Assembly (NCBI GenBank): GCA_041946735.1
Contig: JBHGAY010000003.1
Location: 32,001 to 96,000, forward strand
Direction of reading: 5' to 3'
Length of the DNA: 64,000 nucleotides
Origin: Candidatus Eiseniibacteriota bacterium
Lineage (GTDB): Bacteria > Eisenbacteria > RBG-16-71-46 > CAIMUX01 > VGJL01
Position numbers and translations under genes: made by a program. Numbering within the stretch: position 1 is the stretch's first letter; every line of letters begins with the position of its first letter. Shown piece after piece: positions 1 through 64,000 of this stretch. The notes below the pieces were generated by a model. That model had not been told where the DNA came from, searched no databases, and saw only the letters and a program-made list of their open reading frames with translations.

Positions 1-533
1 AGATCCACGCCGAGAAGGACGGCGAGCACGTAGATCAGGATCGTCTGCGAGCAGCCCCGAACGCCGGCGGACAGCGCCTTTCCGAGGACGAGCGCACCGC
101 GCGGCGTCGGAGAGGCGAGAAACTTGTGCACGATCCCGAGGTCGCGCTCCCAGATGATCGCGATCCCGTAGAAGATCGCGATGAAGAGAACCCCCTGAGC
201 GAGGATTCCGGGGGTCATGAAGTCGATGTAGCGCAGCCCGCCCGTCGGGATCGCGCGGGTGCGTCCCAGGACCTGGCCGAAGACGAGCAGCCACAGCACG
301 GGCTGGACGGCGCGAGTGATCAGCTCCGTCGGTTCATGCCGGAGCTTACGCGCCTCCAGCTCGACGATCGCGAAGGTCTTGACCGTGAACTCGCGGAAGG
401 CGCCCGCGGCGCGCGCCGCGATTCCCGCCGGCCGCCCGCCTGAGGCCTCCGGGGATGCGCCGGCGGAACCGGGCGCGGGTCTCGTCCGCTCAGCCGAGCC
501 TTCGCGCAGTGCGTCTTGCCCGTGAGGTGTCAC
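1..533 (-). CDS. ABC-2 type transporter permease (DrrB-like), partial (runs off window start)
   Basis: Manual translation: ...ELEARKLRHEPTELITRAVQPVLWLLVFG...YIDFMTPGILAQGVLFIAIFYGIAIIWERDLG...; in-frame GTG at 533 preceded by GGAGG; overlaps the ATPase 3' end. Confidence 0.85.
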   Translation of the reverse strand, partial: MTPHGQDALREGSAERTRPAPGSAGASPEASGGRPAGIAARAAGAFREFTVKTFAIVELEARKLRHEPTELITRAVQPVLWLLVFGQVLGRTRAIPTGGLRYIDFMTPGILAQGVLFIAIFYGIAIIWERDLGIVHKFLASPTPRGALVLGKALSAGVRGCSQTILIYVLAVLLGVD

Positions 534-1314
534 GATAGCTTCCTCCCGTTTCGCCGTTGCCCAGCGCGGCCCCGGTGTAGTGCGCGAAGACGTCGTCGAG
601 GGTCAGGACGGCGCTCTCCCCGGCGCCCCGTTCCCGCCGCACCGCTTCCTTCAGCTCCTCGGGGCTTCCGACGGCGACTTTCCGGCCGAGGTGCAGGATC
701 GCCACCCGCCCGCAATACTCGTCGGCCTCCTCCATCGCGTGCGTCGTCAACAGGATCGTCGTCCCGTACTGAGCGCGAAGTCGCTCGACGTGCTCCCAGA
801 CCGTCCTTCGCGCGGTCGGATCGAGCCCTACCGTCGGCTCGTCGAGGAACAGGAGGGCGGGACGGTGAAGCATCGAGCCGGCGACCTCGAGCCGCCGGAT
901 CATCCCGCCCGAATAGGTGCGGACGAGCCGGTCGGCGGCGTCCGCGAGCCCGGTCATCTCCAGCGCCTCGCCGATCCGCGCGGTCCGCTCGGATCTCGGG
1001 ACGTCGTAGAGCTTCGAGAAGATGAGAAGATTCTCGCGGCCGGTCAGGGTGCCGTCTGCGGAGAGGAGCTGCGGAACGTAGCCGATCACGCGCCTGACTC
1101 GAGAGGGCTGCCGGACGATGTCGAATCCCGCGACCTCGGCCGTTCCCGCTGAAGGGGGCAGAAGCGTCGTGAGCATCTTGATGGCCGTCGTCTTGCCCGC
1201 GCCGTTCGGCCCGAGGAGCCCGAAAATCTCCCCCGCCTCGATGCTGATCGTCAGGCCGTCGACCGCCGTGATGGAACCGAACCGCCGCGTGAGCCCCTCG
1301 GTTCGCAGGATCAT
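490..1314 (-). CDS. ABC transporter ATP-binding protein (DrrA-like)
   Basis: Walker A GPNGAGKTT, signature YSGGM, Walker B LFLDEPT, TTH; start MILRTEGL at 1314 overlaps the MarR stop (the upstream part of the 657 aa ORF is spurious). Confidence 0.92.
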   Translation of the reverse strand: MILRTEGLTRRFGSITAVDGLTISIEAGEIFGLLGPNGAGKTTAIKMLTTLLPPSAGTAEVAGFDIVRQPSRVRRVIGYVPQLLSADGTLTGRENLLIFSKLYDVPRSERTARIGEALEMTGLADAADRLVRTYSGGMIRRLEVAGSMLHRPALLFLDEPTVGLDPTARRTVWEHVERLRAQYGTTILLTTHAMEEADEYCGRVAILHLGRKVAVGSPEELKEAVRRERGAGESAVLTLDDVFAHYTGAALGNGETGGSYRDTSRARRTARRLG

Positions 1315-1754
1315 GCCCGATCCTCCTCGAACAGGCCGCGAAGCGCCTGCATCGCTCGAAGCATCTCGCCTCTCGCCTCCTGCGGCAGCGGGGAGAGACG
1401 GCGAGCGATCGATCGCCTCCCCGCCGCTCGGACGCGGCGCACCAGGTCCGCTCCCTCGCGGGTGAGGGACAGAGCGACCCGGCGACGGTCGTCGCGCGAC
1501 TCGACGCGGCGAACCAGGCCGCGGTCGACGAGTCCGTCCACAAGCTTCGACATCGACGGGAGGGTCAGGCCGATGTGGTCCGCCACTCGGGAAAGCGAGG
1601 ATTCGGGTTTCCTGCCGATATAGAGAAGGGTCCGGAACTGGGGGATCGTCAGGTCGGAGCCGCGGATGCGGCGCATTTCGCTGCGGATCGCCGCCATCAC
1701 GAGAGGCACCGTTTCGAGGATCTCCCGCGCGCAGGTTTCGGGCGTAGCCGGCAT
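1311..1754 (-). CDS. MarR family transcriptional regulator
   Basis: LTIPQFRTL...SMSKLVDGLVDRGLVRR..DDRR...LTREG winged-helix pattern; AGGAG RBS. Confidence 0.92.
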   Translation of the reverse strand: MPATPETCAREILETVPLVMAAIRSEMRRIRGSDLTIPQFRTLLYIGRKPESSLSRVADHIGLTLPSMSKLVDGLVDRGLVRRVESRDDRRRVALSLTREGADLVRRVRAAGRRSIARRLSPLPQEARGEMLRAMQALRGLFEEDRA

Positions 1755-1768
1755 GCTTCGTTCTCCTA

Positions 1769-1789
1769 ATGGTTCGACATTCGAACCAT
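1769..1789. promoter_or_regulatory. Perfect inverted repeat, candidate MarR operator
   Basis: ATGGTTCGA-cat-TCGAACCAT (9 bp arms), about 15 bp upstream of the marR start in the divergent intergenic region. Confidence 0.6.
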
Positions 1790-2077
1790 AGCACGGCGCG
1801 GGGCGTGCTTCCGCGTCGCTCCTCCGGATGCGCGCGCGCCCGGCTCCGCTCGCGCGTCGCCGGAGCGGGCGGTTGCGCGGGCGTGCGCGCGCAGCCCCCG
1901 GCGGAGTACCATGGGGCGCCAGCGCCGGGGCGGGCTGCCAGGGCGGGCTTCCGAGCCGCCGCCGGCCGCTGCCGGGCCGCTGTCGGGCGGCTGCCGAGTC
2001 GCTGCCGAGCCGTTGCGGAACGGCCTGGGTGGGGAAGACTTCCCCGGAAACCGAAGACAGCGCGGAGATCGTCGAAG

Positions 2078-3358
2078 ATGAAACGAAAGCATTGGGTCGT
2101 CCTTCTCGCGATCGTGGTCGTCGCCGGCGGCGCGGGGGCCGGCGCCGCTCTACGCGGCCGCGGCGACAAGGCGCTCGAGGTCCAGACCTCCACCGCGGAC
2201 CGGGGCAAGATCGTGCAGAAGGTCAGCGCGACGGGGAAGATCCAACCGAAGACCAAGGTGGAGATCAGCGCGGACGTGAGCGCGAAGATCACCCAGCTCC
2301 CGGTCGTCGAAGGGCAGTGGGTCGAGAAGGGAGCGTTCCTCGTCGGGCTCGACCGCGAGCGGTACACGGCCGCGGTCGAGAGCGCGGAGGCGAACGTTCG
2401 CTCCGCCGAGGCTTCGGCGGAGCTGGTTCGCAGGACGATGGAACGCACCGAGAAGGAGTTCAAGCGAGCCCAACAGCTCCAGGGAACCGGGCTGCAGTCG
2501 GACTCCGACTACGAGGCGAAGGAGTCCGCCTATCAGGTCGAGGCGGCCCGCTACCAGTCCGTCCTCGATCAGGTCGCTCAGGCCAAGGCGGCATTGAAGC
2601 AGGCGAAGGACGATCTTTCGAAGACGAGCATCTACGCTCCGATGGCGGGAACGATCAGCGCCTTGAACAAGGAGCTGGGGGAAATCGCCCTCGGCTCGCA
2701 GTTCCAGAAGGACGTGATCATGATCGTCGCCGACCTGTCGGCGATGGAGGCGCAGGTCAACGTCGACGAGAACGACATCGTGTCGATCGACCTCGGCCAG
2801 GATGCCGAGATCGCGGTCGATGCGATGCCCGGGACGACGCTGCACGGGCAGGTCAGCGAAATCTCGAACAGCGCCAACCTGTCCTCGTCCGGGACGTTGG
2901 AGCAGAAGACGGAATTCGAGATCAAGATCGCGATCGCCGATCCTCCGCAGGCCTTGCGGCCGGGAATGACGGCAAGCGCGGAGATCCTGACGAAGACGAG
3001 CGAGAACGCGCTGCGCGTCCCGCTCCAAAGCGTCGCCGTCCGGACCATCGATCAACTCCTGAAGAGAGGGGAGAAGCGCGAGGATCTCGAGAAGCGCTTC
3101 CGGACGGACGAAGACGGTTTCGCCGAGATCGTCTTTCGCGTCGAGAAGGGCAAAGCGATCGCCGTCCCGGTGAAGACCGGCATCCAGAGCGACGAGTACA
3201 TCGAGATCCTGGACGGCCTTGCCGAAGGCGACGCGGTCGTTTCGGGCAGCTATCGAGCGATCTCCCGGGACCTGGAAAACGGGGGCGCCGTGACGGTGAG
3301 CAAGGAACGCAAGACGGTCCGCGAGCGGGAGGTCGCCGGTGATCCTCGGACGATGTGA
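2078..3358 (+). CDS. Efflux periplasmic adaptor (MacA/HlyD-like membrane fusion protein)
   Basis: N-terminal TM (MKRKHWVVLLAIVVV), VSATGKIQP, lipoyl-hybrid IYAPMAGTI, VDENDI, LRPGMTA. Confidence 0.9.
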   Translation: MKRKHWVVLLAIVVVAGGAGAGAALRGRGDKALEVQTSTADRGKIVQKVSATGKIQPKTKVEISADVSAKITQLPVVEGQWVEKGAFLVGLDRERYTAAVESAEANVRSAEASAELVRRTMERTEKEFKRAQQLQGTGLQSDSDYEAKESAYQVEAARYQSVLDQVAQAKAALKQAKDDLSKTSIYAPMAGTISALNKELGEIALGSQFQKDVIMIVADLSAMEAQVNVDENDIVSIDLGQDAEIAVDAMPGTTLHGQVSEISNSANLSSSGTLEQKTEFEIKIAIADPPQALRPGMTASAEILTKTSENALRVPLQSVAVRTIDQLLKRGEKREDLEKRFRTDEDGFAEIVFRVEKGKAIAVPVKTGIQSDEYIEILDGLAEGDAVVSGSYRAISRDLENGGAVTVSKERKTVREREVAGDPRTM

Positions 3359-4650
3359 CGCCCGGCGCTCCACCCCGGGTCGCGCCTGAACGAGACCGGG
3401 ATGGCCCGCCGATGAGACTCGCCACCGATCTCGGGACGGCCCTCGGCATCGCCTACGACGCCGTCCGAGCCAACAAAGTCCGCGGCGCGTTGACCACGCT
3501 CGGAATCATCATCGGCATCGTCGCCGTCGTGCTCACCATGACCGCCGCCAATGGGCTTCGCGATCGCTTTCGGGAGAGCTTCTCCGCCGTCGGCACCGAC
3601 GTCCTCTACGTCTCCCGGATCCCCTGGGTGACGATGAACGACTTCTTCCTCTATCGGAACCGGCCGAACATCGATCTCCGGGAGGCGCGGGCGCTCGAGA
3701 GGAACCTGCGAGGCAAGGCGCTGGTCAATCCATCCATCGAGGGGCGCCTCGATCTGAAGTACCGCTCGGAGGTCATGGAGGACGTCAGCATCATCGGGAC
3801 GACCGACAAGCAGACGCGAATGTCCAGCGCGCAGCCGCAGACCGGCCGCTTCCTGATCGCCTCGGACGTCGCCTTCAAGAAGAGGGTGTGCGTCATCGGC
3901 ACCGACGTGCGGGAAGGGTTGTTCGGAACGGCGGATCCGATCCAGAAGTCGATCAGGATCGGCCGGGCCGAGTTCCGTGTGATCGGCGTGATGGAGAAGC
4001 AGGGCGGCAGCTTCCTCGGCGGACCGAACTTCGACCGGCAGATCTTCATTCCGATCACCTCCTACTTGAGTGCCTTCGGCGGCGGCCACCGGCGGGAGGA
4101 CGTGAACGTCGCCGTGAAAGCGCCCTCGCCGGAGGCGCTGGCCGATCTGGAGTACGAAGTGACGGGGGAGATGCGAAAGATCCGCTCCCTCCGTCCGGCC
4201 GAACCGGACAACTTCGCAATCAACAAGCTTGACACGCTCGTCGGGTCGTTCAACAACGTGATGGGGATCGTCCTGCTGGTCGGCCTGCTCGTCACCAGCA
4301 TCTCCCTGTTCGTCGGCGCGATCGGGGTGATGAACATCATGTTCGTCTCGGTTACCGAGCGCACGCGCGAAATCGGGATCCGGAAGGCGATTGGCGCCAC
4401 CCGGAAGAGCATCCTGCTGCAGTTCCTGTTCGAGTCGGCGTCGATCTGCCTGCTCGGTGGGATCCTCGGCATCTGCCTCGCGGCGGTCCTGACCGCCGTC
4501 ATCGATGCGGTGCTCATGCCGGCGAGCCTGTCGATCCCGATCCTGATCGTCGCCGTCGTCATTTCGGTCAGCGTCGGAGTCTTGGCCGGCGTGGCGCCAG
4601 CCTACCGGGGCGCACGCATGGATCCGATCGAGGCGCTGCGCTATGAGTAG
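3355..4650 (+). CDS. MacB/FtsX-like ABC permease (no nucleotide-binding domain)
   Basis: NKVRGALTTLGIIIG, MNIMFVSVTERTREIGIRKAIGA, C-terminal DPIEALRYE; start may be ATG 3412. Confidence 0.92.
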   Translation: MTPGAPPRVAPERDRDGPPMRLATDLGTALGIAYDAVRANKVRGALTTLGIIIGIVAVVLTMTAANGLRDRFRESFSAVGTDVLYVSRIPWVTMNDFFLYRNRPNIDLREARALERNLRGKALVNPSIEGRLDLKYRSEVMEDVSIIGTTDKQTRMSSAQPQTGRFLIASDVAFKKRVCVIGTDVREGLFGTADPIQKSIRIGRAEFRVIGVMEKQGGSFLGGPNFDRQIFIPITSYLSAFGGGHRREDVNVAVKAPSPEALADLEYEVTGEMRKIRSLRPAEPDNFAINKLDTLVGSFNNVMGIVLLVGLLVTSISLFVGAIGVMNIMFVSVTERTREIGIRKAIGATRKSILLQFLFESASICLLGGILGICLAAVLTAVIDAVLMPASLSIPILIVAVVISVSVGVLAGVAPAYRGARMDPIEALRYE

Positions 4651-4694
4651 GTCGAGTCGTTCCGCCATCGGTTCCTCTTCCCCGAGGGGTCGCC

Positions 4695-5942
4695 ATGCTC
4701 TTCCGTGACATCTTCGGGATGGCTTGGGCTGCGCTCGTCACGAACAAGCTCCGGTCCTTGCTGACCCTTGTCGGCATCATCGCAGGCGTTGCGTCGATCA
4801 TCGCCGTCATGACGGCGATCTCGGTCGTGCAGGGGACGATGGAGAAGGAGATGAGCGTCCTGGGCGCCCAGGTCTTCCAGGTGCAGAAGTGGCCGGCCGG
4901 CGGCTTCCACTCGGATCGCGAGCGGCGGAGAGCGCGCAATCGTCCTCCGATTACGCTGGAGAACGCGCAGGCGATTCGCGAACAGGTCTCCTCGGTGGAT
5001 CTGGTCGGCTGCGAGATCTGGGACTTCGGATTTCGTGCGGAGTACAAGGGGGAGAGCACCAACCCGAACATCGCGATCGTCGGCGGAACGCCGGAGTACG
5101 CCCCGAACAATACGCACTCGGTCGGGATCGGGCGAAACGTCTCGCAGATGGACGTGCGAAGCGCGCGAAACGTCGCCGTCATCGGTTACGCCATCGGCAG
5201 GAAGCTCTTTCCCTTCATCGATCCGATCGGGAAAAGCATCCGTGTCGATGGCCGCAAGTACGAGGTCATCGGGGTGTTCGACGAGAAGAAGTCGGCCTTC
5301 GGGGGGAACTTCGACAACTACGTCCTGATCCCCGTCTCGACGTTCGTCAAGACCTACGGGATGGTGGGGAGGGACGGCTTCACCCGCTCGGTGAACATTA
5401 CCGTGCGAGCGAAGACGCCGGCGCTGATCGAAGACGCCATGGAGCAGACGCGCCAGGTCATGCGCCACGAACGCCGCCTGAAGCCGAGCGAGCCCGATAA
5501 CTTCGACTTCTTCAGCAGCCAAAGCCTGATCACGCAGTTCAACCGGATGAGCCAGGGAGTCAAGATCGCGGCCTTCCTGATTGGGACGATCGCCCTGGTC
5601 GTGGCCGGCGTCGGGATCATGAACATCATGCTCGTGGCAGTCACGGAGCGGACCCGGGAGATCGGGATCCGCAAGGCGCTGGGAGCGAAACGGCGGAGTA
5701 TCCTCGCGCAGTTTCTTCTCGAGGCGGTCATCCTCTGCAACCTCGGCGGGGCGGTCGGTGTCGCGATCGGATTCGGGCTGGGCAACGCGGTGACGATGTT
5801 CACGCAGTTCCAGGCGCGCGTCCCGCTCGAATGGGCCGGGATCGGCCTGCTTTTCTGCAGCGCTGTCGGCGTCGCCTTCGGCTTCCTGCCGGCCCTCCGG
5901 GCGGCGCGCCTGCACCCGGTCGAGGCCCTCCGTTACGAGTGA
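4695..5942 (+). CDS. MacB/FtsX-like ABC permease, second copy
   Basis: NKLRSLLTLVGIIAG, MNIMLVAVTERTREIGIRKALGA, C-terminal PVEALRYE. Confidence 0.92.
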   Translation: MLFRDIFGMAWAALVTNKLRSLLTLVGIIAGVASIIAVMTAISVVQGTMEKEMSVLGAQVFQVQKWPAGGFHSDRERRRARNRPPITLENAQAIREQVSSVDLVGCEIWDFGFRAEYKGESTNPNIAIVGGTPEYAPNNTHSVGIGRNVSQMDVRSARNVAVIGYAIGRKLFPFIDPIGKSIRVDGRKYEVIGVFDEKKSAFGGNFDNYVLIPVSTFVKTYGMVGRDGFTRSVNITVRAKTPALIEDAMEQTRQVMRHERRLKPSEPDNFDFFSSQSLITQFNRMSQGVKIAAFLIGTIALVVAGVGIMNIMLVAVTERTREIGIRKALGAKRRSILAQFLLEAVILCNLGGAVGVAIGFGLGNAVTMFTQFQARVPLEWAGIGLLFCSAVGVAFGFLPALRAARLHPVEALRYE

Positions 5943-6007
5943 TTCGCCCGGGCGGGTGATTCGCTGGACGGGCGTGCCGGCGCGCATGGCGGCGCGCGTC
6001 CCGGCGC

Positions 6008-6036
6008 TTGACCCGCGGTCTTCCGGCGCCTACCGT
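6008..6036 (+). promoter_or_regulatory. sigma70-type promoter, probably giving a leaderless transcript
   Basis: TTGACC-N17-TACCGT, ATG 8 nt downstream, no SD. Confidence 0.55.
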
Positions 6037-6044
6037 CCCGCCCG

Positions 6045-7121
6045 ATGAGCAGCCGCCCGACCGTCTACCTGCGTCGCGTCCCCCTGGGGGAACCCGCCTC
6101 CTGGCCGCATGCCGTCGAGTCGCTCCTCGACGCCTCCGGCCTCCTCGCCGATCTCGTAGAGCCCGAAGCCGAGGTGGCGATCAAGGTGCATGTCGGCGAG
6201 CCCGGCGTCGCCACGGCGCTGCCGGCCGTCGTCGCCGGAGCCGCGGCCGGCAAGGTTCGCGCTCTCGGCGGGCGCCCGTTCTTCACCGACACGGCGGTCC
6301 TCTACGGCGGTCCCCGGAGCACCGGTGTCGGGCACGCCGAAGTGGCGGCGAAGCATGGCTTCACGCTCGAAGATGCCGGAGCGATCTTCGTCCCCGCCGA
6401 CGGCATGCTCGGGAACCTCGAGATCGAGGTCGCGGTCGACGGCCGCCACTATGCGAGCGTCGGCGTCGCCGAGGCGGTCGCGGAGGCGAACGCCATGCTC
6501 GTCGTCTCCCACGCGACGGGCCACCTGCTGTCGGGATTCGGGGCGACGTTGAAGAACATCGGAATGGGTTGCTCCTCGAAGAAGGGGAAGCTCCTTCAGC
6601 ACAGCGAGACGAAGCCGTTCGTGAAGCAGGACCTCTGCGGATCCTGCGGACTCTGCGTCGTCCATTGCCCGACCGGCGCCCTCTCGCTCAACGGCGGCCC
6701 GGCGCGGATCGACGAGTCGCTCTGCAGCGGCTGCGGCGAATGCCTCGCCCAGTGCCGATCCGGCGCCATCGGATTCCGATGGGACATCGGCCCGGCCACC
6801 ATGCAGGAAAAGATGGTCGAGCACGCGCTCGGCACGATCCGCTCGCTCGATGGCAAGCTCCTCTACCTGACCGGGATCGTCAACGTGACGCAGCATTGCG
6901 ATTGCCTGCCCTCCGGCTCGCCGGTGATCGCCTCCGACGTCGGTTTCGCGCTCTCCAGCGATCCGGTCGCCCTCGACCAGGCCACCGTGGACCTCGTCGA
7001 AGAGGTGGCCGGAACCCGCCTGGACCGGCTGGCCTTCCCGCACCTCGATGGCTCCGTGCAGCTCGCGTACGCGGAACAGCTCGGGCTCGGCAGCCGGGAG
7101 TACGAGCTCTCCGTCCTCTAG
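6045..7121 (+). CDS. DUF362-type protein with 2x[4Fe-4S] ferredoxin domain
   Basis: AIKVHVGEPG, LYGGPRS, GH..SGFGATLKNIGMGCSS, CxxCxxCxxxCP and CxxCxxCxxxC, CDC, DPVALDQA. Confidence 0.85.
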   Translation: MSSRPTVYLRRVPLGEPASWPHAVESLLDASGLLADLVEPEAEVAIKVHVGEPGVATALPAVVAGAAAGKVRALGGRPFFTDTAVLYGGPRSTGVGHAEVAAKHGFTLEDAGAIFVPADGMLGNLEIEVAVDGRHYASVGVAEAVAEANAMLVVSHATGHLLSGFGATLKNIGMGCSSKKGKLLQHSETKPFVKQDLCGSCGLCVVHCPTGALSLNGGPARIDESLCSGCGECLAQCRSGAIGFRWDIGPATMQEKMVEHALGTIRSLDGKLLYLTGIVNVTQHCDCLPSGSPVIASDVGFALSSDPVALDQATVDLVEEVAGTRLDRLAFPHLDGSVQLAYAEQLGLGSREYELSVL

Positions 7122-7167
7122 CCCGCCGTTAGCCCCGCCGCCGAAGTACGAGCTCTGCGTCCTCTGA
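7099..7167 (+). repeat. Direct repeat of the gene 3' end including a stop codon
   Basis: AGTACGAGCTCTCCGTCCTCT(AG) at 7099-7121 vs AGTACGAGCTCTGCGTCCTCT(GA) at 7145-7167; 20/21 identical. Confidence 0.85.
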
Positions 7168-7239
7168 ATCCTGGCGCAGCTTCTGCTATCCTTGTCGCCG
7201 GCTTCCGGCTGCTCGAGCCGCAAGCAGAAGGAGGAGCCG

Positions 7240-7719
7240 ATGAGCATGGAAATCGTGCAAAGGGCGGCCGCGCAGGTGGTCGGGATCGCGGCCCGCATCG
7301 ATCCGACGAAGGCGGACTACGGCGAGCTGTGGGGAAAGCGGTTCGCCCCCCGCGAGGAAGAGGTCCGCTCTTTGACGGGCGCCCAGGGCTGCTGCGGGAT
7401 CTACTACGGCACCGGAGAGCCGGGCCAGGTGGACTTCGTCGCCGGCATGCTCGACACGAGGCCGTCGCAGGCCGCCGCGGGCGGCGCGGTCGCTTTGGCG
7501 AACGATCTGGTGCGTCGCGAAGTTCCAGGCGGCCAGTACGCCCACTTCCGCTGCACCCTGGCGACGATCGGATCGACGTGGCACCGCATCTACGGGCAGG
7601 AGCTCCCCGGTTCGGACTATGCCGAAGACGAGGGACGTCCCTGCCTGGAGGAGTATCCGCCGGACGCGCGCGGGCCGGACACGCCGGTCTCGATCTACGT
7701 CCCGATCCGGCCGAAGTAG
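7240..7719 (+). CDS. GyrI-like small-molecule-binding (effector) domain protein
   Basis: VVGIAAR, LW..F, VPGGQYAHF, IYGQELPGS, EEY, SIYVPI; GGAGG RBS before ATG 7240. Confidence 0.8.
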   Translation: MSMEIVQRAAAQVVGIAARIDPTKADYGELWGKRFAPREEEVRSLTGAQGCCGIYYGTGEPGQVDFVAGMLDTRPSQAAAGGAVALANDLVRREVPGGQYAHFRCTLATIGSTWHRIYGQELPGSDYAEDEGRPCLEEYPPDARGPDTPVSIYVPIRPK

Positions 7720-7747
7720 GCCGATCCGGACGAGATAGCCGGCGAGC

Positions 7748-8827
7748 CTACTCGCGGGCGGGCGCCAGCGCGCGCTCGAAGAACTGCGCGACGCGCACGA
7801 AGAACGCCGGGTAGTCGACGAACTCCGGGCCGTTCGCGCCGCCGTGCTCGGCGCCCGGAACGATCCACACCTCCTTCGGTCCCGCGAGCTTCTCCGCGAT
7901 GCGCTCGCTCATCCATGGCGGTGTCCGTACGTCCTTCTCGCCGACGATGAGCAGGACGGGGATGCGCACGCGCTCCGCCGCGCGGATCGGTAGCAGCGAG
8001 TCCGGGTAGGCTTCGGGAGCCTGGAACGCGCGATCGGGCATGACCGTCCGGAGGATCGGCAGGATGTCTTCGAAGGACGTAAGCAGCGCGCGCCCCGCGA
8101 AGGCCGCGATCTCCGGACGGTCGGCGGCCGTCGAGAACGAGAGGTACGCGCCGGTCGAGTACCCGAAGAGCCCGATTCGCGCCGGATCTACATCCGGGCG
8201 TTGCTCGATCGCGTCGAGCACCGCGGCGTAGTCGGTCAGGAACTCCGCGTAGCAGAGGCGATCCCGTTCCATCTCCCCTTCGGCCGGCCAGAGGTCGCTC
8301 TCGCCGAAGCCGCGCCAGTCGAACGTCACCGCGTTCATCCCCCTCGTGCAGAGGTGATACGCGTAGAGAATGTTCTGCGTCATGTTGCCGGCGTCGCCGC
8401 TCGCGATGACGACGGTCGGCGGTCGATCCGCCGGTGCGCGCCGCGCCGTGCCCGGCGCCCCGCCCAGCGGCGCTCGGGCCGGAGCGCGCTTCAGGGAATC
8501 GGGCACCGGGACGAGGCGCCCCACCAGATCGTTCGCGATCCCGGCCGTGTCCTGAGCGGGATAGAACCAGACGCAAAGCCCCACGCCGTCGGGCGTCCGG
8601 ACCGACAGCGGCTCATAGACGATCCCGTAGTCGGAAGGAACGGCCGGATAGCCATGCATCGGCTTCAGCGCTGCCGCGGGATGCGCCGCGGCGAGAAGCA
8701 GGAGTGCGAGGAGGATCGAGACGGCGGCATCGCCCGCGAGCGGAGGCAGGAGACGACGGAGCGGCGAGACGTCCGCCGGCGAGCCGGCGGAAACGAAGTG
8801 AGACAACGTGGAGCAATTGCGGCCCAT
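7748..8827 (-). CDS. Exported alpha/beta hydrolase
   Basis: Signal-like LLALLLLAAAHPAAA, FDWRGFGES, nucleophile GYSTG, GEKD, GAEH; true start uncertain (probably downstream of 8827). Confidence 0.8.
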   Translation of the reverse strand: MGRNCSTLSHFVSAGSPADVSPLRRLLPPLAGDAAVSILLALLLLAAAHPAAALKPMHGYPAVPSDYGIVYEPLSVRTPDGVGLCVWFYPAQDTAGIANDLVGRLVPVPDSLKRAPARAPLGGAPGTARRAPADRPPTVVIASGDAGNMTQNILYAYHLCTRGMNAVTFDWRGFGESDLWPAEGEMERDRLCYAEFLTDYAAVLDAIEQRPDVDPARIGLFGYSTGAYLSFSTAADRPEIAAFAGRALLTSFEDILPILRTVMPDRAFQAPEAYPDSLLPIRAAERVRIPVLLIVGEKDVRTPPWMSERIAEKLAGPKEVWIVPGAEHGGANGPEFVDYPAFFVRVAQFFERALAPARE

Positions 8828-8964
8828 GGAAGGTTCCCCCTTTCCCGTCGCGCACCGTACTCCCTCGGGCTGCAGGGTGCCAAGGGGATCGACGGAACGG
8901 CACGATACCGCGTGGACGAGCGCCGGCTTGCGGTCGCCCGGCGCGCGCTCCTAAGCTCGCTGCC

Positions 8965-9918
8965 ATGCCCATGCTCGACAAGCGCCCGCAGTCGATCGCG
9001 ACGGCCCTGCCCCTGCCGGTCGCGGCGAGGAACCTGACAAAGTCGTACGACGGTTTGACCGCCGTCGCCGGCATCGACTTCGACGTGCGCCCCGGCGAGT
9101 GTCTCGGCTTTCTCGGTCCCAATGGAGCGGGCAAGACGACGACCGTGCGGATGGTTTCCTGCTTCACACCGATCACGTCGGGGATGGTCCGCGTGTTCGG
9201 TCTCGATGTGACGCGGAGCCCGCGCGCGATCAAGGCGCTCCTCGGCATCTGCCCGCAAGAGGACAATCTCGACCCGGACTTCAGCGTTCGGAAGAACCTC
9301 CTCACCTATGCCCGCTACTACGGGATACCGCCGGCCGAGGCGCGGAGTCGCGCGGACGGCCTTCTGGCGATGATGCAGCTCGAGGAGCGGGCAAGCTCGA
9401 AGATCCAGGAGCTTTCCGGGGGAATGAAGAGGCGCCTCGTCCTCGCGCGCGCGCTGCTGAACCATCCACGGCTCCTGATCCTCGACGAACCGACGACCGG
9501 CCTGGATCCTCCGGCGCGTCACATGATCTGGCAGCGCGTTCGCCAACTCCAGGCGCAGGGGACGAGCATCCTCATCACGACGCACTACATGGAGGAGGCG
9601 TCGCAGCTCTGCGATCGTGTGATCCTGATGGATCAGGGGAAGATCCTGCTCGAGGGGACGCCGGAGGATCTGGTGCGCCGGGAGGTCGGCGCGGAGGTGA
9701 TGGAGGTCTGGAACTACGAGCCCGAGGTCCTCGCCTTCCTGAAGGAGCAGGGATGGCCGCACGAGCTGCTCGAGGATCGCGTGCACGTCTACCTGCCTCC
9801 CGAGGAGGATGGAGCGCATCGCTTCGGCGAACGGTTCCCGCATCAGGAACGTCTGCTGCGCCGGGCGACGCTCGAGGACGTGTTCCTCAGGCGCGCCGGG
9901 CGCGGACTGCGCGACTGA
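8965..9918 (+). CDS. ABC transporter ATP-binding protein (NodI-like)
   Basis: GPNGAGKTT, PQEDNLDPD, LSGGMKRRL, ILDEPTTGLDP, TTHYMEEA. Confidence 0.9.
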   Translation: MPMLDKRPQSIATALPLPVAARNLTKSYDGLTAVAGIDFDVRPGECLGFLGPNGAGKTTTVRMVSCFTPITSGMVRVFGLDVTRSPRAIKALLGICPQEDNLDPDFSVRKNLLTYARYYGIPPAEARSRADGLLAMMQLEERASSKIQELSGGMKRRLVLARALLNHPRLLILDEPTTGLDPPARHMIWQRVRQLQAQGTSILITTHYMEEASQLCDRVILMDQGKILLEGTPEDLVRREVGAEVMEVWNYEPEVLAFLKEQGWPHELLEDRVHVYLPPEEDGAHRFGERFPHQERLLRRATLEDVFLRRAGRGLRD

Positions 9919-9961
9919 GCGAACGGAGCAAACTGAGCGAACCGAGCGAGAGGAGGAGCGG

Positions 9962-10750
9962 GTGTTGCAGGTTCTTTCGAACGTCTCGGGGCGGGCGCTC
10001 CACGTCTGGCGCCGCGACTTCGACGTCTATCTCACGACGTGGAAGACGAACTTCCTTCCGCCGCTGCTCGAGCCGGTCTTCTACGTGCTGGCGTTTGGGC
10101 TCGGCCTCGGGTCGCTGATCGGAAGCCTCACCTATCAGGGGAGGCCGGTCGGCTATCTCGAGTTCATGGCGCCCGGCGTCGTGGCGGTCGCGATCATGTT
10201 CTGGGCGTTTTTCGAGACCACCTACTCCTCGTTCGTCCGCATGTACTTCCAGAAGACCTTCGACGCGATCATTGCCACCCCTCTTCTCGTCGAGGACGTC
10301 ATCGTGGGCGAGCTGCTCTGGGGAATGACGAAGTCCGTGCTCGCCTCGTCGATCATGATTGTGATCCTGAGCCTCTTCGGGCTCGTCTCCTATCCCTCGG
10401 CGCTCGTGGTGCTGCCGCTGGCGTTCCTCGGCGGGTTGCTGTTCGCCGCGCTCGGGCTCATCACCACGGCGCTCGTCCCGAGCATCGACACGTTCAACCT
10501 GCCGATCTTCCTCTTTGTCTTTCCGATGTTCATGTTCAGCGGCACTTTCTTCCCGATCGATATCCTTCCGCTCTGGGCGCGCGCCATCGCGTGGGTGTTG
10601 CCGCTCACCCATGTCTCCTTCCTCGTTCGCGGGGCGTTCCTCGGGTGGCCGGTGCCGCAGGCGCTGGGTCACGTCGCCTATCTCGTCGCCTTGACCGCCG
10701 CCGCCTTCGTGCTCGCGCTCGTGCTCATGAAGAGACGGCTGGTCAAGTAG
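9962..10750 (+). CDS. ABC-2 permease (NodJ-like)
   Basis: VWRRDF, LLEPVFYVLAFGLGLG, YLEFMAPG, FSGTFFP; GTG with GAGGAGG RBS. Confidence 0.88.
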   Translation: MLQVLSNVSGRALHVWRRDFDVYLTTWKTNFLPPLLEPVFYVLAFGLGLGSLIGSLTYQGRPVGYLEFMAPGVVAVAIMFWAFFETTYSSFVRMYFQKTFDAIIATPLLVEDVIVGELLWGMTKSVLASSIMIVILSLFGLVSYPSALVVLPLAFLGGLLFAALGLITTALVPSIDTFNLPIFLFVFPMFMFSGTFFPIDILPLWARAIAWVLPLTHVSFLVRGAFLGWPVPQALGHVAYLVALTAAAFVLALVLMKRRLVK

Positions 10751-10824
10751 CCGGCAGGCTTATAGGCAGGCCGGCCGGCAGGCTGGTAGGCAGGCCTAGG
10801 CAGGAAGGCAGGCAGGCAGGAAGG
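10751..10824. repeat. Degenerate (TA)GGCAGG tandem tract between convergent genes
   Basis: About 7 GGCAGG units in 74 bp. Confidence 0.7.
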
Positions 10825-10830
10825 CTTCGA

Positions 10831-12309
10831 CTACCGGACTCGCTCGAAATCGATGAAACCGTTCTCGACGTCGGTCGAGACGAGCCGCACGTGCACCCGG
10901 TCGCCGACGTCCAGGCCCTTCACGCCGGCCACGACCTTTCCTTCAACCGGGGGATGGAAGATGCGCACCCACGTTCCCTTCGCCGCCGCGCCGGTGACGA
11001 TCCCTTCGAACGTGTCGCCGATCCGCTTCTCGAGAACGAGCGCCGCCGCGGACTTGCGCAGCGCGCGCTCCACCTTCTCCGCGTCGTTCTCCTTCGTCGT
11101 GCAGTGGCGGGCGAGAGCGGCGAGCGGTCCTTCGGCGTAAGGCTGCGGCGATCCCGCCAGCGCGGACTTGAGGAGACGCTGGGTGAGGAGATCCGGGAAG
11201 CGGCGGTTCGGCGCGGTCGAATGGGTGTAGTCCTGCACGGCGAGACCGAAGTGGCCCTCGGCCGCTTCGCCGGGCGATTCCACCACGTACTCCCCGCGTC
11301 CCAGTAGCTTGATTACGGCGAGCGAGAGATCGGGGAAGCCGAGCGGGTCGGCCGCCTTCCGGCTCATCAGAAACTCCTCGAGGCGGGCGGCGTCGGGCTC
11401 GGACGGCAGCCACTCGCCGTGCTCGCGCGCGAGATCGACAATGCGTCCCCAGCGATCAGGGGAGCGCACGACCCTTCGGATCGAGGGGACCCCCTTTCGC
11501 ATCAGGAAGCGGGCGGTGGCGCCGTTGGCGGCGATCATGAAGTCCTCGATGAGATCCTTGGCGGCGTTGCGCATCTCGATCGACAGGTCTCGAATGTCCT
11601 CACCGTGGAAGATCGAGCGTGTCTGCACGGTCTCGAGATCGAGCGCCCCGTGCTCGTGGCGCGACTCGCGCAGCCTGCCGGCCACCTCGTCCTGAATGCG
11701 CAGGTTCGCGGCGAGGTCGGGGAGGCCGGTCAGCCGGTCCGGAGGGGGAGCGGTCCCGGCGAGCCAGGCGCCCACGCTGTCGTAGGCGAGCTTCGCATGG
11801 TTGCGGACGAGGGCGGGGTAGATCTCCGCGTCCCGGACGACCCCTGCGCCGTCGACCACCATCTCGACCACGATTGCGGAACGGTCCTCGTTCTCGTTCA
11901 GGGAGGTCATGTCGGTCGAGAGCGCCTCGGGGAGCATCGGAAAGATGACCGCCGGGGTGTAGACCGAGGTCGTGTTTCGTTCGGCGTGATCGTCGACCGC
12001 GGAGTCCTTGCGGACGAGGCGATCCACATTGGCGACGGCGACGAGGATCGTGGTATCGCCATCGCTCGTCTCCGCCGCGACGGTCAGCTGATCGAGGTCG
12101 CGCGAGTCGTCGTTGTCGATCGAAGCCCACAGGAGATGCCGGAGATCCCGCTCTCCGTCCCCGTTGGATGCGACGGGGCGTTCCCGTTCGAGCTGCTGGA
12201 CCTCTCGCTGGGCCGAATCGGAGAAATCGGGGAAGAACCCGCGCTCGAGCATCGCCCGACGCGCGATCGCCCGCAGGCGGGCACGATGGGACAGTTCCTG
12301 TGGTGACAT
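10831..12309 (-). CDS. RNB-domain exoribonuclease (RNase II/R family, short form)
   Basis: SIDNDDSRDLDQ, SVYTP..IFPMLP, IEDFMIAAN, HFGLA..YTHSTAPNRRFPDL, C-terminal S1-like domain. Confidence 0.92.
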   Translation of the reverse strand: MSPQELSHRARLRAIARRAMLERGFFPDFSDSAQREVQQLERERPVASNGDGERDLRHLLWASIDNDDSRDLDQLTVAAETSDGDTTILVAVANVDRLVRKDSAVDDHAERNTTSVYTPAVIFPMLPEALSTDMTSLNENEDRSAIVVEMVVDGAGVVRDAEIYPALVRNHAKLAYDSVGAWLAGTAPPPDRLTGLPDLAANLRIQDEVAGRLRESRHEHGALDLETVQTRSIFHGEDIRDLSIEMRNAAKDLIEDFMIAANGATARFLMRKGVPSIRRVVRSPDRWGRIVDLAREHGEWLPSEPDAARLEEFLMSRKAADPLGFPDLSLAVIKLLGRGEYVVESPGEAAEGHFGLAVQDYTHSTAPNRRFPDLLTQRLLKSALAGSPQPYAEGPLAALARHCTTKENDAEKVERALRKSAAALVLEKRIGDTFEGIVTGAAAKGTWVRIFHPPVEGKVVAGVKGLDVGDRVHVRLVSTDVENGFIDFERVR

Positions 12310-12447
12310 GCGCGGATTCTAGCTTCTCGGCGGGCTCGGCCTATAGCTCTCTCCAAGCCTCCAAGCCCTCCGAGTCCTCTTCTTGCCGTCTTCTGGTCCT
12401 CTTCCGGCCCCCTCCCGGCCCTTGGCCGGCTTCTCGCTTTCGACGAT

Positions 12448-13572
12448 CTACTCGGCGCCGCAAGGGAAGCGATCCGGCATCGCAGCCAGGCGGTCCAGAG
12501 CTTCGGCCGGCACCTGCTGGAGGAAGGCAGTCTTCGCGTACGAGCGACCGATCAGCTGCCGGTTGGCGTCGAGCGAGTAGTCGGTCCAGCGGTCGCGCAA
12601 GTCCCCGGATCCTTTCTCGTTCACATCGAGAATCCGGACCGGGGAGGAGCACGAGAAGTCCAGATCGGCCAGGAGGATCGTCTTCACGCCCCGGCTCTCT
12701 TTGGTCCGGAACTGGATCGCCAGGGTCACCGGGTCGTAGACGATGCTCCACTGTGTTCGCGCCTTCTGAGACACGTCGTCGAGCAGGCGGAAGAGGTCCG
12801 CGGCTTCCGCGCGGCGCGCGCCCGAGGCGAGAGCCCGGCAGCCGGACGCCGCCCGCGCGAACCGGCCGAGCGACGACTCGGAGCGCGGCAGCCGCTCGTG
12901 GCCGCCGAATCCTTCGTGCCTTTGCAGGAAACGCTCGGAGTCGGTGTAGGTGTCGTTCGTCAACACCGGCGTCTCCATCGGCGCGACCTGCGTCCGCCCA
13001 TCGCCCGCCGGGCTCCGAGCATGGGTGCGATGCACGACCGCCTTGCCGTCGAGATACTCCACGGACGCGGTCTCGCCGGTCCGGTCCGCCACGAAGAAGT
13101 GCAGCTCGACCGAGCCGGAGCAACGAACCCGATCGAGGCTGGCGATGACTTCCTCGACCGTCGCGGAGGAGTCGAGCTGGTACTGGATCCATTGGACGGC
13201 GGGAAGGCTCAGCCTTTCGTCCTCCGAGGGAAAGACCGTCCCTTCGAGCCATAGAACCTCGACGACGAGCCCGGCCTCGTTCATCCCTCCCTGAGGAAAA
13301 TCGCGACCATACTGGTTGAACGTCACGCTTCCATGCTGGGACGTCCAGACGCCGGCCTGCGATGACGCGTCGTAGCCCGCGACCTTCGTCGCTCCCCGCT
13401 TGTTGACGAGAACGAGGCCGTCCGAGAAGTCCCAATCGTAGTTGCGCCCGACCAGGACCTGCCCGCGAGCGTCGACCGTGAAGCAGGTGCAGGCGGCCGC
13501 GAGGGAGCTCGCACCGGCCACGCCGCAGGCGAAGGCGAAGAGGGCTGCGATCCGGATCGAACGAACACGCAT
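12448..13572 (-). CDS. Exported choloylglycine hydrolase/penicillin V acylase family (Ntn) hydrolase
   Basis: Signal peptide followed by catalytic Cys (CTCF), GRNYDW, GMNEAGL, IQYQLD, LTND. Confidence 0.88.
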   Translation of the reverse strand: MRVRSIRIAALFAFACGVAGASSLAAACTCFTVDARGQVLVGRNYDWDFSDGLVLVNKRGATKVAGYDASSQAGVWTSQHGSVTFNQYGRDFPQGGMNEAGLVVEVLWLEGTVFPSEDERLSLPAVQWIQYQLDSSATVEEVIASLDRVRCSGSVELHFFVADRTGETASVEYLDGKAVVHRTHARSPAGDGRTQVAPMETPVLTNDTYTDSERFLQRHEGFGGHERLPRSESSLGRFARAASGCRALASGARRAEAADLFRLLDDVSQKARTQWSIVYDPVTLAIQFRTKESRGVKTILLADLDFSCSSPVRILDVNEKGSGDLRDRWTDYSLDANRQLIGRSYAKTAFLQQVPAEALDRLAAMPDRFPCGAE

Positions 13573-13684
13573 CTCGCACCTCCCCGCATTCGGCGGCCTG
13601 TGAGGCCGGCCTGTGAGGCGGATGCCGGGCGGCTGGGCCGCCGCCCGGCGCTTCGATTCTCCGTCCCTGCTTCTGACCGGGCGA

Positions 13685-16015
13685 TCAGCGAACCAGGACC
13701 CAGCGCCCCGTTTCGCGTATTCCCTCCCCGGTCACCTCATAGTAGTAGGTCCCGTTGGGAGCGAGCGATCCGTCCGCCTTCCGGCCGTCCCACCGCCAGG
13801 AGAGCCCGCTCTCGGCGGCGATCGTCTGCGCTGACAAGACGTTCCTGCCCGCTGCGTCGAGAATGCGGATGGAGACGCGACCCGTGACGGGCAGCGAAAG
13901 CTGGAGCTGCGAGCTCGTCGCGAACGGATTCGGGTAGGCGCGCGCGGCGAGGCGCTCGCTCCCGGGAACCGGCTCCACTGCGGCTGGATCGAGAGAGATC
14001 CTTCGGACTCCGTGGCCGCGTGACGAGCAGAAGAGGTGGTTCGTGTCCTGGCCGTAGCAGATTCCCCAGATCACGCCGGTCTCGATCCCCGTGTTCAACG
14101 CGCTCCAGTTGAGCCCATCATCGTGGCTGACGTAGACGCCGAGGCGGTTGCGGCCGGCGTAGACGTCCGTCGTCAGATAGCCCAGACCGGACCAGATGAC
14201 GCCGCTCAAGCCCACGTACGACCAGGTCTGGCCATAGTCCGTCGACTTGAACTCGCCCGTATCGGTTCCGACGAAGAGGGTCGATGGATCGAAGTCGCGG
14301 GCGACCATGCCCGAGATGACGGTCGGCGCTCCGAGACCTGTCGACGGCGTGAACGTGGCGCCGAAGTCATCGGAGTAGTAGGTCTGGGTCGTCAGCTGCT
14401 GATAGACCGCGTGGAGGCGTAGCCCGCCGCCGGGCTTCTGGCCGATCACGAGAGCCGGGAAGAGGCCTGCCGTGATTCCCTGGCCGCCGAGAGTCCAGTG
14501 ATCGCCTCCGTCATCGGAACGCCAGATCCTCGTGGAAGCTCCTTCGCCGGCCCACACCCGCAGAGGATTCGTGGGATCGACGACCACCCCCTGGATGTAG
14601 GTGCCGCCGAAGCCGACGAGCTGCCAGCTCTCTCCATGATCGATCGAGCGATACAATCCCTCCCACGTGGAAGCGAACATGGTGTCGCTCGAGTACTGGA
14701 AGTGGTTGTCCGGGGAGAATGTGTATAAGGACCAGTTTTGCAGGCCGTTGGACTTCATCTCCCAGGTGATGCCTCGGTCGGTGCTCCGCCAGATGCCGCT
14801 AGCGTCGGAACCTGCCCACAGCTCGTCGCGGTCGGCATAGTAGGCGAGGGCGTAGACGTAGGAGTCATCGATTCCGGTCTGCGAGACGTACCAGGGCGAA
14901 GCCGGGCCCGGCGAGCGATAGACCCCACCCCAATGGCCGTAGAGGATGCCCGCCGACGAGATTCCTCCCGCCTGCCAGAAGCTTGCGACGATCCCTTCGT
15001 TGTAGTTCGTCCAAGTGGCCCCGTCGTCGGTGCTCTGATAGACGCCGCCACCGCTCGGACCGTCCGCGATGATCGCCGCATAGAGCACGCCGTCCTTGTA
15101 CAGCGGCGGACCGTAGCCGGCGCCTGTCAGGACCAGGGTCCAGTCGGTGCCGCCGTTCGTGGTCTTGTAGACGCCGTCGGTCGTCTGCATGAAGACGTGG
15201 TCCGGGTTCTGCGGGTCGACCCACAGTCCCCAAGCATCCGTGTTCGGACCCTGGGGCGTCCAAGTAAGCCCGGCATCGTCGCTGCGATAGATCGGTGGCA
15301 CCGTGCCGCTCATCACCACATACATGCGGTTGGGGTTGGCAGCGCTCGTGCCGAATCCCTTCATGAAGCCGGCGTTGACCCCGACCGTCTGCCAGGTCGC
15401 GCCACGGTCCGTGGAGCGACGGATTCCTCCGTTACTGGGCAGACCTGCGATCAGGATGTTCGGATCATCGTATTGGACGCCGACACCAAGGACGATCTGG
15501 CCTGCGAGAGACACGAACGTCCAGGTCGTGCCCGAGTCGGTGGAGCGGTAGAGGCCGTCATAGACGGCGGCGTAGAAGACACCCTGCTCGGATGGCGAAA
15601 CGCACACCGCCTGGATCGGCTTGCCGAGGATCGCGCCATCGTACCAGTGGATTCCTCCATCGTCGCTCAGCCAGATCCCGCCAGCCTCGCGAGCGCCTGT
15701 GTATCCGGCGCCGCAGATCACGCGGGAAGGATTGTGAGGGTCGGCGACGAGGGCTCGGATGTTCCCGCCCCACGGACCCCGGCCGTCCCACAGCCCGGCG
15801 CCGCGATCGCCTTGTGGGATGGCGCTCTCCGCCTCGAGGTACCCCGGGCGAAGCGGCGAGTCGGACGGAGTGGGAGTGAAGCTCTCCTCGACGACCGCGT
15901 GTCCCGCCGCGGTCCTCGTGACAGCGAAGGAGTGCGCGGGCAGCATCAGGAAGAGCGCGCAAGCCAAGGCGCTCCACAGCACGGCAGTGGAGACAGAGAC
16001 GATCCCAATGCGCAT
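13685..16015 (-). CDS. Secreted BNR/Asp-box beta-propeller protein with C-terminal FlgD-Ig-like domain
   Basis: Many S/T-x-D-x-G-x-T-W boxes; C-terminal YPNPF...WDGR...APNGTYY; AGGAG before ATG 16015. Confidence 0.85.
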   Translation of the reverse strand: MRIGIVSVSTAVLWSALACALFLMLPAHSFAVTRTAAGHAVVEESFTPTPSDSPLRPGYLEAESAIPQGDRGAGLWDGRGPWGGNIRALVADPHNPSRVICGAGYTGAREAGGIWLSDDGGIHWYDGAILGKPIQAVCVSPSEQGVFYAAVYDGLYRSTDSGTTWTFVSLAGQIVLGVGVQYDDPNILIAGLPSNGGIRRSTDRGATWQTVGVNAGFMKGFGTSAANPNRMYVVMSGTVPPIYRSDDAGLTWTPQGPNTDAWGLWVDPQNPDHVFMQTTDGVYKTTNGGTDWTLVLTGAGYGPPLYKDGVLYAAIIADGPSGGGVYQSTDDGATWTNYNEGIVASFWQAGGISSAGILYGHWGGVYRSPGPASPWYVSQTGIDDSYVYALAYYADRDELWAGSDASGIWRSTDRGITWEMKSNGLQNWSLYTFSPDNHFQYSSDTMFASTWEGLYRSIDHGESWQLVGFGGTYIQGVVVDPTNPLRVWAGEGASTRIWRSDDGGDHWTLGGQGITAGLFPALVIGQKPGGGLRLHAVYQQLTTQTYYSDDFGATFTPSTGLGAPTVISGMVARDFDPSTLFVGTDTGEFKSTDYGQTWSYVGLSGVIWSGLGYLTTDVYAGRNRLGVYVSHDDGLNWSALNTGIETGVIWGICYGQDTNHLFCSSRGHGVRRISLDPAAVEPVPGSERLAARAYPNPFATSSQLQLSLPVTGRVSIRILDAAGRNVLSAQTIAAESGLSWRWDGRKADGSLAPNGTYYYEVTGEGIRETGRWVLVR

Positions 16016-16183
16016 CTTGAAGACTCCTTTCTTCCGCCAGTCGCACATCACGACTGGACGACCGCGGTGGAGGCTACGCTCGTCGGCGGGCGCGTTCAAG
16101 CATCGAACCGGTTGATGGGCGGCGAACGAATCGAGGTGTCGTCGGCGAGAGGCTGGCGCGAAAAGCGGAGCGCGCCTTCCGTC

Positions 16184-17446
16184 TCACCTGCGGTGGCGCG
16201 AGACCGCCAATCCAACGAGCGCCATCGTCGCGAATGCGGCGCCGAGATGGAACGTCGCCGCAGGCCCGTAGGCGCTCCACAACGCTCCGGCGAAGACGCT
16301 GGCGAGTAGCAACGCGCCGCCCGTAACGAGATTGAAGACACCGAAGGCGCTGCCGAGAAGATCGGGGGGGGCAGTGTCGGCGACCAGCTTCGAGAAGAGT
16401 CCCTGCGTGAGACCGAGGTGCGCGCCCCACAGAGCGGCGCCGGCGAACGCGAGCAGGGGAGACTTCGCGGCGCCGAGTACGAGGTCGGCCCCGATCAGCA
16501 TTCCCAGGCCGAAGATGAGGAGCGTCCGCGCGCGGAATCGATCCGCGGCAGCTCCCGCTGGATAGGCGACGGCCGTGTAGACGACGTTCATCACGATCAG
16601 CACGAGCGGCACGTGGCCCAGGCTGAGTCCGACGTTCTGAGCGCGCAGGACGAGGAACGCTTCGCTGAATCGCGCCAACGTGAACAATCCTCCGACGACG
16701 ACCACCAGCCAGTAGCGCAGGCCGAGGCGGCGGGCATGAGCGACGGTCAATCCGGACCTCGCGCCCGGCTGCGCTCCTTCCGGCTCGTGCACTCCGAAGA
16801 CGAGGAGCGCCACCGAAACGAACGCGGGCACGACGGCGATCCAGAGGACGGATCGGATGTCGTCGGCGAACCACGCCATCGCGAGGAGCGCCAGCAGAGG
16901 ACCGACGAACGCTCCGACCGAGTCGAGCGACTGTCGCAACCCGTATGCAGCGCCCCGCAGCTCGCGCGGGGCGATCTCCGCGACGAGCGCGTCTCGGGGC
17001 GCTCCGCGAATGCCTTTTCCGACCCGGTCGACGAAGCGCGCTCCGAACACCCAGCCGACCGATTGCGCGAGCGGGAAGATCGGCTTCGTGAGGGCCGCGA
17101 CTCCGTAGCCGAGCGCCGCAAGCAGCTTCCGCTTGCCGAGGTAGTCGCTGATCGCTCCCGAGAAGACCTTGGTGACCGCGGCGGTCGCCTCCGCAACTCC
17201 CTCGATGACGCCGACCGTCGTCATCGAAGCCCCGAGCACGGAGACCAGGAAGACGGGAAGCAGGCTATGGATCAGCTCGGAGGAGGTGTCCATGAACATC
17301 GAGACGAGCCCAAGAGCCCAGATACCTCCGGGGAGGGCTCGCAGGCCGCCACGGCGCGTTCCGGAATCAGGTGGTGTATCCGGCGGCTGGGAGGGGGCCG
17401 ACCCGGGAGTCGGTCCGGCGTCCTTGGGAGGGAGCTTCGGCCTCAT
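16184..17446 (-). CDS. MFS transporter
   Basis: About 12 hydrophobic segments; D.SSELIHSLLP, GAISDYLGKRK, DRVGKGIRGAPRDAL. Confidence 0.9.
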   Translation of the reverse strand: MRPKLPPKDAGPTPGSAPSQPPDTPPDSGTRRGGLRALPGGIWALGLVSMFMDTSSELIHSLLPVFLVSVLGASMTTVGVIEGVAEATAAVTKVFSGAISDYLGKRKLLAALGYGVAALTKPIFPLAQSVGWVFGARFVDRVGKGIRGAPRDALVAEIAPRELRGAAYGLRQSLDSVGAFVGPLLALLAMAWFADDIRSVLWIAVVPAFVSVALLVFGVHEPEGAQPGARSGLTVAHARRLGLRYWLVVVVGGLFTLARFSEAFLVLRAQNVGLSLGHVPLVLIVMNVVYTAVAYPAGAAADRFRARTLLIFGLGMLIGADLVLGAAKSPLLAFAGAALWGAHLGLTQGLFSKLVADTAPPDLLGSAFGVFNLVTGGALLLASVFAGALWSAYGPAATFHLGAAFATMALVGLAVSRHRR

Positions 17447-17476
17447 GCAGTGGGCGACGGCTGGGAGGGCGTTCTT

Positions 17477-19285
17477 CTAGACGAAGTACGCCTTGACCAC
17501 GTATTGCTGCAGCATCCGCTGAGCGTTGAAGAAGGATCCGTTCAAGGCGATCGCGTGACGCATCACGTCGATGTAGCGATCTCTCTCGCGATAGAACTGC
17601 GGGACGATCAGCTGCTCCAGGCGATCGTACAACGACTCCGCATCCGCGGCCGACCGTTCCTGATCTCCCAGGGCCGCTGTTGCCCCGTCCCCGATCGACC
17701 ATCCGGTCCGTCCCTCGATGCAGCCTTCGATCCACCAGCCGTCGAGGATGCTGAGGCTCGGCACACCGTTGACCGCGGCCTTCATGCCGCTCGTCCCCGA
17801 GGCTTCCATCGGAGGCTGGGGAGTGTTCAGCCATAGATCGACGCCTGAGGTGATCCGCTGGCCGAGCTCCCAGTCGTAATCCGGCAGGTAGACCACCGGA
17901 ACGGCATCACCGAGCGCCGACTTGGCGGCGAAGACCCGCTTGATCAGCTCCTTCCCCGGGTAGTCCTGCGGATGCGCCTTGCCCGCGTACACGATCTGGA
18001 CCTTGCCGATCTTGCTGGCGATCGCGCGCAAACGATCGAGATTCTGGAACAGGAGATCTGCCCGCTTGTACGTCGCGGCCCTCCGCGCGAAGCCGATCGT
18101 GAGGACATCAGGGGACAGGCGGGTCCCGGTATCGATCGCGATCCTGTCGAGCAGCGCTTGCTTCGCCTGCCTGTGGGCGTCCCAGATCTCATAGGTCGGG
18201 ATGCCGAGCGCATAGCGAAGGCTGAACGGATCCTCCCGCCACCCGGGGATGTAGCGGTCGAACAGCTCGTGAAACGACGGAGCGGCCCACGTCGCAGCGT
18301 GCACTCCGTTCGTGATGGCGTCGATCCGGTAGCCGGCGAACAGAAGGCGGGAGATCTCGCCGTGCCGCTTGGCGACGCCGTTGACGTAGTGGCTGAGACT
18401 GAGAGCGAGGTAGGTCATGTTCAGCTTGTGACCGCCGGCGAGGAGCGCTGGAAGGCTGGTTTCTCCCGTAGCCTGAAACAGTTCGGCGGCCAGCTTGAGG
18501 CTGATCGGGTCCTTCATCTCCAGGAACATCTCCGGCATCCCGAACTTTGCGTGGATCAGCTCGGTGGGGAACTGATCCTGCCCGGCGGCCACCGGGGTGT
18601 GCGTCGTGAAGATGCACTTGGCGCGAACCGCCTCGATGTCGGCTGTCACGGCAGTCTGCCGGTCGGACTTGCCGACTTCTTCGCGGAGCAGCTCGACGGT
18701 CAGGAACGCCGCGTGGCCCTCATTCATATGGAAGCGGCCGATCTCGGAATACCCGAGAGCGCGGAGCATCCGCACGCCGCCGATGCCGAGAATCACCTCC
18801 TGGCAGAGTCGATAGGTGAGGTCGCCGCCGTAGAGATAGTCGGTGAGCGTACGATCCGACTCGGCATTTTCGGGGAGATCGACATCGAGCAGATAGACGG
18901 GGACGTAGAACTCCGAGCCCGCCTGCGCCGTCGCCCTGTACTTCCACGCGCGGATCCAGACCGGCCGTCCCTCGAGATTGATCGAGACGCGCGCCGGCAT
19001 CTCCTCGGCGTGCTCCTCGACCTTCCATCGGGCCGGCTCCTCCGTCTGCCATCCGGACGGATCGAGGCGCTGGCGGAAGTAGCCTTTGTGGTGGACGAGC
19101 GAAACGGCGACCATCGGCAGCTGGAGATCGACCGCCGCCCGAATCGTATCCCCGGCCAGCATCCCGAGCCCGCCGCTATAGGTGGGGATCTCCGGCCGCA
19201 ACGCGATCTCCATCGAGAAGTATGCCACGAGGGGCATCCGGTGGATGGGAGACCGCGGCAAGGTTTGCGACTCCTGCGCATCCAT
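17477..19285 (-). CDS. glgP: Alpha-glucan (glycogen/maltodextrin) phosphorylase
   Basis: [42 protein letters not shown]-lysine motif EASGTSGMK. Confidence 0.95.
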
Positions 19286-19453
19286 CAGGCAAGCAGCTTA
19301 GTCGATGGTCCGCGCCGCGTCAGCATCGTTCTTTGGGACGCCGCCGAGGCGGTAGAGCGGGCGCGGGCGAGCGGGCGGCGAGGCGAGCGGGTGCGAGCGA
19401 GCGGATGCCGGGGCGAGCAGGTGCTGAGGCGGGCGACCGCGATTCGGGACTGG

Positions 19454-20017
19454 CTACGGGAGACGACGACCCTCGAGATCGGCCAGCAATGCCTCGGCGT
19501 CGCGCGGATGGCGGAGGCGATGGACCGTCGTATCGACTCGCTCCGTCCCGTTCCCTTTGCTCACCAGGATCCGCTCATACTCGACGTGATTCCTGCGATG
19601 AGTCGTGATCACCCAGACGAGAATCGACTCTCGGCTGAAGAACGAGGCGCGGAAGCTCTCGCGATTGCCGCTGAACAGCTCCTCCTTGGTCAGAGCTCGC
19701 GCGATCGTGCGACGGAGGGCGCGCAAGAAGACGAGCGGGAACGAGTAGTCGAGCCAGACGATCGCGGTGGCGCGCGGCCAGCAGAGGTGCCTCACGCGGG
19801 AGTAGTTACCATCGATCACCCACCGTTCCTCGGCCCCTGCCGCTGCCACGCGCTCCTGGAAGACCTCCGCGGGAACCGGGGTCCAGTCGGGTCCCCAGAA
19901 GAGGGCGTCGAGTTCCACGTGGGCGGATCCGGTCGCGGCGGAGAGGCGCCGGGCGAACGAAGTCTTGCCGGAGCAGCTTGTTCCGATCACGACGGTTCTA
20001 CGGAAGTCGGAGGACAT
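19454..20017 (-). CDS. P-loop kinase (adenylate kinase-like / FlaR topology-modulation family)
   Basis: IGTSCSGKTS, ELDALFWGPDW, WVIDGNYS. Confidence 0.8.
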   Translation of the reverse strand: MSSDFRRTVVIGTSCSGKTSFARRLSAATGSAHVELDALFWGPDWTPVPAEVFQERVAAAGAEERWVIDGNYSRVRHLCWPRATAIVWLDYSFPLVFLRALRRTIARALTKEELFSGNRESFRASFFSRESILVWVITTHRRNHVEYERILVSKGNGTERVDTTVHRLRHPRDAEALLADLEGRRLP

Positions 20018-20144
20018 GGCGCGAAAGTGTACACCAGTCCAGGCGGCCGCTTGGCGTCGCCGTGCGTCGGCGGCTCTCGAGGGGGGGAGCCCGATGCGGG
20101 CGAAAGATCCGTCCTTTCATCGCCGGCTTTCGCTATCCCGAATC

Positions 20145-20408
20145 ATGCGGCGATCCCCCTGGGACGACCACCTTGCCGATATCACGACCCCGATCCTTTA
20201 CGTCGAGGCTGTGGGAGGTGGCGGGCCCTACGGGAAACACACCCTCGATCTCATCTCCAGCACCGACGTCACGATCCTGAGCTTCGGCTTCCATCCGCCG
20301 GAGGAGATCCTGCTCGAGTTCGCGCACATCGACCTGTTCTTGGCGAGGGACAACGCCTCCTTCGTCTGGACGCCGGTCTGCGACTGGGTCCTCGACCACA
20401 CGCCCTGA
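20145..20408 (+). pseudogene. C-terminal remnant of an alpha/beta-hydrolase-like gene
   Basis: PWDDHLADITTPILYV...FAHIDLF...VWTPVCDWV reads as a hydrolase C-terminus; there is no N-terminal part or RBS. Confidence 0.5.
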
Positions 20409-20435
20409 CATCTTCTCGGCCTCCGTTTCACGCAT

Positions 20436-20470
20436 CGACCCCGCCCCGGCTCTCGGCCGGGGCGGGGTCG
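20436..20470. terminator. Perfect 15 bp GC stem-loop between convergent genes
   Basis: CGACCCCGCCCCGGC-tctcg-GCCGGGGCGGGGTCG; no clear U-tract. Confidence 0.5.
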
Positions 20471-20561
20471 CCGTGATCGCCGAGCGGCCCGGCCCGGCGG
20501 CCGCCGGCCCGTTTCCGCCGGGTGCGACGAGGTCGGAACCCGCTGGACTACGATCAGCATG

Positions 20562-21680
20562 TCACTGCACCCGTCCGATCTCAACCTCGCGCGATCCCAG
20601 CGGAAGTGTGTAGAGGCTTCCGTCATCGGCCATCGTCCAGCCGTCCCGCCGGACCTCGTTGACGCCGCGAGTGAAGAGCCGCCGCGGAAGGAATCCGTCC
20701 GGAGCCGGCAGGAGATGGTAGAAGACGAGAAGTCGGACGTTGGCATCGTTCGCGATCTGCGCCGCTTCCTCGGGAGAGATGTGGTAGTCCTGCACGTCGT
20801 GCATGATCGCCGCCGTCCGGTCCCGCTGGACGGAGCGCGCCGCCGTCTCGAGAGACTGGGTCATCGAACGCGAGATGGCCTCGGACACGAGGATGTCCGC
20901 GTTCTCTGCGCTTTTCACCAGCGGAGGATGGTACTTCAAATCCCCGGTGATCACCGCGGATCTGCCCCTGTAATCGAATCGATAGGCGTATGCGGGAGAG
21001 ATCGGGGCATGATCCACCTCGATGGCCGTGATGCGAAGCGCCCCGTCGTCGTAAACCAGTGCGGTTCGATCCTTCGCCGGGGTCGATGGTCCATCGAGAG
21101 TGACCGTGTGCGCGACCATGCCCCAGGCGGCCGAGGGCATCACCTCTTCGCCGTGATGCTCGGTCCGGTATCCCTGGTCGGGACCGTAGGCCGTGTTGAA
21201 TCCCTGGACGACCGTCTCGACGCCGGGCCCTCCATAGACCGCGAGCGGCTGCTGGCGGCCGCCCGCCCAGGTCTGCAACTGCAACTCTCCCAGGTCGCCG
21301 ATGTGATCCGAGTGGAAGTGGGTCAGGAGGACGCCTGCGATCTCCGACATGGGGATTCCCCAGAGGAGGAGGTTCTCCACCGACTCCGGGCCGGAGTCGA
21401 CGACCCAGAACTTCCCCTCGGCGAAGACGACGACGCTCGCCTTCGCCCGAGAGGCGCTGGGAAGAGGCGCGGAAGATCCGGCGATGGCAATCCGAAGGGC
21501 GTCGTCTTCGAGCGGCTCGGAGTTGGTCCGCGCGCTCAACTGGACGGCGGCACGATCGAAGATCGCCTGCTGGAAGGCCGGGGTCAGGAGGGCCGCTGCG
21601 GATCCGGGGATCAGGATCGCGAGCGCGACGAGAGCGATCTTCAGGGACCTGTGAGCGAGGGCTCGGCGCATCTTCTTCAT
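20562..21680 (-). CDS. Exported MBL-fold metallo-hydrolase (RNase Z/arylsulfatase-like)
   Basis: THFHSDHIGD, VDH, ITGD, DYH, FYH motifs; N-terminal signal/TM MKKMRRALAHRSLKIALVALAILI. Confidence 0.85.
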   Translation of the reverse strand: MKKMRRALAHRSLKIALVALAILIPGSAAALLTPAFQQAIFDRAAVQLSARTNSEPLEDDALRIAIAGSSAPLPSASRAKASVVVFAEGKFWVVDSGPESVENLLLWGIPMSEIAGVLLTHFHSDHIGDLGELQLQTWAGGRQQPLAVYGGPGVETVVQGFNTAYGPDQGYRTEHHGEEVMPSAAWGMVAHTVTLDGPSTPAKDRTALVYDDGALRITAIEVDHAPISPAYAYRFDYRGRSAVITGDLKYHPPLVKSAENADILVSEAISRSMTQSLETAARSVQRDRTAAIMHDVQDYHISPEEAAQIANDANVRLLVFYHLLPAPDGFLPRRLFTRGVNEVRRDGWTMADDGSLYTLPLGSREVEIGRVQ

Positions 21681-21733
21681 CTTGGGTTCCTCTCTTTCCT
21701 GCTTCCTGGGTCGGAGGCGGGGTTCGGTCTTGT

Positions 21734-22603
21734 TCAGTTCCGGGCGGCGACCGTGGCGGAGGGGATCGAGACGATCGGACGCTTGGTCGCTGGCTTCGCG
21801 AGCACGAGCTCCATCATGCGGCGCGCGACGACCGGCCCCGCGTTCTGGTTCTGGCCGGTAACCAGGTCGCCGTCGACCACGTAGTGATTGGCGAAGAAGT
21901 CGCGGATCGGGTGATGCGCGCACTCGAAGTTCGCGCCGGCGGCGCGCAGCGCGGATTCCGGATGCAGAGGAGTGATGGACACTCCGAGCTGGCGAATCTG
22001 GCGATCCGTGACCGCAGTGAGACGCCTGCCCTCCACGAGCGGTCTTCCTTCGATGTCGCGGGCGCGTAGCAACCCGAGCGGTCCATGGCAGATGCCTCCG
22101 AGCACACGGCGGGCGGCGTACGCGGCGCTCACCTGCTCTCCCAGCTCTTCCGATTGGCCCAGATCGAACGCGGCGCCCCATCCGCCCGCGAAGTAGACGA
22201 GGTCGTAGGACGCGAATTCGATCTCGGAAATGGCGAGAGACCGGGTGAGCTTCCCGCGCAGCACGTCGTCGCCGAGCATTCGGTCGTCCTCGGGCGTCCG
22301 CAGCGCTTCTTTCAGTGACAGAGGGTCGATCGGAACGATCCCGCCCTTTGGGCTCGCCACGTCCACGCGCATCCCGGCGTCGGCGAAACGGTAGTAGGGG
22401 ATGGTCAGCTCGGAGCCGAAGACACCGGTCGGGACGCCGATGTCGAGCACGCCATGGTTCGTCGCGACGCAGAGCGCGGAGCGGCCGGATAGATTGAGAG
22501 ACGGGGCGCGCCGGTCCTCGGGGTGCAGCCCAAGCCCTCGCAGGAGGGCGCGGCCGGCTCGGTTCGGCAAAGACGGTGATGGAGTGAGCAGTCGATCGGA
22601 CAT
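21734..22603 (-). CDS. DJ-1/PfpI (Hsp31-like) type 1 glutamine amidotransferase-domain protein
   Basis: GVFGSELTIPY, VASPKGG, AGGWGAAFDL, nucleophile GGICHGP, TGQNQ. Confidence 0.88.
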   Translation of the reverse strand: MSDRLLTPSPSLPNRAGRALLRGLGLHPEDRRAPSLNLSGRSALCVATNHGVLDIGVPTGVFGSELTIPYYRFADAGMRVDVASPKGGIVPIDPLSLKEALRTPEDDRMLGDDVLRGKLTRSLAISEIEFASYDLVYFAGGWGAAFDLGQSEELGEQVSAAYAARRVLGGICHGPLGLLRARDIEGRPLVEGRRLTAVTDRQIRQLGVSITPLHPESALRAAGANFECAHHPIRDFFANHYVVDGDLVTGQNQNAGPVVARRMMELVLAKPATKRPIVSIPSATVAARN

Positions 22604-22676
22604 TGGACTCTCCTTGCCTCTTGGACGGGTCGTCCTGGTGGCGGCTATGGATCAGGTCGGTTGAGGGGGGCGCTAG

Positions 22677-23477
22677 CTAGATCGAGGCGCGGATGCCGAG
22701 GAGGAATCCCGAGAGGGTCATGTCGGCGTCGAAGCCATGATCCTCCTCGAAATCAGCTTTCAGGATGCGGTAGCCGGCACTGATGCCGTAATGACCGGTC
22801 TTCCCGAACGAGTAGCTGACCGCCGGCGCGAGACTCCATGTGTAGTCCGTGCCGCCGGTCGAGATGTCCGCCTGCGCTTCCACTCCCCAATGGCCCGTCA
22901 ACCGGCCTCGGAAGCGCAGCCCCACGAGCGCATCGATGATCGTGTCGTCCGCTTCATAGCTCCGGGTGCTCGCCACCTCGCTGCCGGGATGGATCGTCGC
23001 ATCGACGGTCGTGCGCTCGTCGAGAAGACGGATGCCGGCGAGAAGCCCGAGTCCCTCGACCGGCTGCGGGAGATCGTAGGTGGCAGCGAAGTCGAAGATC
23101 GTCATGCCGAAGTCGGTCTTCAGATCGGTCGTGCCGGCACCTTCCGGCAAGGCAACGCCGGTCCGCTCGTCCGACAGCGTGACGTCGAAGAGGTCCGCGG
23201 CCGCTCCAAACCGTCCGTACTGCACCTCGGCGCGTGTCTGGAAGATCGTGTCGAGCACGTCCACCAGCTCGCTGACCGGGATGTCCTCGTCGACCACCTG
23301 GCGTCCATCGAGCCTCGCCTCGACGCTGACGTCGGTCGCCCAGACGTAGGGAGTGAGGCGGAAGCTCCACGGCGCGCCGCCGGCAGGCGCGGCCCCGAGG
23401 AGGCAAGCCAGGCTGGCGGAGGCGAGCGCGGCGCGAAGACCGGCCGCGAGATGGTAGCGAAGGGCGCGAGCATTCAT
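22677..23477 (-). CDS. Putative outer-membrane beta-barrel protein
   Basis: Signal peptide, WSFRLTPYVWA, alternating amphipathic strands, AGYR, C-terminal SGFLLGIRASI. Confidence 0.7.
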   Translation of the reverse strand: MNARALRYHLAAGLRAALASASLACLLGAAPAGGAPWSFRLTPYVWATDVSVEARLDGRQVVDEDIPVSELVDVLDTIFQTRAEVQYGRFGAAADLFDVTLSDERTGVALPEGAGTTDLKTDFGMTIFDFAATYDLPQPVEGLGLLAGIRLLDERTTVDATIHPGSEVASTRSYEADDTIIDALVGLRFRGRLTGHWGVEAQADISTGGTDYTWSLAPAVSYSFGKTGHYGISAGYRILKADFEEDHGFDADMTLSGFLLGIRASI

Positions 23478-23518
23478 GGTTGGATCTCCTTCCAAACGGA
23501 CTGTTCTTCCCTGGAACC

Positions 23519-23746
23519 TCACGACTCGATCTCGAGCGTGAGGGTCGCCTTGCGAAGGCGGGCGTCGAGGGCGGCGCTGAACGCGCGGAAGGCATCGCTG
23601 CCGGTGGCGATCAGAGCGTCGATCTCGACCGCATTGAGGTCGAGACCCTGCTCGCGCACTACCTCGTGCGGCTGCTTCGCGAATCGAACCTGCAGCGCGG
23701 CATCGGTAGCGAGTCTTCCGATGAGTACCTCGACGTGCTTGTGCAT
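23519..23746 (-). CDS. Small (75 aa) protein resembling the Os1348/NHLP-leader clan
   Basis: VEVLIGRLATDAALQVRF..P....QGLDL...EIDAL...LDARLRK matches my recollection of this family. Confidence 0.65.
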   Translation of the reverse strand: MHKHVEVLIGRLATDAALQVRFAKQPHEVVREQGLDLNAVEIDALIATGSDAFRAFSAALDARLRKATLTLEIES

Positions 23747-23758
23747 GCCGGGCCCTGA

Positions 23759-23774
23759 TGCGTCTTTCGTACCA
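23759..23774 (-). promoter_or_regulatory. sigma54 -24/-12 promoter
   Basis: Minus-strand TGGTACGAAAGACGCA with exact GG-N10-GC spacing, 12 nt before the ATG and next to a divergent sigma54 activator. Confidence 0.7.
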
Positions 23775-23871
23775 GGAAGGGATAGAAGGCCGACGGATCG
23801 TTAACGCTTCGAGAGAACGGAGCTTGCGTGCGAAGATGTGCCGGCCGGCGAGCCGGCCCGGGTGATTCGAT

Positions 23872-23940
23872 CGGGACATTCGTCCAGAAGCGGACAAGGG
23901 GAGACGGACAGCGCGGACAGGGGGGACGGCTCGGACAGTG
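23872..23940. promoter_or_regulatory. Candidate upstream activator sequences (GGACA/GTCC half-site cluster)
   Basis: Five GGACA copies including GGAC-N4-GTCC and GTCC-N6-GGAC dyads, 100-170 bp upstream of the sigma54 site. Confidence 0.4.
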
Positions 23941-24062
23941 GCGCGGCCCCTGGAGGATGCGCGGAGCGCGAACACCGCGTCGCCTCACGACTGGCGAACG
24001 CCGTCCGCAGGCGCGGTTACCGGATGGACAGACGCGCCGGTTTCTGCTCTATTGTGCGGCCC

Positions 24063-26204
24063 ATGTCGATCTCCACTCCTGACTCCTGGGGCCGTACGAA
24101 TTCCGATTCGGGTCAGCCGGCGGAGCATCTCGCGTTCGGCGATCTGTTCGCACACGCAGCATCGATGCTCGCGGAAAGCCTCGCATTCGATCGTGCCGAA
24201 CTTGTACTACTGGAGGGCGAGGAGACCGTACGATCCATCGCGTGGGGACCAGGGGAGTTGGCCGAGACGAGCGAGACATTCCTGGCCCGGCGAGACTATT
24301 CCGAGCGGTTGTGGCCATCGGCGCCTGGGCAGCCGATTCACTTTCTCGCGGATGTCGCCGGGCTCCTCCGTTCGGATCTCGCGGCGGACCGGCGCCTGCT
24401 CGATGGCGGTGCGCGCGCCGCGCTGACCGTCCCGATCGATCGGCGAGATCGGGTGGAAGCGCTACTGATCCTGTCGACGCAGGAGGCGGGGAGCCTTCGC
24501 GAGCCCGCTCCGTCGGCGGTGACGATGCTGAGGCAGGCGGCCCGGTTCCTTGCGAGTGCCGCGGAGCACGAGAGAGCATGGGCGGTCGAGCAGGATCGCC
24601 AACGTCGCCGTGCGAAGCTCGAGGCCCTTCTGCCCGCGATCGCCGGGTCGCTCGACGTCCGCAAGGTGTTTCTCGCCCTCTCCGAGGTAGTCCAGGAAGT
24701 CGTTCCGCACGATGTCATGGCATTCGCTCTCCTCACAGAGGATCGAGGTGGAGTGCGAATCCAGGCGGCGACGCATCAGGGAGTGCTCGAACTTCCCGAG
24801 TATCGGTTCAGCAACCCGGAGGAGGCGCTCGATGCCAACTGGAAGTTCCTGCTCGCCTACGACCTCACGCCGGTGGACGAGGCGGCCGTCCGGTGCCGCA
24901 TCTCTCCGCGCTTCGCAGCCGTACCGGTCGAGGTGATCGTTCGTCCGGGGCCTGCCTGGATGCGATTCATCGAACAGGTGGGAGTGCGATCGACGCTCCG
25001 CGTGCCGATCCGCTCCAAGGACCGGCCGATCGGCGGCGTGGTCTTCCTGGCAACGAAGAGCGACGCCTACGACGAGGAGGATGGAATCCTCGCGTCCCGC
25101 ATCGCCGACCATGTCGCTCTCGCGATCGCGCATCAGGAGCTGGCCGAGGAGGAGCGCCTCATCGCGCTGGCGGAGGAGCGGGCGTTCCTGCTCGAGAAGC
25201 GCATCGATGCGCTTTCGAGCGAGCTGGACCGGTTCAGCGCGCACCGGGCGATCGGGCAGTCGGCGAGCTGGAGGAAAGCCCTGGCCGACGCCACTCAGGT
25301 GGCCGCGACGGACACGACCGTTCTCGTCACCGGGGAGTCGGGAACCGGCAAGGAGGTGCTTGCTCGCTTCATTCACCGAGGCTCGAGGCGTGCGAAGGGG
25401 CCGTTCGTGGCCTTGAACTGCGCGGCGCTCCCCGAGCAGCTTCTCGAGTCGGAGCTGTTCGGGCATGAGCGCGGCGCGTTCACGGGAGCGGTCGAGGCGC
25501 GGCCCGGGAAGATCGAGCAGGCGTCGGGCGGATCGCTCTTCCTCGACGAGGTGGGAGAGATGTCCCCCGCGGTGCAGGCGAAGTTCCTGCGCGTGCTGCA
25601 GGAGCGCGAATTCCAGCGCGTCGGGGGCTCGAAGACGATCCGGGCCGATGTTCGGATCATCGCGGCGACGAATCGCGACCCTCGCGCGGGCGTCGCGGGG
25701 GGTTCCTTCCGCGAGGATCTCTACTACCGTCTCGCGGTCTTCGAAATCCACCTGCCGCCTCTTCGGGAGCGGCCGGAGGATATCCTCGTTCTTGCCGAGG
25801 CCTTTCTCGAGGAGGTCGGCCGGACGATCGGGCGGCCGGCGGCCGGAGTCTCGGAGGACGCGCGCGAGCAGTTGCTCGTCCACGCGTGGCCGGGAAACGT
25901 TCGCGAGCTACGCAATGCGATCGAGCGAGCCGTGATCCTCTGCCAGGGCGGACTGATCACGCGCGACCACCTGCCGATCTCGATCGCCCGTCCGCCTGCC
26001 GACCGAGTCGCGATCGCCGCTCCTCGAGCCGCCGACTTCCCGATCGAGGGAGTAGCTCTCGATGAGGTCGAGCGGGAGCTGCTACAGAAGGCGATGGCGA
26101 AGGCGGGGAACAACAAGTCCCAGGCCGCGAAGCTGCTCGGCGTTTCGCGCGGGCAGCTTTACTCGCTGCTCCGTCGTCATGGCTTGACGGAAGCGCGTCG
26201 CTGA
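24063..26204 (+). CDS. sigma54-dependent enhancer-binding protein (GAF-GAF-AAA+-Fis HTH)
   Basis: [54 protein letters not shown]. Confidence 0.95.
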
Positions 26205-26270
26205 TCGAGCCGGCCGGATGCGACGCTCTCGTCTCACGTGAATCGCCGCGGGCCGTGCGAGATCAGCGCA

Positions 26271-28208
26271 TCAGATCACTGCGGAGGAGCGGGGCGGGAC
26301 GAAGGGTTTCCGCAGGAGGCGCCGCAGCCGGCCGAAGCGTCCGGCGCGTCCGGGCTCCGACGCCGGCGCGGCGCCCATGCTTGCGCGGGCCGCCATCTTC
26401 CGCGTCATTTCCACGAGCTCGGGCTGGTCGGGCATCAGAGCGAGCGACGCGGCGGCCATCTCCCGCGCCTCCTGAGGAAAGCCGGCCTGCACAAGCGAGA
26501 CCGCCGCGTTCCGCAAGATCCGCGCGTTCTGCGGCGCCAGGGCCGCCGCGCGGTGATGCGCCTGCGCTGCGCCCGGCGCATCTCCCGCCTCGAACCGCGC
26601 CCGCGCCAGGAGATCGAGGATCAGCGCGTCGTCCTCCTCGTTGGCGGCCTGCTCGAGATGGGGCAGCGCCTCGCGCATCCGGCCGAGCCGCTCGAGGGCC
26701 GAGGCGAGCAGGAAGCGCGCCTGCGCGAACGAAGGCTCCTCGCGTACGACATCCGCGAAGAAGGCGCGCGCCGCCTCGGCGTCCCCTTGGACTGCGTCGG
26801 CGACCGCTTTCTCCCATCGCGAGTCGAAGTCCTCCATGCGAGATTCCAGCAGGACGGCATAGGCCGCGCGCCGGACCTCCGGCCGCGAAGCGACCTCGAG
26901 CAGCTTTCGCGCGGTGGCCGCTCCTGCAGCGAGTCCGTCGATCTCGACGCTCACCCGCATCAGCTTCTCCAGGACCGACTCGTCCTCGCTCCCCTCGCTG
27001 ATCCGTCCGCGAAGAATCGCCCGGGCGCTCGCCCCGGCCAATCCGGGTCGCTCCGCGATCTCGGACAGCAGGTCGAGCTGATCGGGTTCGGGACTTTGCA
27101 TCCACCCTGCCTGGGCAACCTCCAGCGCTTCGTCGTCCCGGCCGAGGCTCAGCAGGGCGCGGGCGAGGTTCGTGTACGCGGTCGCCGGGCCGGCCGCTTT
27201 TACCGCCCGGCGGAACAAGGGCTCGGCGGCCTCCGTCCTTCCCTGATTCGCGAGGAGGCAGCCGGCATGATCGAGCAGATTGCCGTCGAATCCGGTCCTG
27301 CCGACCGCCCGCGTCAACAGGTCGACCGACTGATCGAGGAAGCCGTGGGAGGCGAGCCATTCCGCGTATCCCTGCAGCGAGGGAAGGTAGAACGGGTCGC
27401 GGAGGAGCGATTCCGTGTAGGCGCCACGGGCCCCCTCGGCGTCGCCCGCCTGCTGCTTGAGGACCGCCATGTGGAAGAGCGGAACGGGGGAGTGCGGGGC
27501 CAGCTCCGCCCATCTCCCGATCGCGTGGAATGCCGCCTGCCGGTCGCCCTCCGCCGTCGACAGCGCGAGGCTCGCGGCGATCCGCGTCATGCATTCGCGC
27601 GCGATCGGATGGGACGGCTCCCTCTCGAGGCATTGGAGAATCGGCTCGAACAGCCGGTTCGGATCGTCCCGGCCGACACCGAAGCGGAACGCCACGAACC
27701 GCTCGAGAGCGTAGAGGGCGGCGATCGCCGTCCGGCCATCCTCGGTCTTGAACAGCTCCTTCCCGGTGAGCGGGGAGTGAGGCCGGTCGAGCGCGCCGAG
27801 GAGCTGATCGAGCGTGTCCGGCAGGACGGAAAGCAGGTCTTCGGGAACGAGGCGGATCACGGAAGCGGCGAGCGAGTCGCCCCGCCTGTCGAGCAGCCGG
27901 ATGCGGGAGCGATCCGCTTCGAAATCCAGGGTGACGATCGCGTCGGCAGTCGGGACGAGCTGGATCTTGTGGCGCAGGTCGGTCGGCTTCCAAGGCGTGG
28001 GGCGAAGGATGAAGTGGCGAAGGCCGCGCGCATCGGTGACCGTCTCGGGCCAGAGCGAGGAGTGAACGCCCCGGCTTTCCAGCCACAGGCGCAGCCACTC
28101 CAACAGCCCGATGGCGAGCGACACTCGCTGGGGATCGCTGCTGCCGGCGGGGTGGAGCAGGACCAGGTCGGGTTCGCAGGCGACGGCCGGATTCCGTTCA
28201 GGACTCAT
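26271..28208 (-). CDS. Tetratricopeptide-repeat protein
   Basis: Repeated A/L-rich helices ending in P (AYTNLARALLSLGRDDEA, ARFLLASALERLGRMREA, ALAPQN). Confidence 0.75.
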   Translation of the reverse strand: MSPERNPAVACEPDLVLLHPAGSSDPQRVSLAIGLLEWLRLWLESRGVHSSLWPETVTDARGLRHFILRPTPWKPTDLRHKIQLVPTADAIVTLDFEADRSRIRLLDRRGDSLAASVIRLVPEDLLSVLPDTLDQLLGALDRPHSPLTGKELFKTEDGRTAIAALYALERFVAFRFGVGRDDPNRLFEPILQCLEREPSHPIARECMTRIAASLALSTAEGDRQAAFHAIGRWAELAPHSPVPLFHMAVLKQQAGDAEGARGAYTESLLRDPFYLPSLQGYAEWLASHGFLDQSVDLLTRAVGRTGFDGNLLDHAGCLLANQGRTEAAEPLFRRAVKAAGPATAYTNLARALLSLGRDDEALEVAQAGWMQSPEPDQLDLLSEIAERPGLAGASARAILRGRISEGSEDESVLEKLMRVSVEIDGLAAGAATARKLLEVASRPEVRRAAYAVLLESRMEDFDSRWEKAVADAVQGDAEAARAFFADVVREEPSFAQARFLLASALERLGRMREALPHLEQAANEEDDALILDLLARARFEAGDAPGAAQAHHRAAALAPQNARILRNAAVSLVQAGFPQEAREMAAASLALMPDQPELVEMTRKMAARASMGAAPASEPGRAGRFGRLRRLLRKPFVPPRSSAVI

Positions 28209-28285
28209 GGCGCGCCTCCCTTATTTCCCCGGGCTTCGTCCTCAACGTAGCACGGAACCGGGGAGATGCGCTCGCGCCTTCGCCG

Positions 28286-31200
28286 CTACCCGGTCGAAAT
28301 CCGGGGGGAAGGAGGGTTGCCGACGCGAAGGCTGGCTGCTTCGGGGACGCCGGCCGGGCCGGCGCCTCCCGCCCCGATCCCTGCCTCTGCCTCGCCCTCT
28401 GCCGCGCGCCCCGCCTCCGCGGCTCGCGCCCTCCCGCCACGCAGCTCCCGTATCCAGACTTGGAGCCGGTCCATCGTCACGTAGAAGACCGGGGTGACGA
28501 AGAGCGTGAGGAGCTGCGAGAAGAGCAGACCGCCGACCACCGCGAGGCCCAGCGGCCGCCGCGACTCGCTTCCCGCTCCGAAGCCGATCGCGATCGGAAG
28601 GGTTCCCATCAGCGCTGCCATCGTCGTCATCATGATCGGCCGGAAACGGACGAGGCACGCCTCGAGGATCGCCTGCTCCGCGGTGCACCGTTCGGCCCGC
28701 TGCGCGTCGAGCGCGAAGTCGATCATCATGATCCCATTCTTCTTCACGAGCCCGACGAGCATGATCACGCCGACGAATGCATAGATCGAGAGATCGACGC
28801 GGAAGAGAAGCAGCGTGAGCAGGGCGCCGAAGCCCGCGAACGGAAGCGCCGACAGGATCGTGAGCGGGTGGATGAACGATTCGTAGAGAATCCCGAGGAC
28901 GAGATAGATGACAAGCACGGCCAGGATCAGCAGGACGCCGAGCCCCTTCATCGACGACTGGAACGCCTGCGCCGTCCCCTGGAAGCTCGTCGTGATCGTC
29001 CCCGGCAGCGTCTCCTGCGCGACGCGGCCGACCTCGGTCACGGCCGATCCGAGCGAGAAGCCGGGCTTCAGGTTGAACGAAAGCGTGACGGCGGGAAGCT
29101 GTCCCGAGTGGTTCACGCTGAGCGGGCCGAGGCTCGGGCGCACGGTCGCGACCGAGCCGAGCGGCACGAGCGATCCCGACAGGGAGGGGATGTAGAGGGA
29201 GGAGAGCGCCGAAGGATCGAGACGATGCTCGGGCAGCAGCTCCAGCAGGACCGCGTAATCGTTGCTGGGAGTGAAGATCGTCGAGATCTGCCGCGAGCCG
29301 AACGCGTTGTACAACGTCTCCTGCACCTGCTCCGAAGTGACGCCGAGCGACGCCGCGCGGTCACGATCGATGTCGACGCTCACCTGCGGATTGCGAATCT
29401 GCAGATCGCTGCTCACGTCGACGATCCCCGGCAGCTCGCGCATCTTCTCGAGCAGGGCCGGGGCGGCGGCGTAGAGCTCCTCGGTGTCCACCCCTTGGAG
29501 CGTCAGCTGATACTGGCTGCGGCTCATGCGGCCTCCGACGTTGATCGGAGGCGGGTTCTGCAGATAGGCGCGGACGCCGGGGACCTTCGCCAGACGGGGT
29601 CGTAGCGCCGTGAGGAACTCGTCGGCCGAAAGGTCACGCTCATCGCGCGGCTTCAGCCGGACGGTCATTCCGCCGCTGCTCGATCCCCCGCGGCCGCCTC
29701 CTCCCGCGCGCGACATGAACGACTCGACGTTCGGGTCGGCGGCGACGATGTCCGCGACCGCTTGCTGATGCTTCACGAACGCGGCGAACGAGGTTCCCTC
29801 GGCCGCCTCGGTCGAAATGCTCACCATCCCGGTGTCTTCGCTCGGCAGGAATCCCTTCGGGATCGTGCGGAACAGGACGCCGGTCGCGACGAGAACGAGG
29901 AGCGAGAAGCCGAGGACAAGGCCGCGATGCGAGAGGCTGAAGCGGAGTCCGCGCTCGTACGCGTGCAGCATCGACTGGAAGACGCGCTCCGAGACGACGA
30001 ATGCATGGCTGTGACGCATCGCCGCCCCATGCGGGCGGAGGAACCGGCTGCAGAGCATCGGCGTCAGCGTGAGGGAGACGAATCCGGAGATGAGGATCGC
30101 GGCGGCGATCGTGACGGCGAACTCGTGGAACAGGCGCCCCACGATCCCGCCCATGAACAGCACCGGGATGAAGACCGCCGCGAGCGAGAGAGTCATCGAA
30201 AGGATCGTGAAGCCGATCTCGCGCGATCCGCGCAACGCCGCTTCCCGGACCCCTTCCCCCTTCTCGATGTGACGAACGATGTTCTCGAGCATCACGATCG
30301 CGTCGTCGACGACGAATCCCACCGACAGCGTCAACGCCATCAGGGAGAGGTTGTCGAGGCTGTAGCCGAGCATGTACATCACGGCGAACGTCCCGATCAG
30401 CGACATCGGCAGCGCGAGGCTCGGGATGATCGTGGCGGAGAGGTTCCTGAGGAAGAGGAAGATCACCAGGACGACGAGGCAGAGGGTCAGGAAGAGGGTG
30501 AACTTCACGTCCTCGACCGATGCGCGGATCGACTCCGACCGATCGATCAGGACGTGGAGCGAGACCGAGGCGGGCAGCTTCGATTCGAAGGTCGGGAGGA
30601 GCGCGCGGACCGACTGCGCGACCTCGACCGTGTTCGTCCCCGGTTGGCGCATGACGGCGACGATCACGGAGCGCTGGTCGTTGTACCAGGCGGCGTTGTT
30701 GTCGTTCTCGACGCTGTCGAGGACGTTCGCCACCTGCTCGAGCCGAACCGGCTGCCCGTTCTTGTAAGCGAGGATCAGCGGGCGGAAAGCACTCGCCTGC
30801 TCCATCTGCCCGGTCGCCTCGATCGTCAGCGACCGGTTCGGACCTTCGAGGGTCCCGGTCGGGAGGCTCACGTTCTCGCGACGCACCGCAGCCGCAACAT
30901 CGTCGAGCGAGATCCCCATGGAAGAGAGCGCCTCGGGATCGACCTGCACGCGCACTGCGTACTTCTGCGCTCCGAAGACCTGCACCTGCGCGACGCCCGG
31001 GACCATCGAGATCCGTTGCGCGATCATCGTCTCGCCGTATTCGTCGAGCTGCGGGAGCGGCAGCGTCGGGGAGGTGAGCGCGAGAAAGAGGATCGGCGCG
31101 TCCGCCGGGTTCACCTTGCGCAGCGACGGCGGCGAAGGCATGTCGGCCGGCAGGCGGCGCAGCGTCGCGGAGATGGCCGCCTGGACGTCCTGCGCCGCGG

Positions 31201-31507
31201 CGTCGAGGTCGCGCGAAAGCTCGAACTGCAGTGTGATCGACGTCGAGCCGAGGCTGCTCGAAGAGGTCATGGAGGAGATCCCGGCGATCGTCGAGAACTG
31301 CTTCTCGAGCGGCGTCGCGACCGAGGAGGCCATCGTCTCCGGGCTCGCGCCGGGCAGCGAGGCGGAGACGGAGATCGTCGGGAAGTCCACGTTCGGCAGG
31401 TTGCTGACCGGCAGCTCGCGATAGCCGAGCACGCCGAACAGGAGGATCGCCAGCATGACCAGGGTGGTCATGACCGGGCGGCGGATGAAGAGCGCGGAAA
31501 TGCTCAC
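28286..31507 (-). CDS. RND efflux permease (MdtB/MdtC-like)
   Basis: FIRRPVMTTL, LPNVDFPTI, GFVVDDAIVMLEN, VKKNGIMMIDFA, RFRPIMMTT; 1073 aa. Confidence 0.95.
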   Translation of the reverse strand: MSISALFIRRPVMTTLVMLAILLFGVLGYRELPVSNLPNVDFPTISVSASLPGASPETMASSVATPLEKQFSTIAGISSMTSSSSLGSTSITLQFELSRDLDAAAQDVQAAISATLRRLPADMPSPPSLRKVNPADAPILFLALTSPTLPLPQLDEYGETMIAQRISMVPGVAQVQVFGAQKYAVRVQVDPEALSSMGISLDDVAAAVRRENVSLPTGTLEGPNRSLTIEATGQMEQASAFRPLILAYKNGQPVRLEQVANVLDSVENDNNAAWYNDQRSVIVAVMRQPGTNTVEVAQSVRALLPTFESKLPASVSLHVLIDRSESIRASVEDVKFTLFLTLCLVVLVIFLFLRNLSATIIPSLALPMSLIGTFAVMYMLGYSLDNLSLMALTLSVGFVVDDAIVMLENIVRHIEKGEGVREAALRGSREIGFTILSMTLSLAAVFIPVLFMGGIVGRLFHEFAVTIAAAILISGFVSLTLTPMLCSRFLRPHGAAMRHSHAFVVSERVFQSMLHAYERGLRFSLSHRGLVLGFSLLVLVATGVLFRTIPKGFLPSEDTGMVSISTEAAEGTSFAAFVKHQQAVADIVAADPNVESFMSRAGGGGRGGSSSGGMTVRLKPRDERDLSADEFLTALRPRLAKVPGVRAYLQNPPPINVGGRMSRSQYQLTLQGVDTEELYAAAPALLEKMRELPGIVDVSSDLQIRNPQVSVDIDRDRAASLGVTSEQVQETLYNAFGSRQISTIFTPSNDYAVLLELLPEHRLDPSALSSLYIPSLSGSLVPLGSVATVRPSLGPLSVNHSGQLPAVTLSFNLKPGFSLGSAVTEVGRVAQETLPGTITTSFQGTAQAFQSSMKGLGVLLILAVLVIYLVLGILYESFIHPLTILSALPFAGFGALLTLLLFRVDLSIYAFVGVIMLVGLVKKNGIMMIDFALDAQRAERCTAEQAILEACLVRFRPIMMTTMAALMGTLPIAIGFGAGSESRRPLGLAVVGGLLFSQLLTLFVTPVFYVTMDRLQVWIRELRGGRARAAEAGRAAEGEAEAGIGAGGAGPAGVPEAASLRVGNPPSPRISTG

Positions 31508-32877
31508 CGGGTCGTCGTCTCCCGTGCGCGGGCGTCGTCGCCGTCACCGGCGCCCGCTCCGCTCCGTCCGGATCGCTGTCCTGCGGCCTCTTCAAGCGAA
31601 GACCGGACCGCTACGCGCGCGCCCGGCACGAGGCGAAGCTGCCCGTCTGTGACGACGGTCGCGCCGGGCAGGACGCCCTCGGCGATCACCGCCTGCTCCG
31701 CGCTGCGCGCCGCGACGCGCACCGGCTGCATCACGGCCTTCTGGTCCGCCCCAACGACATAGACGAACTCCCCGTCCTGCCCGGTCTGCACGGCTGTTTC
31801 GGGCACGACGACCGCCTGCTTCAGCGTCGAGAGGACGAGGTTCACGTCGACGAACTGGCCGGGCCAGAGTGCGTCGGGCTCGTTGGGAAACTCGGCTTTG
31901 AGCAGCACAGTCCCGCTGCCGCGGTCGACCTGGTTGTCGACGAAGACGAGCCGTCCGAGGGACCCCGCCGCCGTCGTTCCGGGCGGCTTCGCCTCCACCG
32001 GAATCGGCGCCGCCTCGCGCCACCGGGCTTGCAGCTCCGGCAAGCGCGATTCGGGGACGGAGAAGACGACGTGGATGGGATCGAGCTGGTGGATCACGAC
32101 GAGCGGATCGGCGTCATTCGCTCGGACGAGGTTTCCTTCCTGGATCGCGAGGCTGCCCGTTCTGCCGCTGATCGGAGCGCGGATCGAGCAGTATTCGAGG
32201 TTGAGCCGAGCCGTCTCGACTTCGGCATCGAGCGACTGGACGGACGCGCTCTCCGCCGCCGCCGCCGCCATCGCCTGTTCGTACTGCTGCCGCGTCACGA
32301 AGTCATTGGCGATCAGCTCCTGGGCGCGGCGCGCGTCGGCGGCCGCCGTTCGCAGGCGCGCCTGCCCGCGAGCGAGGTCGGCCTCGGCGGCGCGCAACGC
32401 CGCCTCGAACGGCCGTCGGTCGATCGTGAAGAGAGGATCTCCTTTGCGGACGGTCTGCCCCTCAGCGAAATGGACCGCCGTCAGCTCCCCCGTCACCCGG
32501 GCGCGCACCTCGACCGATCGCACCGGGGCTACCTTGCCGATCGCGGAGACCCGGATCGGAAAGTCCTCGGTTACGGCGGTAGCGGCGAGAACGGGGACCG
32601 CCTCGCCTCCTGCGCCTCGCTTGCTCGGCTCCTTCGCTCCCCCCGAATCCGAGCAGCCGGAGATCAGGACAGCTGAGGCGAGCGTGGAGATCAGGACAAT
32701 CGGGGGGAGCGCGAGGACGGTCGTGAGAAGCGCCAGAAACGCCCCCACCGCTCGTTGCCACGGTCGCAGGGAAGCTCCGCAAACTCGACGAAGCACACCG
32801 GGGAGGAATCCCCCCGGAGCGAGCGACGATCGCAAGCTCCGCTGGAAGTCGTCACGATTCCGCATGCGCCTCTCCAC
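31504..32877 (-). CDS. RND periplasmic adaptor (MdtA-like)
   Basis: VEVRARVTGEL, IRAPISGRTG, FVDNQVD..SGT, LWPGQFV; possible lipobox LISGC; start uncertain. Confidence 0.9.
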   Translation of the reverse strand: MERRMRNRDDFQRSLRSSLAPGGFLPGVLRRVCGASLRPWQRAVGAFLALLTTVLALPPIVLISTLASAVLISGCSDSGGAKEPSKRGAGGEAVPVLAATAVTEDFPIRVSAIGKVAPVRSVEVRARVTGELTAVHFAEGQTVRKGDPLFTIDRRPFEAALRAAEADLARGQARLRTAAADARRAQELIANDFVTRQQYEQAMAAAAAESASVQSLDAEVETARLNLEYCSIRAPISGRTGSLAIQEGNLVRANDADPLVVIHQLDPIHVVFSVPESRLPELQARWREAAPIPVEAKPPGTTAAGSLGRLVFVDNQVDRGSGTVLLKAEFPNEPDALWPGQFVDVNLVLSTLKQAVVVPETAVQTGQDGEFVYVVGADQKAVMQPVRVAARSAEQAVIAEGVLPGATVVTDGQLRLVPGARVAVRSSLEEAAGQRSGRSGAGAGDGDDARARETTTR

Positions 32878-32966
32878 GCCCTCCCCTCATTGTGGTTCCC
32901 GGCCGGCAAGGTGTCCGCCGACTGTAGCACGCCGAGGCCCGCCGTCCGGCCGTACGGCTCCGGCTG

Positions 32967-34037
32967 TCAGACGCTGAATCTGACGTGAAGGATGTCGCCG
33001 TCCTGCACCGGATAGTCCTTCCCCTCGAGGCGCAGGACCCCTTTCTTCTTCGCCTCGTTCAGCGAGCCGGTCTCGAGCAGCGTCGAGCAATGGATCACCT
33101 CGCCTCGGATGAAACCGCGCTCGAGATCGCTGTGGATGACGCCGGCTGCGCGCCTCGCCGGGGTGTCGCGCCGGACGGTCCAGCCACGCACCTCGTCCTC
33201 GCCCACCGTGAAGAAGGTGACGAGATCGAGGCCCGCGTACGCGGCGCGCAGGAACCGGTGGAGTACAGGCTCGTCGAGGTGGTAGGCGGCGAGGAGCTCG
33301 GTTCGATCGTCCGCGGGAAGCTGCGCGATCTCGTGTTCCACGGCTGCGGAGAGGACGAAGAGCGGCCATCCGCGCTCGCCGCAAAAGCTGCGCAAGGCCC
33401 GCGCCGCGGCGCTCCGTTCGCCTTCCGCGAGGTCGGATTCCGCGAGATTGGCGACGACGAGCACCGGCTTTCCGGTCAACAGGCCGTACTGGCGCACCAG
33501 CCTCTCCGCCTCCTCGTCGAGCGGGAGGCCGCGGATTCCCGCGCCGTTCTCGAGGTGCGGCTGCAGCATCCGGAGGAAGGTGTAGCGCCGCTGCGCGTCG
33601 GGGTTCTGCTTGCTCTTCGCGGCCATCTCGACCCCTTCGATCCCTTTCTCGACGACCGCGTAGTCGGCGAAGACGAGCTCGTCCCACACCTCTCGCAGCG
33701 ACCCGACCGCGTGCTCGCTCGAGCTGTCGTGGAACAGGTCGAGGACGACGGCCAGGCCGTCCGCCTTGCGCACTTCGCCGAACGCCGCCGTGCGGAGCTT
33801 GGGGTCGGTGAGCCGATCGAAGCCGGGGACGTCGAGGACCTCGATCGTCACCGGCGTCTGCTTGCGCGGGCGGAACAGCTCGACCAGCTCCTGGAAGCGA
33901 CGGTCGGGGACCGCGACGACGGTGCGGTCGGCCGTGAAATTCTGCCGGAGCGGCGCGCGGGTCGGCGCGCCGCCGAGCAACTCGAAGAGGGTGCTCTTGC
34001 CGCTTCCGATTCCTCCGATCAGGGCGATGCTGGGCAT
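32967..34037 (-). CDS. ychF: YchF/Obg-family ATPase with C-terminal TGS (DUF933) domain, divergent
   Basis: GSGKSTLF, VPDRR, DVPG, LLTGKPVLVVAN, FFTVGEDEVRGW, AAGVIHSDLERGFIR, EGKDYPVQDGD. Confidence 0.8.
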   Translation of the reverse strand: MPSIALIGGIGSGKSTLFELLGGAPTRAPLRQNFTADRTVVAVPDRRFQELVELFRPRKQTPVTIEVLDVPGFDRLTDPKLRTAAFGEVRKADGLAVVLDLFHDSSSEHAVGSLREVWDELVFADYAVVEKGIEGVEMAAKSKQNPDAQRRYTFLRMLQPHLENGAGIRGLPLDEEAERLVRQYGLLTGKPVLVVANLAESDLAEGERSAAARALRSFCGERGWPLFVLSAAVEHEIAQLPADDRTELLAAYHLDEPVLHRFLRAAYAGLDLVTFFTVGEDEVRGWTVRRDTPARRAAGVIHSDLERGFIRGEVIHCSTLLETGSLNEAKKKGVLRLEGKDYPVQDGDILHVRFSV

Positions 34038-34283
34038 GGAGATTCCTCCCGGGCGGCGCATTTCGTGGCGGCGGGACCGCAGCTACGGCCGCGCGGTCGC
34101 GGCTGGCTCGCGCTCGCTTCTCTTCCTCGGACTTCGCTGGTTTCGTACGGGTCAAAGGGGAAAGGGTACCGCACGCGGCCGCGAAGCGACATCTCGGATT
34201 CCGGCCGGTCTTCCACGGCGACGGCGGATGCGGAGAAAGCACGGGCGCGCGAGGCCGTGTTCGCGACTGTTCGCTCCGATGGA

Positions 34284-34312
34284 TTGACACCGCCGGGACC
34301 CGCCCGTAGAGT
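34284..34312 (+). promoter_or_regulatory. sigma70 promoter upstream of the cobalamin riboswitch
   Basis: TTGACA-N17-TAGAGT. Confidence 0.75.
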
Positions 34313-34349
34313 GCGGCCTCGTCCGAGACAACCGATCGACAAGACCTGG

Positions 34350-34516
34350 GGCTTCCTGTTCCGGCGGAGTTTCGCCGCCGGTCGGGGAAAACGGTCGAAC
34401 GCCGTTGCGGGCCCGCCGCTGTAGTCGGGGACCGCCCTCGCGAGACGCCACTGGCGAAGAGCTGGGAAGGCGCGGGGAGCGGGACGATCCGAGAGCCAGA
34501 ACACCCGCAGGAAGCC
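34350..34516 (+). ncRNA. Cobalamin (B12) riboswitch
   Basis: GGGGAAAACGGTCGAACGCCGTTGCGGGCCCGCCGCTGTA core, GCCACTG...GGGAAGG, B12 box AGCCAGAA; P1 GGCTTCCTG/CAGGAAGCC; precedes a TonB receptor. Confidence 0.9.
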
Positions 34517-34752
34517 TCTCACGACCCTTCCGGTCCGGGCGCGGCCGGGGAGCGGCTTCCCCCTCCTCCTGCCCACCCCTCCGGATCGGTCACGGCGAAT
34601 CCTCTCGTGGAGTGGAGGTCCCGTTGGCCCGAAACGTCTCTCTGCCCTCCCGGCGGTTGCGGCTGTCGCTGTCGCTGCGGCCGTGGCTCTCTTTACGACT
34701 GCGGCTCTCTCCGTGGCTGCGGCTCCTCAGGCCGTTGGCCGCTGTCGAGCGG

Positions 34753-36993
34753 ATGTGGAGCGTGGCCGCCCGGCGCGCTTGCCTGCTTTGCGTCGCAGCG
34801 TCCGTCCCCGCCGCTGCGTTCGCGTCTCCGCCCGGTACCGGCGCATCCTCCGCGGCCGCATCCCCCCGGCCCGCGCCGACGGCCCAGTCCGTCTCGGTCG
34901 ACACGATCCAGGTGGTCGCGACGCGCCCGTTCCCGGAGGACCGCCTCGTCCTCTCACGAGGTTCCGCGCAATCGATCCCGCTCGGGGACCGGGCCGGAGA
35001 GGCTCGCGATCTCGGCGATCTGCTCGATCGTGCGACGGGAGTATCGGTCCGCCGCCTGGGAGGCCTCGGCGCGCTCACGCTCGCTTCGATCCGCGGGAGC
35101 AGCCCCTCGCAGGTCGTCGTCACGATCGACGGCGTTCCTCTCGCCACCGCGCCCGAGGCGGCCGTGAACCTCGCGCTCCTGCCCGCGTCGCTTTTCGAGC
35201 GGGCGGAAATCGCGCGTGGACCTGCCTCGGACGCCAGCGGAGCGGCCGCTGCGGGAACGATCCATCTGTTCTCCCCGGACCGGCTGGATCCGCCTCCACG
35301 GATCCGCTTGATGGCCGGATCATTCGGCACCTTCGCCCTCTCCGGTCTCGGAGGGATCGGGAGAGGTCCGGTCTCGCTCCTCGCCTCGGCGGGCACGACG
35401 AAGAGCGATGGCGACTACCCGTACAGGAACCGGTCGGGGACTCCTTGGCAGCCCGGGGACGACGTTACCGAACGACGCGCGAACAATCGCTTTCGCCAGG
35501 ATGACCTGCTGTTGCGTGGACGCGTTTCGATCGGGCCTTCCGCGCGCGTCGACTACATGGGGCAGCGATTGTTCAAGGACGCCGGGATCCCCGGCACCGA
35601 GCAGCTCCAGACCTTACACATTCATGATCGCTTCGAACGATGGATCCACTCGCTCCGGCTTGCCTTCGAGGACGGACGGGCGGCGGGGCGCGCGGCTCCG
35701 GCGGGCGGCGCCGTTGCGGCTTCCTCCAAGCCCGTGATGCCGGCGATCGCCTGGGGCGCGCGGATCGGCGTTCGCCGGCAGGAGGACTCCGATCGCTATC
35801 GAAATCCGCAAGGGGAAGCGGGCCTCCCAGTCGCGGATCAGAAGACGTCGCTGCGGTCGGACCGGATCGACCTCGAACTCGACCTCCCGCTCGCGACGCG
35901 CAACGGCCTGCATGCGCGGACCGCATTCGAGCGGGAACGATGGCGCCCGGAGGACAGGCTTCGCGGGACGAGCGGGCCGGCCCGCCGGCGGACCACCGCA
36001 AGCGCCGGCCTCGCGGCGGAGCGGGTTCAAGAGGCAGGACGCATCGGGAGCATCGAAGCGCGGGCCGAAGGGCGCGCGAGCCGGATCGTGAATCGGCTCG
36101 CCGCAGCCGCGACGGACGGCTCCGCCAAAGGCGCGGCTGGCGGGGCAGTCGCCGGATCCCTCGAGTCGCGCGACACCTACCTGTCCGGCGATCTGGCGGT
36201 CGCGTGGCAGACGTCCCCCGGAGTCCGCTTGCGGCTCGCCCACGGAAGCTTCGTCCGCCCGCCGTCCTTCGCCGAGCTGTTCGGCGCGACCGGGGTGCAG
36301 GTGGGCAATCCCGGCCTCACGGCGGAGCACGGAAGCTCGAGCGACCTCGGCCTCGTGCTCGAGGGCCGCCTTCCTTTGGCGCGCGATTGGCAGGCGCGCT
36401 TCGAGGCGACCGCGTTCCGCTCGAGCACGTGCGACGCGATCGTGTGGTTGCAGAACAGCCAGAGGACGACCCGCGCCGAGAACCTGGAGAGGACGGAGAC
36501 GCGCGGGCTGGAGGTCGTGTTGCGAGCTTTGCGTCCGGTGCGCGCCCCCTTGCCCCTCCGTCCTTCCCTCGAGTGGATCGGGACGCTGACCTGGCAGGAT
36601 GCGCGCGACGCCGGCCCGAACCCCGCCTATCACGGGAAGCGCCTTCCGCACCTGCCCGCCCTCGAGGCGTCGATCGAGGGGCGCATCGATGCGGGGCGCT
36701 TCGCGCTCGCCCCGGTCGTCGACTTCGAATCGTCCCTGTTTCGCGATCGCTACAACAGCCCTGGGAAACGGCGCGGCGCGCTCGCGCGGGTCGACCTCGA
36801 GGCGACGGTGCGCGTGGCCGGTGGGAGGGGATCGGTCGGCGTGGGCGCACGCAATCTGATGGACCGGCGGACGCAGGATCTCGATGGCTTTCCGCTTCCC
36901 GGCCGCTCCGTCTATGTGGAGATGACCTGGGAAATGGCACGCAGCGCTCGCGACGGCGGCGCAGACGGACGGCAACCGGCTCGGGAGAGGTGA
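34753..36993 (+). CDS. TonB-dependent receptor, probable cobalamin uptake (BtuB-like)
   Basis: TonB-box-like DTIQVVA, plug ASIRGS..QVVVTIDGVPL, RPPSFAELFG, GNPGL.AE, C-terminal GFPLPGRSVY; under a B12 riboswitch; start uncertain. Confidence 0.85.
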   Translation: MWSVAARRACLLCVAASVPAAAFASPPGTGASSAAASPRPAPTAQSVSVDTIQVVATRPFPEDRLVLSRGSAQSIPLGDRAGEARDLGDLLDRATGVSVRRLGGLGALTLASIRGSSPSQVVVTIDGVPLATAPEAAVNLALLPASLFERAEIARGPASDASGAAAAGTIHLFSPDRLDPPPRIRLMAGSFGTFALSGLGGIGRGPVSLLASAGTTKSDGDYPYRNRSGTPWQPGDDVTERRANNRFRQDDLLLRGRVSIGPSARVDYMGQRLFKDAGIPGTEQLQTLHIHDRFERWIHSLRLAFEDGRAAGRAAPAGGAVAASSKPVMPAIAWGARIGVRRQEDSDRYRNPQGEAGLPVADQKTSLRSDRIDLELDLPLATRNGLHARTAFERERWRPEDRLRGTSGPARRRTTASAGLAAERVQEAGRIGSIEARAEGRASRIVNRLAAAATDGSAKGAAGGAVAGSLESRDTYLSGDLAVAWQTSPGVRLRLAHGSFVRPPSFAELFGATGVQVGNPGLTAEHGSSSDLGLVLEGRLPLARDWQARFEATAFRSSTCDAIVWLQNSQRTTRAENLERTETRGLEVVLRALRPVRAPLPLRPSLEWIGTLTWQDARDAGPNPAYHGKRLPHLPALEASIEGRIDAGRFALAPVVDFESSLFRDRYNSPGKRRGALARVDLEATVRVAGGRGSVGVGARNLMDRRTQDLDGFPLPGRSVYVEMTWEMARSARDGGADGRQPARER

Positions 36994-37023
36994 GGCAAAG
37001 GTGAGGCAAAGGTGAGGCAAAGG
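36988..37023 (+). repeat. 3x perfect 11 bp tandem repeat spanning the stop codon
   Basis: (AGGTGAGGCAA)x3 + AGG; the first unit contains the receptor TGA. Confidence 0.9.
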
Positions 37024-37038
37024 AGAAGCGAGGTGAGG

Positions 37039-38271
37039 ATGCGACAGGAGGGTTTCAAGAGTGGGCCAGGACGATGGCCGGCGATCCTGGCGATCCTGAC
37101 GGCGGCCGCGGCCGTCCTGGCTGCGGCCGGGTGCTCGGACGATTCGGAGAACCCCGCCGGGCCGTCGGGCGGGAACGAGTGCGGCGAGATCCTCGCGGTG
37201 ACGACCGACTACGCCACCGGGTCACTCGCCGTCGTCTCGGGCGATTCGACCGCCGACGTCGCGAAGGACGTTGCCGCAGTGCACGCCGACGCGGTCGCCC
37301 GCGTGCATGACGGTCTGGTCTGGATCGTGAATCGTCTCGGCGCGGACAACATCCAGGTGCTCGACCCGGCCGCCGGATTCTCCACGATCCGCCAGTTCTC
37401 GACCGGGGCCGGGACGAACCCGCGCGATATCGCCTTCGGCGAGGCGGCCGATCGAGCCTACGTCAGCCGCGCGCTGTCGGCCTCCCTCCTCGAGATCGAT
37501 CCGCGAAGCGGCGCTCACGTCCGCGAGATCGCTCTTGACGTCTATGCCGACGCCGACCGCATTCCCGACATGGACCGGCTTCTCTACGTCGCGCCCCGCA
37601 TCTACGTCGCCCTGCAGAGGATCGACTTCGGGGGAGGCACCTACCTGCCGGTCGCCCCGTCGATGATCGCTGTCTACGACACCGAGGCGGACTCGCTGGT
37701 CGACTTCGATCCCGCGCTCGCCGGAAGCCAGGCGATCCTTCTGCAGGGATTGAACCCCACGGCACCAATGATCTGGAATGCGCGGCGCGGCGAGATCCTG
37801 GTCCCCGAATCCGGAGTCTATGGAGTGAACGATGCGGGCATCGAACGCGTCGATCCCGTTGCCGGACGTTCTCTCGGATGGATGCTGCGGGAGGAAGCTC
37901 TTGGAGGCGATCTGATCGACTTCGTTCTGAGCGAGGCGAATGGGGGGACCGTGGGGATCGAGGGGAGCGAGAGAGGCTTCGCAACCGCGAGCTTCCCAAC
38001 GGCCACGGGATTCGGGACGCGTCTCGTCGCATTCGATCCCTCGACCGGAGCGGTCACCGACACTCTCTATTCGTCGGACGCCTACGACCTCGCGGATCTC
38101 GTGCTCAGCCGCTGCGGGATCCTATTCGTATGTGACCGCGCCTACGGGAGCTCGGGCTTGCGCGCCTTTCGCGCGGAAGACGGCTCGCCGCTATCGATCG
38201 GCACCGGTGCGGGAGGAACGATCTCGACGGGGCTCCCTCCCTTCGAGCTGGTCCGTCTGGACGACGAGTGA
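37039..38271 (+). CDS. YncE-like beta-propeller lipoprotein, probable B12-capture partner
   Basis: Lipobox LAAAGC, IVNRLGADNIQVLDP, QFSTG.GTNPRDI, AYVSR; directly follows the receptor. Confidence 0.7.
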   Translation: MRQEGFKSGPGRWPAILAILTAAAAVLAAAGCSDDSENPAGPSGGNECGEILAVTTDYATGSLAVVSGDSTADVAKDVAAVHADAVARVHDGLVWIVNRLGADNIQVLDPAAGFSTIRQFSTGAGTNPRDIAFGEAADRAYVSRALSASLLEIDPRSGAHVREIALDVYADADRIPDMDRLLYVAPRIYVALQRIDFGGGTYLPVAPSMIAVYDTEADSLVDFDPALAGSQAILLQGLNPTAPMIWNARRGEILVPESGVYGVNDAGIERVDPVAGRSLGWMLREEALGGDLIDFVLSEANGGTVGIEGSERGFATASFPTATGFGTRLVAFDPSTGAVTDTLYSSDAYDLADLVLSRCGILFVCDRAYGSSGLRAFRAEDGSPLSIGTGAGGTISTGLPPFELVRLDDE

Positions 38272-38333
38272 ACGAGTAAACGGGTACACGAGAGCCGTCG
38301 AGAAGGAAGCTGGACGGCCGACAGGACCGCGGC

Positions 38334-39326
38334 TTACGTTGCAGGCGGGGGCGCCGGATCCTCCACGGAGGTCATCTCCTCCGGCGTGTACTGCTTGGGC
38401 GGCGGCATCGGGGCCTCGTAGGGACGGTCGGCCGAGATCAACCTCGCGCGCACGATGAAGCGGCTGGGCGCGTGCCCCACGTAGAAGAACGGATAGCAGG
38501 TGACCAGGGTGAGCGTCGCGCCGCCCTCCGAAGCGAGAACGTCCCCGCGGTCCGGATCGACGATCTCCGTCGACTCCACTCGATAGTGGAAGTCTCCATC
38601 CGGCGTCGTCAGCGTGAGAGAGTCGTCGGCACAGACATCCTTCAGTCCTCGAAAGAATGAGTCGCGATGACCCGCCAGGCCGACGTTGCCCTCCTCTCCC
38701 GGGAATGCCGTACCGGGAACGTGGCCGACCGCTCGACGCAGCGTCCGCTTGTCGATCCCCTCGGCGATGATCGCGGAGATGCCGAGCCGGGGAGCGGCGA
38801 TTCGTCCGATCACACCGCCCGCATCGGCCGCCGCTCGCGCCGCATCGGCCGGTCCTACGCGGACGGCGGACGCGCTCGGGCCCTCGCCCGCCGCGGCGAA
38901 CCGCGCGGCAATCGCTCGCTCGAGCGCGGCCGACTGCTGGTGCTGGTAGAGACGGGTGTCGAGGGTCGCGAGGGCCCATAGGCCGACCAGCACGCAGCCG
39001 CCGACGAAGAGCAGCCACGACGCGGCGAGGTAGAGGAATCGGCGGTCCAGGGTGCGGCCGCGGAGCGGCAGCATCGCGAGGAGTGGGTTCCGCGGGGTTC
39101 CGTTCCGCGGGTCTGCGTTCCGCCGGCTCTGGTCGACGGATCCTTCGTCCCCGCGGCTTTCGTTCGGGGGGTCCGAAGCGATGAGGTCTTGCACGGTCAC
39201 GTTCTCGGTCTCGGTCTGCGCGCGCGAATCAGCGATCCGCGCGCCGATGGCGATGCGAGGATCGCTCGAGTCACGGACCTGAACGCTTTCACATTCGTTC
39301 CTACGGTCGTTGTTGTCGCCTTCCAT
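38334..39326 (-). CDS. Sortase (class D-like)
   Basis: TM anchor, L.RAVGHVPGTAFPGEEGNVGLAGHRDSFF, catalytic TLVTCYPF, downstream R (APSRF); start uncertain. Confidence 0.92.
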   Translation of the reverse strand: MEGDNNDRRNECESVQVRDSSDPRIAIGARIADSRAQTETENVTVQDLIASDPPNESRGDEGSVDQSRRNADPRNGTPRNPLLAMLPLRGRTLDRRFLYLAASWLLFVGGCVLVGLWALATLDTRLYQHQQSAALERAIAARFAAAGEGPSASAVRVGPADAARAAADAGGVIGRIAAPRLGISAIIAEGIDKRTLRRAVGHVPGTAFPGEEGNVGLAGHRDSFFRGLKDVCADDSLTLTTPDGDFHYRVESTEIVDPDRGDVLASEGGATLTLVTCYPFFYVGHAPSRFIVRARLISADRPYEAPMPPPKQYTPEEMTSVEDPAPPPAT

Positions 39327-39454
39327 GGCAGACCCCTTCGCTTTCGGTGTCCCCGTCCCGCGTTTTCCCCGGAAGCCCGACGCTTGGGGCGAACGGCTCG
39401 GCTGCGACCCTTATCTATCTACACTCACCATTGCCTACTACCTACCCGGGAACC

Positions 39455-39490
39455 CCGCTCGGGACCCACGAGTCTGCGGGTCCCGAGCGG
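39455..39490. terminator. 13 bp stem-loop between the LPGTA protein gene and the sortase gene
   Basis: CCGCTCGGGACCC-N10-GGGTCCCGAGCGG. Confidence 0.45.
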
Positions 39491-39630
39491 CCGGGATGAG
39501 CTGCGTCCGTTGGCAGCTTCTCCGTCGCGAAGTTCGAAAGACCGCGCGCGCAGCTCGCGCCGCGATCAATTCGGATCGAGCGGGCTTCGTCAAACGCCGC
39601 TCGCGGAGTGCCGCTCGCGCGCCTGCTGCT

Positions 39631-40011
39631 CTACTGCTGCTGAAGCGCGAAGCGCCGGCGCAGGCCGTAGGCCACGGCGAGGGTCGCGAGACCCGACAGG
39701 CCGACCAGAGGAAGAGGACTCGCCGTCCCTGGCAGGTTCTCGTTCGCGGTGGTCTGGTTACCGTACTGGTCGGTCGTCGTCGTGGTGGTGGTGGTCGTCG
39801 TCTGGTTGTCCATCGTGCCGTTGTTGTCGTAGGTCTGGGTCGTGCCCGTCGTGCCCGTGGTGCCCGTCGTGCCCGTGGTGCCAGTCGTTCCCGTGTTGTT
39901 GTCGTAGGTGCCTGTGTTCGTGTCGTTGTCGTTGGTCGTCTGGCCGTACGCGACGACGCCGGAGAACGCGAGCGCCGCGACGATCGCGAATGTCATCAGA
40001 AACCGCTTCAT
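39631..40011 (-). CDS. Small Thr/Asn/Gly-rich secreted protein with LPxTA sorting signal
   Basis: Signal MKRFLMTFAIVAALAFSGVVAYG, (TTG)n and poly-Thr, then LPGTASPLPLVGLSGLATLAVAYGL-RRR. Confidence 0.85.
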   Translation of the reverse strand: MKRFLMTFAIVAALAFSGVVAYGQTTNDNDTNTGTYDNNTGTTGTTGTTGTTGTTGTTQTYDNNGTMDNQTTTTTTTTTTDQYGNQTTANENLPGTASPLPLVGLSGLATLAVAYGLRRRFALQQQ

Positions 40012-40132
40012 TGGATTTTTCTCCCCTTCACTAGTGGTGGATTTCCGGACCTTCGTCCATGTCGATATTTCACTTGTTCTGCGTCTTTCGCTTTCTGGAG
40101 ACCTTGGGCGGTCCCAACCCTGGCAGAGCTGG

Positions 40133-40148
40133 AGCAGGAGGTATGCCG
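40133..40148 (-). promoter_or_regulatory. Possible sigma54 promoter for the LPGTA/sortase pair
   Basis: Minus-strand CGGCATACCTCCTGCT, GG-N10-GC spacing, about 120 nt upstream of the ATG. Confidence 0.4.
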
Positions 40149-40384
40149 AAACAGCCCAGAGGCGCAGGACGTTTTGGAGCAGCGCGCGGGGAGGCCGGAA
40201 GAGCTGCTGTATCACGGCATCGCGAAGCGCCGGCGAAGTCGCGTTTGGCGGTCAGCACGAACGCGCGCCTGGGTCACCGCGCGGTCGCGAAGAGGTTCAG
40301 GACTTCCCGGGATGGTAGGAACTTCATTCGGGCAGCGGTCGCGAATTGCGGGAAAGTCACGCGGCCGGGGCGGACGCGAAGCTG

Positions 40385-40457
40385 GCTACGGGCAGGCCCC
40401 CGCGTGCGTGCGAAGGAGAAACTCGCTACGCGCAGGCCCCCGCGTGCGTGCGAAGGA
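40385..40457. repeat. 33 bp direct repeat duplicating the gene 3' end including the stop
   Basis: GCTACG(G/C)GCAGGCCCCCGCGTGCGTGCGAAGGA at 40385-40417 and 40425-40457; 1 mismatch. Confidence 0.9.
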
Positions 40458-41223
40458 TCCGGTGCGCAAGCTCCAGTTCGTCCGCGAGCCGGTTCGCCGG
40501 GCGGTCGGAAGGAGCGAACACGACGAAGAAGACGGCCGTCGTCGACTCGGTCACTGATGTGCGGAGGGAATCCGACGTGGGGTTGCCGAACGGCCCCAGC
40601 GAGTCCACGAGGACCGGGCGCCCGTGCAGATGGACCTCGTCCTTGCGGATGCCGGCGTAGGATTCCCCCTCGAGTCCCGCGCGCAGCAGCACGGGCGGCT
40701 GGATCTTCTCCAGATCGTAGAGCCCAACGGGGAGCAGGAGCGTCAGGGATGCGAGGTTGGCCGCGTCGACGACGGCGCCGACCCGGTAGAGACCTTTGCC
40801 CTGCAGGATGCGGCGCAACAGCGATTCGGACGATGGCCGCGTGCGCGAAGGATCGATGCCGAAGGCGTGGTAGAGCTTCCGAGCGGGCTGGAGCGCCTCG
40901 ATCGCCTCGGACGGCTCGTTCCACAATCTGCGATACCGCTCCTCGAGCGCGCGCAGCTCCCGATCGAGACTCTCCGGACGCTCGCCGTTGCCTACCGGCT
41001 CGAGCGTGAACGATGCGATCCGGATGCGCGCCGCGATGCCGGGGTCGATCGCGAGCGGCAACGTCGGCAAGCTTGCTCTCGATCCGGATGGCCCGGACGT
41101 GCGCCCTCCCTCCGTCCTGTCCAAGTGCCGCTCGCTATCCGGTCCGCCGCTCTCCATCTCCATCTCTGTTCTCTCCGTCTCCTCCGTCCCCTCTGTTCTC
41201 TCCGTCCACTGCATCCTCTCCAT
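40426..41223 (-). CDS. Stand-alone B3/B4 (PheT editing-like) domain protein
   Basis: RKLYHAFGIDPSRTRPSSESLLRR, VDAANLASL..LLPVGLYDL, D..GPFGNPTSDS.RT; true start probably downstream of the low-complexity N-terminus. Confidence 0.85.
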   Translation of the reverse strand: MERMQWTERTEGTEETERTEMEMESGGPDSERHLDRTEGGRTSGPSGSRASLPTLPLAIDPGIAARIRIASFTLEPVGNGERPESLDRELRALEERYRRLWNEPSEAIEALQPARKLYHAFGIDPSRTRPSSESLLRRILQGKGLYRVGAVVDAANLASLTLLLPVGLYDLEKIQPPVLLRAGLEGESYAGIRKDEVHLHGRPVLVDSLGPFGNPTSDSLRTSVTESTTAVFFVVFAPSDRPANRLADELELAHRILRTHAGACA

Positions 41224-42043
41224 CTCGATTCCCGGCTGCCTTCCTCGCTACGAGCGCCGCGGTCCAGTCTCCCGCTTCTGTCGGTCCCTCACGGTACTCG
41301 ATGATCTGGAGTCCGCCCGCCGCTCCCCACAGCTCGCCCGGGCTGAGCAGGAAGGCCGGTCGCCGCGGCCTCCCTCGCCGCCTCGCCTGCTCCTTCAGGA
41401 AGGTCTCGACGAGAAGCCAGCCACCCGGAGCGAGTCGCTGCCCGTAGAGAGGGAAGCTCGGCCGGTGCAGAAAGCGGCTGACGTGGATCATCCCCCAACT
41501 GCCATCCCAGGACCGCGGGTCGCTTTCCAGGTCGGCCACCTTCAAGCGCACGTGGACCCGATGGCGCTCCGCCAGCCGCTCCGCTTGCTCGATCGCCTCC
41601 GGCAGGACGTCGATCGCCGTCGTCTCCGCGCCCTGCATCGCCAGGTGGACCGCGTCACGCCCGCACCCGCACGCGAGGTCGACCGCGTTTCGGCCTGCCG
41701 CCGCCATCCCCCAGACAGCCGCGAGCCGGGACGGCTCCCACGAGGTCGCCGTCTCCGAACCCGATTCCCGCGGACCCGTCCATTCCTTCACCGGACGGTC
41801 GAACCCCCACGCCCGATAGCCGGCCTCGCGAAGACGCTCCACGACGGCGTCGCTCTCTCGAACCGAGTCGCTGGCGACGAGCAGCGGCCGGCGTCGCGGA
41901 GGCCGCAGGAAGGCGATGTCCAGCTCGGCGGCCGACAGCCGGCACGCCCCAGGAAGATGCCACGCGCGAAACGCGTCCGCGGGCCGCAGGTCGATCGTAC
42001 GGAGGGCATTGTGGGGAAGCGGGTGCCGCAAGCCGAAAACCAT
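41135..42043 (-). CDS. Rhodanese-like domain fused to a class I SAM methyltransferase (TehB-like)
   Basis: IDLRP..AF...HLPGA (rhodanese), VDLACGCGRDAVHLA (motif I), RFLHRP, LAPGGWLLVETF; start approximate. Confidence 0.75.
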   Translation of the reverse strand: MVFGLRHPLPHNALRTIDLRPADAFRAWHLPGACRLSAAELDIAFLRPPRRRPLLVASDSVRESDAVVERLREAGYRAWGFDRPVKEWTGPRESGSETATSWEPSRLAAVWGMAAAGRNAVDLACGCGRDAVHLAMQGAETTAIDVLPEAIEQAERLAERHRVHVRLKVADLESDPRSWDGSWGMIHVSRFLHRPSFPLYGQRLAPGGWLLVETFLKEQARRRGRPRRPAFLLSPGELWGAAGGLQIIEYREGPTEAGDWTAALVARKAAGNRDGEDAVDGENRGDGGDGENRDGDGERRTG

Positions 42044-42322
42044 ACCGGTGGGAACCGGTCCGACACTCGCCTGTTCTGCGAGCGATCGTAGCGAAACGCG
42101 TCCGCCTTGAGTGAACGGCAGCTGCGGAGGCTCAGGATGGATCGGGGTGTCGAGTCGTTCGACGAAGCGAGCGACCGAGCGAGCATCGAGAGAGTTCCCG
42201 CCGCCCGGGCCGGTTTCCGGCGTTCGGGCGGCCGTGATATTCTGGCCCCGGGGTTGGAGCATGGTGCGGCTTCTCGCCTCCCGGCCGTGATCGATGGACG
42301 GATCGCCGAGGCGCGGAGGAAC

Positions 42323-43606
42323 ATGGCAGCGACCGTACCGGAGTACAGAGCCCATCCGCTCCTGGATCCGGCGCTCTCCGAATCGGATCCGACCGCCTTT
42401 CGGATGCTCTACAAGGATTACCTGGGCATCCTGCAAGGCTCGGAACGCTACAACGATCTCCTGAACAAGATGCTCCATCCTCCCGGAGAGGAACACCGTC
42501 TCGAGTCCAATCTCGAGACCGGCCGATATTACCTGACCGAAGCGATGCAGTACATCAAGGACCTCCTCGGACTTCTTCCGGAGGAGGCGCGACAGCTCGT
42601 CGAGCCGGTCCCCGAGGTGTGGAACTGCACCGACGTCCTCGAGCTGCTCTCGATGATCTTCGCGAACACCGACCGGCGCACGCGATTCGAGGCGCAGCGC
42701 AAGCTGTACCTCACGAAGCTCTTCTTCGACGTCGACCACTGCCGCGAGGTCCAGAACGGCGTCGCGCACAAGCGCTTCTTCGAGTCGCTGCTCGAGCGCC
42801 ATCTCTTCAACGGCGTCGTGCACCAGCGAAAGCTCGAGGTCTGCTTCGGGATCGGCCAGGACGGCGTGTCGATCGACTATTGGATCGGAAAGGGAGGCGG
42901 AGCGGGCCCCGGAGAGGAGTGCTGGACCTTCGATCTTCAAGAGATCCAGATGCTCCACCAGGGCTGGCCGATCCGCCTGCACGTCTATTTCTACTCGTGC
43001 CGTTTCAAGAAGGAGATCATTCCGTTCCAGTACCAGCGCGGAGGGACGCACTACTCGATCCTCCCGACGGAGATCTGGAGCGGCCTCTCCCACCGCCGCA
43101 ACGGATCGATCGTCAGCAAGATGATCCGCAAGGGGGTGAACGATCCCCGACAGATCCAGGACTTGATCGGAGCGATGTTCATCGTCCAGAACCTCGTCGA
43201 GGTCGAACACCTCAAGGAGATCCTCGTCAACCTCTTCGGCGGTCCGTTCAGAATGAAGAACATCGTCGACACACTGAGCGACAAGGGGCAGAAGGTCCTG
43301 CTCAATCCGTACGCCGGATTCGGGTACGAGGTGTTCAAGTGCGAGCTGGACGTCCTCTACCGTCCGCCGCATGCCCCCGATTCACTCCCTTACTTCTTCC
43401 CGGTCGAGCTGCAGATCTATACGCTCGAAACCTACCTGCGGACGATCCATACCGAGCATTACGCGAGCCATCAAGCCTTGAAGAAGCGCCAGTTCCTGAT
43501 CGGCCTCGTGCCCTATCTGTTCCCCGTCTCCGTCTATGGAGAGCTGCCGGTGCGGCTGTGCATGGAGGAAGGGACGCGGGTCGGCTCCAACGGCGGGGGC
43601 CGCTGA
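42323..43606 (+). CDS. Uncharacterised protein with a RelA/SpoT synthetase-like (nucleotidyltransferase) C-terminal half
   Basis: GGAGG RBS; SIVSKMIRK, IQDLIG, GY, PVELQIYT, SH..LKKRQ in synthetase motif order; strong coding-like composition. Confidence 0.65.
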   Translation: MAATVPEYRAHPLLDPALSESDPTAFRMLYKDYLGILQGSERYNDLLNKMLHPPGEEHRLESNLETGRYYLTEAMQYIKDLLGLLPEEARQLVEPVPEVWNCTDVLELLSMIFANTDRRTRFEAQRKLYLTKLFFDVDHCREVQNGVAHKRFFESLLERHLFNGVVHQRKLEVCFGIGQDGVSIDYWIGKGGGAGPGEECWTFDLQEIQMLHQGWPIRLHVYFYSCRFKKEIIPFQYQRGGTHYSILPTEIWSGLSHRRNGSIVSKMIRKGVNDPRQIQDLIGAMFIVQNLVEVEHLKEILVNLFGGPFRMKNIVDTLSDKGQKVLLNPYAGFGYEVFKCELDVLYRPPHAPDSLPYFFPVELQIYTLETYLRTIHTEHYASHQALKKRQFLIGLVPYLFPVSVYGELPVRLCMEEGTRVGSNGGGR

Positions 43607-43649
43607 AAGTCTCCAGGCTGGCAGGTCTTCATGCCGGAAAGTCTCTCCA

Positions 43650-44440
43650 GGATCGGTCGCAGAGCGGTATCCCCGAATCCTGCGTGATCGATTGCCAGGG
43701 GAGCGAAAGGGAACCGCACCGAGCTTCTCGATCGTGTCGTCCGAGACGCGGGCGGCGCAACTGATCGGGGTGCAGATCCGGGGCGGACATGCGAGCGAGG
43801 GCGGGGCGATCCGGATCGCGCAGGGCGCGGCCCCGCCTCGCAGGACCGCGGAGGCGCCATCGCATGAGACGAGACGGTCGTCGAGGAATGCGCGTTCCTA
43901 CGGAATGTCTCCGGGACGGGAGGAGCGATCCTCTGTGATGGCAATACGCGCCTGCTTCGCTGCATCTTCTACGAGAATTCGGCCGGATACGGGGGCGCGG
44001 CCGCCTCGAGAAGCTACCCGCGGATCGAATCCTGCACGTTCGCTAGGAATGCGGCGCCGCTCGGCTCCAGCCTCTACCTTGCCGATGTGGGTCTCGCGAC
44101 CGTCACCCATTCGATTCTCGCCTTCTCGACCGAAGGGAGCGCGATCGCGTTCGAGAGCGACCGCGCCAGCGCGAACCTCGACTGCTCCGACATCTTCGGG
44201 AACGCCGGAGGCGACTGGGTCGGGCCTTTGGCCGACCAGGTCGGTGCCAGCGGCAACATCGCGGAGGATCCGCTCTTCTGCGATGTCCTGGTACCGGACC
44301 TGCACCTGCGGAGCGACTCGCCTTGCGCGCCCGATGCCAACCCGGATTGCGGAGGAATCGGCGCTCTACCGGTCGCCTGCGAGCCGCCGACGGCGCTGCA
44401 ACGAGTGACCTGGGGCAAACTCCGCGCTCTTTCACGCTGA
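43650..44440 (+). pseudogene. Degraded right-handed beta-helix secreted protein with C-terminal TWGxL(R/K)A tail
   Basis: SQSGIPESCVIDCQGSEREPHR / frameshift near 43723 / FSIV...GGAIRI / second shift / GGAIA* (TGA 43865) ...CAFLRN..GGAILC...CIFYENSA..GGA...CTFARN...DPLFC...SPC...TWGKLRALSR; no start or signal peptide. Confidence 0.8.
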
Positions 44441-44562
44441 TCCGCTTGGATCGACGGCCCGCGCCCTGCTCCGCCGCTACGACTCACCAGGCGAGTCGGG
44501 GCGGCGCGGCACGAAATGGCTGCCCGTCAGGAGGCGGCTCGCGGACGAGGCGGGGGAGGCCC

Positions 44563-46272
44563 TCAGCCCTCCGCCTCGCGCCGCTCGACGAGCAGCAGCG
44601 TGATGTCGTCGTTGGCGGGGGAGTCGGCGAGAAACGCGCGGACGTCGGCAAGGAGCGACTCGCCAACGCCGTCGATCTCGGCTTCTCTCTCGCGTGCGCG
44701 CTTCAGCTGCTCCTCCACCCGTTCGTCGCCGTAGAACTCCTCGCGCGCGTACGCCTCCGGGATGCCGTCCGACATGATCGAGAGGAGCGCCCCCGGCGGG
44801 ATCTCCGTGGAGACCTGCTCGAAGGTCGAGTCGGCGAGCAGGCCGAGTGGCGGACCGGTCGTGTCGAGAGTGCACGTCGAACCGTCCTGTAGCAGGAGAA
44901 GGGGAGGGACGTGTCCGGCGTTGACGTAAGTGAGCCGGTGCGAGCGGGGATCCAGCCTGCCGAAGAAGAGCGTCACGAAGGAATGTTCCGCCGAGGACGC
45001 GAGAAGCTGCCGGTGAAGCCTTGCGATCACCTGCTCGGGCGGCAGCGACTCCTCCGCGAGCAGACGAAGAGCGGCCATCACGTGCGCCATCAGAATCGCG
45101 GCCCCGACCCCTTTGCCGCTGACATCCCCGAGCGCGATGCCTAGCGATCCATCCTCGAATAGGAAGGCGTCGTAGAGGTCGCCGCCGACCTCGTAGCAGG
45201 GGTGCAGCGTCGCGTGCAGAGCGTAGCCGGGCAGGACGGGGAGCGCCGAGGGGAGCAGCTCGCGCTGGATCAGCGCCGCCGCCTGCATCTGCTGCTCCAT
45301 GCGCTGCTTCTCGCGCTCCGCCTCCAGCAGCCGGGCATGCGTGATCTTCATCGCCGTCAGGTTCGCCAGGAGGGTGAAGGAGCGAAGCTGGTCCTGGTCG
45401 TAGCGGAAGAGCGGGTCACTCGCGTCGGCGTACAGCAGGCCCAGAACCCGCTCGTTGTCGAAGAGGGGAGCGACGAGCGCCGATCGCACCGCCTGGAGGA
45501 CGATGCTCTCCTTCCCGGCGAAGCGAGGATCCTGCTGGGCGTCGGAGAGGAGGAACGACCGGCGGTCCTCGAGGACGGAGCGGACGAGGGTGCTGCTGAG
45601 CAACAGGCCTTCCGCCGTGGTCCCGGCGGGCCGCACGGCGCGAACGATCGGCTCCTTCCCCTCCTGCTCGGAGAGGAGCAGGAGGATCCGCCTCGCCGGG
45701 ATCGCCCGCTCGGCAACGTCGAGGACCGAATCGAACACCTGGTCGATCGGAAGCGGCCGCATGAGAAGATCGCCCGCGTCGATGATAGCGCGCAGCAGGC
45801 GGTCGGTGGCGCGCGCGTGCGCCTCCGGCTCCATCCTGCCGGCGCCCGCCTCCTCCTTGCCGCGGAACTCCTCCCATCGCATTGCGGCCGGGGACACGTA
45901 GGTGAGGAACGACTCGGCGGGCCGAGCGATCATCGGGCCGCCGCCGTCGCTGCGCGCCGCGCGGTCAGCGCCCTCCTCCCCCCGGTCCAACTCGAGACGC
46001 AGCTCCACCGCGCCGATGCGGATCCGGTCGCCCGGGCGTAACTGGACGCCCCCCTCGATCTTTCGGTCGTTCACCCAGGTGCCGTTGCGACTCCCCAGGT
46101 CGCGGATGACGATCTCGTCGCCTTGCACCTGCAGTTCCGCGTGCCGCGCGGACACCCGGGGATCCGCGAGGCGAACGTCGCTTTCCGCGGCGCGCCCCAC
46201 GTGGTGCATTCCGTCCTCGCCTGGGAGGCACGCCACCTCCTCGCCCTGCCGGCCCCGCAAGATCCAGCGCAT
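44563..46272 (-). CDS. FHA-GAF-PP2C (SpoIIE/RsbU-like) serine phosphatase
   Basis: FHA VGR...VSARHA...DLGSRNGTWVN; GAF; VGGDLYD, GDVSGKG, YVNAGH, SDGIPE, DDITL; GGAGG RBS. Confidence 0.92.
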   Translation of the reverse strand: MRWILRGRQGEEVACLPGEDGMHHVGRAAESDVRLADPRVSARHAELQVQGDEIVIRDLGSRNGTWVNDRKIEGGVQLRPGDRIRIGAVELRLELDRGEEGADRAARSDGGGPMIARPAESFLTYVSPAAMRWEEFRGKEEAGAGRMEPEAHARATDRLLRAIIDAGDLLMRPLPIDQVFDSVLDVAERAIPARRILLLLSEQEGKEPIVRAVRPAGTTAEGLLLSSTLVRSVLEDRRSFLLSDAQQDPRFAGKESIVLQAVRSALVAPLFDNERVLGLLYADASDPLFRYDQDQLRSFTLLANLTAMKITHARLLEAEREKQRMEQQMQAAALIQRELLPSALPVLPGYALHATLHPCYEVGGDLYDAFLFEDGSLGIALGDVSGKGVGAAILMAHVMAALRLLAEESLPPEQVIARLHRQLLASSAEHSFVTLFFGRLDPRSHRLTYVNAGHVPPLLLLQDGSTCTLDTTGPPLGLLADSTFEQVSTEIPPGALLSIMSDGIPEAYAREEFYGDERVEEQLKRAREREAEIDGVGESLLADVRAFLADSPANDDITLLLVERREAEG

Positions 46273-46473
46273 CGGTCCTCCTCCGTCGAAGGTTCGTGGG
46301 GGGGATGGTACGCCACTCGATCGGCTTGTGGGCGGGTCTCCGGTGAACCCGTCCCGGCGCCTTTGCAGGCATTTCCCGAACCGGACGGCCGCGACCACGC
46401 AGGCGCTTCCCGCCCAGGAAAAGCGAGCGTCGCGTGCCTATTTGCAGTGACGCGGGCGCGAGGCGACTCGCGA

Positions 46474-48588
46474 CTACGACTCGGAATCGCGCGGGCCCGA
46501 GTCACGCGGTGGGCTCGAGTCATGCTCCGCGCTCGAATCGCGCCCGCCTGCCGGACGTCCGCCGCCCGCACGATCCCCGGCACCGCCCGCACGATCCTCC
46601 GGCGCGCGCTCCCGCGGCTCAGCCGCGGCGGCCGGCGGGAACTCGATCGCCCCCGCTTCGGCAAGCGTGCCGTGCTTGTGGATCGCGTGCTCGACCGGAG
46701 TCTTCCCGTCGAGGAAGGCGAGGTTCAGCGGTTGCACCTCGGGGTGGAAGATCACGTAGAAAAAGTGCCAGACGAGAATTGCGAGGAAGGCGAGCCACGC
46801 TTCGTAGTAATGGACGACTTCCGAGACCTCGAAGATCCAGCCCGGCAGATAGCGCGTGAAGAAGGTCGGGAACCAGAGGACGAAGCCGGTAAACACCATC
46901 ACGGCCGTCCCCCAGATGAGCGCGAGATACTCCGCCTTCTCCGTGTAGTCGTATCGAGCGAAGAGCGGCCGCTCCTTCGTCTTGTGCAGGTGGAAGGCCA
47001 GGTTCTGCTTGAAGTCGCGCACGTCCCGGAGCTTCGGGAGGATGGCGACAACCTCCTGCCGCCCGCGCCTGGTAAACAGGAAGAAGCCGACCTGCGCCAG
47101 CGCCGAGGCGATCATGACGACCGCCGCTCCCCGGTGGACGATCCCGCGCACCGCCTCGGACATTCCGAGCTTCTCTGTGATGCGCACCCATCCCGAGTCG
47201 GCGAACTTCAGCGCGAACCCGGTGAAGACGAGGATGAAGAAGGACGCCAGCAGCAGGAAGTGCTGCACCGTCTCGAAGGGGGTGAAGCGGCGAACCATCG
47301 CCTGCCGCTTCTCGCGCCTCCGCTTCTCGACGACGTAGTAGATCCAGACGATCGCGTTGTGCGCGAGCATTCCTCCGATCACGACGATCAGGAGGATGAT
47401 GTAGATCTCGCGCGCGATCTGCCGCGGAGTCTTCGGCCCCGGCAGGCCCTGCCCTGAGATCGTCGGGTGGACATTGATCGACGCGAAGCGTTCCGTCGCG
47501 TCGGGATGGCAGGTGCCGCAAGTCTGCTGCAGGTTGGCCGGATTGACCGTCGAGCGCGGGTCGGAACTGGCGAAGATGTTGTGGATGCCGTGGCAGGAGG
47601 CGCAGTTCGCGACGTCGAGCGCCCCCTTGCGCGTCGCGAGCCCGTGATAGGTCTGCTGATAGGAGGCGATCCTCGTCGCATCGAATCCGTAACGCTGCCC
47701 GAGGATCTGCGAAGCGTGGCAACGCGTGCAGGTCGTGCGCGCGATGTTCGCCGGGAACACGGTCGATCGCGGATCGGTCGGCGGCAGGATCTCGTGCTCT
47801 CCATGGCAGTCGATGCAGACGGGGGAGTCGCTGACGCCGCTCATCGCCGCCTGCCCGTGGATCGACTCGAGATAGACCGACGCGATCTCTCCGTGGCAGT
47901 TGCCGCAGAGGCTTGGAATGTTCGTCCGGGCCACCGTGCTCGCGGGATTCGTGGGACGCAACATCTCGTGAGCGGGATGGCAGAAGCTGCAGGTCGGCGC
48001 CGCCGGATTGTTGTCGATGAGAAGCGCCCGGCCGTGAACGCTTCGCTGGTACGCCTCGACCGGCGCTTCGATCCGGATGTCGTACTTCTTCACCAGCTCG
48101 GGGTTCGCGTGGCAGCGCGCGCAGGTCCGGACGACCCGCATCGGATGCACCCAGGACGAGTCGTTGCCGGCCGGGAGGATGCCGTGGCTGCCGTGGCAAT
48201 CGGCGCAGCGCGGCGCGTCCGGGTTTCCCTGGGCGACCGCCTCACCGTGGATGCTCCCCGCGAACGTCGCCTGGACGTCCCCGTGGCACATGCCGCAGTC
48301 CACCGGCGCGAGGTCGTCCGCATGGGGAATCTCGGTCGCGTCGGCATGGCAGTCCGTGCAGCCGAATCCGGCGTGGACCGAGTTGGCGAGCTGCTGCTCG
48401 TCGACGCCGAGACTCACCTCCCGGCCGTCCGGCAACGTCTTCGTCAGGCTCGGATCGGAATGGCAGGCCAGACACTCCTCGTTCGTGACGCCCCACGCCA
48501 CTCCCGCCACGAGGAAGGAGACGGCGATGAGCAAGCCGGCGAGCCGGAGTGCGGCGCTTCGATGCGGAGAGATGCGGGACCGCGACAA
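46474..48588 (-). CDS. Multiheme cytochrome c (11 CxxCH) fused to a cytochrome b membrane domain, CbcL-like quinol:cytochrome oxidoreductase
   Basis: Signal peptide; CLACH, CTDCH, CGMCH, CADCH, CARCH, CSFCH, CGNCH, CIDCH, CTRCH, CASCH, CGTCH; C-terminal TMs with QH, VHR, EKAEYLALIWG, VHYYEAWLA..WHF. Confidence 0.88.
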   Translation of the reverse strand: MSRSRISPHRSAALRLAGLLIAVSFLVAGVAWGVTNEECLACHSDPSLTKTLPDGREVSLGVDEQQLANSVHAGFGCTDCHADATEIPHADDLAPVDCGMCHGDVQATFAGSIHGEAVAQGNPDAPRCADCHGSHGILPAGNDSSWVHPMRVVRTCARCHANPELVKKYDIRIEAPVEAYQRSVHGRALLIDNNPAAPTCSFCHPAHEMLRPTNPASTVARTNIPSLCGNCHGEIASVYLESIHGQAAMSGVSDSPVCIDCHGEHEILPPTDPRSTVFPANIARTTCTRCHASQILGQRYGFDATRIASYQQTYHGLATRKGALDVANCASCHGIHNIFASSDPRSTVNPANLQQTCGTCHPDATERFASINVHPTISGQGLPGPKTPRQIAREIYIILLIVVIGGMLAHNAIVWIYYVVEKRRREKRQAMVRRFTPFETVQHFLLLASFFILVFTGFALKFADSGWVRITEKLGMSEAVRGIVHRGAAVVMIASALAQVGFFLFTRRGRQEVVAILPKLRDVRDFKQNLAFHLHKTKERPLFARYDYTEKAEYLALIWGTAVMVFTGFVLWFPTFFTRYLPGWIFEVSEVVHYYEAWLAFLAILVWHFFYVIFHPEVQPLNLAFLDGKTPVEHAIHKHGTLAEAGAIEFPPAAAAEPRERAPEDRAGGAGDRAGGGRPAGGRDSSAEHDSSPPRDSGPRDSES

Positions 48589-48643
48589 CGCTTCGTTCCT
48601 CTCGTTGAAAAATGGTTTCGGTCGCCTGACCGCCCCTGGTCCC

Positions 48644-50071
48644 TTACGGGAAGAGGGTCTTCAGGACTTCGGGATTCTCCTCCTCCATCGCCAGGAGGCT
48701 GTGACAGGTCGAGCAGTCCTGGGAGATCGTAGCGCCGTCCTTCGAGACGTGCTCCTCGTCGTGACAGCGAAAGCAGCCGACGAAATCGGTATGGCCGATA
48801 TGGTCGGGATAGGTTCCCCACTCGACCTTCATCTCAGGGAAGACGTACGTCGACCAGATGCCGGCGGCGGCGGCCGCGGCGGTTTCGATCTTCTTTGCGT
48901 CGGCTTCGAAGAGAGCCGGGTAGTTCGTCCGGTAGAAGTCGACGAGACGGGAGCGGATGGAGTTCACGGCCGTCTCGCGGTCGGGGTAGCTCTCGCCGAT
49001 CGCCGCCAGCGCCTCGCGCTTCAGGTAGGGGAGGTCGTTCGGGAGGCTCCCGTCGTCCATCGCGAGGTCGAGGGCGCGCGCCGGCAGCCGGTAGATGTGC
49101 GTGGGACGGTTGTGGCAGTCGATGCAGTCCATCAGTCGGACCGGCCTCGCCGCGATCGAGTCGGGGACCTCTCCCTGCACGTACTCGGCCGACGTGCCGT
49201 CGCGCCGCTCCACCTTCACCCAGGGGATCTTCTCCCGCGACTCGTCGGAGCGGTAGTAGACGCGGTTGTAGATGTGCGAGTGGATGCCGCGGCCGACTCC
49301 CTCCTCGGGCGTCCCGCCGCCGATCTTCAGCAGCAGGACGGTCTTCAGCGGCGTGTTCGTCGAGTCCTCCTGGTAGTGCGTGATCACCTGGACCTTGTCG
49401 CCGTGGAACTTCTCCGGCCAGTGGCATTGCTCGCACGTGTCCCGCGAGGGGCGGAGGTTCTCGATCGGCGTTTCGATCGGCGTCGGCCACGTCCCGAACG
49501 CCTGCTTGAACACCTGGCGCGTCCCGGAGAGCTTGCTCCTCACGAACCAGGACGCCCCGCGCCCGATGTGGCAGTCGACGCAACGCACCCGGGAATGCGG
49601 CGAGATCTGGTAGACGGTGTACTCCGGCCGCATGACCGGATGGCAGGTCGCGCCACAGAAGGAGACCGAGTCCATGTACTCGATCCCCTTGTAGGAGGCG
49701 ATCGCGAGGATCGTCAGGTTCAGGGCCGTGAGCATTCCGATCAGCAGCAGGCGGTTGCGCACGTCCGGACGGTTCAGGTCGTAGACCGGGAAGGCTTCCA
49801 ACGCCTCGGGATGGCGGGCGGCCCGGCGCCGGTCCAGCCACGAGCCGAAAGGGATCATCAGCAGACCGAGGATGAAGAGCGCCGGCAGGATGAGGAAGGT
49901 CACCATCCCGAGATAGGGATTCGCCTGGAAACCGAGCGCCGAGGAGACGAGGAGCACCAGCAGCAGCACACCGGAGAGGGTGGTCAGGTTGACGCCGATG
50001 AAGCCGAGAGGGTGCTTGGTCGTTCTCAGGAAGAAGTCACGGACGGCACGAAACAAAGAAGACATCGACAT
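48644..50071 (-). CDS. NapC/NirT-family membrane multiheme cytochrome, ImcH-like (6 heme motifs)
   Basis: 3 N-terminal TMs (NPYLG), FCGATCH (CX3CH), CVDCHIG, CEQCHWP, CIDCHNRPTH, CFRCH, CSTCH; FPEMKVEWG. Confidence 0.88.
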   Translation of the reverse strand: MSMSSLFRAVRDFFLRTTKHPLGFIGVNLTTLSGVLLLVLLVSSALGFQANPYLGMVTFLILPALFILGLLMIPFGSWLDRRRAARHPEALEAFPVYDLNRPDVRNRLLLIGMLTALNLTILAIASYKGIEYMDSVSFCGATCHPVMRPEYTVYQISPHSRVRCVDCHIGRGASWFVRSKLSGTRQVFKQAFGTWPTPIETPIENLRPSRDTCEQCHWPEKFHGDKVQVITHYQEDSTNTPLKTVLLLKIGGGTPEEGVGRGIHSHIYNRVYYRSDESREKIPWVKVERRDGTSAEYVQGEVPDSIAARPVRLMDCIDCHNRPTHIYRLPARALDLAMDDGSLPNDLPYLKREALAAIGESYPDRETAVNSIRSRLVDFYRTNYPALFEADAKKIETAAAAAAGIWSTYVFPEMKVEWGTYPDHIGHTDFVGCFRCHDEEHVSKDGATISQDCSTCHSLLAMEEENPEVLKTLFP

Positions 50072-50268
50072 CTCTCCTGCGGATCGGATTCCGCGGCCGG
50101 TCCTCGATCCCCCTTCGCCATTCCGATCTCGCCTCGAGGCATGCCGCCGTCCGATCGGACGAGGCCGCCTCGAGGCGCGCCGGTCGCTTCGCTGTCGTAT
50201 CCGCTGGATCGGTCGCCCGATCGCTGATCACTCGGTCACTTGCGATCGGTCCACCGGAGCGGATCGAT

Positions 50269-50340
50269 CGCCGCCGGCCGTCCCGCCGGCCGTGTGGCCG
50301 GCCGTCTTGCCGGCCTTCTCGCCAGCCGACTCACGGCCGA
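50269..50340. repeat. Degenerate 12 bp-period GCCGGCCG tandem tract
   Basis: gccggccgtccc/gccggccgtgtg/gccggccgtctt/gccggccttctc/gccagccgactc. Confidence 0.7.
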
Positions 50341-50361
50341 TTCCGCCCTTGTCAGGCCCTC

Positions 50362-51402
50362 TCAGTCCTCCGTTCGAGGAGCGTGGCAGTAGGTGCAGAA
50401 ACCCTCGGTCCCCGCGCTCTTCGTATGGCAGTCGTAGCAGTAGTAGGCGTCGTCGTCGTGCCAGGGGCCCTTGACGTCGTAGTCCTCGAAGTCGCTCGGG
50501 TGGATGCTCCGATCGTTGCCCCGCCCCGGCCGCGCGTCCCGGTGACAGTCGACGCAGACCGGGTCTGCCTGGTCGTGGCACGCGGCGCAGTAGGTGATGT
50601 CGCGCCTCGCCTCGAGCGCGTGGCGGTTCGCCCCGCCCGCGAACGAGACCCAGTTCTCGTCATGGTTCGTCGGCTTCACCCCCACCGACGCGTGGCAGTC
50701 GTTGCAGAACTGCTCGGCCTGGTGGCACGAGGTGCAGTCCGTCTCGTGCTTCCGCGCGTCCTGCGCGTGCGTGAACTCGTAGTTCCGCGGGTGGGACGGG
50801 AAGAGGACGTTCTCCCCCTGATGGCACTCGCTGCACTGCTCGCTCTCGCGATGGCACGACTCGCACTCCTCCGCCATCCCGCGAGCCTTGAACTGGTGGG
50901 TATGCCGGAAGTCGGGGCCGTGATCGAGCGGCCGCAGCCCGATCGTGTTCTCATGGCATGTCTCGCATTCCTGCGAGGCCTGCTTGCCATCGTGGCACTC
51001 GAAGCAGACCGGATGCCCGATCTGCCCTCGATCGGTCTTGCGAAGCGACGGATCGACCAGGGCGCCGTGGCAGCGAGCGCAGTCGACGCCCATGCCGAGA
51101 TGCTGCGAGTGCGAGAAGGCGGGAATCCGTGACGGCACCGCCTGGATCTTCGTCCAGCCCCAAAGCTCGAGATCGGACGCCTCGTGGCACCCCTGGCACG
51201 TCTCGGGAGTCGGAAGGAGGTTGTCCTTGCCCGTCTGGCTTTCGGTCGCGTTCGGATGGCATGTCGCGCAGTCCGCTCCGACCTCCTGATGCTTCTCATG
51301 CGAGAACCGAGTGCGTGCGGCGCCGCTGCCGGACAGGAGGACGGCGAGCGTGGCGACCGCGAGCACCGCAACCGCCCCACGAATCCAATCCTTGCCTCTC
51401 AT
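50362..51402 (-). CDS. Periplasmic 13-heme cytochrome c (c3/c7-like N-terminus), porin-associated
   Basis: Sec signal; FSH..H motifs; CATCH, CQGCH, CARCH, CFECH, CETCH, CESCH, CSECH, CTSCH, CNDCH, CAACH, CVDCH, CYDCH, CTYCH. Confidence 0.9.
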   Translation of the reverse strand: MRGKDWIRGAVAVLAVATLAVLLSGSGAARTRFSHEKHQEVGADCATCHPNATESQTGKDNLLPTPETCQGCHEASDLELWGWTKIQAVPSRIPAFSHSQHLGMGVDCARCHGALVDPSLRKTDRGQIGHPVCFECHDGKQASQECETCHENTIGLRPLDHGPDFRHTHQFKARGMAEECESCHRESEQCSECHQGENVLFPSHPRNYEFTHAQDARKHETDCTSCHQAEQFCNDCHASVGVKPTNHDENWVSFAGGANRHALEARRDITYCAACHDQADPVCVDCHRDARPGRGNDRSIHPSDFEDYDVKGPWHDDDAYYCYDCHTKSAGTEGFCTYCHAPRTED

Positions 51403-51417
51403 CCCCGGTTCTCCTTC

Positions 51418-52791
51418 CTACAGGCCCAGGCGGAAGCGCTGGTCGATGCGGGCGAGCAGGCGAATGTCCTGCTCGAGATCCCAGTTGGTCAGTCCCTCCA
51501 CCTGGAGAACGATGCGGGTGTCGCGGAGGGCTTGATAGGTCGCCGCGAAGATCGTGGTCGAGGCGTCGTTGTCCTCGTCCTCACGATCGCCGTAGTCGTA
51601 CGTCTCGTAGCCGAAGGAGCCGTCGAGCCGGAGCCTGTCTCCGATCTGCTGCGAGCCGGCGAGCACGAGGCCGGTGCGATCGCCGCCGAAACCGGACTCG
51701 AAGCGGGCGCCGATCTGATACGCGCCGCGCCCGAGGACCAGCCGGATCGACTTCGCGCGGTCCACGTCCGAGCCGCTCGACAGCCCGTCCCCCACGTGAG
51801 GCCGCCGGAAGTCGGTCCGCAGGAAATCCGCGCTGATGCGGTACGGCCCGAAGAGGTTGATGCCGCCGCCTCCGCGCAGCTCGCTGACCTCGCGCGTATC
51901 CCAGAAGGCGAAGAAGGAAGTTGCGGGAAGCTGCGGCGTCCGCCGGTTGTACTCGCCCCAGAGCCGCAGGCCGTTGTTCCGGTTCAGGTACTCGACTCCG
52001 GCCGCCTGGCCGTACGTCTCATCGAGGAGGAAGTCGTGCCGGAACTCGGTCCAGATCCGCAGCTGCCTCTGCACCCATAGGGTGGCTTTGGCCCCGATGC
52101 GGCTGTTCTCGTCCTCGTCGTGCCGGCGCGTCAGGGCGTAGCTCACGCCGACCTCCGGCGAGAAGCTCGTCGCGAGGTTCGGTCGCAGCCTCAGCTCGCC
52201 GCCGATTCGCGCCGACTCGTCCGGCTCGTCGAAGCGCCACTGCTCGCGAGCGTCGGCGCCCAGAGTCCCGCCGAAGATGGCGAGGGTGCCCCAGCCCGGC
52301 CGCTCGATCCGCGCGTAGGCGCCGTCGACCGTGCCGGTGCCGATCCCTGCCGGCACCCAGACGCGGCCGAGACGCAGGTCGTAGCGGAGCGTGGACTCTC
52401 CGGAGGCCGGGATCGTCCGGTACTGCAGGAAACCGTGATAGAGGCGGGTGCGCGTGTCCCCGATGCTCTGGTTGGTGACGTCGTTGCGCGCGGTCAAGAA
52501 GCCGTGGAAGGTCAGCTCCGGCGCTCCAAGCTCCAAGACGTCGAAGCGGAGCCTCTCGAAGACGCGGGTCCGGTTCTCCAGATCGGTGCCGAACGGCTCG
52601 CTCGACGCCTCCTGGACGTAGGCGGCGGTCGAGCTCGTTCCGCGGATCGTAACCGCGCCGCACGGCGCGGCGCTCGCCGCCAGCCCGATGCTTGCCGCCA
52701 GCGCGGCGCAAAGCGCCGGCGCCGCCCAGGCGAAGCGACCGGCCGACCCGATTCGCGGCAGAGCCCGGCGGGCGCTCTTCCTCGTGCTCAT
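51418..52791 (-). CDS. Putative outer-membrane beta-barrel (cytochrome conduit porin)
   Basis: Signal peptide, no hydrophobic TM helices in the mature part, many alternating strands (LRLGR, DGAYARI, IGGELRL, LDGSFGY, LLARIDQRF); sits between cytochrome genes. Confidence 0.75.
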   Translation of the reverse strand: MSTRKSARRALPRIGSAGRFAWAAPALCAALAASIGLAASAAPCGAVTIRGTSSTAAYVQEASSEPFGTDLENRTRVFERLRFDVLELGAPELTFHGFLTARNDVTNQSIGDTRTRLYHGFLQYRTIPASGESTLRYDLRLGRVWVPAGIGTGTVDGAYARIERPGWGTLAIFGGTLGADAREQWRFDEPDESARIGGELRLRPNLATSFSPEVGVSYALTRRHDEDENSRIGAKATLWVQRQLRIWTEFRHDFLLDETYGQAAGVEYLNRNNGLRLWGEYNRRTPQLPATSFFAFWDTREVSELRGGGGINLFGPYRISADFLRTDFRRPHVGDGLSSGSDVDRAKSIRLVLGRGAYQIGARFESGFGGDRTGLVLAGSQQIGDRLRLDGSFGYETYDYGDREDEDNDASTTIFAATYQALRDTRIVLQVEGLTNWDLEQDIRLLARIDQRFRLGL

Positions 52792-53414
52792 CGGTCCCCT
52801 CCCTCGCTCAGGCCGCCGCCGCCCGGCGCGACGTGGATCCGCCTCGCCTTGCCGGCCAGCTCCCCGAGGCTTCGCTCGCTCGCGTTGCCGCCGTTGCCCT
52901 CGGCGTCCTTGTGACATCCGTAGCAGGTGTAATCGAGCGTGATGCCGTAGCCGTCCTTTGCCGCCCGCTGTCCATCGGTCGATTCGAACATCGTTTCCCG
53001 CCCCACCGGTTCGACGTGGATCTTCAGGATGTGCGTGCGCCGGTCCGCGCGGTACGGCTGAACGATCGTCGAGACATATGTGGCGGCGGGCATATGGCAG
53101 GCGACGCAGATCTTGATCGGGTGATCGACGGCGGCCGCCTGCTCGCTATGGCACGTCTCACAGGAGAACCGCTGCTGGGTGCCGTTCGGGTCGAGATGGC
53201 AGTCGAGGCAGCGCTGCACCGGATGATGGCCGACCGCCAGCTCGTCGGCGATCGGTCCGGGCGCGAGGAAGAGGTAGGGCGCGTCCTCCGAGGCAAGAGG
53301 ACGGTGGACGATCTGCACGGGACGGAAGTCGTCGCGGTCCTCCGCGCACGACGGCGCGAGGAGCAGGACCGCCGCGAGCAAGAGCAGGACAGGCGACAGG
53401 GATCTCCAGCGCAT
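52788..53414 (-). CDS. Tetraheme cytochrome c lipoprotein
   Basis: Lipobox-like LLAPSC; CLDCH, CETCH, CVACHMP, CYGCH; its stop overlaps the porin ATG (ATGA). Confidence 0.82.
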   Translation of the reverse strand: MRWRSLSPVLLLLAAVLLLAPSCAEDRDDFRPVQIVHRPLASEDAPYLFLAPGPIADELAVGHHPVQRCLDCHLDPNGTQQRFSCETCHSEQAAAVDHPIKICVACHMPAATYVSTIVQPYRADRRTHILKIHVEPVGRETMFESTDGQRAAKDGYGITLDYTCYGCHKDAEGNGGNASERSLGELAGKARRIHVAPGGGGLSEGGDR

Positions 53415-53548
53415 GTCGAAACCCCTTTCGATGAATCGATCTCGATCCGGCATCGGCGAGCGATTGTGTGTCGCCCGGCCGCTCCGGCACAAGCAGGCAA
53501 TCGGTCCCGATGCCTGGGACCTTCCGGTTTCTCGAGACTTTCCGGCTG

Positions 53549-54142
53549 CTAGCGTTTTTTCGGGGAAGGACGAGCGTGGGCGATCTTCTTCACCATCGCG
53601 GAATAGTCGAACGACGGAGAGGCGCCCGCCTCCCGCCAGCATTCCCGCGGGAGCGGCTCCGGCGTGTGGCATGCGGCGCAAACCGCCTCGGTCGGCTCCA
53701 GCATCCCCAGGCCTAGAGCCGCCTTCCTGTCCTTTCCGTGGACGAACTTGTACTCGCTGCCGGGACCGTGGCACGCCTCGCACTGCACGTTGCGCAGGAT
53801 CTCCGCCGTCTTGCCCGCCACGACCGGGCGTCCGAAGCCGGTCGTGTGGCACGCAAGGCAGCGCTCGTCCTTCTGGCTTGCCGGCGGGAGGGAGAGGAAA
53901 GCGCGCCCGTGCGGCGAGGACGTCCAGGTCTCGAACACGCTGCCCCGCGCCTTGCCGGCATGGCAGCTCTTGCACCCCTCCGCTCCGATGTAGCGCGGGC
54001 TGGGGTCGGGGTTGGGGTTGGGGCTGGGGTTGGCCGCCCGAGTCTGGGCGTCCGAGCTGGCGAAAGAAAGAGCCAGCGCGGCGATCACGATCGCCGCCGC
54101 GATCGCAGCGGGAAGGACGAGGGCCGAAAGCCTCGACGTCAC
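53549..54142 (-). CDS. Exported tetraheme cytochrome c554-like protein
   Basis: Signal/TM, PNPNPDP linker, YIGAEGCKSCH..W..SPH.RA, CLACHTTG, VQCEACHGPGS, CAACH; GTG 54142 with GGAGG. Confidence 0.85.
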   Translation of the reverse strand: MTSRLSALVLPAAIAAAIVIAALALSFASSDAQTRAANPSPNPNPDPSPRYIGAEGCKSCHAGKARGSVFETWTSSPHGRAFLSLPPASQKDERCLACHTTGFGRPVVAGKTAEILRNVQCEACHGPGSEYKFVHGKDRKAALGLGMLEPTEAVCAACHTPEPLPRECWREAGASPSFDYSAMVKKIAHARPSPKKR

Positions 54143-54233
54143 GTCCACCCTCCTTGCAGCGGAAGCCGTCGCCGCCTGCCTCCGTCTCGGGATCGATCGC
54201 GAGGGCGAGCGGAACCGGCCGCTGGGCAGAGAG

Positions 54234-54262
54234 AAGATCCGCCCCGGCCGGGCGGCAGTCAA
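54234..54262 (-). promoter_or_regulatory. Possible internal sigma70 promoter in the cytochrome cluster
   Basis: Minus-strand TTGACT-N17-GATCTT just downstream of the hairpin. Confidence 0.4.
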
Positions 54263-54273
54263 GACCGCCCGCA

Positions 54274-54307
54274 GAAAGGGGGGGAACGGAGGACCCGTTC
54301 CCCCCCC
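54274..54307 (-). terminator. Intrinsic terminator-like hairpin after the first cytochrome gene
   Basis: Minus-strand GGGGGGGAACGG-GTCCT-CCGTTCCCCCCC followed by TTTC. Confidence 0.65.
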
Positions 54308-54335
54308 GATCGCCGAAGACGCCCCCCACGGCTCC

Positions 54336-55994
54336 CTACTGGACCAGGATCTCAGCCTTGTCGAGGGCGAGCCCGTTCAGCGCGAGGATGCTTTGCTGCA
54401 GGAGCTGGATCGCGTAGGTGGCGTTGTGCACCCCCTTCGACTTGTCCTGCGCGACGAACATCATGTTGTAGGCGCTCGCGCGCATCTGGACCGTCGTGAG
54501 GTCCGGATTGCCCACCGCCTCCTCCATCCCGAGAGCGCCGCCCTCGTCGTAGGCGGCCTGCAGCTCGGCGCGTGCCTCCTCGGACGGCGCGTGCTCGATG
54601 ATCGTCTCCGCGAGCGTGTCGATCAGACCGGCTACCTCGTCCTGCACTCCCTCCACGGTCCCGTCGCCGTCGTAGTCCGCCTTCGCCTCGATGTCCTCGA
54701 AGGAATCGATCGAGCCGTGGCACGGCTGGCAAGCCTCGACGATCGGGCGGAACCCATGTCCCGTGTACCCCGGATTGCCCGGGGACCAGGGGATGTGGTG
54801 GTTGTGGCAGTTCACGCAGCCATCCTGGATGTTGATGTGGTGGCTCGTCGCGAAATCGAAGGAAGGACTGACGTTCTCGTACGCGCCGACGCCCGCCAGC
54901 ATGTCGCCCTGCACGCTCGGATGCGGACCGAAGTGCGCCGTCCCGTTCTGCACCTGGTCCTCGGCATTCGAAGGACTCCTACGGCCGTTGTGGCAGGCGA
55001 TGCAAAGCCGGCCCGTCCCAGCGTCCGGATGCAGTCCATTGGGGAGAGCGACGTCGTTGACCGCGTCGCGCAGATAGGAGAGGTTGCCGCTACCGTGCGG
55101 ATCGTGGCAGACGACGCAGTCGAGAGCGAGCGTGTCGGCCGGAGCGGAGGTGTCGGTGTAGCCGGCCGGGTCGTTGAGATAGTCCTTGGCGGCGATGCCG
55201 TTGTGGCACTTCTTGCAGGCTCCCCGGGTGGCCGCCTCCTCGACGATCCCCGCATGAGGTGATCCTTGCCACTCGCTGTACGTCGGGTGGTGCTCCCCCT
55301 CGTGACAGGTTCCGCAGAGAGCGGAGTCGAGCGGCTTGGGAAGCTTCGGGTCTCCGCCGCCCGCGACGTGCACGCTGCCCGGGCCATGGCAGCACTCGCA
55401 CTGCACGTCCGCCAGGCGATCGATGCGTAGCTCGTCGTAACCGCCGTTGTTCACGGCCGGATTGAAGCCGACCGTATGGCAGCTGAGGCAGGCGTTGTTC
55501 TGGTCCTGGCCATCGGCAACGAGCGTTCCGAGCGCGTCGGCGTGTCCGCTGACCTCCCAGGAGTCGTGGATGCCCTCGTGGCAGGTGTTGCACGTCTTGT
55601 CCCCGACATAGGAGGGAGAGACCGCGGGGACGTAGGTAGAGACGACGACCGGCAGAGTGCTGACCGTCGCCTTGTCGCCGTCGTGCACGACCACCTGGAT
55701 CTCGTAGGTTCCTTCCACGTCAGGCGCGACCCAGACCACCGACGGGCTGTCGGATTGCTGGAAGGAGCCTGCGGGCGCGGACCACTGATAGGTGTAGTCG
55801 CCGGTGGGCGTCACGCTCGCCGTCAGCTGGACGAGCGATCCGTTCGTCGGGATCTCCGGGTCGGCGGTCATCTGGACCTCCAACTCGGTCCCGGGAACGT
55901 TGTTGTTGTTGTCGTTGTCGTCGTCACTACATCCCAGCGCGATCAGCGCCACAGCGACGGCGCCCAGGAGCAGGATGGATCGGACGCGTCCCAT
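54336..55994 (-). CDS. Nonaheme cytochrome c lipoprotein with N-terminal PKD/Ig-like domain (OmcB-like surface cytochrome)
   Basis: Lipobox IALGC, D/N-rich linker, YTYQWSA..VVWVAP..GTY; CNTCH, CLSCH, CECCH, CGTCH, CKKCH, CVVCH, CIACH, CVNCH, CQPCH; C-terminal helical DKSKGVHN. Confidence 0.88.
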   Translation of the reverse strand: MGRVRSILLLGAVAVALIALGCSDDDNDNNNNVPGTELEVQMTADPEIPTNGSLVQLTASVTPTGDYTYQWSAPAGSFQQSDSPSVVWVAPDVEGTYEIQVVVHDGDKATVSTLPVVVSTYVPAVSPSYVGDKTCNTCHEGIHDSWEVSGHADALGTLVADGQDQNNACLSCHTVGFNPAVNNGGYDELRIDRLADVQCECCHGPGSVHVAGGGDPKLPKPLDSALCGTCHEGEHHPTYSEWQGSPHAGIVEEAATRGACKKCHNGIAAKDYLNDPAGYTDTSAPADTLALDCVVCHDPHGSGNLSYLRDAVNDVALPNGLHPDAGTGRLCIACHNGRRSPSNAEDQVQNGTAHFGPHPSVQGDMLAGVGAYENVSPSFDFATSHHINIQDGCVNCHNHHIPWSPGNPGYTGHGFRPIVEACQPCHGSIDSFEDIEAKADYDGDGTVEGVQDEVAGLIDTLAETIIEHAPSEEARAELQAAYDEGGALGMEEAVGNPDLTTVQMRASAYNMMFVAQDKSKGVHNATYAIQLLQQSILALNGLALDKAEILVQ

Positions 55995-56390
55995 GCGGAC
56001 CTCCTCTTCCTCTTCCCAGAAAGGCCTTCCCCGGAACCCCGGATGTGCAGCGGCCGCCTGCCCCTTCCCCCGCTCGAATCGTCCTCTCCATGGAGGCGTG
56101 GATGCGGGCGGGCGTCGGGCGAGCCGTAAGAATCTCTATCGCTTTCCTCGTCCTGTGAGCAAGGAAAGTTTATGCAACCGAACCGCAGTTCTCGTTCATC
56201 CGTACGGTAGGACGGCTAATGGTGAAAAACTGCGTCGCATGTCGAACCGCGGGCGGCCGGTTCGAATGAATTCGCAATTCGTGACGTAAAGTGGGTTCGA
56301 GGCTGTCCGGGGGCCGGCAGCGAAGGGGCGGCCCGGGGCCACGGAGCGGCGGCGTGGCGCGCCGTCCTCGGACCGTGCGGGCAAGAGAGA

Positions 56391-56434
56391 ACGGGAGGGC
56401 GAGGGGGGCTGTGGCCCTTCCTCCGCCCTCCCGT
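56391..56434 (-). terminator. Stem-loop downstream of the BNR/FlgD gene
   Basis: ACGGGAGGGCG...CGCCCTCCCGT, followed on the minus strand by TCTCTCTT. Confidence 0.55.
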
Positions 56435-56466
56435 CACTGGAAGGCTGAAGTCAGAGGGTGAAGAAC

Positions 56467-58722
56467 CTAGTGGAGCAGGACGAGCTTCACGGACGCGCCG
56501 GGTCCGCCATGCGTGCTGAGGCGGGCGAAGTAGACCCCGCTCTCGACCGCCCGGCCCGAGTCGTCCTTGCCGGCCCACTCGCGCTCCACGCTGGCGCCCG
56601 CAGAGAACGTACCTGCCGCCAGAGTTGCGATCCGGCGTCCCGCGAGATCGTGGATCGTCAACACCGCATTGCCGTCGGAGGGCAGCTGGAACGCAACGAG
56701 CGGACGGTCCCCGACCGGGCGGATCGCCCGCAGGAGCCCCGGAGCGGAGGGGACGGCCCCAGGCTGCGATTCGCCGTCACCGATCGAAGCCGGGTCGTGC
56801 CGCGTCGCCTCGATGATGCTGCTGCCTCCGGCCCCGACGAAGAATCCGTTCGGCCGCGCCTCCACCGTCTCGGCCCAGCTCGACAAGGGAAGGTCGAGAG
56901 GCTCCCATGTCTGCCCGCCGTCGCCGGTCACATAGACGTAGCCGAGCGCGAAGCTCCGCATCGCAACGCCGTGGAGCGCGTCGGAGAAGCCGATGCGGCG
57001 AACCGGCCCCTGGAGGACGGGGGCCCAGGTCGTCCCGCCGTTGGTCGTGCGATAGATGCCTGCGCCGTCGGACTCTGACCCGACGACCGCCGTTTGCGCA
57101 TCGAACCAGACCATCGTCCGCACGAACGACGGGAGGCCGGCGGTCGGCATTGCCGTCCATGTCGTCCCGCCGTTCGTCGTGCGGTAGAGATAGGGGGCGA
57201 ACTGCGAGCCGCCGCCCGCGTACCCGTTCTGTTCGTCGAGGAACGCGATCGTCCAGATGTAGCTCGCTGGAAGGCCGGTCATGCACTGCGCCCAGGTCGT
57301 CCCTCCGTCGGTCGAGCGGAAGATCAGGCCGGTCGTCGACTGTCCGTAAGTCGTGCAGTACGCGCGCGAGGCGCTGGGGGCCACGATCTGGAGCGGCGAC
57401 ACCCCGTTGGGCGCGCTGTTCGGGAGCGAGCGGGCCGACCAGCTATCGCCGCCGTCGGTCGTCCGCCAGATCGAGCTGGGAGGTTGGGTGCCTCCGTTGC
57501 CTCCCGCGTAGCCGAGCGCGTCGTCGACGAACTCGATGTCGTTCAAGAACATAATCGGCGGCGTGTTCGACGCTTCCGACCAGGTCCGTCCTTCGTCCTC
57601 CGATCGATGCCAGCGGTAGTAGGGATTGCCGGGAGGGGTGGAGCCGGCGAAGACGCGTCCTCCCGGTGTGAAGCCGAAGGCGGAGATCACGACGCGCGGA
57701 CCGTCGCCCGCGTAGTAGGTGGCGTTCTGCCAGCTCTGGCCGTTGTCAGTGGACCGGTGCAGATCGCCAAACGTGCTGCAGACGATCAGGTCTCCGTTCG
57801 AGAGCCTCTCGAAGTCGGGGTAGCCGTTCGTGTCGGGCTCGTCCAGGAGCATCTGCCAGTGCGCTCCGCCGTCGGTCGACTCGAAGAACTTCGCCCCTTC
57901 GAGGTCGATCGCCAGGTAGAGGTGCTGCGCAGTGACCGGAAGGAGCTGGCACTGGTAAACGAGCAAGAGCGGAACGGAGCTTTGGGTCCAGCTCGCGCCG
58001 CCGTTCGTCGTCGCGTAGGTCTGGAAGTCCGCGAGGATCCAGCCATGGAGCTGGTCGGCCGCGAACACCACCTCGCCATAGAAGTCCCCCTCAGGAACGC
58101 CCGGGATCGTCTGCCAGGTTGTTCCGCCGTTCGTCGTTTCGCGGGCGACGAGGTCCCCGACGACGTATCCGTGGGTGTCCGTGAGCCAGAACTGCTCCTC
58201 GATCGTCGCGTCGCTCGGCGGATTGCGGAGGCTCCAGGTGGCGCCGTCGTCGGTCGATCGAACGATCTCGCCATGCTCTCCGGCGGCCGACAGGATCGAG
58301 CCGCCGACTCGCTTGAGGTCCTTCAGTGTGCGGGTGGAGGGATTGACGACCGGAGTCCAGCTCGCGCCGCCATCGGTCGAGCGAAAGATACCCGGACTCG
58401 AGCCGATCGCGAGCAACTGGCCCGGGCCGAGGACCATCACGTCGAACAGGTCGGCGTCGAGGTCGTCGCAATCGGCCCGGAGCTGCCAGGACGCCCCGCC
58501 ATCGGTCGTCGCGACGACCGAGCCGCCCAGCCCGACAGCGTAGCCGGTCTGGGCGTCCTCGAACGTGACCGCTTTCAGCTCTTCCCCCTGGGGTGTCGGC
58601 AATCTCCAGTCGAAGCTGTAGTCGGTGACGGCGAACGCCGCGGGGGGGAGGAGCGCAAGCGCCCCGAGCAGGAGCGACGGGAATCGCAGACTCTCTTTCA
58701 TCCTCATCCTTTCGTTCGACAT
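56467..58722 (-). CDS. Secreted YCF48/BNR-repeat beta-propeller protein with C-terminal FlgD-Ig-like domain
   Basis: Signal peptide; many TTDGG.SW/TTNGGTTW boxes; C-terminal LTIHDLAGRRIATL...W.GKDDSGRAVESGVYFARL. Confidence 0.85.
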   Translation of the reverse strand: MSNERMRMKESLRFPSLLLGALALLPPAAFAVTDYSFDWRLPTPQGEELKAVTFEDAQTGYAVGLGGSVVATTDGGASWQLRADCDDLDADLFDVMVLGPGQLLAIGSSPGIFRSTDGGASWTPVVNPSTRTLKDLKRVGGSILSAAGEHGEIVRSTDDGATWSLRNPPSDATIEEQFWLTDTHGYVVGDLVARETTNGGTTWQTIPGVPEGDFYGEVVFAADQLHGWILADFQTYATTNGGASWTQSSVPLLLVYQCQLLPVTAQHLYLAIDLEGAKFFESTDGGAHWQMLLDEPDTNGYPDFERLSNGDLIVCSTFGDLHRSTDNGQSWQNATYYAGDGPRVVISAFGFTPGGRVFAGSTPPGNPYYRWHRSEDEGRTWSEASNTPPIMFLNDIEFVDDALGYAGGNGGTQPPSSIWRTTDGGDSWSARSLPNSAPNGVSPLQIVAPSASRAYCTTYGQSTTGLIFRSTDGGTTWAQCMTGLPASYIWTIAFLDEQNGYAGGGSQFAPYLYRTTNGGTTWTAMPTAGLPSFVRTMVWFDAQTAVVGSESDGAGIYRTTNGGTTWAPVLQGPVRRIGFSDALHGVAMRSFALGYVYVTGDGGQTWEPLDLPLSSWAETVEARPNGFFVGAGGSSIIEATRHDPASIGDGESQPGAVPSAPGLLRAIRPVGDRPLVAFQLPSDGNAVLTIHDLAGRRIATLAAGTFSAGASVEREWAGKDDSGRAVESGVYFARLSTHGGPGASVKLVLLH

Positions 58723-58951
58723 TCGGTCGAGCCGAATCCTGGATCGCGCCCGTGCGGAGGCCGTCGGGCTGCGTTCGTCCTCAATCCTCAGATCTCAGAG
58801 AAATGTTCGGGAGAGCGCGGACGGTACGGTTGCGCGGCGTCTCCGAAGGAACGCGGGAGAGTAGACGATACCGATCCGTTGCCAATACGGAACCTTTGCA
58901 CGGTAGAGGAGCGACGCCGGCAGGGATGCCGGCTCAGAGGCCAGGGTCCGG

Positions 58952-59785
58952 TCAGCCGAGGTAGCGGCCGAGATCCTGGAAGCAGGCGTCCCAGAGCGAC
59001 TCGTAGGCGCGGAGCCGCTGCGGGGGAAGTCCGAAGGTCGTGTGCGTCAGCGTGATGCGCGAACCGGAGTCGAGCGGCCAGAACGAGATCGCGACCATCG
59101 AACGCGTGCCCGCGTCGTCCCATCTCCAACGGATGTGCCGGTGCTTCTGCAGCAGCAGGATCTCTCCCTGGATGGCCGAGCCGTCGGGCAGGACGAACTC
59201 GAGGCCGCCTCCCTCGTGCGGATCGATCCGCGCTTCGCGCAGCCACCAGGCCGTGAGATGCACCGGATCGAACCAGACCTGATAGGAGCGCTCGGCGGGC
59301 GCTCCAACGGAGGAATAGACGCGGATCGTCGACGGCTCGTGGTCGAGCCCTCCCTCTTCCACGAAGAAGCGCAGATTCACGAGCGTCTTCTCCCAGTCGG
59401 AGCGGATGATGTCGCGGGCGCCGGTCCACGATGCGTCGACCGGAAAGCCGGAGTGCCGGAGGGTGACGAGCGTGCCGCCCTCCGTGGGCGTGGCGCTCAA
59501 GCTCACCTGGGTGACGGCCGGACTGCCCGTCTGCTGCCAGGAGAGGACGAGGCGCCGGCTGACATGGAGGTCGAGAACGGTGCCCGCGATCGATCCGGGG
59601 AACGCGGGATCCTCCCAGACGATGCGGAACGGAGCGCCCGTCTCCGCGCGGAAATCGGTGCGCGCCTGCATCCAGGTCGACTGCGAGCGAGGATCCAGGA
59701 TCGCGCGCATCACGTCCTGATCCGGCGCATGGATGAGGATCTCGCACATGATCTCGGTCGTGCCCGGCTCGATCGATTTACTCAT
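58952..59785 (-). CDS. Tandem SRPBCC (AHSA1-like) domain protein
   Basis: Two repeats of I.A....V......P.....W...RLVLSW...T.V.L....GT.VTL.H.GF....W...L..L. Confidence 0.8.
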   Translation of the reverse strand: MSKSIEPGTTEIMCEILIHAPDQDVMRAILDPRSQSTWMQARTDFRAETGAPFRIVWEDPAFPGSIAGTVLDLHVSRRLVLSWQQTGSPAVTQVSLSATPTEGGTLVTLRHSGFPVDASWTGARDIIRSDWEKTLVNLRFFVEEGGLDHEPSTIRVYSSVGAPAERSYQVWFDPVHLTAWWLREARIDPHEGGGLEFVLPDGSAIQGEILLLQKHRHIRWRWDDAGTRSMVAISFWPLDSGSRITLTHTTFGLPPQRLRAYESLWDACFQDLGRYLG

Positions 59786-59831
59786 CCGCTTCTCGTCCTC
59801 ATCCCTTCCGTTCTCGTGGCTTCGTCAGCGG

Positions 59832-59915
59832 AGCTTCCGGCTCTCGGAGCTTCCGGCCTTCCGGCCTTCCGGCCTTCCGGCTCTCTGGGGTTTCCGGCTT
59901 TCCGGGCCTTCCGGC
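59832..59915. repeat. Degenerate CTTCCGG tandem tract in divergent intergenic region
   Basis: About 8 (C)TTCCGG units. Confidence 0.75.
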
Positions 59916-60011
59916 ATCCCGCCGGAGCGCCGGCCGCCTCTCCGCTCGGCGATCCTACCATCCGGCCCGACAGAGCCGCACGAGCGGTCTCTCCCGCCAC
60001 CCCGGTCGGGC

Positions 60012-60040
60012 TTGACCGGGCGTTCTGCCCTTCCTACCGT
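60012..60040 (+). promoter_or_regulatory. sigma70-type promoter
   Basis: TTGACC-N17-TACCGT, hexamers identical to the site at 6008. Confidence 0.55.
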
Positions 60041-60102
60041 ATGCGGATCGTGGTTCTCAGGAGAGACGATTCTCGGGCGATGTGGCCGGCGAGGCCGGAC
60101 TA

Positions 60103-62013
60103 ATGGAGCCGAACCCGGCCTCGAGCGCGACGCCGCCGGCCGCTCCCGCCACAGCCAAGGGATCCAATGCGCAGCCGCCCGGCGGCTCCCCCGCGCAACT
60201 GCGCAGGATCGGCTGGCTTCTCGCCTGGGCCGTCGTCTTCTGCGACATCGGCACGAGCGTCTACTACGTCCCGGGGATCCTCTATCACCACGTCGGGAAT
60301 CTCGCTCCGTACTTCGTCCTCTTGACGACGCTCGGCTTCCTGCTTCTCGCGCAGAAATACACGGAGGTCGCGGGAGACAATCCCGAGGGAGGCGGTGTCG
60401 TCACCGTCGCGCGCAAAGCCTTCGGGAGCTGGTGGGGGGCTCTCGGCGGGATTCTGATCACGATCGACTACTTCCTGACCTCCGCAATCTCCTCGGTGAG
60501 CGGATTCGCCTATCTCAGCTCCGTGCTGCCGGGGCTCGAGGCGCACGTCGTCCTCCTGGCGTGCAGCGGCCTTGTTCTGCTCTGCCTGTTGAACATCATC
60601 GGCATTCGCGAGAGCGCGACGGTGGCGCTCGTGATGGCGAGCGCCTCCTTCCTGGTGAACCTGGTCGTCGTGATCGTTTCGGGCGCCCGGCTGACGGGCG
60701 CCGATGTCGCGATCATCCGCGACGCGTGGGGCGATTTCTCCCGCCTGCCTCTACGTGAGCTTCTGATCGGCTTCGCCGGATCATGGCTCGCCTTCTCGGG
60801 TCTCGAAAGCATCAGCCAGCTTTCACCCGCGCTGAAGGCGCCGATCCACAAGACCGTCCGCTACGCGATGTTCCTCGTGATCGCATCGGTCATCCTGACC
60901 TCGCCCACCTTGACGGCCCTCTCTGTCGCCGCGATCCCGGCCGACATCAAGGCGACGCAGAGCGAGGCGTTCATCTCCCAGCTGGCCGCGGCCCGGGCCG
61001 GTCCCTGGATGCAGATCTCCGTCGTCGCCACCGCTTCCGCCCTGCTTCTCTTCGCCGCGAACACGGCGATGATCGGCGGCTATCACGTCTTCCTCGCGCT
61101 CTCGCGGGACCGCTTCTTCCCTCGGCTCCTGGCGCGCCGCAACGTGATGTTCTCGACGCCGCACTGGGCGATCGGGCTCGCGACGCTCGTCCCGGTGGTG
61201 ACGATCCTCGGCACCGCCGGCAATCTCACGATCCTCGGCGACATGTACTCCTTCGGCCTCCTCGGGGCGTTCACGTTCACCGCTCTCGGACTCGACGTCA
61301 TCCGCTGGAGGAAGAACCGGCGGGGGTGGCTCTTCTGGATCGGGCTGCTGACGACGACGATCGTGAGCGCCTCCTGGGTGATCAACATCATCGAGAAGCC
61401 GCTCGCGACGATCTATGGCGGCGGCCTCCTGATCCTCGGGCTGTTCTTCGCCCTGTCGGTCCGGCGTGACTGGATCGTCCATGCCCTGAACCGCTTCCCG
61501 CCGATCGCACGCCGGGCGGTCCTGCTGCGGGCAAGGACCGAGCTGCAGATCGAGGAGGAGAACGAGATTCTCTCGCTCGCCTCGGCCGTCGCGCTGAAGT
61601 CCCTCTATCCGTCCCACACGCTGGTGGCCACGACGAACTACAACCCGAAGCTGCTCGACGAGGCGATCCGACGCGTGCAGGGGGAGGGGCAGCATTCGCT
61701 CTTCCTGATGTCGGTGACGGAGTGGCCGGGCCTCTTCTCGGGAGCCGAGACCCGCCCGTCGTCCGACGTGATCCTCGCGATGAACGAGATGGTGCGACAC
61801 GCTCGCGATCGCGGGATGTTCGTCGTTCCGATCTGGTCGATCAGCGACAGCGCCGCCCGGACGATCGCGCGCGCGGCGCAGCAGCTCGACTGCAACGCGG
61901 TGATGATCGGGGTGAGCCAGCGCACGGCGATCTACCACATGCTACGCGGGAACGTGCTGCGCGGGCTCGCGCGCTACCTCCCCGACACCTACCGGATCAT
62001 CGCCGTCGGCTGA
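60103..62013 (+). CDS. APC-superfamily permease with C-terminal USP-like domain (possible K+ transporter)
   Basis: About 12 TMs, WAVVFCDIGTSVYY, PEGGGV, IDYFLT.AIS, AFSGLES; C-terminal IARAAQQLDCNAVMIGVS...LRGNVL. Confidence 0.82.
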   Translation: MEPNPASSATPPAAPATAKGSNAQPPGGSPAQLRRIGWLLAWAVVFCDIGTSVYYVPGILYHHVGNLAPYFVLLTTLGFLLLAQKYTEVAGDNPEGGGVVTVARKAFGSWWGALGGILITIDYFLTSAISSVSGFAYLSSVLPGLEAHVVLLACSGLVLLCLLNIIGIRESATVALVMASASFLVNLVVVIVSGARLTGADVAIIRDAWGDFSRLPLRELLIGFAGSWLAFSGLESISQLSPALKAPIHKTVRYAMFLVIASVILTSPTLTALSVAAIPADIKATQSEAFISQLAAARAGPWMQISVVATASALLLFAANTAMIGGYHVFLALSRDRFFPRLLARRNVMFSTPHWAIGLATLVPVVTILGTAGNLTILGDMYSFGLLGAFTFTALGLDVIRWRKNRRGWLFWIGLLTTTIVSASWVINIIEKPLATIYGGGLLILGLFFALSVRRDWIVHALNRFPPIARRAVLLRARTELQIEEENEILSLASAVALKSLYPSHTLVATTNYNPKLLDEAIRRVQGEGQHSLFLMSVTEWPGLFSGAETRPSSDVILAMNEMVRHARDRGMFVVPIWSISDSAARTIARAAQQLDCNAVMIGVSQRTAIYHMLRGNVLRGLARYLPDTYRIIAVG

Positions 62014-62038
62014 AGTCCCGAAGGATTCGCACACCGTC

Positions 62039-62488
62039 ATGCCATCGCTCTTCGAACCGGCGCGCCAAGCGGAGATGCTCGAGAGACTCTCCCGCCTCCA
62101 CGAGGACGCCCGGCCGCGTTGGGGCGCGATGTCCGCGGCGCAGATGCTGGCGCATCTCGCCGATCATCTCGAGCTGTCGCTCGGCGAGCGGCGCGGGCGA
62201 CCGCTCCCCGGCCCGCTCCGCCGACGGGCGATCGGCTGGCTCGCGCTCAGGCTTCTCCCGATCCCTCGGGCGACGCTGCACTCCGCCCCTGGCGTCCGTC
62301 CCTCCGGGCAGCACCGGGGATTCGAGGCGGAGCGGTCGAGGACCCGCGTGCTTCTTCTGCGTTGCGTCGCCCGCCTTCCCGAGGAGGACTGGGGGGAGAG
62401 CCCCCGTTTCGGCCGCCTGCCCAAGAGGGACTGGGGCATCCTCTCCTTCCGCCACTTCGACCACCATCTACGGCAGTTCGGCGTCTAG
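62039..62488 (+). CDS. DUF1569/DinB-like protein
   Basis: WGAMSAAQMLAH, P.FGRL...DWG....HFDHHLRQFGV. Confidence 0.85.
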   Translation: MPSLFEPARQAEMLERLSRLHEDARPRWGAMSAAQMLAHLADHLELSLGERRGRPLPGPLRRRAIGWLALRLLPIPRATLHSAPGVRPSGQHRGFEAERSRTRVLLLRCVARLPEEDWGESPRFGRLPKRDWGILSFRHFDHHLRQFGV

Positions 62489-62565
62489 CTCTAGCCGCGG
62501 CGGGGAACGCGGTTCGGCGTTTAGCTCTAGCGCCGCGGCGGGAAAGGCAGTTCGGCGTCTAGCTC
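62472..62565 (+). repeat. About 2.5 copies of a ~37 bp tandem repeat starting in the gene 3' end and including the stop
   Basis: GGCAGTTCGGCGTCTAGCTC at 62472 and 62546, variant GCGGTTCGGCGTTTAGCTC at 62509. Confidence 0.88.
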
Positions 62566-62907
62566 CGGCCTCGAGGCAAGCGGCTCCGAGGCCACCGTCA
62601 CCGCGGTCCCCTTGGCGAATGCTCGTTCCTCCCACTCCAAGATTTTCTCTTTGTGGCCGCCCGGGTGCGTCCGATAGGATCGTTGCGTCGGGGTTTTCGG
62701 ATCGAGGCTGCGATGTCCGGTTCCAGCGTTCGCAGGCTCGCGGATTCTGAAGCGCAGTCGCCTCTTCGTCCTCTTCGTCTTCTTGTCCTTCTTGTCCTTC
62801 CTTGGGCTTGCATTTTCGCTCGCCCATTTCTTTCAGGCTGCGATCCCGCGAGTCAGGCGGAGGCCGGGCCCCCCATCGCCCGCCTTCTCGGAAGGAAGGT
62901 GATTCCC

Positions 62908-64000
62908 ATGCGCAAGAGAGCGATTCCGGTCCTGCTGTTGATCGTGCTCGCGTCCGCCGCGCTCTCGTCGTGGGCCGCCGCTCAGCGACAAGGCGCACTG
63001 TCGCCGTACCACACGCGAAGACCCGGTGACGCGCCGTACCAGCGCTCGACCGGCGACTTCGATCCTCTGGCGCTCGGTCAGGCGACCGAGGCCGCTCCGG
63101 CGCTGCACGACTGGTACGCGACGTTCGGCCGGCCGGCGACCGGCGGACGGCAAGGCGCGCCAGATCTGCAAGGCGCGCACAGCGTGCAAGGCGCGTCCGG
63201 CCTCTTCGGCACCACTCTCTCGGAAGGCGACGAGTCTTGGTCCGACGCCTTCGCGGCTCCTCATCCTTTGCCGGGCGTCGACCAGCCGATCTACGCGATG
63301 ACGGTCTACGACGGCGATCTCGTCGTCGGAGGCTCCTTCGTGACCGCGGGAGAGACGATCGCCCGCTCGATCGCGCGCTGGGACGGATCATCCTGGCAGC
63401 CGCTCGGCGACGGCGTCGACGACTGCGTCCTGGCGCTCGCCGTCTATCGGGGAGACCTCTACGCAGCCGGGTATTTCACCGAGGCGGGAGGCGTGGCGGC
63501 GAACCACATCGCACGCTGGGACGGCTCCTCGTGGAGCGCGGCCGGCGAAGGCGTGGATGGGGAAGTCCTGGCTCTCACCGTCCTCGGTGACCGGCTGATC
63601 GCGGGAGGGGTCTTCGAAGGCGCGGGAGGAACGAGGGTGGCAAATCTCGCGGCGTGGGACGGCGCCGAGTGGACCGACGTGGGCGGAGGAGTGGACTATC
63701 CCGTCTTTGCGCTCGCTTCCTACCGGGACGCGCTGATCGTCGGCGGCGCCTTCTCGACCGCGGGGGGCCAGGCGATCCGCTATCTCGCCCGGTGGGACGG
63801 ACATCTCTGGAGCGAGGTCGGCGGCGAGTCGCCGAACTATCCGATCTTCGCGATGACGGCCTACGAGGACCAGCTCGTCGTGGCGAGCCTCTTCGATCGC
63901 ATCGGCGCCACGCGCGCCTACAGCATCGCCGCGTGGAACGGCTCCTCGTGGAGGGCGCTCGACGGCGGGATGGGCGACTACTGCGTCTGGTCGCTCGGCG
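62908..64000 (+). CDS. Secreted beta-propeller repeat protein (ARWDGxxW repeats), partial (runs off window end)
   Basis: Not in the ORF track. Manual translation MRKRAIPVLLLIVLASAALSSWAAA..., then ~47 aa repeats V.ALAVY.G.L..GG.F..AGG..A..IARWDG..W..LG.G; AAGGAAGG RBS. Confidence 0.85.
   Translation, partial: MRKRAIPVLLLIVLASAALSSWAAAQRQGALSPYHTRRPGDAPYQRSTGDFDPLALGQATEAAPALHDWYATFGRPATGGRQGAPDLQGAHSVQGASGLFGTTLSEGDESWSDAFAAPHPLPGVDQPIYAMTVYDGDLVVGGSFVTAGETIARSIARWDGSSWQPLGDGVDDCVLALAVYRGDLYAAGYFTEAGGVAANHIARWDGSSWSAAGEGVDGEVLALTVLGDRLIAGGVFEGAGGTRVANLAAWDGAEWTDVGGGVDYPVFALASYRDALIVGGAFSTAGGQAIRYLARWDGHLWSEVGGESPNYPIFAMTAYEDQLVVASLFDRIGATRAYSIAAWNGSSWRALDGGMGDYCVWSLG

Follow-up and report, generated by a model that had tools for sequence, protein, structure and literature searches.

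The question raised by this locus is whether one set of adjacent genes in a Candidatus Eisenbacteria bacterium could carry electrons from quinol to the cell surface. The window analysed, a 64-kb stretch of DNA, contains seven ORFs (g1 to g7, numbered in the direction of transcription) between positions 46474 and 55994, all co-oriented on the minus strand. These encode 9, 4, 4, 0, 13, 5 and 11 CxxCH motifs respectively, a sum of 46, and one atypical CGATCH in g6, which is CX3CH and not CX4CH, raises the total to the 47 haem motifs originally noted. In a six-frame scan of the window every one of the 46 CxxCH fell inside g1 to g7, with none on the plus strand or outside the locus. The earlier observation that catalytic molybdo-, flavo- or NiFe subunits are lacking was borne out: a scan of g1 to g7 and 31 flanking ORFs gave none. 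It is suggested here, as the reading that we hold to be rather probable, that the locus is an operon for outward quinol-to-surface extracellular electron transfer. The gene-by-gene domain list drawn up beforehand fits our family scans of g1, g2, g5, g6 and g7, while g4 is without a family.

The likely inner membrane components are encoded by the last two genes. The 475-aa product of g6 (48644..50071) begins with three TM helices (24-42, 55-73, 108-126), carries a CX3CH at 139 and CxxCH at 164, 213, 316, 433 and 453, and matches NapC/NirT in its N-terminal region (E 5.4e-9). In Geobacter ImcH (GSU3259) the helices lie at 13-35, 45-67 and 100-122 and the haems at 132, 156, 205, 311, 428, 448 and 486 (PMC6295460 supplement 3), and when positions are compared with these published ones six haem sites are collinear. 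The seventh haem of the 507-aa Geobacter protein is missing from g6. The features printed for ImcH are three TM helices, a CX3CH by the third of them, five CX2CH and a NapC/NirT-like stretch (PMC6295460), all of which are present in g6, and more than 540 relatives of g6 occur in the genome contigs searched. Its product is therefore best regarded as a putative ImcH-like inner-membrane quinol oxidase. The 704-aa product of g7 (46474..48588) has a signal segment, 11 CxxCH, five hydrophobic helices within 391-615, and a Ni_hydr_CYTB match at residues 434-619 (54.1 bits, cut-off 30.1), with His443, His485, His593 and His608 in or at helices. Like CbcL (GSU0274), it joins a multihaem c domain in the periplasm to a dihaem b domain of the FdnI/HydC type, a likeness drawn from published features; GSU0274 has 619 aa, nine haems and six TM helices as against the 11 c-haems of g7. 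In Geobacter imcH and cbcL lie at separate loci whereas g6 and g7 are neighbours, as are ImcH and CbcL genes in 46 of 77 other loci from outside the Eisenbacteria.

The direction of electron flow cannot be read from sequence, and these two genes bear on it in different ways. The same conduit could run inward, or reversibly, taking electrons from Fe(II), a cathode-like mineral or a syntrophic partner through g1/g3, g5/g4 and g2 to quinone, which the CbcL-like g7 would reduce (as proposed for MtoC), and on to oxygen or nitrate reductases. Homologues of CbcL, MtrH and MtoC are known from Fe(II) oxidisers as well as Fe(III) reducers, mtoC lying within mtoABCD clusters (PMC6295460), and the genome has four haem-copper oxidase (COX1) matches, so that inward flow to oxygen is conceivable; in addition, Cyc2-type iron oxidases are reported from some Eisenbacteria MAGs (PMC9769843). 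However, homologues of ImcH were found in Fe(III) reducers only (PMC6295460), and the elaborate surface lipoprotein cytochromes look like terminal reductases. Nor does the genome, which is 94.8% complete, point to a lithoautotrophic iron oxidiser, because no RuBisCO was found in it. On balance we consider inward or reversible flow rather unlikely.

The middle of the cluster would provide the passage through the outer membrane. For g4 (51418..52791, with 52791 the most likely start) no Pfam or NCBIfam family match was found for the 457-aa product. Its AF2 model (pLDDT 86.1, pTM 0.77) shows 22 strands after a signal helix at 23-40, and the top Foldseek matches in the PDB are all outer-membrane barrels, 7vu2 being first (E 2e-9), with FimD at TMq 0.53. 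A profile search found 587 representatives at E<=1e-3, and hhalign joins g4 to Myxococcota barrels over 389 columns (prob 97.6%, E 3.7e-12). The model thus gives confidence to the original prediction of a barrel fold here, and g4 is predicted to be the 22-strand outer-membrane porin of the conduit. The partner, g5 (50362..51402), encodes a 346-aa periplasmic cytochrome of c7/c3 repeats with 13 CxxCH, 12 of which are invariant among 49 homologues and the thirteenth present in at least 90%; 11 additional His are also invariant in this set. An identity of g5 with MtrA/DmsE was rejected (TIGR03508 20.4 bits, cut-off 192.2), and no match of the pair to the MtrB_PioB Pfam was found, in agreement with the earlier view that it is not MtrAB.

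A closer relationship is seen with Myxococcota. Over 317 aa the g5 protein is 29% identical (E 2e-26) to the 12-haem cytochrome that accompanies a barrel in an Anaeromyxobacter MAG, and its identity to 13-haem genes of Myxococcaceae is 30-32% (E 1e-38 to 3e-41); in all six Myxococcaceae/Archangiaceae loci the cytochrome follows the barrel. Judged by sequence, g4/g5 is homologous to the Myxococcota two-gene porin-cytochrome (Pcc) pair. In Shi et al. 2014 (PMC4245776) this name is given to two-gene clusters of Anaeromyxobacter and Kuenenia with a porin and a 12- or 14-haem cytochrome (338-344 aa), those of Anaeromyxobacter forming Group IV, and from their description the published Adeh/A2cp1 genes probably correspond to our Anaeromyxobacter MAG pair. 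Those of Anaeromyxobacter and Ca. Kuenenia share with g4-g5 a barrel and then a periplasmic cytochrome of 338-352 aa with 12-14 haems. They have neither a neighbouring outer-membrane cytochrome nor an inner-membrane oxidase, whereas g4-g5 sits between lipoprotein cytochromes and ImcH/CbcL genes. We propose that g5 is placed inside the g4 barrel. In complex prediction, run without haems, the two scored 0.57 against 0.00 for the best of three controls, a weak pass. Of 157 solved complexes 116 reach the mark, as against 2 of 215 mismatched pairs; passing scores of 0.60 or less were obtained by just 18 of these solved complexes and by both of the mismatches. Contact agreement between runs was at least 32% and the pLDDT of the partner at least 65. 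Pcc pairs without surface cytochromes also occur in organisms such as Myxococcus and Kuenenia, which are not known to be metal reducers, and this counts against the outward reading.

Comparison of gene order in nine related loci helps to clarify whether these parts belong together. The barrel and 13-haem genes are adjacent in all nine, the ImcH-like gene comes next in eight, the CbcL-like gene is present in six, and seven carry a g2-like gene upstream of the barrel gene, while g3 and a full-length g1 are each found in two. The core of c554-like, barrel, 13-haem, ImcH-like and CbcL-like genes is therefore syntenic in related Candidatus Eisenbacteria, and the lipoprotein cytochromes are variable. 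Absence of g1 and g3 from most relatives' loci is itself an observation against an outward conduit, as are the missing seventh haem of g6 and the non-canonical lipobox of g3. It might be supposed that two independent modules merely lie side by side, ImcH/CbcL serving other acceptors in the periplasm while an unrelated role falls to the barrel/13-haem pair, with no dedicated end-to-end wire. Outside the Eisenbacteria the ImcH-like/CbcL-like pair occurs without any barrel in 76 of 77 loci, a Pcc pair being near ImcH in only one; in 6/6 Myxococcaceae/Archangiaceae loci the barrel/13-haem pair is by itself within +/-3.5 kb; and 290 bp separate g5 from g6 in the window. Against this, all the genes are co-oriented and the g5-g6 junction is kept in eight of the nine related loci, representing at least two families, the gap in L015 and L016 being about 20 bp, and we think such a side-by-side arrangement improbable. 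The claim that every envelope layer is encoded in one locus holds for a single conserved cluster. Gene X (42107..43606, plus strand, 499 aa), which is convergent to the cluster, has homologues of 53-74% identity directly after it in L015, L016/L023, L018 and L024; no Pfam family was found for it, protein atlas clusters are 'hypothetical' only, and its membership in the system is uncertain.

The remaining genes encode cytochromes with targeting signals. The c554-like g2 (53549..54262) has four CxxCH, a Cytochrome_C554 match (E 6e-13) and a hydrophobic N-terminal segment without a lipobox Cys. Of its candidate starts, TTG at 54262 and GTG at 54148, the latter is likelier and gives a plain signal peptide, and g2 is proposed to be a periplasmic carrier. 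The tetrahaem lipoprotein g3 is the 208-aa ORF at 52788-53414, a longer ORF to 54329 being spurious. Its Cys23 follows a hydrophobic leader in a non-canonical lipobox (APSC) and aligns invariantly with the lipobox Cys (...SGC, ...GGC) of homologues in L015 and L017. Its similarity to MtrC/MtrF II-IV is weak (25.1 bits, under the cut-off of 30), and it is proposed as an outer-membrane or surface cytochrome. The lipobox Cys is kept in both g3 and g1, where it reads ...IALGC followed by SDDD.

The 552-aa g1 (54336..55994) combines an N-terminal PKD/Ig domain (PF00801, 26.3 bits, cut-off 23.5), seen as a beta-sandwich at 39-119 in the AF2 model (pLDDT 88.6), with a 9-haem region of c554/c7-type domains. 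Its best Foldseek matches are OcwA of Thermincola potens (6i5b, E 2.5e-8), the S-layer undecahaem cytochrome of Carboxydothermus ferrireducens (6qvm, E 4.5e-8) and NrfA (E 5e-4), with MtrC at rank 24 (TM 0.12), and phmmer also finds 6i5b (E 1.3e-12). OcwA has the same number of haem motifs, nine, and all three proteins are assigned to the cell surface, g1 by our proposal that it is an OcwA/OmhA-like terminal reductase. The match is moderate (TM 0.41-0.47, 18% identity), and g1 is a diderm lipoprotein with an extra PKD domain whereas OcwA and OmhA are proteins of the Gram-positive cell wall. T9SS sorting domains are present at the tails of distant homologues of g1. Membership of the NrfA/octahaem reductase superfamily means that g1 could instead be the catalytic reductase of a respiratory system using small or soluble compounds such as nitrite, hydroxylamine, sulfur or selenium oxyanions, the barrel being a mere channel or scaffold. 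Although NrfA and octahaem nitrite reductase follow OcwA among the fold matches, some g1 homologues carry PF02335 and g6 resembles the Nrf quinol dehydrogenase NrfH (TIGR03153 55.5 bits; 2j7a_C E 6.9e-7), we find this very improbable: the active-site motif CxxCK is absent from all seven proteins, a barrel and 13-haem partner would be superfluous for a periplasmic reductase, most syntenic relatives lack g1 yet retain the barrel, 13-haem and ImcH-like genes, and a separate 4+5-haem gene pair, suspected to be Nrf-like, lies on contig C2.

Returning to an outward conduit, single-locus quinone-to-surface clusters are already known (PMC6295460), namely mtoABCD and the Rhodoferax mtrH-cymA-mtrABC. 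These Mto/Mtr loci (mtoABCD, or mtrCAB with cymA or mtrH, in Sideroxydans, Gallionella, Dechloromonas and Rhodoferax) unite, as here, a quinone-side cytochrome (MtoC/MtrH being CbcL-like), a periplasmic carrier and a porin-cytochrome pair (PMC6295460). They differ in that the outer-membrane pair here is not MtrA/MtrB, the barrel having 22 predicted strands, and in the ImcH-like gene, a kind that PMC6295460 never found beside mtrAB/mtoAB. The Geobacter conduits OmaB-OmbB-OmcB, ExtABCD and ExtEFG (PMC6148476) follow the same clustered logic of periplasmic multihaem, barrel and lipoprotein cytochromes, ExtA and ExtG having 12 haems, the barrels being predicted to have 18-21 strands and the lipoprotein cytochromes numbering one or two (PMC6148476), and there too the surface parts are variable and the periplasmic parts conserved. 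Likened by description, they have another gene order and other haem numbers, and unlike this cluster show no linkage to either imcH or cbcL. Scores of the locus proteins against the NCBIfam models ExtKL, ExtS and GSU2203 were all far under cut-off.

We infer the steps, protein contacts, surface exposure, direction and acceptor of the path as follows. Quinol would be oxidised at the inner membrane by the ImcH-like g6 and the CbcL-like bc-cytochrome g7, and electrons might then pass, directly or via the tetrahaem g2, to the 13-haem g5 seated in the barrel g4. The lipoprotein cytochromes g3 and g1, the latter OcwA-like and borne on a PKD stalk, may then reduce insoluble or large acceptors at the cell surface, candidates being Fe(III)/Mn(IV) oxides, humic substances or a partner cell. 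Genes for cytochrome c maturation (CcmC, CcmE and CcmF), whose presence had been made a check, are on contig C41 of the genome. The original interpretation stands as regards the envelope layers, the barrel, the Ccm genes and the separateness from MtrAB, and has to be given up as regards a 'distinct' module, because its parts all fall in described families: ImcH and CbcL (PMC6295460), the Anaeromyxobacter-type Pcc (PMC4245776) and OcwA/OmhA-like cytochromes. No published description of this operon was found in the literature. What is new is the joining of ImcH, CbcL, a Pcc pair, a c554-like cytochrome and lipoprotein cytochromes in one operon of Candidatus Eisenbacteria; the families themselves are all known from extracellular electron transfer, and the cluster is a new arrangement and not a distinct system.

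Between 46474 and 55994 the minus strand carries seven ORFs in head-to-tail order, an arrangement that agrees with the original prediction of seven co-oriented genes carrying 47 haem motifs in this interval. In transcription order these are g1 (54336-55994, 552 aa, nine CxxCH motifs), g2 (53549-54262, up to 237 aa, four CxxCH), g3 (52788-53414, 208 aa, four CxxCH), g4 (51418-52791, 457 aa, without CxxCH), g5 (50362-51402, 346 aa, 13 CxxCH), g6 (48644-50071, 475 aa, five CxxCH and one CGATCH) and g7 (46474-48588, 704 aa, 11 CxxCH), so that the ORF and motif counts return 46 CxxCH and the CGATCH of g6. A six-frame count of the whole window, across which G+C is 63-70%, found exactly 46 CxxCH, every one of them inside g1-g7, and this concentration is therefore not due to chance. 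Intergenic distances are short, comprising a 4-base overlap and gaps of 15, 55, about 75-190 and 134 bp, with the exception of the 290 bp between g5 and g6. This G+C-rich spacer (50072-50361), in which no feature was recognised on reading, is replaced by a gap of about 20 bp in the closest relatives and is absent from L015 and L016, two of the related Candidatus Eisenbacteria loci. A promoter and terminator scan of 46000-56600 gave no promoter-like signals against 0.5 expected and four terminator-like signals against 4.3 expected.

A Pfam scan of g1-g7 and 31 flanking ORFs found no molybdo-, flavo- or NiFe subunit, and the predicted lack of such a catalytic subunit therefore stands. The flanking ORFs have unrelated functions, among them efflux pumps, a SpoIIE/FHA/GAF phosphatase, BNR/Ycf48-like proteins with FlgD-Ig tails and a permease. 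A role in the system was weighed for the phosphatase (44563-46398) and for the BNR/Ycf48-like gene at 56467-58722, but both were rejected, because no homologue of either was present in the eight related loci searched. Two large BNR/Sortilin/Ycf48-like proteins of the window (13685-16099 and 56467-58722, minus strand) each end in FlgD-Ig-like domains, a type of tail that goes together with T9SS sorting domains in relatives of g1. The convergent neighbour of the cluster, a 499-aa ORF at 42107-43606 on the plus strand, has no Pfam family; its homologues (53-74% identity) are likewise convergent and directly past the cytochrome cluster in L015, L016/L023, L018 and L024, and in the protein atlas it matches 'hypothetical' clusters only, with a weak RelA_SpoT lead (15% share).

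The inner-membrane genes of the locus are g6 and g7. As set out by Zhong and Shi, ImcH homologues have three N-terminal TM motifs, an adjoining atypical CX3CH, 5-9 CX2CH, a NapC/NirT-like stretch at TM3 and the first haem sites, and identity of 31-49% or more to Geobacter ImcH (PMC6295460). A hydropathy scan of g6 places helices at 24-42, 55-73 and 108-126, the CX3CH (CGATCH) follows at residue 139 with CxxCH at 164, 213, 316, 433 and 453, and PF03264 matches residues 109-198 (E 5.4e-9, 36.5 bits, cut-off 24.1). The published layout of the Geobacter sulfurreducens protein, GSU3259 (507 aa; TM 13-35, 45-67 and 100-122; haems at 132, 156, 205, 311, 428, 448 and 486; PMC6295460 supplement), is collinear with g6 over haem sites 1-6, whereas the seventh site, at 486 in GSU3259, is absent from g6, which ends before it. 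Among structures, NrfH (2j7a_C) was matched at E 6.9e-7. The nearest ImcH-like genes, taken from the best 80 of more than 548 relatives, are those of Acidobacteriota, Gammaproteobacteria and Myxococcota; g6 shares 44-50% identity with ImcH-like proteins from Acidobacteriota, Anaeromyxobacter and Woeseiaceae. When a 'delta proteobacterium' ImcH (L102) served as the query of a scan, the matches were from Anaeromyxobacteraceae and other groups, with no Geobacter among them, and the PpcA model NF043011 scored below cut-off in all five sequence sets tried.

The CbcL/MtrH/MtoC family is defined by a periplasmic N-terminal domain with 3-23 CX2CH and a C-terminal HydC/FdnI-type b-cytochrome domain with conserved His ligands; most members have six TM motifs, and Geobacter CbcL (GSU0274) has 619 aa, nine haems and six TM (PMC6295460). 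In g7 the 11 CxxCH lie between residues 39 and 361, downstream of a signal segment, and PF01292 (Ni_hydr_CYTB) matches residues 434-619 at 54.1 bits (cut-off 30.1). His443, His485, His593 and His608 fall in or at helices, placed as in FdnI-type dihaem b cytochromes, and are the likely haem ligands. A crude hydropathy scan gave five helices past the haem domain in addition to the signal segment. The predicted architecture of g7 is thus that of the CbcL/MtrH/MtoC type.

The outer-membrane half of the locus begins with g4, for which Pfam (E<=0.01) and NCBIfam models gave no match. Whether 51418-52791 folds as an outer-membrane barrel was the original prediction's own test, and the AlphaFold2 model, built on an alignment of 31 relatives, has a signal helix and 22 strands (pLDDT 86.1, pTM 0.77), while the leading Foldseek matches are all outer-membrane barrels (chitoporin, E 2e-9; FimD usher, TMq 0.53). 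A word-indexed search with g4 returned only 32 relatives, all without names, and a genome-contig scan with the single protein gave no matches. When 1.84 billion representatives were searched with a profile, 587 passed E<=1e-3 and 306 passed E<=1e-10; none of ten distant relatives had a name in a cluster look-up, and look-alike clusters in the protein atlas, from Gemmatimonadota, Myxococcota, Zixibacteria, Calditrichota and Ignavibacteriota, are all 'hypothetical'. A profile of distant members (A2) matched barrels in an Anaeromyxobacter MAG (E 1.1e-20), where a 12-haem, 352-aa cytochrome follows, and in a Holophagaceae MAG (E 5.4e-29), where three lipoprotein cytochromes follow. Pairwise BLASTP of g4 against the Anaeromyxobacter-type barrel reaches E 0.001 only, and an HMM of Eisenbacteria barrels alone misses those of Myxococcota; profile-profile comparison by hhalign aligned the two sets of barrels over 389 columns with 97.6% probability (E 3.7e-12).

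The g5 gene starts 15 bp downstream of g4, giving the barrel and multihaem neighbours that characterise porin-cytochrome (Pcc) clusters. Its product aligns with the cytochrome of the Anaeromyxobacter MAG over 317 residues (29% identity, E 2e-26) with haem motifs in register. Across 49 homologues there is no variation in 12 haem motifs and 11 additional histidines, which suggests that the haems of g5 are bis-His ligated. A g4-family barrel also lies directly upstream of a 13-haem g5 homologue in all six loci from cultured Myxococcaceae/Archangiaceae (Myxococcus, Corallococcus, Pyxidicoccus, Vitiosangium, Cystobacter and Hyalangium; L187, L191, L192, L193, L197 and L198, at about 1450-4690), with no other multihaem ORF within 3.5 kb of the pair. 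In three Anaeromyxobacter strains and in Ca. Kuenenia, Shi et al. 2014 described Pcc clusters of two genes, which encode a porin and a 12- or 14-haem periplasmic cytochrome of 338-344 aa (PMC4245776). The homology to the Anaeromyxobacter and Myxococcaceae pairs, together with the match to these clusters, marks g4/g5 as a predicted Pcc pair of the Anaeromyxobacter/Kuenenia two-gene type. A complex prediction for g4 and g5, run without haems, scored 0.57 against 0.00 for the best control, with at least 32% of contacts agreeing between runs and partner pLDDT of at least 65. Of 157 solved complexes 116 attain the mark for such predictions, as against 2 of 215 mismatches; scores at 0.60 or under account for only 18 of the 157 and for both passing mismatches. 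The model lends weak support to a g4-g5 complex.

An Mtr/Mto/Pio reading of the pair was rejected: g5 has 13 haems and scores 20.4 bits against the cut-off of 192.2 for TIGR03508 (MtrA/DmsE), the MtrA chain 6r2q_A is not among its PDB matches at E<=0.01, and g4 has no match to MtrB_PioB (Pfam E<=0.01) and no MtrB chain among the 50 Foldseek matches listed. The dissimilarity to MtrA/MtrB that had been noted at the outset is thus upheld. NCBIfam models of Geobacter conduit proteins were all below cut-off as well (ExtKL 21.6 against 250, ExtS 18.2 against 100, GSU2203 32.9-36.4 against 325).

The remaining cytochromes would extend the path on either side of the barrel. The N-terminus of g1 has a lipobox (...IALGC) and an acidic linker, both kept in relatives, followed by a PKD domain and the nine haem motifs. 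Its AlphaFold2 model (pLDDT 88.6) is closest by Foldseek to 6i5b (E 2.5e-8, TM only 0.41-0.47), which is OcwA, the nine-haem cell-surface terminal reductase of Thermincola (Foldseek title; PMC6703420), whose type has a fold of the NrfA/octahaem superfamily; an S-layer undecahaem cytochrome (6qvm, E 4.5e-8) and NrfA (E 5e-4) are also matched, and MtrC is far lower in the list (rank 24, TM 0.12). There are 427 relatives of g1 at E<=1e-8, of which 120 were listed; many of the distant members of that list have T9SS C-terminal sorting domains, which independently point to an extracellular location for the family. From the lipobox and these T9SS-tailed homologues we infer that g1 is exposed at the surface. 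In the small tetrahaem protein g3, Cys23 matches up with the lipobox cysteine of both homologues, although the box of g3 itself (APSC) is non-canonical. The c554-like tetrahaem protein g2 has an ordinary signal peptide and is a natural candidate for the periplasmic carrier.

Comparison with other genomes was informative as to which of these genes belong together. Among 41 genomes of relatives, 11 have the barrel (the window's own counted); these cover all five other genera of the family and 4 of 13 genomes of a second family. In a phylum-wide sample it was present in 15 of 151 genomes (E<=1e-10). Across nine related loci (L015-L022 and L024), g4 and g5 are adjacent in all nine, g6 follows them in eight and g7 in six, a g2-like gene precedes the barrel in seven, and full-length g1 and g3 occur in two each. 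On these counts the conserved core is g2-g4-g5-g6-g7 and the lipoprotein cytochromes are variable, a pattern also noted for Geobacter conduits (PMC6148476). In two of the loci (L019:1492-4425 and L022:1232-4378) the g7 homologue is immediately followed by an additional CbcL-like paralogue, about 1000 aa long and carrying 19 haem motifs.

Beyond the Eisenbacteria, in the 77 loci nearest g6 (L026-L102, from the best 80 of more than 548 relatives), a CbcL-like gene with a b domain lies within 500 bp of the ImcH-like gene in 46, from Acidobacteriota, Woeseiaceae and other Gammaproteobacteria, Anaeromyxobacteraceae and others. In 37 of these 46 the two genes share a strand with the CbcL-like one in front, the reverse of the Eisenbacteria order, and both arrangements differ from Geobacter, where the ImcH and CbcL genes lie apart. 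Only one of the 77 (L057:3720-18417, an unclassified 'uncultured bacterium' with 58% G+C) has a barrel/13-14-haem pair within 9 kb of the ImcH-like gene, and there it is convergent: c554-like, ImcH-like and 10-haem 900-aa genes face a 6-haem gene, a g4-family barrel and a 14-haem g5 homologue. This locus is a second co-location, arranged differently. The two halves of the proposed conduit, the ImcH/CbcL pair and the Pcc pair, are separate in many lineages and joined in g1-g7.

The most economical explanation of the locus is an outward quinol-to-surface conduit. The acceptors served by ImcH and CbcL in Geobacter differ in redox potential (PMC6295460), and by analogy the presence of both types in one operon suggests a conduit for a range of acceptor potentials. 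It is possible that electrons flow inward through the same conduit, since relatives of CbcL work in iron oxidisers and the genome has oxidases (four haem-copper oxidase matches); however, the known links of ImcH are so far to reducers alone, and RuBisCO was not found in this genome, which is 94.8% complete. A minor alternative, that g1 is an enzyme for soluble substrates, is opposed by the lack of a CxxCK motif in g1-g7 and by the dispensability of g1 in most relatives.

The host genome (4.89 Mb in 72 contigs) provides the cytochrome c maturation that the original prediction had called for, with CcmF-like, CcmC-like and CcmE genes together on contig C41; ResB was not found in it. A second multihaem cluster, on contig C72 (L206:4570-15863), has ORFs containing 6, 25, 16 and 7 haem motifs alongside genes for a PPIase and for a 711-aa protein without a Pfam family, and may be another conduit. 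Beyond the soil run from which it may derive, DNA near-identical to 46474-55994 occurs in an industrial-waste metagenome run (0.92 of sampled words); for a landfill run the share is 0.35.

In one respect the original prediction went too far, in that the module was called distinct. All components come from families with known links to extracellular electron transfer, single loci with all layers are already known for Mto/Mtr (PMC6295460), and this is not a new kind of system. Many clusters of this sort have already been picked up in MAGs by FeGenie-type surveys (bioRxiv 10.1101/2022.03.26.485925). We found no published description of an operon with ImcH, CbcL and a Pcc, and Zhong and Shi report no mtrAB/mtoAB next to imcH (PMC6295460). 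For Candidatus Eisenbacteria the searchable literature yielded passing mentions only and no description of an extracellular electron transfer pathway; the group is missing from the phyla table of Zhong and Shi 2018, and the term is absent from the supplements of that paper (PMC6295460).

The locus links three lines that have been studied apart, namely Geobacter ImcH/CbcL, the little-studied two-gene Pcc of Anaeromyxobacter/Myxococcus and the OcwA-type surface reductases. Its compact layout is handy for heterologous testing, and because cultured Myxococcaceae carry the pair, the barrel/13-haem module could be knocked out there. Candidatus Eisenbacteria are themselves uncultured. As a tentative and rather doubtful extension, the five conserved genes (c554-like tetrahaem, barrel, 13-haem, ImcH-like and CbcL-like) might form a self-contained cassette wiring high- and low-potential quinol oxidases to one outer-membrane conduit, the Candidatus Eisenbacteria might be unrecognised iron, manganese or humic reducers in soils and wastes, and this single operon might confer complete extracellular respiration on another host. 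With both quinol oxidases and a complete outer-membrane conduit in one conserved operon, the phylum would rank among the likely metal or humic respirers.
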